Source: Geodia barretti
Lineage: Eukaryota
Length of the DNA: 27,459 bases
Reading direction: 5' to 3'
Assembly: GCA_030341885.1 (NCBI GenBank)
Contig: CASHTH010003779.1
Span: 72,806-100,264, forward strand
Position numbers and translations under genes: made by a program. The notes beneath the pieces were generated by a model. It was not told where the DNA came from, made no database searches, and saw nothing but the letters and a program-made list of their open reading frames with translations. How positions within the stretch are numbered: the stretch's first letter is position 1; each line of letters begins with the position of its first letter. Below, in pieces: positions 1 to 27,459 of the stretch.

Positions 1-62
1 TGCAAACAAACAAACAAATCACGTTTTGGGTCACACACGGCAAGCAATTTTGTCCAACCCAC

Positions 63-251
63 CATCATCATTGATGACTACTTCCGTTGTGGTCCTAAAT
101 GTTGGCCAGAGACTGCCGACAACGGCCATATTGATCCTGAACCTCTCGTTTATTTCGTCAGCTAGGTCGCTCGTGATTCCCACATTCACACAGGCCCTGG
201 GGCTACTACCAGCCATGAGAGTAAGGAAACTTTCAACTGCCACATAGTCAC
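63..251 (-). CDS. Calx-beta protein exon 20 (last exon in the window; gene continues beyond position 1)
   Basis: A 61-nt intron (252..312) ending in tgtag|. Peptide GDYVAVESFLTLMAGSSPRACVNVGITSDLADEINERFRIN...VVINDDG, donor G|GTGGGT, phase 1. Confidence 0.65.
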
Positions 252-312
252 CTACATTTTTCAACCAAAATTCAAGATAGTTAGTGTATCAGGTCTTGTA
301 TGGCACTCTCAC

Positions 313-648
313 CGTTGGGTCCAGCATTAGCAGAGATGTCTTGCGACCGTAGAACCACCTGTACATCCTGACTCAGTGCACCGTTGGCCACGACACACAC
401 CTCCTGAAAACCATCAGCCTCTCCGACTTCATAAAGTGGAAACTCTATTCCTATTGGAGCCTCGACATCTGCGATAGTGACTGTAGCCACATCGTCTCCC
501 AGAATGACTGCTGGGTCGTTGGAGGTCACTGCCACAGTAAATGATTCGTCAGGCTCAACTACACCATCATCAATGATGGTTATTGTGAGGCAACTGGTGG
601 AGGGGAAGTCAACCATTTCGTTCACCACTGCAGTGAAATCCATTGGAG
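313..648 (-). CDS. Calx-beta protein exon 19 (paralog of exon 12)
   Basis: Peptide PMDFTAVVNEMVDFPSTSCLTITIIDDGVVEPDESFTVAVTSNDPAVILGDDVATVTIADVEAPIGIEFPLYEVGEADGFQEVCVVANGALSQDVQVVLRSQDISANAGPN, donor G|GTGAGA. Same 336-nt length as exon 12. Confidence 0.75.
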
Positions 649-845
649 CTGTATGGAGAGGAGGTCATGGGGTAAACTATTCATACTTTACATGCTTTGC
701 AACTAACCAGAAGCCATGCCGTTAAAGGTGTTGAAAAGGAGAGGGACATCTCTTGCAAACTGGACGGGAGGAGATGAAGTCTGAGCCACGCAGACTTCTA
801 CAGATCCACTGGACTCTTGTACTCTGTAGTCGACTGGCATAAATC
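351..845. repeat. Copy A of a roughly 500-bp near-identical segmental repeat (the partner copy is at 2141..2635, offset 1790 bp)
   Basis: Aligned 60-mers differ by only 0-3 mismatches across exon, intron and exon. Identity collapses at both ends (before 350/2140 and after 845/2635). Confidence 0.85.
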
Positions 846-857
846 CCAGTACAAAAG
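708..857 (-). CDS. Calx-beta protein exon 18 (paralog of exon 11)
   Basis: Acceptor cctgcag|, peptide FVLGFMPVDYRVQESSGSVEVCVAQTSSPPVQFARDVPLLFNTFNGMAS, donor G|GTTAGT. Same 150-nt length as exon 11. Confidence 0.75.
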
Positions 858-914
858 CTGCAGGTTTGAAGTTGTATCAAAACTGTCACCGTAGCCCCGT
901 TGCTGTACACTTAC

Positions 915-1103
915 TGGTTGCATCACTAATGAAGACTTGGGCCTCTTCCATTGCAAACGAGACAGCTAGGTCACTTGAACTCAGTCTCACACTGAATTCC
1001 TCCACACTCTCAACAGTCAGGTCTTCCACCAGTGCTATGTTGATGCAAATCTGGGTCGTGCTCATACTGAACACAAGGTCCACTGTGGTTGAAGTGTAGT
1101 CGT
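915..1103 (-). CDS. Calx-beta protein exon 17
   Basis: Acceptor gcatgcag|, peptide DYTSTTVDLVFSMSTTQICINIALVEDLTVESVEEFSVRLSSSDLAVSFAMEEAQVFISDAT, donor A|GTAAGT. Confidence 0.75.
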
Positions 1104-1169
1104 CTGCATGCAGGGCAAATTGTGTGTGACGAGTAAATCAGAAGACATGGAGGATGGAGGATTTCTTAC

Positions 1170-1325
1170 CAGGACTGGTGGCAGTCACGTCCGATGTGTT
1201 TAGTGTGACAATGACCTCACGACTCAGGATTCCCATTGTCCCCACACAAATCTCACCAAACCCAAAGCTCTCCGACAAGATGTACACACCCGTAAATGGT
1301 ATATTTGTGAATTCAAACACAATAT
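1170..1325 (-). CDS. Calx-beta protein exon 16
   Basis: Acceptor ccccacag|, peptide IVFEFTNIPFTGVYILSESFGFGEICVGTMGILSREVIVTLNTSDVTATSP, donor G|GTAAGA. Confidence 0.75.
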
Positions 1326-1391
1326 CTGTGGGGAGAGAAAAAACCATGTGATAGGATCAAACCAGCTGTTGAGAGAGCAGCGTGCATTCAC

Positions 1392-1580
1392 CGTCATCCA
1401 GGATGGACACCATGGCCGACTGGTTGAAGATTCCTTCTCCACTCACGCTCTCCAGGCTAATAGAGAACACCTCTGTCTGTTCGGTGACAGAGTCATCCAG
1501 AATGCCTATGTCCACACACATTTGCTGGCTCCCAGAGTTAAAGACGAGGGTCTGGTTGAGACTTGTGTAATCGGATCCAC
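1392..1580 (-). CDS. Calx-beta protein exon 15
   Basis: Acceptor ctctgcag|, peptide GSDYTSLNQTLVFNSGSQQMCVDIGILDDSVTEQTEVFSISLESVSGEGIFNQSAMVSILDD, donor G|GTGAAT. Confidence 0.75.
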
Positions 1581-1633
1581 CTGCAGAGGGATTATTACAG
1601 CCTGGAGCCTAGGGATGTACACTGGAGGCTTAC

Positions 1634-1780
1634 TCATAGCTGTTACGTCAGAGGTAGTAACACGGACAGTCACTCCATCTCTCTGGAGAAGTCCATTGAG
1701 GCTGACACAGATTGTGACAGCAGTGTTTAACCCTTCACTGACTGTGTACTCCTGAGGGCTGAACCCTACCTCGACCTCAT
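1634..1780 (-). CDS. Calx-beta protein exon 14
   Basis: Acceptor gattacag|, peptide EVEVGFSPQEYTVSEGLNTAVTICVSLNGLLQRDGVTVRVTTSDVTAM, donor A|GTAAGC, 147 nt, phase 1. Confidence 0.7.
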
Positions 1781-1835
1781 CTGTAATCAGAAGAAACTCA
1801 TTTTGTCTTCTTTGCTACTGACAATTCCAGCTCAC

Positions 1836-2033
1836 CATCATCCCGGATAACTACTTCAGTCGTGTTCCTGAATATCGGCATGGAAGTTAAAAGAGTCAAA
1901 TCAATTACAAATGTCTCTTCGCTTATTTCATCGAATGCGTCATCATTGATTGTTATGTTTACACAGGTCCTCGGATTGCTGCCAGCCACAAGGACCAAGG
2001 GCTCAGACACCGCCACAAAGTCGTCACTGTTAC
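1836..2033 (-). CDS. Calx-beta protein exon 13
   Basis: Acceptor gttttag|, peptide NSDDFVAVSEPLVLVAGSNPRTCVNITINDDAFDEISEETFVIDL...VVIRDDG, donor G|GTGAGC. Confidence 0.75.
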
Positions 2034-2102
2034 CTAAAACGGACACAAACCGAACTTTCAAACATGTGTATATTATAGTGGGCTAGGGAAGCTATTACTG
2101 AC

Positions 2103-2438
2103 CACCAGTTCCAGAGGTAGTGGAGACATCTCGTGACAATAGAAAAAGCTGTACGTCCTGATTCAGTAGACCGTTGGCCACCACACACACCTCCTGAAAA
2201 CCATCAGCTTCTCCGACTTCATAAAGTGGAAACTCTATTCCTATTGGAGCCTCGACATCTGCGATAGTGACTGTAGCCACATCGTCTCCCAGAATGACTG
2301 CTGGGTCGCTGGAGGTCACTGCCACAGTGAAGGACTCGTCAGGCTCAACTACACCATCATCAATGATGGTTATTGTGAGGCAACTGGTGGAGGGGAAGTC
2401 AACCATTTCGTTCACCACTGCAGTGAAATCCATTGGAG
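2103..2438 (-). CDS. Calx-beta protein exon 12 (end of one Calx-beta domain plus start of the next)
   Basis: Acceptor catacag|, peptide PMDFTAVVNEMVDFPSTSCLTITIIDDGVVEPDESFTVAVTSSDPAVILGDDVATVTIADVEAPIGIEFPLYEVGEADGFQEVCVVANG..., donor G|GTCAGT. Paralog of exon 19. Confidence 0.75.
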
Positions 2439-2635
2439 CTGTATGGAGAGGAGGTCATGGGGTAAACTATTCGTACTTTACATGCTTTGCAACTAACCAG
2501 AAGCCATGCCGTTAAAGGTGTTGAAAAGGAGAGGGACATCTCTTGCAAACTGGACGGGAGGAGATGAAGTCTGAGCCACGCAGACTTCTACAGATCCATT
2601 GGACTCTTGTACTCTGTAGTCGACTGGCACAAATT
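2141..2635. repeat. Copy B of the near-identical segmental repeat (partner 351..845)
   Basis: See copy A. It covers Calx-beta exons 11-12 and the intron between them. Confidence 0.85.
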
Positions 2636-2647
2636 CCAGCACGAATT
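2498..2647 (-). CDS. Calx-beta protein exon 11
   Basis: Acceptor tacacag|, peptide FVLEFVPVDYRVQESNGSVEVCVAQTSSPPVQFARDVPLLFNTFNGMAS, donor G|GTTAGT. Near-identical paralog of exon 18. Confidence 0.75.
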
Positions 2648-2720
2648 CTGTGTAAATTTGACAGCAGTGTGTTATGTCATACCGCGTCATACAACTGATG
2701 TATATACTGCAGGAGCTTAC

Positions 2721-2909
2721 GTGTAGAGTCAACGATGTTAACAGTGGCCTCGTCTCTTACAAACACAACGTCTGGATCGGAGGACGATAGGATCACTATG
2801 AAGGTCTCGGGAGTTTCCACCACCTGGTCTTGGGTGAGTGGTATGTCAGCACACACCACACTCTCGCCAGCGGCAAAGACGAGCGCTGTTGCCACTGAAC
2901 CGTAGTCAA
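2721..2909 (-). CDS. Calx-beta protein exon 10
   Basis: Acceptor ctctgcag|, peptide DYGSVATALVFAAGESVVCADIPLTQDQVVETPETFIVILSSSDPDVVFVRDEATVNIVDST, donor C|GTAAGC. Confidence 0.75.
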
Positions 2910-2987
2910 CTGCAGAGGAGAGCAAAATGGAGTCGTTCATTCAAAACAGTACTATACTAAGTGTAGTGGAGCTCTTGAAAGCCTTAC

Positions 2988-3140
2988 TTCCTTCCAGGGC
3001 AGTCTGTCCTGAGGTGTTTAACATGAGCACGACTTCTCGGTCAAGAGTGCCTCCTGTGATCCCCACACATACTGTAACGGCACCATCACTCTCTTGTACC
3101 AGGTACACTCCAATGATGTTTGTAAAATCAAATGAAATTT
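2988..3140 (-). CDS. Calx-beta protein exon 9
   Basis: Acceptor ctgcag|, peptide ISFDFTNIIGVYLVQESDGAVTVCVGITGGTLDREVVLMLNTSGQTALEG, donor A|GTAAGG. Confidence 0.7.
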
Positions 3141-3255
3141 CTGCAGATTGGACATAAGGATGGTGAAAACGACATTAATTTTTCCAGACTTGAGCCATCA
3201 TTTTTTACAGATCACTGTAAAAAATGCAGAGGTAAAAAGTTCTTCTTTGACTCAC

Positions 3256-3453
3256 GAGCTTCGTCCAGAATGATAACAGAGACATTTGTTGCAGAGCCAG
3301 GCTGAATGGCTGAATCATCAGAGAACACGGACACACCAAAGACCTCGTCGTCCTCAAAGATGTCGTCCACAGCAATAGTGATGTCGGCACATGTCCTGTT
3401 GGTGTTCCGTCCAAATGTTAGGTTAAACACACCACCACTGTAGTCATCTGGGT
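3256..3453 (-). CDS. Calx-beta protein exon 8
   Basis: Acceptor ttgacag|, peptide DPDDYSGGVFNLTFGRNTNRTCADITIAVDDIFEDDEVFGVSVFSDD...IILDEA, donor C|GTGAGT. Confidence 0.75.
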
Positions 3454-3519
3454 CTGTCAAATAGAACAAGAGGCAAAGCTAGAGTTTCATGCATGAGAAA
3501 TATATGGTAGCTGTAGCAC

Positions 3520-3663
3520 CTGTTGCAGTGAGTGGAGTTGTTTCTAACATGACTATCACATCCCTCTCCAGTTCAGCACCTCCAATGACTGCACACACCT
3601 CGACTGTCCCGGTCTGTTCTACTACAGCCACTGGCTGTGGTGGGTCCACAGAGATGGTTCCCA
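3520..3663 (-). CDS. Calx-beta protein exon 7
   Basis: Acceptor cttcag|, peptide VGTISVDPPQPVAVVEQTGTVEVCAVIGGAELERDVIVMLETTPLTAT, donor G|GTGCTA, phase 1. Confidence 0.7.
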
Positions 3664-3734
3664 CTGAAGAGAAAGAGAGAGAGAGAGCGAGTCAGTGGGC
3701 CCTGCAGTTGTCTATTGCTGAAGTGTGTGTTTAC

Positions 3735-3938
3735 CAGTTGAATCCAGGATTACTATGGTGCGATACAGTATCAGTATGGATACTGTACGCGGATCGATGG
3801 TAATGGAGATGATATGGAGACTAAAGACTTCGGGTCCCTCGATCAAGTTGTCCATTCTGATGGGAAATTCTACACACTGAGTTGTATCTCCACTGGCGAT
3901 GGTCACTTGCAGTGGACCAGATGCAAAATCATCCGCAT
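3735..3938 (-). CDS. Calx-beta protein exon 6
   Basis: Acceptor gtttag|, peptide DADDFASGPLQVTIASGDTTQCVEFPIRMDNLIEGPEVFSLHI...ILDST with the DF....G.L.....C..I.I.D..E..E.F motif, donor G|GTAAAC. Confidence 0.75.
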
Positions 3939-3997
3939 CTAAACACAAAAAGTGAAAGTATTATAGGAGGCTGCAGTACTAGGGTAGAATCATTTAC

Positions 3998-4141
3998 CCT
4001 CTTGGTCCACAGGGACGGACGCTAGTGAGAGCATCACCTCTAGGCCAGCCTGCAGGACTCCACTGACTACAGACACACACACTTCAGCAGTTCCGTTGCT
4101 CTCCGGAGTGTCCTCTGGTTGATCCAGGTCCACAAGGAGAA
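3998..4141 (-). CDS. Calx-beta protein exon 5
   Basis: Acceptor tgtgcag|, peptide VLLVDLDQPEDTPESNGTAEVCVSVVSGVLQAGLEVMLSLASVPVDQE, donor G|GTAAAT, phase 1. Confidence 0.7.
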
Positions 4142-4196
4142 CTGCACAGAACAGACAAGGTACCCGGATGCACAGAAGAGTAAGAGAAGGCCATAC

Positions 4197-4388
4197 CGTC
4201 GTTGTCTCTGATCTCTACAGAGGACACGTTGTTGTTGAAAACAACGAAGGGGTTGTTTGTGGCGAGGTTGACAGAGAAAAACTCTGTGAGTTCCACGGGG
4301 CTGTTGTCAAGGATGGGAATCATCACCACCCATTCCCCGTCGGACGAGAAACTGAGAGACCGGATGACCCCCTCGAAATCAGTCCCAG
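4197..4388 (-). CDS. Calx-beta protein exon 4 (second half of domain 1)
   Basis: Peptide GTDFEGVIRSLSFSSDGEWVVMIPILDNSPVELTEFFSVNL...EIRDNDG, donor G|GTATGG, phase 1. Confidence 0.7.
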
Positions 4389-4426
4389 CTGTAAACAAAC
4401 AGGTTTCACCAGGGCCAATTCAATAC

Positions 4427-4612
4427 ACGTTATAATGAGTGAAATCTGCTGCTTGCCTTCCGCTGATCCACTCTCAGTTGTGAGAAGGATGGTGATACTG
4501 TCCACGTCAAATGACGGTCCAGGGAACCCAGTGGCTCTCACAGTGACGTTCACATAGTCATCGGTACCTTCAGTGACGGTGTAGGTGTTGGGAGAAAACT
4601 CCACGAAAATGT
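4427..4612 (-). CDS. Calx-beta protein exon 3 (first half of Calx-beta domain 1)
   Basis: Acceptor tttacag|, peptide IFVEFSPNTYTVTEGTDDYVNVTVRATG... The only frame-compatible donor is ACGT|GTATTG, which gives a 38-nt intron. Confidence 0.6.
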
Positions 4613-4900
4613 CTGTAAAGGAAAGCCAGTGAGAGTGAAACGGGAAAACAAAAGTGTTGATGGTAAATACACAGCTACACTGTGAGAGGAATATAATAGC
4701 GGTCCCATTACAAGAGGTAATCACACACTGGCACCACACGACGCAGCCCAAATAATACATCGAATGCCCCGCATTCCAGGGTTACCAGCACACAGACACG
4801 AGAAGCCGTGTGTCTCACTCAGGTGTAACAGGCCATTTGCCATCGGTGTTAGAAGTCCGCTTGATCGGCACATTGCTGCTGCTAGGTGCTGCTTACTAAC

Positions 4901-5056
4901 CTGGGAGACAAGGGACCTCAGTGATGTCGAAACAGCATGTGTCCCTCTCGAAGCATCCAACATCACACGAGCACATATCAACCTCTCCACCGTTGATAAC
5001 ACACGACTGATCGGCACTTGGGACACAGCAGGTGCAAAACCCAGCAGAGATGCAAC
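4901..5056 (-). CDS. Calx-beta protein exon 2 (Cys-rich module)
   Basis: Acceptor acacag|, donor CCAG|GTTAGT, phase 1 on both sides. Encodes GCISAGFCTCCVPSADQSCVINGGEVDMCSCDVGCFERDTCCFDITEVPCLP, which contains 11 Cys. Confidence 0.6.
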
Positions 5057-5092
5057 CTGTGTATAAATATAAGTATAATATGCAGTGTGCTT

Positions 5093-5308
5093 GGTCGGCG
5101 AGTCCTCCATTAGATATATACAGTGAAACCTCTGAAAAAGGGACACGGTCGGCGAGTCCTCCATTAGATATATACAGTGAAACCTCTGAAAAAGGGACAC
5201 GGTCGGCGAGTCCTCCATTAGATATATACAGTGAAACCTCTGAAAAAGGGACACGGTCGGCGAGTCCTCCATTAGATATATACAGTGAAACCTCTGAAAA
5301 AGGGACAC
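5093..5308. repeat. 54-bp minisatellite, 4 near-perfect copies, in intron 1 of the Calx-beta gene
   Basis: Unit ggtcggcgagtcctccattagatatatacagtgaaacctctgaaaaagggacac is repeated head-to-tail. Because the period is a multiple of 3, it generates long artefactual ORFs on both strands. Confidence 0.9.
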
Positions 5309-5435
5309 CTTTGGGGATATTGTACGTGTCTTTTATTCAGAGGCGTTATATTTATATTCGGAGATAGTATAATACACCAAGTGTCCCTTATGAGAGGTCC
5401 GGAGGGTCCTTTTCGGAGGTATCTATGTCATGTAC

Positions 5436-5619
5436 CTGGCATTCCTGAGCCGCTGACTCCAGAGCCAGAGCCGCTGACACCAGAACCAACTACGCCAGAA
5501 CCAGAGCCGCTGGGCGTGATTGTCTGAGCTTGAGATATTCCATGAGTTCCTCTGCCACACACAAGCAGGACAGCAGTGAGCACCTGCAGCAGGGACTGCA
5601 TGCCCCTTCTCTTCTCCAT
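5436..5619 (-). CDS. Calx-beta repeat secreted protein, exon 1 (start codon, signal peptide, Gly/Ser-rich tract)
   Basis: ORF starts MEKRRGMQSLLQVLTAVLLVCGRGTHG, a basic N-terminus plus hydrophobic core typical of a signal peptide. It is followed by an SGSGSG(V)-rich tract. The donor CCAG|GTACAT leaves the exon ending in phase 1. Confidence 0.7.
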
Positions 5620-6493
5620 TCAGCTCACTACTTGACCTCTCCAAAACGCTACACAGCTAGCCAGACACTTCTCTCTTTTGCTTTACTCCTAGTAAAAGTT
5701 CTAGTTCATGTCCAGGAGCTTGCAAACTGCAGACTGTGTGGTACTGTGGGACTGGCCAGCCAATACCCTACACCGATTGAGCAGCTCGAGCATTCTGCTG
5801 GGAGACTTGTACAGTGTGAATCCTGGCACGGGGAGGCATGTACCAGCCAGCCCTGGGGGCAGGGCTGGAGACGAAAGTGCCACAGTTGTTAGGCACTGCA
5901 TCACTGCATGGTACAGCCAATTGACAAGGAATCTCAACCCCTATAGCTTCTGAGCTCCAACACGGCACACAGTGGTACTGGAATGCTCAGCTAACGGACT
6001 CATTTGGAGCGCAAATACTTCACAGCTTCTCTGCACATAGACATACACAGGTTGTCTTAGTAGCTATGATAATCTCAGTCATCCAGCACGTAAACGCGCA
6101 CATAGATCTGCTACTCTCAAGCTAGTCTAATGTCGGTCAGCACACGCATAAAGAAAAAAGAATGTAAAAATACGATATTCTTGAGTGGCAATGCATTACA
6201 ACATCTTGAACATAAGATGGACCATATACTTTAGAGGTGATAATAACCACTGTACAGAGTTGACAGGTTTTAGCACAACAGTGGGGTGGTGGTTGGTGAT
6301 GGTATGTATGTAGTAGTGTGGCATATAACAAGGGTGGTGGGGAGGGCGTATGAAGGAGAGAGAAACTGAGAGTGAGAGAGAGAGAGATGCCCAAAATAAC
6401 AGTTGTGTGGCTGGTGGCATCAAATAGAATGATAAAACCTAGTGGAATACAGGAGAGAGAGAGAGGATTGGTATAATGTTTTGCTGTTGTTGG

Positions 6494-6499
6494 TTTATT
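6494..6499 (-). promoter_or_regulatory. SMC3: Putative SMC3 polyadenylation signal (AATAAA on the minus strand)
   Basis: Minus-strand AATAAA about 45 nt downstream of the SMC3 stop codon. Confidence 0.4.
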
Positions 6500-6540
6500 C
6501 GTGGCCAGATAATACAGAACCTATTTCGAGGTCCAGCCCC

Positions 6541-6719
6541 CTATTTATCGGCCGTTTCTTGTTCGATGAAATCCTTGGCGGCCTCTTTGCTGACTGCGTT
6601 GATGTGACTGACTTTGTTCTGGAACTTGACTCCGTAGCACTTGTCTGCCACCTCCACCAGCTCGGGTCTGAAGGTCGTCGTGATGAACTGGGCATTGTCC
6701 GCCAGTCTGTGGATCATGG
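6541..6719 (-). CDS. SMC3: SMC3 exon 29 (D-loop/H-loop, stop TAG)
   Basis: Acceptor aatgcag|, peptide (A)MIHRLADNAQFITTTFRPELVEVADKCYGVKFQNKVSHINAVSKEAAKDFIEQETADK*. Confidence 0.8.
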
Positions 6720-6978
6720 CTGCATTGGTGGAGACAGAATGGGCCTCTCTGACATACAAATGTGTGTATACTGCAGGGTGTAAATAATATGGCAAAACTG
6801 AGCAAAAACTGAATTCACTACAATGCATGCAGAGAAGCTACCACTTCCATCTACAACATGAGCGTTTCATTCTAGCGTTGAAGGAAAAATTCACTAGTAA
6901 CTTCAGCCACCACGAAGATTCTTGTCTAATTTTAAAGGTGGTATATAGAGTTTCTATTATGAGGTGTAACAAGGCTCA

Positions 6979-7590
<612 letters not shown>

Positions 7591-7906
7591 TTATCATTAT
7601 TCATACAGCTGTTGACAACACAGTGAATCACACACATAGAGGGTATGGCGTAGAGAAAGCTTCAGGTATGCGAGGAATGTTGTTCCAACAGATGAGCAGG
7701 TCATTGTGTGTGGTAGGGCAGTGGCTGGTACTAGACCAGACATGTTTGGGCCCACTTCCTGCTACTTTACCTAATACACACACAGGGGGGTGATGGATGG
7801 ATGGTGTATCCCAGCACTGTGACTCATTCGCACCAATACAGAGGACAACAGTTAATCCACAGTGGGAACACAGAGCAGGCTCACAACTGTGATTCCCTGG
7901 AGTTCA

Positions 7907-8320
<414 letters not shown>

Positions 8321-8324
8321 TCAC

Positions 8325-8411
8325 CTGACTGAGGGGCAGCCCCTGGTACTTATCAAAGGCGTCTGCAGGCAGTGAACCAAGTTCCCTGATCTTACGCATA
8401 CTCTCCTCTTT
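8325..8411 (-). CDS. SMC3: SMC3 exon 24
   Basis: Peptide [29 protein letters not shown], matching human [23 protein letters not shown]. Confidence 0.8.
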
Positions 8412-8599
8412 CTACGAGAAACAAAACACTGGCAGTGAATCGTGTCGTGTGGTTTTCCCGGAGTACGGTGATCTACGTAGCCTCGTTCCCAGGCCTTCCA
8501 CGTGAGAGAGAAGGCCTGGGGACGAGACTAGTACTGTTATCCCCAAATACTAAAGCTTCAAAATCTGTGACGATTTTTAAAAGTGAGTGTGCGATGAAC

Positions 8600-8760
8600 C
8601 TTCTTGAGGAGGAGGCTGCGTTTGTTGGCCAGTTTCTCCATGGCCTTGGCCTCTTCCTCGATGGAGTCCAGCTGCTCTCTCTCCATGGTTTTCCACTTGT
8701 CCAGAGCCGTCTCTTTCTCCTTGATCTTCTTACCGTGATCATCCACACTTGCCACCACCT
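8600..8760 (-). CDS. SMC3: SMC3 exon 23
   Basis: Peptide (E)VVASVDDHGKKIKEKETALDKWKTMEREQLDSIEEEAKAMEKLANKRSLLLKK. Confidence 0.75.
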
Positions 8761-8986
8761 CTGCAATAAACCACCAGCACACTCTCTCACACCCTCACCA
8801 ATCTCACAAACCCTTTTTTCACTCTGAGAACTAGAACGATATTCGGCAAGTAATTAATGAAAGCAAGCCTATATGGATGTTCGAGCATGTGGACTGTCAG
8901 TGCGATAGTGTTGGAGAGAAAAGTTGAAATTTAGACGACTAAGCAGGCCTTGGATTTGCTCGCCTGGCCCAAGAGTGGTGTCTGAC

Positions 8987-9170
8987 CTTCCAGTCGTGAG
9001 CGAGTGGTGTTGATGGTGGTACAGAGATGCTCCAGCTCGGCAGTCTGCATCTCCAGTTCCTGGCGATGGTCGGCCATCGAGAGCTCCTCCATCTCCTGCA
9101 CCAGCTGCTCCTTCCTGCGCAGGAGGTTGCTGGACAGCAGGTTCTCCAGCTTGTTCTTCTCAGTCTCCAA
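8987..9170 (-). CDS. SMC3: SMC3 exon 22
   Basis: Peptide LETEKNKLENLLSSNLLRRKEQLVQEMEELSMADHRQELEMQTAELEHLCTTINTTRSRLE, donor G|GTCAGA. Confidence 0.75.
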
Positions 9171-9474
9171 CTGCACAACGTGGGTGGGTGGAGTGTAGTT
9201 GGCAATGTGACTGCTGGCAGCATAATGAAAGCAGAAACTTTATCCACAACCTGATCCTTCTTGGTACTACGTTATAATATGCCGACTAATACAGCACTGC
9301 TAAATATTGAACACTGCGAAACACTTGGTGATGTTAGTAGAAGGCTTCATTGTATACTAAGTACAGTATTCATATGGATGGGCAGTTACAAATGTAGGTG
9401 CATTGGACTATGATGCTGACAATACTATAGATGTATGGGACTATGACAGGGAGATGTCACGTAGAACAAAGTAC

Positions 9475-9546
9475 CTCTGTTCTCTCTCTGAGACACTCTT
9501 TTAGCTGCTGTTGTAGAGTCTGAACCTCTTCCCCCAATCTCTCCAC
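9475..9546 (-). CDS. SMC3: SMC3 exon 21
   Basis: Peptide VERLGEEVQTLQQQLKECLRERTE, 72 nt. Confidence 0.7.
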
Positions 9547-9611
9547 CTGTGCATACGTACGTACGCAACACTACAGTCACATGCATAACGATAGGGGCCA
9601 ACAGAAGTCAT

Positions 9612-9972
9612 ACAACACAACGGAAGAGGGTCTTTGCTATCAGTTTCAAAGTATGTATGTCTAATAGGCATGTGTGTATGTCTCACAATACAACAGAAGA
9701 GGGTCTTTGCTATCAGTTTCATGTGTAATAAGTCTAATAGGCAGGTGTGTATGTCTCACAATACAACAGAAGAGGGTCTTTGCTATCAGTTTCATGTGTA
9801 ATAAGTCTAATAGGCATGTGTGTATGTCTCACAATACAACAGAAGAGGGTCTTTGCTATCAGTTTCATGTGTAATAAGTCTAATAGGCAGGTGTGTATGT
9901 CTCACAATACAACAGAAGAGGGTCTTTGCTATCAGTTTCATGTGTAATAGGTCTAATAGGCAGGTGTGTATG
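9612..9972. repeat. 73-bp tandem repeat, about 4.9 copies, in the SMC3 intron between exons 20 and 21
   Basis: The unit ...acaatacaacagaagagggtctttgctatcagtttcatgtgtaataagtctaataggca(t/g)gtgtgtatgtctc recurs at 9685, 9758, 9831 and 9904. Confidence 0.9.
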
Positions 9973-9995
9973 CCTCTGTGCCAAGTTGTACATAC

Positions 9996-10115
9996 CTCAG
10001 ATTGTTCTCCAGAGTTGAGTTGAGAGAGGAGTTCAGTGCCCAGCTCAGCTGTGAGGGTCCCCAGAGCTCCTTCCATTGACTGGATGTCAGTCTCCTGTGA
10101 TGCCAGTGACTGCTC
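9996..10115 (-). CDS. SMC3: SMC3 exon 20
   Basis: Peptide EQSLASQETDIQSMEGALGTLTAELGTELLSQLNSGEQSE, matching the human region ...LKAELGTDLLSQL... Confidence 0.75.
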
Positions 10116-10127
10116 CTATTTAATGCA

Positions 10128-10151
10128 GGGAGAGAGAGAGAGAGAGAGAGA
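10128..10151. repeat. (GA)n microsatellite in an SMC3 intron
   Basis: gggagagagagagagagagagagag. Confidence 0.9.
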
Positions 10152-10181
10152 TGTCAGAGCAAGCTTGGTGTGTGAAACTAC

Positions 10182-10263
10182 CTTTGGTTCTAGTGCCCTC
10201 CTGTTTGCCTGAAGCTCCTTCGTAATGGTCCTGATGTCCATCTTCTGACGCTCAAAAGTCTCC
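10182..10263 (-). CDS. SMC3: SMC3 exon 19
   Basis: Peptide (K)ETFERQKMDIRTITKELQANRRALEPK. Confidence 0.7.
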
Positions 10264-10319
10264 CTGGGAAATGAAGCCCGTCACTCAACAATACTAGTTG
10301 ACAGAGAACAGTTACGTAC

Positions 10320-10389
10320 TTGAGTTGTATCTGCTTCGTTTCAGTCTTCTGGAGGTCTCCTAGGACCTGAGTGACTTTACCCTCCAGCT
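10320..10389 (-). CDS. SMC3: SMC3 exon 18
   Basis: Peptide (Q)LEGKVTQVLGDLQKTETKQIQL, donor AA|GTACGT. Joining exons 17 and 18 gives ...HQLDQLEGK..., matching conserved ...EIDQLMNQ... Confidence 0.75.
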
Positions 10390-10935
<546 letters not shown>

Positions 10936-11150
10936 CTAACACACAGACAGATACCAACCTCCACACACAGTCGAGCCCCTCTCTAAGAAATTCTCTTAAT
11001 AGCAACAACTTTTGAATAGTTAGTTGTGCTTGAAATAAGGACACCTCACTAATATCCACACACTGTCTTTTTGTACCATTGGTGTCCCAATTAGAGATGT
11101 TCCACTGTAGCCCAAACAAACCTCCATGGTTCTAATACATATATACGTAC

Positions 11151-11295
11151 GTTCTTGGCGTTGGGATACTCCATGCGGGGAGGGTTGAGTTTGTTGAGCG
11201 GCAGGAAGGTGACCTCTCCGGGCAGTTTCTGTTTGTTCATGATGGAGAGGATCTGGGAGGCCGTGCGGTCATTGTCCACTATCACATGGAACAAT
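11151..11295 (-). CDS. SMC3: SMC3 exon 15 (hinge)
   Basis: Peptide (R)LFHVIVDNDRTASQILSIMNKQKLPGEVTFLPLNKLNPPRMEYPNAKN. Confidence 0.8.
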
Positions 11296-11478
11296 CTGCA
11301 AGACAGACAAGAGAAGATCATGGATAACATATACACATATCTACAGTATGTATCTTCACTTAGTAAGTAAGACACTACACGTGTGATGTCCATGCACGGT
11401 CCCTATGGCAGTAATGGTACAATTTGTTTTCCAAAATGTTTTGGGGGAATGTTTACTGACTAAATGTTTGAGACAGAC

Positions 11479-11615
11479 CTATTTCCAGCTGTGACCTCAA
11501 CGGCAGTAAAGACACGAGGTTCGCACGTGAAGTTCTCTAGAAGAGGGCCGTAGACTCCGCTCATCTGCTTCTCCTCCACTACCCTCTTGACTGAGTCCAG
11601 CCCCCTGTTAACTGC
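11479..11615 (-). CDS. SMC3: SMC3 exon 14 (start of hinge)
   Basis: Peptide AVNRGLDSVKRVVEEKQMSGVYGPLLENFTCEPRVFTAVEVTAGN, matching the conserved FECEPAFYTCVEVTAGNR region. Confidence 0.8.
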
Positions 11616-11693
11616 CTGCACACACACCACACAACAACACGCACACAGATATGGCAGTGTTAGTCGAGCGTCTGTTGATAGACTGGTGTTTAC

Positions 11694-11793
11694 CTTTCCT
11701 ATGGTGCCTCGAAGGTTTCGTTCACATTTGGCGAGTTCGTCTCTGGCGTTCTGGATGGTCTGGTCAATCCCCGCCTCCCTTCGCCACAGCTCT
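11694..11793 (-). CDS. SMC3: SMC3 exon 13
   Basis: Peptide (K)ELWRREAGIDQTIQNARDELAKCERNLRGTIGK, donor AAG|GTAAAC. Confidence 0.75.
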
Positions 11794-11900
11794 CTGCCGC
11801 ACACAAGAGAGAGGTACAATACCCAGCAATAGAAACTGTACACATTTTCATACTGTACGGCAGGGAGTCTGTGTTCTGAGAATGCTGGTGAAATACTAAC

Positions 11901-12004
11901 TTTCTCTCGTTGGTGAGGTCATCCCTCCTCAGCTTCAGCTGTGCGTGCTCTCGGTTGGCTCGGTCGATGGCCTCTCTCCTCTGCTCCAGATCCTCCCCAC
12001 GCTC
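11901..12004 (-). CDS. SMC3: SMC3 exon 12
   Basis: Peptide ERGEDLEQRREAIDRANREHAQLKLRRDDLTNER, donor AA|GTTAGT. Confidence 0.7.
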
Positions 12005-12068
12005 CTGTCGTTACACACCAATCACTCTCAACAGGTCCACGCAACCAGCACGGTATATGTATATGTAC

Positions 12069-12404
12069 CTTGATGTCCCGCTCCTGTCGTTTCACCTTGG
12101 CCATGCTCTGCTCCACGTCCTGGTGCAGCTGGGCCAACTGTCTCTTCTTGTTCTCCAGAGACTCTGACAACGACCCTGCCTCCCTCCTGATCCACACGTC
12201 CCTCTCGTCAACGTTGGCAAATTGCTGTCCGCGGCCCTGCTTGGCGAAGAGTTCCGAGCGTCGCTGTTCGCAGGCCTTCAGCCGAGTGTTGAGCTGTTCT
12301 TCCTCCGTCTTTTGCCGTGTGTAGCGGGGGAGGAGTCTGCCGAGCTCCTTCTGTCGTTTCTCGACCGTCTTCCCAAGCTGGGTCAGTTCTCGCTGACAGC
12401 TCTC
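12069..12404 (-). CDS. SMC3: SMC3 exon 11 (336 nt)
   Basis: Peptide ESCQRELTQLGKTVEKRQKELGRLLPRY...AKQGRGQQFANVDERDVWIRREAGSLSESLENKKRQLAQLHQDVEQSMAKVKRQERDIK. Contains the conserved AKQGRG motif. Confidence 0.75.
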
Positions 12405-12555
12405 CTGAATAGTTCAACACACACCAATACTCCCATCACACACTACGATACACCTGCAAAGCCTATTGCACATATCCTCCAAAACTATGCCTTCCAGTTT
12501 GATTGCGTTTGAGTCCCACATAGGTGTAGTTGATATGCACTTGCCTTGTGTTTAC

Positions 12556-12713
12556 ACTCCCTGATTCATATATATATATATATGTACTATATGTACCTCA
12601 TGCACTCCCTGATTCATATATACTATATTGTACCTCATGCACTCCCTGATTCATATATACTATATTGTACCTCATGCACTCCCTGATTCATATATACTAT
12701 ACGTACCTCATGA
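12556..12713. repeat. 37-bp tandem repeat, about 4 copies, in the SMC3 intron between exons 10 and 11
   Basis: Unit cactccctgattcatatatactatattgtacctcatg. The first copy is expanded by a (TA)n run. Confidence 0.8.
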
Positions 12714-12812
12714 GAAACATATATACATAAAGGACTAAGGCCTGAATAACATCCACAGCACTATGTATGTAGTCACTATACCTACTGTGTTGTGTTCACA
12801 CAGATACAGTAC

Positions 12813-12977
12813 CTTGGATTTCTTGTCGTCCACGAGGCTCTCCTCCAGGTCCTTGACGTCAAACTCCAGCTTGGCCCTCTGTCTGATCATCTCCTGGTCG
12901 TCCTCGGCCAACTGCTGCCTCTCTGACTGGAGGGTATGCAGGGATACCTCAAGCTCCTTCACCTCCCTCTCTAGAGA
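12813..12977 (-). CDS. SMC3: SMC3 exon 10
   Basis: Peptide SLEREVKELEVSLHTLQSERQQLAEDDQEMIRQRAKLEFDVKDLEESLVDDKKSK. Confidence 0.75.
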
Positions 12978-13040
12978 CTGTGACAGGGAGGGAGGGAGGG
13001 CAGTCAACAGTGGTGGGAGTCACCTGTGGGGAAGTTTTAC

Positions 13041-13121
13041 CTCTATTTTCGACCGAGCGGCTGCAATTTTTTCGTTCCTCTCTCTTGACCCCTCCTTGCT
13101 GCCTTTACGAGCATCCTCCAG
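13041..13121 (-). CDS. SMC3: SMC3 exon 9
   Basis: Peptide LEDARKGSKEGSRERNEKIAAARSKIE (coiled coil), donor GAG|GTAAAA. Confidence 0.7.
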
Positions 13122-13790
13122 CTGTGCGTGTGTGTGAGAAAGCAAATCAGGAGCTAACGTTAAGAGCAAAACTCATCACTCACAACAGTTTGAGCCCCAC
13201 CCACCCACACCACACAGTCATTGTGCTCATGTCACACAACATTTCCGTGATCAATGTTATAGTGATGCCCGGGGAATCACCTCCACATATTTGGAAGATA
13301 CACACACACACAGACAGACATGGGAGTACTCGTTGCAGCTATGCAAGCACTAGCAACAGGACAATGTACACACTATACGCCGGCCGGCATGAATGGTATG
13401 CAGTGACACCGCAGATAAAGTATTCACGCAATGATAGGTATGAATACCGCTATGTACAATGCACAGACCCAACAAATAGGCGATGACACAGATCATTCAC
13501 AACGAATATGCACAGTGTACGGACTTGACACTAGACACGGCTCAGTACTCGCAGTCTTCAACCACGAGAGATGTGTCTACTGTGAGGAGAGCCAGGGTGG
13601 GCAGGAAGCTCACGGGGCTAGCATTGGTCCTGGACTGACCCAACCTCCTGTACACCAGGTCAGCAAGTCTCATAGGCTACACTTTAATAAAAGTGGGCGT
13701 GGCACATGCATGGTAGATAAACAAGTTGTCAAGAGCTTCCCTCTCTTTCTCTCTCCCTTCTTTCTCTCAGTCTTCTGTAAGGTAGACATA

Positions 13791-14735
13791 ATGGCAGCAG
13801 GAGCCACAGAAAGCAGAGAGGCCCGCAGTAGAGAAGGCAGCTCCTGCCTGTACTTCTTCTATGACTGTGAGGGGTCTGGAGGCAGTGCTATCAGGGACCA
13901 GATGATCGAGGTGGCAGCGGTGGTGATGACAGAGAACCTAGGGCTGGAGCCAGGCGATGCTGAAAGACTCGGAGCAGCTCACTACTCCTCCTTGTGTCGG
14001 TGCAGCTCCGAGATCCAGGAGGGGGCGTGGCTGAAGCACGGAATCGACAGGGAGTCACTCGCCCACGAGAGACCGGTGGGAGAGGTCCTGGAGGAGATGT
14101 TTGATTGGCTGGGAGAGAGAGCGAAGGAGGTGGAGAGACTGAAGCAGAGATCGTACCAGACCGTACTGGTAGCACATGGAGGAATAGCCTTCGACTTCCC
14201 ACTGCTAGTGACAGAGGTTAAGAGGAGTCACTGCGAGCCGAAGTTCAGAGACATGAACTTGCAGTTTGCCGACACACACGTCCTGTGTCAGCAGTTGAAG
14301 ACTGCCGGGGACCCAGTCCTACGAGGTAGCACAAAACTCTCAGTCTCAGAGCTACAGTCTGTCTATTTCCCTACTGCGGAGGAATCGCACCCAGACGGCC
14401 AACCGCACAGAGCTCTCAGCGACGCCGTGACACTCAGGAGAATGTTTACACAGACGCCGCTCTCTGCCCAGATGAGCCAGTTGGGGCTGGTATCCACCGA
14501 GGACCTCGTCCAGCGCTGGCAGTTGTCTGACGACACTCACCAGTTGAGCGAGAGTCTGGGGCTGCACAAGCAGAAGGCCAGGTCACTGGTGAGGCAGGGG
14601 GAGAGCCTGATAAGACTGGAGGAGCGGTTTCGTGGGAGTGGCTGCAGTGAGCAGTGGCTGAAAGAACACCTGCGCAGTCTGGGGGTGAAACGACCTGGGC
14701 AAACCTGTCTCCAGCACTTCAGAAAGATTATATGA
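13791..14735 (+). CDS. Intronless TREX1/TREX2-like DEDDh 3'-5' exonuclease (314 aa), nested antisense in SMC3 intron 8
   Basis: One continuous ORF with a Kozak-like gacataATGG start. It has Exo I LYFFYDCEGSGGS, Exo II VLVAHGGIAFDFPLL (TREX hallmark LVAHNG..DFPLL) and Exo III SHPDGQPHRALSDAVTL (H-x4-D, similar to TREX1 SPPDSHTAEGDVLAL). It also has a roughly 100-aa C-terminal extension of unknown type. Confidence 0.75.
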   Translation: MAAGATESREARSREGSSCLYFFYDCEGSGGSAIRDQMIEVAAVVMTENLGLEPGDAERLGAAHYSSLCRCSSEIQEGAWLKHGIDRESLAHERPVGEVLEEMFDWLGERAKEVERLKQRSYQTVLVAHGGIAFDFPLLVTEVKRSHCEPKFRDMNLQFADTHVLCQQLKTAGDPVLRGSTKLSVSELQSVYFPTAEESHPDGQPHRALSDAVTLRRMFTQTPLSAQMSQLGLVSTEDLVQRWQLSDDTHQLSESLGLHKQKARSLVRQGESLIRLEERFRGSGCSEQWLKEHLRSLGVKRPGQTCLQHFRKII

Positions 14736-14845
14736 ACACCCACGCTTATCCATGGGCACAGCATAATCACAGGCAACCATATCTAAATCATATAGTCTTA
14801 TCAATCTGTTGATCCTCTACAAACTAGTGTGTACACCAACCATTA

Positions 14846-15363
<518 letters not shown>

Positions 15364-15438
15364 TTACCCATGCAAAACCTTTCAATCTTGTGTGAATCAT
15401 GGGGTGTTAACAAGTACACATATCACACAAAATAATCA

Positions 15439-15642
<204 letters not shown>

Positions 15643-15649
15643 TTACTCA

Positions 15650-15933
<284 letters not shown>

Positions 15934-15937
15934 TCAC

Positions 15938-16005
15938 GTGCAGCAGCTGTTGTCTCTCCTCTGGGCGCATGTGACTGAACTCATCACTCAAGACAAACTG
16001 AATAG
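15938..16005 (-). CDS. SMC3: SMC3 exon 3
   Basis: Peptide AIQFVLSDEFSHMRPEERQQLLH, donor CAC|GTGAGC. Confidence 0.8.
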
Positions 16006-16058
16006 CTAAAACAGAGACACACACAGGCGCATAAATTTAAAAGATTCATGACACATAC

Positions 16059-16097
16059 CGTAGAAGAAATTGCTTTTTCCAGAGCCATTCCTCCCGA
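16059..16097 (-). CDS. SMC3: SMC3 exon 2 (Walker A: VGRNGSGKSNFFY)
   Basis: Acceptor ttgtacag|, P-loop GRNGSGKSN, donor G|GTATGT. Confidence 0.75.
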
Positions 16098-16158
16098 CTG
16101 TACAAAATAAAAGGGGAGCAGTAAAAAGTGTTCACTCTATTCCAGCACACACACTCAC

Positions 16159-16240
16159 CGACGACATTGTTTTTGGGACTGAAGGGTTCGATGACTGTCT
16201 GGTCTCGGTAGCTCCGAAACCCGTGAAGAATGACCTTCAT
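16159..16240 (-). CDS. SMC3: SMC3 exon 1 (an ATG at 16240 gives MKVILHGFRSYRDQTVIEPFSPKNNVV; an upstream in-frame ATG at 16267 is the alternative start)
   Basis: Matches the SMC3 N-terminus pattern M..K.VII.GFRSYRDQT. Donor G|GTGAGT. Confidence 0.7.
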
Positions 16241-16267
16241 TAGGGGAATCACCAGAGTAGCATACAT

Positions 16268-16830
16268 TATTAGGTGGGTGTGGCTTTCTCATTCCAGCAG
16301 CCCGGTTTGCAAAACACATTCATGGACGCGCGTGTCCCTTCGGGAGACTGCAGGCTAGACTAGCGGTCTGGTTTGCTGCATGCAAGGACACGCTGGCTAG
16401 CGCCCGCAAAGTAAGCGGCCAGCGGGGTCAAAGGGCGAAGTCGAAGCTTTACCTGCTTGATATGCATGGCGGGAAGCTTCGCGGGCAGCGGTCGTCTCGT
16501 CAGAGGTTGGCTGGGATAGGGGACGGCTCTGTTGGTCCACTAAGACAAGTGCCAGATCGAGGCTACATAGGATATCGGGAGCAGTTGCCTTCTTTCCCGC
16601 CAAAAGTCGAGGCGGGGATAAGAAATTTAGAAAACTATGGATCATTGATTTTCGGCTATTTAGAATTGACAATATACGGTCAAGCACGTTGTCGTCGCGC
16701 GCAATCAAATTTTCGCGCTTTTGATCGACCAATCAGAGCGAGACACCTAACAAGGTGGGTATAAAGTTATTTATCAGCCAGTGCTTTCCTCACCCCTAAA
16801 CTGTTTCCATCTCTTTGTACAGGCTTCACA
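16268..16830. promoter_or_regulatory. Bidirectional (head-to-head) SMC3/SIL1 promoter region, CpG-rich
   Basis: Lies between the divergent start codons (SMC3 16240/16267 minus, SIL1 16831 plus). It has dense CpG, a CCAAT box at 16729-16733 (gaccaatcag), TATAAAG at 16760-16766 and an E2F-like TTTCGCGC at 16711-16718. Confidence 0.55.
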
Positions 16831-17741
16831 ATGGCTGTTAGAGGTGCCTACCTTATAGTGGCGGCATCGCTAGTCATGATGCTTCAATGCTGTAACCATG
16901 TCTGTGTCTGTGAAGAAAATGGCATTTCTGAAGACTTTGAGGACGACGATCTCTCTCTGGAGGTTGAGGACGAAGAGGAAGCAACGCTCAGCGTCTTTGA
17001 GCCAACTCGCGAATGGAAAACGGTGGAGGAAGGTCAGGCAATCCCCGCGGGGCTCCACGTCCGAATGAACATGGAGACCGGTAAAAACGAGGCGAAACTT
17101 ATGGACGACGTCGCCACAGATAGGGAGAGCGAGAAAACGACCGATAAGGGTGGGGGGTCTGAAACAAGAACACCACAGCCTAAAACACCTCCTCCAGCAA
17201 ACCAGAAGAGAGGTGACACTGGGCCTTCTCCAGGGTTCTTCTTCCAGGGAGACCAGCGAAGGGCACACTACTACGGCCACAGCGACAGGAGAGGGATCAT
17301 AAACCTTCGCCGACGGATGTTGACTCACAGAGACGTGGCCGCAGCACTCAGGAAGATTGACGAGAACAATGCCCAAATCCCCAAGAGGCCCCCTGGGATG
17401 ATTACTCATTCCCGGCCGGCTTCTGGTGGCTCCTCCTCTCCGTCGCAGAATGTAGTGACTGCAGGGGTCCAACAGGAGGGAGGTGGTGGAAGGATGGAGA
17501 GGCCGATGCACCGAGAGCTGTCAGAGATGCTGCAACACACAAAGACGCTCGCCAGGAAGTCGGTGACCGTCCCGGAGCTGCTGCAGGCCCTGGAGGAGCT
17601 CGAGTACCACGTCCACCACATTGAGAATGCCAAGGAGCTGAACTCCATCGGAGGGCTGGTGGTGGTGGTGAGACTCCTCAACCACACACACCCCGACGTC
17701 AGGAGCAGTGCTGCCCATGTCATCGGTGCCGCAACACAGAG
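16831..17741 (+). CDS. SIL1: SIL1 (BiP nucleotide-exchange factor) exon 1: start codon, signal peptide, long first exon
   Basis: Starts [21 protein letters not shown]. The stretch [36 protein letters not shown] matches human SIL1 [36 protein letters not shown]. The stretch [23 protein letters not shown] matches [23 protein letters not shown]. Donor AG|GTACTT. Confidence 0.8.
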
Positions 17742-17875
17742 GTACTTACTACTATTTGTGTAGCCATCTTCCCAATGCCTGGCGTACATCTGATGGGAAA
17801 TGGCTACAGGACAGTGTTGGGTTTATTTTGCCAAACGACAGCATGGTTTACTGGCCCTGTTACCTGTATCTGCAG

Positions 17876-18137
17876 CAACCCCCACGTTCAGAGTGAGGTG
17901 TTGGACTACGGAGGTCTCCAGCTACTGTGTGGGTTTATCGGGTCAGGAGAGCCGGAGCTGGTCCAGAGACGAGGCCTGTTTGCTCTGAGTGCCCTCCTGA
18001 GAGGCAACACGCAGCCCCAGCTGGCATTTGTCCAGGAGTGCCGCGGCCTCATGCAGCTGGGACTGGACTTTCAGCAACGGACCATGCCCACCCAGTTGAA
18101 GATTGTTACTCTGCTCACTGACCTACTACATGAACAG
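17876..18137 (+). CDS. SIL1: SIL1 exon 2
   Basis: Acceptor tctgcag|. Peptide (S)NPHVQSEVLDYGGLQLLCGFIGSGEPELVQRRGLFALSALLRGNTQPQLAFVQECRGLMQLGL...LLHEQ, donor CAG|GTGTGT. Confidence 0.8.
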
Positions 18138-18283
18138 GTGTGTATATACTGAAATATACACCTGCAGGATGGTGTGCATTCCCGCCATCCTGCTATGTTG
18201 CACACATGGGTAACATGTTGTCACATTTTCATCCTCAGAACGAAAAAAGAATGATTAAAAATTGTCCCTCTATGATATTTTAG

Positions 18284-18415
18284 GATCAGCTGATACACAA
18301 CTCTGAAGAACTGAAGAGTCTACTGCACCGCAGTGTCCAGGAGCATGGCTGGTGCCAGCACGTACCATCGCTACTCCACAGTGAAACGCTCTCACCCACC
18401 GAGAAGGCCTTACAG
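18284..18415 (+). CDS. SIL1: SIL1 exon 3
   Basis: Acceptor attttag|. Peptide DQLIHNSEELKSLLHRSVQEHGWCQHVPSLLHSETLSPTEKALQ, matching human [26 protein letters not shown]. Donor CAG|GTCCAC. Confidence 0.75.
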
Positions 18416-18552
18416 GTCCACCACCACCACCACCAGCCACACACTTATCTTTTGCACCCCTTCCATCTCATTACTATTTCTTTCAGACAGGCAATACTCT
18501 CTCTTTAACTCTGTCTCCCCCCTCAGTTCCCTCGCCCCTCTCGTTACTACAG

Positions 18553-18729
18553 GCAATGAGTGTTCTCCAACATCTCTGTGACTTCACCGGTCACCTGCCG
18601 AGACTCCAAGAGCTGCAGCAACAGTTCCAAGCGGCAGTGAAACAAGAAGAAGACGAATTTTCACAGACGTTACTAAACCACTCTCAGGAACTGCTGAGAA
18701 ACATTAGGAACAGAAACAAGGAGTTATAG
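18553..18729 (+). CDS. SIL1: SIL1 exon 4 (stop TAG)
   Basis: Acceptor ctacag|. Peptide AMSVLQHLCDFTGHLPRLQELQQQFQAAVKQEEDEFSQTLLNHSQELLRNIRNRNKEL*. The four exons total 1482 nt. Confidence 0.75.
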   Translation, partial: AMSVLQHLCDFTGHLPRLQELQQQFQAAVKQEEDEFSQTLLNHSQELLRNIRNRNKEL

Positions 18730-19010
18730 CGTTTTAGAGTCACCAATCATGCTATTTCCAATCATGCTATTTCATCACGTGTTGACCCTGCCACATGACT
18801 TTGATGATTTCCTTAAAAAAATCATTACCTGCAGATGTAAAAACTCCAGTTGTACAGTATTATACTGCAGCATTCAAAGGATGTGGTGACAGAACGGGAG
18901 AGAAAGAGGAGAGAGCAGGCGAGGGAGGTATCAAGAGGTCGAGCCCAACTCATTGAGAAGAGTTAACTGCTGGACACTAGAGAGTCCTACGGTCTCTCTT
19001 ACTGAGTTAG

Positions 19011-19214
19011 TCACCGACCGCAGCTGAGGAAGAAAGAGAGATGAGGGGGAGAGAGGGAAACGAGACAATGTGTGAGGAACCGGTTTACTGTCCTCACCAG
19101 TTGTGTGAAGAAAGCTGCTTCGTTCAGTTTCTCTGCGTACTTGTCGAAATGGTCCAGGTTGTCTTGCAGTTTCAGAGTCAGCGTGTCGTAGTTGCTCCTC
19201 ACAACCTCCAGAAC
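19011..19214 (-). CDS. DYM: DYM-like last exon (stop)
   Basis: Acceptor tctcag|. Peptide [47 protein letters not shown]...*, matching the dymeclin C-terminus [48 protein letters not shown]. Confidence 0.65.
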
Positions 19215-20881
19215 CTGAGATTAGTCATGCAAATCACACGTTACATAACCCCAGCACAATCTGTGGACACCGGCACAGTGTGACGCGCAAATAGCACCGG
19301 ATTTCTTCAGGTATGCCTCATTCTGTGAAAATTAGATTCCCCTAGTGCAGCCTATTAACATACAGGTTCACAAGAAGCCAGAAGATCCACTGAGATTGCT
19401 CTGTGAACAAGACTTCCCCACTCCACTATTACTAAGAGCGAGTCTCATACATGCGTATATACCTGCTCTGGAGTTATGGAGGTGACGTGATGGCTGGCGG
19501 ACCAGGCGTTGATGCGAGGGTGAAAGTGAGCAGAGATTGATCTGACGTTCACCAGGTTCGCGGCGAGCTGGCTGGCACTCGAGTGGAACTCACTGTGGGC
19601 ATCTGGACTGGAGTAGCGCTTGGCTGCAGAGATGGAACACCCCAAACAATGAGGGCTCTTTAACACATTGGAACACATCAATTGATTCACTAACACACAA
19701 TATGTAGAAAAAGTCACCAAACAAGAAGTGGCAGTCCAATTTACCAATTGGGCCACTTAGTCTGCAGGACTTCTGCTTTAAACATTGGGCCAAGTACATA
19801 TGCACAAGATGCAGTGTCATGAGCGTTCAGTCGAGGCCTCACCCATTGAGTGGACGTCCTCAAAGATCTTCTGCATGCGGATCAGTTCATAGTAGAGCTC
19901 GTCGTAAGTGCTGGGATTGGGCAGGAAGGTGTCTCCGTAGGTTATGAACAGATTGAAGATCTTGACCACCTGTTGTGGGAGGGAGACAGAACTACGTATG
20001 CTGTATGCACCACTAGCCAATGGTTACTGTTGCATGTACTATACTATAGAGAGTACTGTTATGTGTAGAATAGTAGCAAGGGGCACTGACCTCAATTGCA
20101 ACCGCAAAGATGTTCAGCTTTGGGAGAAGGTGTTCCTCGCTGGCGGCAAAGAACTTGAGCAGATTCAGCAGACCTTCATTTTCGTACATTAGAATTCAGT
20201 GTCAGTTGACACACAGAGGGAGGGAGGTCAGAACGCGATGTGACTCACCGACCCACAGCTCCTTCCAGTTGTAGTTGAGTCTTATCTTGCAGCGCTTCTG
20301 GTAGCACAGCATCCGATGGACCACTCCCAGACACTTTCTACGCACACCACAAACCAAATTCACACACTTTCAGCGGCCGTGTATACTATATAGACCTGTA
20401 CAGGTCGAGCTTGAAGTTCTTTGCCATGTGACTGATCATGAACTCTACCATCAAATCTGAAACACGTTCGGCACTCGAAACTTTCCAAACGTTAAATGAA
20501 CTACTTAAGACAGGGGCTCACCTAGCAGGGAGCATGCCAGAGGACGAACGTGAGACAGACCGTCTTTGGTCGGCTTTCTGTGCAGCAGACTCTTCAGACA
20601 GAAATTGAAAGACAGAGAGCAAACATTAACTTTTCTCAACACTACTGGAACATTACTGAACGTATGGGCCACTCACAGCTCTGTGTAGGGTGACTGGGAA
20701 TGTCATGTTGGGGTCGTGGAGAAATGAGTTGGCAAACTGATCCTGTGTGGAGGAGGTGTGGACAGCTCAACAGCTACTGTCCCCTGCCACATGCTAGCTG
20801 TATGATCAGTGACGTACCTCGACAATACAGGTGATGATGACAAGACAGAGACGTGCATGGGTGACAGATGAATCATCTGGC

Positions 20882-20905
20882 AGAGAGAGAGAGAGAGAGA
20901 GAGGA
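20882..20905. repeat. (GA)n microsatellite in a DYM intron
   Basis: agagagagagagagagagagagag. Confidence 0.9.
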
Positions 20906-22006
20906 GAACAAACAAAAAGAGGAAGGTGATTAAAGGGAAAAGGGTTCTGCATGTACAAACCTTTAATGTTCTGGAGAATGATGGACGAGAAGGTAAAGAA
21001 AGTTCCCAGAAGGTTGGTTGGCTGGGGGAGTCCAGTTGGCTGCTTGCCAGCTGGTGTAGTTGGTGAAGATGGCACTGTGGTACACGTACACCGTGCATGA
21101 GAGAGGACACGGGAGTAAAGGGGTTAAGTTCTCACGTGGGAGGGATCTGTCAATGGCGGGGTTGGGAGTGGTGGGGGTGACTGGATTGGAAAGTGACTTA
21201 GTCTGCAGAGAACCGAAAGTGACACCAATAAAAGACTCGTCCAACTAAGCACACTCTTCCTCTCCTATTACAGCTTCCCCTTCCCTCTCTCTCTCTCTCT
21301 TCCCCCTCCTCACGTGAGTCAAGACTGTGATGAAGTTCCTGTTGAGGTGGATGGCCTCGTACAGCACCAGCAGCACAGCCATGTCAATCTTGACTCTGGT
21401 CTGCGAGGTATCCACCGGGACCAGCATGTTACTCACGAAGCTGCTGATGTGACCAAATATTCCGACCGGCTCCTCAGTGGGCGGAACATACTTCCTGTGT
21501 ATCAGAGAATGGAAAGATAAGAGGATGGAAACATGGGAGCACGAAGTCCTGAGAGAACTAGTGTGTGTGTGAGCGAGGTCTGTTACAAGATTAGAGAGTC
21601 TTACTTGTTGTATTCTGTCAGTACTGAGGATACTACACTACCCAGACCCTGGGGGAAACGGAGTGGGCTAACACACCTCTCAATTACTCGGTTTCTTAAC
21701 TCACATGCAGAGCAATCTCATCGTCAAGAACCGACAGTTTTATCACGTACGGGTTGGCAGCCTGCACAAACGGAACCGGTCACAAAGATATGCATGAGAC
21801 TCAAAGCTAAGGCACTGAGAGATGCATCTACAGTATGTATATTATATGTACCTCATACTTGCGGTAGTTGACCAGAAGCGTTAGTACCACCACTGCATCG
21901 TAGCCATGCTGGTCCCTGAGATCAGGTACTGACAGGAGCTACAGCCAAGAAGTACACACCGCATCACGTGTTGTTTCAGACGGTGTGTTGTGTGGGGGGG
22001 ACTAAC

Positions 22007-22128
22007 GTGCATGATTGTCTCAAAGACACTGTTCATCATGACGTACTCCAGCAGCATGTTCTGGCTGATGTTGTCCATGGCGGTCAGCATGACCAGGAGA
22101 AGACGCAGACACAGGTTCTTGAGGCTGG
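22007..22128 (-). CDS. DYM: DYM-like internal exon
   Basis: Peptide (A)SLKNLCLRLLLVMLTAMDNISQNMLLEYVMMNSVFETIMH, donor CAC|GTTAGT. Confidence 0.5.
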
Positions 22129-22761
22129 CTGCAGCACGGGAGAGAGAGGGAGCACACTTGTTTACTAATAGAGAACGCGTCTGTCAAACACGGGATCCAC
22201 ATGCCTACACTTGTTTGCTTTGCCTTGCCTTTCTACCTTGTTTATGTCTCGATCGTGCATACCTGGATAGTCATGGACGAGGAACTTGTTCAGTGCTTCA
22301 ACCAGATTCTGTGAAAGAACAAACACACAAAACAACAGGGCTTCTGATAGAATTCATCAACAGAACCCCACTACACTACAGCTTCATTAACATCACGATC
22401 ACATAGAGATCCTCTGAGAGTATCAATTTGAAGCCACGCTCACTCTCATCTGGCATTCGGCCGAGTCAAATCCTATCACCACATCAATCACGTCGAAACT
22501 CGAGTCACTGAGTTTCTTATCAAACGTGGACCGCAGGAGGACACACAGTGTCTTGAGGGAGTAAAGAAGAGAGGGAAGGGGTGGGGGGTGAAGATATCTA
22601 CAGTAGTATACTCACCTGCAGGGCATTGATGTTTCTGATGACATTATCGTCCAACTGAAGCGTTGTGCAGCACTGAACAAACAGCAGACTTAGCGATTTC
22701 TATGGAAAGGCAGAAAGAGAAAACGCTATATACAAGGCTCAATATTATACATACTCAATAC

Positions 22762-22827
22762 CTTCAGCGAAATAAGTTCCCAGGTTTTCATTTCGGACAT
22801 TGTCGTTTGGAAATACTGGATGTTCAC
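22762..22827 (-). CDS. DYM: DYM-like exon 3
   Basis: Acceptor cggcag|, peptide VNIQYFQTTMSEMKTWELISLK, donor AAG|GTATTG. The reading frame is continuous with exon 2. Confidence 0.45.
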
Positions 22828-22880
22828 CTGCCGATGGAGCGCAACAGTACACACAGCACACAGCCATTAGGAGAGCTTAC

Positions 22881-22937
22881 TTTGAGGAGGAAAAACTCCT
22901 CCCAGAAACGGGGATTCCCCTGCGAGGGATCCTCGCC
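22881..22937 (-). CDS. DYM: DYM-like exon 2
   Basis: Peptide GEDPSQGNPRFWEEFFLLK, matching the dymeclin N-terminus SENDPFWNQLLSFSF. Donor AAA|GTAAGC. Confidence 0.6.
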
Positions 22938-23010
22938 CTGGTCGGTGGTGCATGAGGAAAACAGATGTGCTCTAATAAGAAGAAACGGCTAAGAGGGAGT
23001 CGGTGCAAAC

Positions 23011-23184
23011 CTTGAAGAGCTGCTCATAGTACGTTATGAGCTTCTCCTTGAGCGGCTTTCGCTCGCCAGGAATGCCCTTCCGCAGCAGCGTAGGGGAGTG
23101 GGTAGGTCGCCGCGGAGAAGAGAGGCCTTCTCCTTCTTCGTTGATAGCTGACATGAGGTCTACCGGGCTGGACGTATAACACAC
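23011..23184 (-). CDS. DYM: DYM-like exon 1 (start at 23184 or at 23154, MSAINEEG...)
   Basis: Peptide ...GERKPLKEKLITYYEQLFK, donor AAG|GTTTGC. The start codon is ambiguous. Confidence 0.5.
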
Positions 23185-23445
23185 GTACGTGGGAGCTTCG
23201 AGCCTTCGACCACTTCCCGCGTGCGCTACCCCGGGTATTTCCCGCGAGCGAACTCAAAGCTCAAAGGTCATTAACGTTAGTGGTTGTTGCTTTTTTCTTT
23301 GTGTGTGGATGTTTACATGAACTATATGGGAGTGAGAATGTACACAAAATCACACACACATAAGATTACGCTAGATCTATATTTGCTGCGAAGGGTGGCG
23401 TGTGACAAGTTGAAGTAGTAAAAAAAGAAAAGCGGGCAGAGAAAG

Positions 23446-23642
23446 TCAGAGTTGTGATTCGGGCTCCCAGAAGCTCTTCATGGTGGACTTGACGGGCCAG
23501 AGGTGGGCGACGGCTATGCCGGGGACGCTCCGGCCAAACACAAGAGGAGCAACTTCCTTCCACCCCTCCTCCTCTGGATTGTACTTCTCCACTACATCCA
23601 CTGTCTTGACTCCGTTGTAGCCACCGATTGCATACACTTCAC
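23446..23642 (-). CDS. KLHL exon 6 (last kelch repeat, stop)
   Basis: Peptide (G)EVYAIGGYNGVKTVDVVEKYNPEEEGWKEVAPLVFGRSVPGIAVAHLWPVKSTMKSFWEPESQL*. The six exons total 1926 nt, giving 641 aa. Confidence 0.8.
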
Positions 23643-23975
23643 CTGGTAGAGAAATAGAAAGTAAAAGTCATTCTCAGTAACACTGGGTGTTGTGTGGACT
23701 ATTATATGTGCACACGCAGTCTTTAACCAGTTTCCAAAATTTGGCTGGTCTTTTTGTTGTCACTGACAACAAAAATTAGCGATAGACAACCCAACCATTT
23801 GTGAACATCAGAAACAGCTTGACAAATCCTATATTCAATCTCAAGTCGTTCAGAAAAAGGTTTGTATGTAAATTTCACTACGTAGCTACATAATTCCATT
23901 CCTAATCACAGACAAACATTTAATTTAATTGCCAGTTCTAAAAACTCCTTGAAATTTCCCAGCATTGCCACTAAC

Positions 23976-24083
23976 CCCTGAGTGCAGTGACAGCCACACC
24001 GGTCCGACTATGGTGCATGGGAGCAATGAGACTCCACTGGTTGGCCACCGGGTCAAACCTCTCCACTTCACACAGCCACTGGC
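23976..24083 (-). CDS. KLHL exon 5 (kelch repeat)
   Basis: Peptide QWLCEVERFDPVANQWSLIAPMHHSRTGVAVTALR, donor G|GTTAGT. Confidence 0.75.
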
Positions 24084-24302
24084 CTGAGAGAGAGAGAGAG
24101 GGATAATTGTAAGCCTTTCAGACCTGTTGCTCCTAAAACTAAATGGGCAAGCAAAGTAAGCACACCTAGTAGAACTATTAATCTATATGGCACGACCGTA
24201 ATGGTTTACTTAATTCTAACTTGCGTACGCTCCACTGTATTACATCCATTCTAGTACACACACATACTGTGACCTGACCCACTGCAGTTAGAGTATGCTA
24301 AC

Positions 24303-24506
24303 CTGAGTCGTAGCCTCCTACAGCATACAGACAGTTGTTGAGGGCAGTCACGCTGGCTGCCCCTCGACTGCGGTGCATGGGAGGCATGTCTTCCCACTCG
24401 TCCCTCTCTGGGTTGTAACGTTCCATGGAGTTGAGGTTGGAGCGAGTCCCGTCGTCCCGATTGCTTCCTCCCACTGCGTACACCAGGTTCTCTATCACTG
24501 CCACTC
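24303..24506 (-). CDS. KLHL exon 4 (kelch repeat)
   Basis: Peptide VAVIENLVYAVGGSNRDDGTRSNLNSMERYNPERDEWEDMPPMHRSRGAASVTALNNCLYAVGGYDS, donor G|GTTAGC. Confidence 0.8.
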
Positions 24507-24559
24507 CTGCCGAGGTATAATACATACAGTGTACAGGACATTTATATTTATTGACTCAC

Positions 24560-24777
24560 CGACATTCCTACGAGGGGTTTTCATGGGTGCAATCTCAGTC
24601 CACGTGTCCAACTGTATGTCGTACTTCTCAGCCGTCCCCAGAATTGACTTGCCGCTGTAGCCACCAATGGCGTATATGGCATTGAAAGACACTCCGGTCA
24701 CGGCATCTCTCATGTCCCGGATTGCCCCCACACCCAGGTTCATACGGGGAGTCAACATGTGGGCCACTGGGGTCCAC
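24560..24777 (-). CDS. KLHL exon 3 (kelch repeat)
   Basis: Peptide (R)WTPVAHMLTPRMNLGVGAIRDMRDAVTGVSFNAIYAIGGYSGKSILGTAEKYDIQLDTWTEIAPMKTPRRNV, donor G|GTGAGT. Confidence 0.8.
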
Positions 24778-25022
24778 CTGCACACAGAGATATCAGAATT
24801 ACAGAATTATAGAAGGGAAATTCAAAATGTCTGTCTGTATAGAACAACAAACAATGATGGGAGTTTCAAATGGAACAAGTTGACATTGCACGTGAATTTC
24901 CTTCAAAGTTAATTCAGATGACACTAGGACAAGTGACAAAATCTACATATCACCACTCAGTCATGGAGGGCAGATTTAGAAAGACAAACAACAGAACATG
25001 ACAGTGTGTCTACATTATGCAC

Positions 25023-25233
25023 CTCTTGGTCCTGGGGTTGTAGCACTCCACTGCATCGGTACTGGTCTTGCCCTCCAGGTACCCGCCAATGGCAAACAGG
25101 AGACCCTGGAGAACTGCCACGCCCACTCCGCTCCGGCGATACCTCATCTGAGGGATGACGTCGACAACCCAGCGATCAGTCTCCGGGTCGTAGCACTCCA
25201 CGTTGCCCAGGGTTTCGTGCTCCGACACTCCTC
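25023..25233 (-). CDS. KLHL exon 2 (kelch repeat)
   Basis: Peptide GVSEHETLGNVECYDPETDRWVVDVIPQMRYRRSGVGVAVLQGLLFAIGGY...NPRTK, donor AG|GTGCAT. Confidence 0.8.
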
Positions 25234-25958
25234 CTGTGTGACAGACAACGAGCGTATCACGTCTAGCTACATACTGAGAGACTCAACTGAGGCAGTATAT
25301 GTATACACTCACAATGAGGATGTGTATATATAGCACACTAACCCAAAACGAAGGATTGTGAAAAATGAAACACTACTGAATAGCCGCACATATGTACATA
25401 CACAATGTATGCACAGTAAATTGCCATACATTGCGGAGAGTCATTTCTCAATACCAAGACCAGTGGACTATGGACGCACTCCCCTATTTAGGAAATCTGG
25501 GAGTATTTTCAGAGTAACTTGCTAACACTACAAAAAGTGTGTGCTGGTAGAAAACTGCATGACTGGTGAAAAAGGCATGTTAGCGACCGTGCATTAAACA
25601 TTATGATAACGGTGTTGTTGATTCAGAGCATGCCAAGTAAATTGGGATCTCAATGCAGGCGTAGGCAGAGTTTCACGTTAGGAGTTCCTTACAGGAGCCA
25701 ACTATGTGACGAAGACACACAAATATGGCACATATATTATACCAACACCACTCTATTCTCTACATTATAGAGATGACACACACACAACACTGACAAGACA
25801 CTCATAATGGCATAGACTGATGCATGCCGTTTAGGTATGTGTCTCATTTATATACACAGCATGCATGCACCATGTACTAGTGCAAAAGTACCGTAAGCAG
25901 CCATGTTTTTGTGAATTACGGTAGCACACACAACTGAGGACTGTGAGAGATACTGTAC

Positions 25959-26946
25959 CTAGAATGTGGATGACTTCGCCGGCTCTCAGGGTCTCCCGTG
26001 GCCACCACTTCATTGGGATCTGGGTGGGGAGCCGGCACAGGTGGGCCATGCCATCGGGGTAGGATGTGTTATAGAGTGCACGTGCAGCCTCGCGGATGAG
26101 TTTCATGCACGGCTCATTGGAGCTGACGAGGGAATTGGCCGCCACCTCCACTGCAAAGAACTCCTGGCCTAGGAGAGGGAGTTTGACGAGGTTCAGGAGC
26201 TCCTGGAAGTGGGTCTGTCTCTCGGGGAAGTTGTGCTGGGTCCATGTTATGAGGGCCGTGAACACTGCCTCTTCCCCGTCCGGGAGATGGAGGTCGTTGG
26301 AACTCAAAAAGTGCTTCATGCGGGCATAGGAGATGTGCACGAAACGCTCGTTCTGTGAGACCTCGGTGAAGTTTCGACGGGAGAAGGTGAGCGATGCCTC
26401 CAGGAGCTCCTGGCAGGATTGGAACTCGGCAAAGTCGGCAACGTCGAGACACACGGAGCAGTCCAGCCGGTCCTGCAGGAACTTGCAGCAGGCCTCGCGT
26501 GCCCGGAGCATCTGGAGAAAGTTTGACGCTGCCAGGAGGCTCTGCGCGTTCTCCTCGTTTATCTCCAGCGCACAGGTGTAGGCAAACTTTATGAGGAGGG
26601 CGAGGGCGTCTGAATCGACGCCCTGTATCACAACCCTCCGCTGTCCGCTCTCGGCCATCTGTCGACAGAACATGGCTCTAAAGTACATACTGGAGGCTGC
26701 CAGGACCACTCTGTGGGCTCTGAAACACTGCTGATCCACGACCAGCTCCACGTCGCACAGCTCCTCGTTGCGACGGAGCTGCTCCATGCTCTCCAGCGTC
26801 TCCTTTGGGAGACTCTCGTCGACAAAGTTGGGCATCTTGAGCTCCGAGAGAGGGGGAGGTGGGTGCTGCTGTGTCTGCTGGGTGCTCTCACTGAGCTGGG
26901 TGGAAGGGTCAGTGTGTGATGTGTCCATTGTAGAGTCCTCTTCCAC
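25959..26946 (-). CDS. BTB-BACK-Kelch (KLHL family) exon 1 (start codon, BTB and BACK domains)
   Basis: Starts MEEDSTMDTSHTD... It has a BTB core (LCDVELVVDQQCFRAHRVVLAASSMYFRAMF) and a BACK region. Donor G|GTACAG. Confidence 0.8.
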
Positions 26947-27330
26947 CCCAGTTGAGAGTTATATACCTCCAGGCACTGTCGGGAAGTAGGACGAGAATTT
27001 TGCGACTCAAAACCCGACAAAGCCTACAAGTATATACCCCGAGTACGTAAACGCCCTAGTTCAACTTTGGATTTACGCCTATGTATACCACGGGACTACT
27101 CCCCGCCACAGTCCGGGACTCACTCACCTACAGGAGGAAGGAGAGAGTGGTGGTAGCTTTGTTTTTGCCTCTCTCGCTCGTTTTTTTGACGAGTTCCGCC
27201 TCGCGTGACTGGAATGCGAAATAATTGTGCCGCCGATGACCGGCGGCGGGCGGGGTGCGTTTATTGGAAATAAATATAAGTCACCCACGTGTAGTGTTTT
27301 CCACTCTTCCTGTGATTTTCGCCCATTTTC
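26947..27330. promoter_or_regulatory. Divergent promoter region between the KLHL gene (minus) and the zinc-ribbon gene (plus)
   Basis: A 384-bp CpG-rich spacer (ccggcggcgggcggggtgcg) between the two divergent start codons. It also contains an E-box CACGTG. Confidence 0.45.
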
Positions 27331-27459
27331 ATGTCTGTGTGCGTCGTGTGCGGCTCTTCCGACTTTGGAGACCCGCACGATGGTCTTTTCTTCTGTCTGG
27401 AGTGTGGAACGCAGTCACAAGTTCGTGCTCCGTCTCCCCACGAACCAACACCTGTGTTT
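27331..27459 (+). CDS. Partial CDS: N-terminal zinc-ribbon (C-x2-C-x11-C-x2-C) of a gene that continues beyond the window
   Basis: Open frame MSVCVVCGSSDFGDPHDGLFFCLECGTQSQVRAPSPHEPTPVF runs to the window edge. The Cys4 ribbon resembles the N-terminal ribbons of TFIIB, BRF and Rrn7/TAF1B-type factors. Confidence 0.35.
   Translation, partial: MSVCVVCGSSDFGDPHDGLFFCLECGTQSQVRAPSPHEPTPVF

Follow-up and report, generated by a model that had tools for sequence, protein, structure and literature searches.

The exonucleases TREX1 and TREX2 are obligate homodimers in which residues act across the interface; TREX2 consists of the exonuclease domain alone, to which TREX1 adds a disordered and transmembrane tail, with a polyproline-II helix and a C-terminal transmembrane/endoplasmic reticulum (ER) anchor. 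In ERI1, a DEDDh domain is combined with a SAP domain. Plex9 and PML have been reported from jawed vertebrates only, and Plex9 and the PML of gar are active exonucleases on both single- and double-stranded DNA (PMC10123124). Furthermore, Exuperantia (Exu) and the PXL of PML-1 share an arrangement of an exonuclease fold (EXO) and a SAM-like five-helix bundle that is reported to bind UG-rich RNA, and both are pseudo-nucleases, their DEDD residues having been lost (bioRxiv 10.64898/2026.02.19.706916).

The locus described here was found in a window of 27,459 nucleotides from the sponge Geodia barretti (assembly GCA_030341885.1, contig CASHTH010003779.1, positions 72,806 to 100,264 of the forward strand). 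It likely holds a functional, independently transcribed Geodia gene for a two-domain exonuclease, which belongs to an old family and is probably an ancient retrocopy kept in an SMC3 intron. As claimed by the first-pass annotation, a 945-nt open reading frame (ORF) lies intact on the plus strand at 13791..14735, with the ATG at 13791 and the TGA at 14733-14735, and encodes 314 amino acids (aa); at this composition, a frame of 314 codons would stay open by chance with a probability of ~5e-7. By exact-sequence look-up, the product is identical to G. barretti CAI8049214.1 (UniProt A0AA35TJK8), which is publicly annotated as a hypothetical protein and shares its 100-kb contig with an SMC3 fragment. 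The frame remains open further upstream to an ATG at 13431, which would yield 434 aa; this extension has no Pfam hit and includes a conserved TATA-like block (see below), and the longer product was rejected in favour of the 314-aa one because all homologues begin at an ‘MA..' that matches 13791, as does the public protein. The nested ORF is confirmed as a real and intact gene. GC content of the window is ~49%, versus a published genome value of 49.3%, and a search with the neighbouring BTB-BACK-Kelch gene retrieved no close match with a name.

A DEDDh (RNase_T/DnaQ-like) 3′-5′ exonuclease domain occupies aa 23-214 (13857..14432, plus strand), as delineated by Pfam, AlphaFold2, Foldseek and a profile search against PDB sequences. 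All three motifs named in the first-pass annotation can be read in the sequence on the plus strand: Exo I, DCEGSG (aa 25-30; 13863..13880), with D25 and E27; Exo II, LVAHGGIAFDFPLL (aa 126-139; 14166..14207), with D135 (14193-14195); and Exo III, HRALSDAVTL (aa 206-215; 14406..14435), with H206 and D211. The Pfam RNase_T search that had been proposed returned PF00929 at 34 bits (cut-off of 24) over aa 23-214, and the same model matched 30 of 30 aligned family members. Among these 30, D135, H206 and D211 are invariant and D25 and E27 are found in ≥90%; L126, H129, G131 and P137 in Exo II, as well as R207 and A208 in Exo III, are also invariant. An AlphaFold2 model of the 314-aa protein (pLDDT 92, pTM 0.88) was most similar by Foldseek to Plex9.1, E. 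coli epsilon and TREX1/2 (E ~1e-8), and 207 PDB matches were obtained at E≤1e-3, with all of the 50 listed being DEDDh exonucleases. The family profile, the D/E/D/D plus His residues and the modelled RNase-H-like alpha/beta fold each place the protein among DEDDh enzymes. As judged from its sequence, the nested gene encodes a DEDDh 3′-5′ exonuclease with all five catalytic residues and predicted activity, in which H206, as the general base, would activate water and the metals would be bound by their ligands D25, E27, D135 and D211.

C-terminal to the exonuclease, aa 222-314 (14454..14732, plus strand; pI 9.6) are predicted to form a five-helix bundle of BAF-like, SAM-like or (HhH)2-like fold. 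A tail of ~100 aa without obvious family had been noted at first pass and put forward for structure prediction, which returned a folded five-helix domain with a pLDDT of 93-98 in the AlphaFold2 model. No Pfam or PDB sequence-profile match was found for this ~90-aa domain, so that the lack of an obvious family stands, yet its supposed novelty does not, as the domain is common to cnidarian, echinoderm and hemichordate homologues. The C-terminal domain has a median pI of 9.5, whereas the remaining sequence has one of 5.9. When the fold was compared with BAF and with (HhH)2 modules (those of ERCC1/XPF, Hef, EME1/2, Topo V, the 8-kDa domain of Pol beta and the NusA C terminus), BAF and many of the HhH2 DNA-binding modules scored at least as high as SAM. 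Like the (HhH)2 modules, the sponge domain is of basic pI and harbours two Gly-containing inter-helix hairpins, in each of which Gly is followed by a hydrophobic residue (LGLHKQKA and LGVKRPG), whereas its matches to BAF and (HhH)2 are weak, at 10-16% identity and without a sequence-profile match. In the model, the C-terminal domain packs against the exonuclease, and it would most likely grip the nucleic-acid substrate.

Homologues of ~300 aa that cover both domains were found (24 close and ~30 more distant), and the exonuclease family forms its own group of ~74 clusters. Both domains are present in sponges, cnidarians, an echinoderm and a hemichordate, with named relatives in Nematostella, Dendronephthya, Anneissia and Ptychodera. 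The sponge set and the cnidarian/deuterostome set match each other across both domains in profile-profile comparison (probability of 100%, E=2.5e-64, 272 columns). In the NCBI pipeline the family is named ‘DNA polymerase III PolC-type-like', and literature searches by assembly, run and PDB accessions returned nothing relevant to it.

The first-pass annotation had described the exonuclease as TREX-like, with motifs in a TREX-specific form. With the family profile searched against PDB sequences, the best matches were 9l8a (a TREX-like ‘exodeoxyribonuclease III'; E=1.5e-17), TREX2 (3e-15) and TREX1 (1e-11), while the PolC-type exonuclease 2p1j reached 1e-12 over the N-terminal half of the domain, oligoribonuclease 2e-6 and E. 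coli epsilon only ~1e-3. In contrast, single-sequence searches do not link the sponge family with TREX, barely reaching TREX1 (E ~0.009, aa 120-217). The DEDDh set, the fold and the motif II form ‘LVAH(N/G)G..(F/Y)DFPLL' are shared with TREX1/2 and the fish TREX-like protein (TREX group structures compared: PDB 9l8a, 6a45, 1y97 and 2o4g), yet, unlike TREX1/2, the sponge protein carries an extra, conserved and folded five-helix domain at its C terminus. The 314-aa sequence has no proline run, and its C terminus is modelled as a soluble, basic five-helix domain. At the position aligned with TREX1 R62, no obviously conserved Arg was seen in the 30-member alignment, a reading by eye that is not rigorous. 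The likeness holds in that the TREX group appears to be the nearest among solved structures, but ‘TREX-specific' does not, given ~20% identity and neither a polyproline helix nor a membrane anchor. As identity to TREX2, TREX1 and TREX-like/Plex9 is ~20%, the sponge proteins were treated as a separate family rather than as TREX orthologues; on these alignments it is an old metazoan exonuclease family, distinct from TREX orthologues and without prior characterisation.

Plex9.1 (PDB 9mrc, 9mrd) was the top Foldseek match to the whole model (E 1.9e-8, target-normalised TM 0.79), but identity is 18% and the sponge profile aligns to just the C-terminal half of its domain. The hemichordate member, whose match to Plex9.1 (E=7.5e-8) extends along the entire domain, suggested a special link to Plex9; this was rejected, since the cnidarian/deuterostome profile ranks Plex9.1 low (E ~3e-4). 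By analogy, Plex9 or gar PML may be regarded as functional counterparts of the sponge exonuclease. In the predicted structure, the exonuclease fold leads directly into a five-helix bundle of possibly SAM-like fold, an order of modules that would be that of Exuperantia and PML-1 PXL, and faint matches to Pfam Exu_RNase_H_like occur in the family; unlike Exu and PXL, however, the family retains all five catalytic residues. Neither structure nor sequence gave a direct match to Exu or PXL.

The gene lies wholly within an SMC3 intron, on the opposite strand. The host intron spans 13122..14872 on the minus strand, as delimited by its splice sites, with the donor CAG|GTACGT at 14873/14872 and the acceptor CACAG|CTGG at 13122/13121 (minus strand); its 1751 bp match the 1.75 kb given at first pass. 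In SMC3 orientation, it is flanked directly at its 3′ side by the exon at 13041..13121 (minus strand), which encodes LEDARKGSKEGSRERNEKIAAARSKIEVK and is supported by translation and by the spliced cDNA contig L007, and directly at its 5′ side by the exon at 14873..15048 (minus strand), which is supported by translation and by tblastn with a primate-like SMC3 guide and whose 5′ boundary, placed at 15048 by inspection of the sequence, is approximate. Junctions of neighbouring SMC3 exons were confirmed by the RNA-derived contigs L007/L008, and ~6-7 SMC3 exons stand 5′ of the host intron. A 601-aa concatenate of the exons in the window retrieved SMC3 proteins of many animals, among them, at 98% identity, the SMC3 fragment CAI8049212.1 of G. 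barretti; the SMC3 gene model of this species in the public annotation appears to be split by the nested gene. The coding sequence (CDS; 13791-14735), a candidate promoter and a candidate poly(A) signal all fall within 13122-14872, and the description of a CDS-intronless, antisense DEDDh exonuclease gene nested within an SMC3 intron was borne out.

The candidate promoter is the block TAATAAAAGTGGGCGTGGCAC (13685..13705, plus strand), in which a TATA-like box precedes a GC/CACCC-type box. It is located ~100 nt upstream of the ATG and does not vary in an alignment of six species. Every clade-A copy with upstream sequence has a single occurrence of the 13-mer AAGTGGGCGKGGC, 88-112 nt ahead of its ATG, and no clade-B copy has one. 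Since this TATA-like/GC-box block is conserved at that position, the sequence suggests that the nested gene has its own promoter. Farther upstream, the conserved non-coding blocks AATA..ACAATGC..GATGACAC..ATCATTCA (13443..13499, plus strand) form invariant alignment columns; as Rfam and tRNA scans of the window and the intron found no match, these blocks do not represent a snoRNA or any other RNA of a known kind. A scan for bacterial sigma-70 promoters and terminators yielded matches at chance level only and is irrelevant to a eukaryotic gene. Downstream, the sequence scan placed an ATTAAA candidate poly(A) signal at 14842..14847 (plus strand), 107 nt past the stop and inside the intron, and in the related locus L002 an AATAAA is found at the equivalent +105 position. 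The 3′ end shared by L007 and L008 (window 14841) was also considered as a poly(A) site but is not relied on, as it has no upstream signal and L009 reads through it. RNA-derived contigs with precisely spliced SMC3 exons carry the whole intron region; these contigs are unstranded and could stem from intron-retaining SMC3 pre-mRNA instead of mRNA of the nested gene.

In 12 of 14 related loci, which represent ~9 distinct genomes, the same pair of SMC3 exons encloses an exonuclease gene on the strand opposite to SMC3. Both flanking SMC3 exons are in view in L002, L003, L004, L005 and L006, and one in the others, namely the 5′ exon in L010, L014/15 and L009 and the 3′ exon in L007/8, while the array L012/L013 of related copies is not near SMC3. 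One, two, three or at least five copies in tandem are present per intron, and the size of the host intron ranges with this amplification from 1.7 kb to >13 kb. Identity of the exonuclease among loci that share the SMC3 position falls from 92% to ~30%. The SMC3 exons of the related loci are 69-84% identical to those of Geodia, well above any non-sponge reference available, and the non-Geodia loci are putatively assigned as sponge-like. For seven pairs, dN/dS ranged from 0.10 to 0.20 for the exonuclease domain and from 0.10 to 0.38 for the C-terminal one, with 0.11-0.24 for the complete coding sequence, so both domains are shown, by sequence comparison, to be under purifying selection. Like nested genes and retrogenes of animals, the whole Geodia gene sits in a host intron on the opposite strand with an uninterrupted CDS; unlike the usual ones, the sponge arrangement appears unusually old and stable, followed by tandem amplification inside the intron.

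The first-pass annotation had proposed a retro-copied or recently inserted gene. Its occurrence in orthologous SMC3 introns had been named beforehand as an argument against recent insertion, and it is present there: the same intron is occupied in ~9 distinct genomes with some of the exonucleases just 30-35% identical. Recent insertion is refuted by this sharing of one SMC3 intron among distantly related sponge-like genomes, and on sequence comparison the exonuclease is an ancient lodger. That the gene is still a mobile or decaying element of this species' intron, whether a retrocopy or transposon cargo, is thus very improbable: the CDS lacks introns amid intron-rich genes, the family amplifies in tandem and a transposase-like ORF also lies inside the host intron of one related locus, yet the position is orthologous across genomes over the whole range of identities, dN/dS is 0.1-0.25, the upstream regulatory block is conserved, and no poly(A) remnant, A-tract, flanking direct repeats or target-site duplications, or terminal repeats surround the gene. 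Such retroposition scars would be expected to be missing if the event were ancient. Retrocopying itself is plausible as an ancient but not as a recent event, as the CDS is uninterrupted in all sponge copies while the Nematostella homologue, nowhere near SMC3, is a 10-kb gene with at least six exons over the same coding region; the same exon picture would arise if sponges had lost introns or cnidarians had gained them. An origin from a bacterial symbiont, by assembly contamination or recent horizontal transfer, is just as remote. Geodia is a sponge with high microbial load, the automatic JGI name is ‘DNA polymerase III epsilon subunit-like', the best NCBIfam match is Pol III epsilon PRK06309 (E=3e-8, far under its cut-off) and the N-terminal half resembles PolC-type 2p1j. 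However, bacterial models score tiny values relative to their cut-offs (33 versus 245 bits), GC of the gene equals that of the host, the gene lies within an intron of an animal gene, the contigs concerned reach 0.7 Mb and contain animal genes, and annotated genomes of cnidarians, an echinoderm and a hemichordate have homologues, of which the Nematostella one is split by spliceosomal introns.

The origin favoured here is that an early sponge ancestor acquired a CDS-intronless copy, probably a retrocopy, that settled in the SMC3 intron; it would then have stayed, split into two paralogue clades and been amplified in tandem in some lineages. As to substrate, the DEDDh fold by itself cannot separate DNA from RNA. 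That the protein is an ERI1-like RNA 3′-5′ exonuclease, or an Exu/PXL-like RNA-binding factor whose SAM-like bundle recognises RNA, is a minority reading. It draws on sub-threshold Pfam Exu_RNase_H_like matches in three of 30 members and in the Ptychodera member, on ERI1 being among the weaker profile matches of the cnidarian/deuterostome set, and on the reported binding of UG-rich RNA by the EXO plus SAM-like bundle in Exu and PML-1 (bioRxiv 10.64898/2026.02.19.706916). Against it, the nearest solved structures by the sponge profile are the DNA exonucleases TREX2, TREX1 and TREX-like (E=1e-17 to 1e-11), DNA-binding BAF and HhH2 modules fit the C-terminal fold no worse than SAM, and the sponge family keeps the five catalytic residues that Exu and PXL are without. 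The favoured substrate would be double-stranded DNA with a 3′ end, in analogy to the exonucleases TREX1/2, gar PML and Plex9.

A bolder and rather doubtful proposal is that the family represents the catalytically active ancestral form of the EXO plus SAM-like bundle, a TREX/Plex9-type DNA-clearing enzyme from the first animals that resides in the SMC3 intron as a defence gene. If true, this would concern an architecture so far described only in the inactive Exuperantia of insects and PML-1 PXL of vertebrates, and the gene's retention in the intron for hundreds of millions of years, with repeated amplification there, would be as expected for defence against DNA of foreign or retroelement origin. 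The enzyme is of an ordinary class, and its ORF is already public as a hypothetical protein; what is new is an early-animal family in which a DEDDh exonuclease, intact and TREX-like, is joined to a five-helix domain that is basic and conserved, and a very old and stable antisense nesting in one SMC3 intron, seen across deeply diverged sponge-like genomes with one to at least five copies in tandem. The family is a concrete candidate for clearance of cytosolic or nuclear DNA (or RNA) before vertebrates, and it may be the active counterpart of the Exu/PML-1 pseudo-nuclease architecture; the cytosolic DNA degradation and bearing on innate immunity raised at first pass are speculative. The SMC3 nesting offers a clean natural system for the persistence of nested genes and for a possible interaction with an essential host gene.

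On the plus strand of the window, an open frame extends between an ATG at 13431 and the TGA of 14733–14735, within which the ATG at 13791 starts a 314-aa protein; given the sequence composition, the chance probability of a 314-codon open frame is ~5e-7. The protein harbours the three DEDDh motifs, DCEGSG (Exo I; aa 25–30), LVAHGGIAFDFPLL (Exo II; aa 126–139) and HRALSDAVTL (Exo III; aa 206–215), followed by a C-terminal tail of ~90 aa (aa 222–314), and matches Pfam RNase_T at 34 bits (curated threshold of 24). The host gene lies on the minus strand (roughly 6553–16243), and its concatenated exons retrieved SMC3 from many animals. Based on a canonical donor (CAG/GTACGT at 14873/14872) and a canonical acceptor (CACAG/CTGG at 13122/13121), both on the minus strand, the host intron is 1,751 bp. 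The first-pass annotation had described the frame, its motifs and the tail correctly in all details checked, and the antisense nesting it claimed is borne out by the splice sites and by the SMC3 matches of the flanking exons. The nested exonuclease is a real feature, accurately described.

The protein is identical to CAI8049214.1 (UniProt A0AA35TJK8) of the demosponge Geodia barretti, recorded as 'hypothetical protein GBAR_LOCUS27084' and 'Exonuclease domain-containing protein'; thus the ORF is already public, only as an unnamed prediction. The 100,264-bp contig of that record also carries CAI8049212.1, an SMC3 fragment with 98% identity to the SMC3 exons in the window. The window GC content (~49%) agrees with the published value for the G. 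barretti genome (49.3%), which was annotated by MAKER from RNA-seq and ab initio evidence (PMC10542158). As the public G. barretti SMC3 is only this 348-aa fragment, the deposited host gene model was apparently split around the nested exonuclease.

To place the nesting across loci, the genomic context of homologues was fetched and the window exon peptides were mapped onto each locus. Orthologous SMC3 introns, which the first-pass annotation had proposed to compare, contain the gene on the strand opposite to SMC3 at every locus listed here. Both flanking SMC3 exons were found in L002 (78% identity to the window protein, one copy, host intron of ~1.8 kb), L003 (58%, one copy, ~1.7 kb), L006 (two copies, 57 and 32%, ~2.8 kb), L004 (three copies, 33–35%, ~7.3 kb) and L005 (34%, one copy, ~9.4 kb). 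Elsewhere the sequence ends before the second flanking exon, with one exon in view: L007/8/9 (92%, one copy; 3′ exon in L007/8 and 5′ exon in L009), L010 (60%, one copy; 5′ exon) and L014/L015, from two NCBI assemblies (28–36%, at least five intact copies plus fragments; 5′ exon, intron >13 kb). In the clade-B array L012/L013 (clade B being a second, heterogeneous sponge paralogue group), no SMC3 exon was found within 10 kb. Across the loci with an SMC3 exon in view, the antisense nesting is conserved and accompanied by tandem amplification. Tandem arrays of two, three and at least five copies occupy the same SMC3 intron (L006, 1223–3264; L004, 4783–10298; L014, 4352–12463; L011, 1803–2018). 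At 14180–14551, the 9.4-kb host intron of L005 also holds a probable piece of transposon debris, an ORF whose C-terminal domain is RNase-H-like and of the transposase type (PF21789).

Collinearity with the window extends over its whole length in L002 and L003 (Calx-beta gene, SMC3, Fes1/SIL1-like, ARMH3-like and Kelch), and L004 and L014 keep the SMC3/Fes1-like head-to-head order. The SMC3 exons of L003, L004, L005 and L014 are 69–84% identical to those of Geodia, while against placozoan, coral, mollusc, priapulid and primate references the identity is at most 56% for L003–L005 and at most 75% for L014; judged by these exon identities, the four loci fit other sponges.

A rough neighbour-joining tree resolved three groups: sponge clade A (the window-type copies), the heterogeneous sponge clade B and, as outgroup, the long proteins of cnidarians and deuterostomes. 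Since copies of both sponge clades lie in the SMC3 intron, the nesting is older than the split between them, which excludes the recent insertion proposed in the first-pass annotation. In Nematostella, the gene for the homologue spans 10 kb in at least six exons and is located between CCS, FKBP and DGK genes. Because no sponge copy has an intron in its CDS and the cnidarian gene is split, a retrocopy origin is plausible, although only an ancient one, and no retroposition scars remain at the nested gene. Difficulty of relocating a nested gene may account for the persistence of the arrangement.

Among 5.8 billion proteins searched, 24 clusters matched at 40–100% identity, all of ~300–320 aa and all covering the tail. 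With HMMER, run exhaustively over 1.84 billion representatives, only 74 matches reached E≤1e-3, ~30 of which are full-length relatives (~300 aa; 27–43% identity). In a 30-sequence family alignment, D135, H206 and D211 are invariant, as are E40, H129, G131 and D161, and D25 and E27 are nearly so. The AlphaFold2 model built on this alignment is a single confident body (pLDDT 92, pTM 0.88; tail pLDDT 93–98), a confidently predicted two-domain fold. In Foldseek against PDB, the top rank went to Plex9.1, a TREX1 homologue of zebrafish, ahead of E. coli epsilon and TREX1/TREX2 (all E ~1e-8; 16–23% identity). Among solved sequences, the family profile is nearest to the TREX-like 'exodeoxyribonuclease III' 9l8a (E=1.5e-17), then TREX2 (3e-15), TREX1 and Plex9.1 (about 1e-11), with E. 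coli epsilon at only about 1e-3; a single-sequence search only just reached TREX1, at E=0.009 over aa 120–217 only. By profile and predicted fold, then, the protein is a bona fide DEDDh exonuclease with the TREX/Plex9 group as its nearest characterised relatives. The TREX1/2-like label holds to that extent; the family is separate and not a TREX orthologue, lacking the polyproline helix and membrane anchor of TREX1 and carrying a C-terminal domain additional to TREX1/2. In the predicted protein P0053 (773 aa, a distant relative), the exonuclease domain is combined with a SprT-like metalloprotease domain (Spartan/GCNA type), through either a genuine fusion or the merging of two gene calls. P0005 (340 aa, an orthologue at 60% identity) has a 13-aa tandem triplication, LQHTPHRALIDVE, across the Exo III His motif, which gives it up to three copies of the catalytic His-x4-Asp.

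Neither Pfam nor PDB gave a sequence match to the tail (aa 222–314), even by a 23-sequence profile; the first-pass annotation had likewise seen no obvious family in this extension. Modelled alone it folds as a five-helix bundle (pLDDT 85), for which Foldseek ranked BAF first without statistical significance. It is basic (median pI 9.5 versus 5.9 for the remainder of the protein) and forms a Gly-hairpin at each of LGLHKQKA and LGVKRPG. It is also not confined to sponges: Nematostella, Dendronephthya, Anneissia and Ptychodera have homologues that share both domains, and in a profile–profile comparison these aligned with the sponge set across both domains (272 columns; probability 100%, E=2.5e-64). 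Two L004 copies and the database members P0025, P0032 and P0043, among others, have no C-terminal domain. The predicted order of modules is that of Exuperantia (Exu) and the PML-1 PXL domain, in which an EXO-like fold without catalytic DEDD residues precedes a SAM-like bundle, whereas the active site is intact in the present family. Some members match the Exu exonuclease-like domain of Pfam faintly, and Exu is not among the fold-search matches listed; on the boldest reading, the family might be akin to the Exu/PXL architecture.

Pairwise Nei–Gojobori dN/dS among seven orthologues was 0.10–0.20 for the exonuclease domain and 0.10–0.38 for the C-terminal domain, showing both, with the intact DEDDh active site, to be under purifying selection. 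Upstream, the plus-strand block TAATAAAAGTGGGCGTGGCAC (13685–13705) is invariant in six species, although their proteins are only 57–92% identical to that of the window. Its sequence resembles a TATA-like box followed by a GC/CACCC box, a candidate promoter of the gene's own within the intron. The 13-mer AAGTGGGCGKGGC occurs exactly once, 88–112 nt before the ATG, in every clade-A copy whose upstream sequence was covered, and is absent upstream of clade-B copies. Short non-coding blocks ~300 nt upstream (AATA..ACAATGC..GA.GAC..ATCATTCA; 13443–13499) are likewise invariant in six species, with no Rfam match. A candidate plus-strand poly(A) signal, ATTAAA, lies at 14842–14847, 107 nt past the stop, and L002 has AATAAA at +105.

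Contigs in JGI sample 3300064085 come from a sister species within Geodia (92% identity at the protein level) and are RNA-derived, since they show precise splicing at eleven SMC3 exon junctions. Two of them (L007/8) continue unbroken from exon 13041–13121 into the intron and across the exonuclease ORF as far as 14841, and a third covers 13462–14935 unspliced; thus the intron region is present in RNA, either as plus-strand mRNA or as SMC3 pre-mRNA with a retained intron, between which unstranded contigs do not distinguish.

Around the nested gene, SMC3 (minus strand) and the Fes1/SIL1-like gene (plus strand; first ORF 16831–17763) are head-to-head and ~590 bp apart (16243–16831), as for a bidirectional promoter, an adjacency common to L002, L003, L004 and L014. 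Further along are an ARMH3-like gene (18900–23300) and a BTB-BACK-Kelch gene (23400–26950), both on the minus strand; the Kelch repeats are 96–99% identical to L003, although the L003 exonuclease is only 58% identical. Two almost identical minus-strand Calx-beta-domain exons (281–643 and 2095–2433), ~1.8 kb apart, indicate that part of the neighbouring Calx-beta gene was recently duplicated internally. At 5093–5308, a 54-bp unit is perfectly repeated in tandem (4.0 copies at 100% identity), so that ORFs of both strands encode repeated peptides. Within SMC3 introns, a 73-bp × 5 repeat (9612–9976; 95% matches) reaches and overlaps the edge of exon 9904–10117, with one unit in RNA contig L007, and a 37-bp × 3.6 repeat lies in another intron (12580–12712).

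As to function, the enzyme would trim 3′ ends by predicted two-metal catalysis, with the basic BAF/SAM/HhH-like domain tethering it to substrate. DNA is the somewhat favoured substrate, because the nearest characterised enzymes (TREX1/2, gar PML and Plex9) degrade ssDNA and dsDNA and the fold matches of the tail are mostly DNA binders; the main rival is RNA, as in ERI1 or Exu. In its repeated tandem expansion and the depth of its paralogue divergence, the family calls defence genes to mind. The enzyme class is already known and the ORF already deposited as a hypothetical protein; the novelty lies in recognising, first, an early-metazoan exonuclease family that is uncharacterised and marked by a distinctive C-terminal domain and, second, a nested-gene arrangement in sponge SMC3 that is amplifying and unusually ancient.
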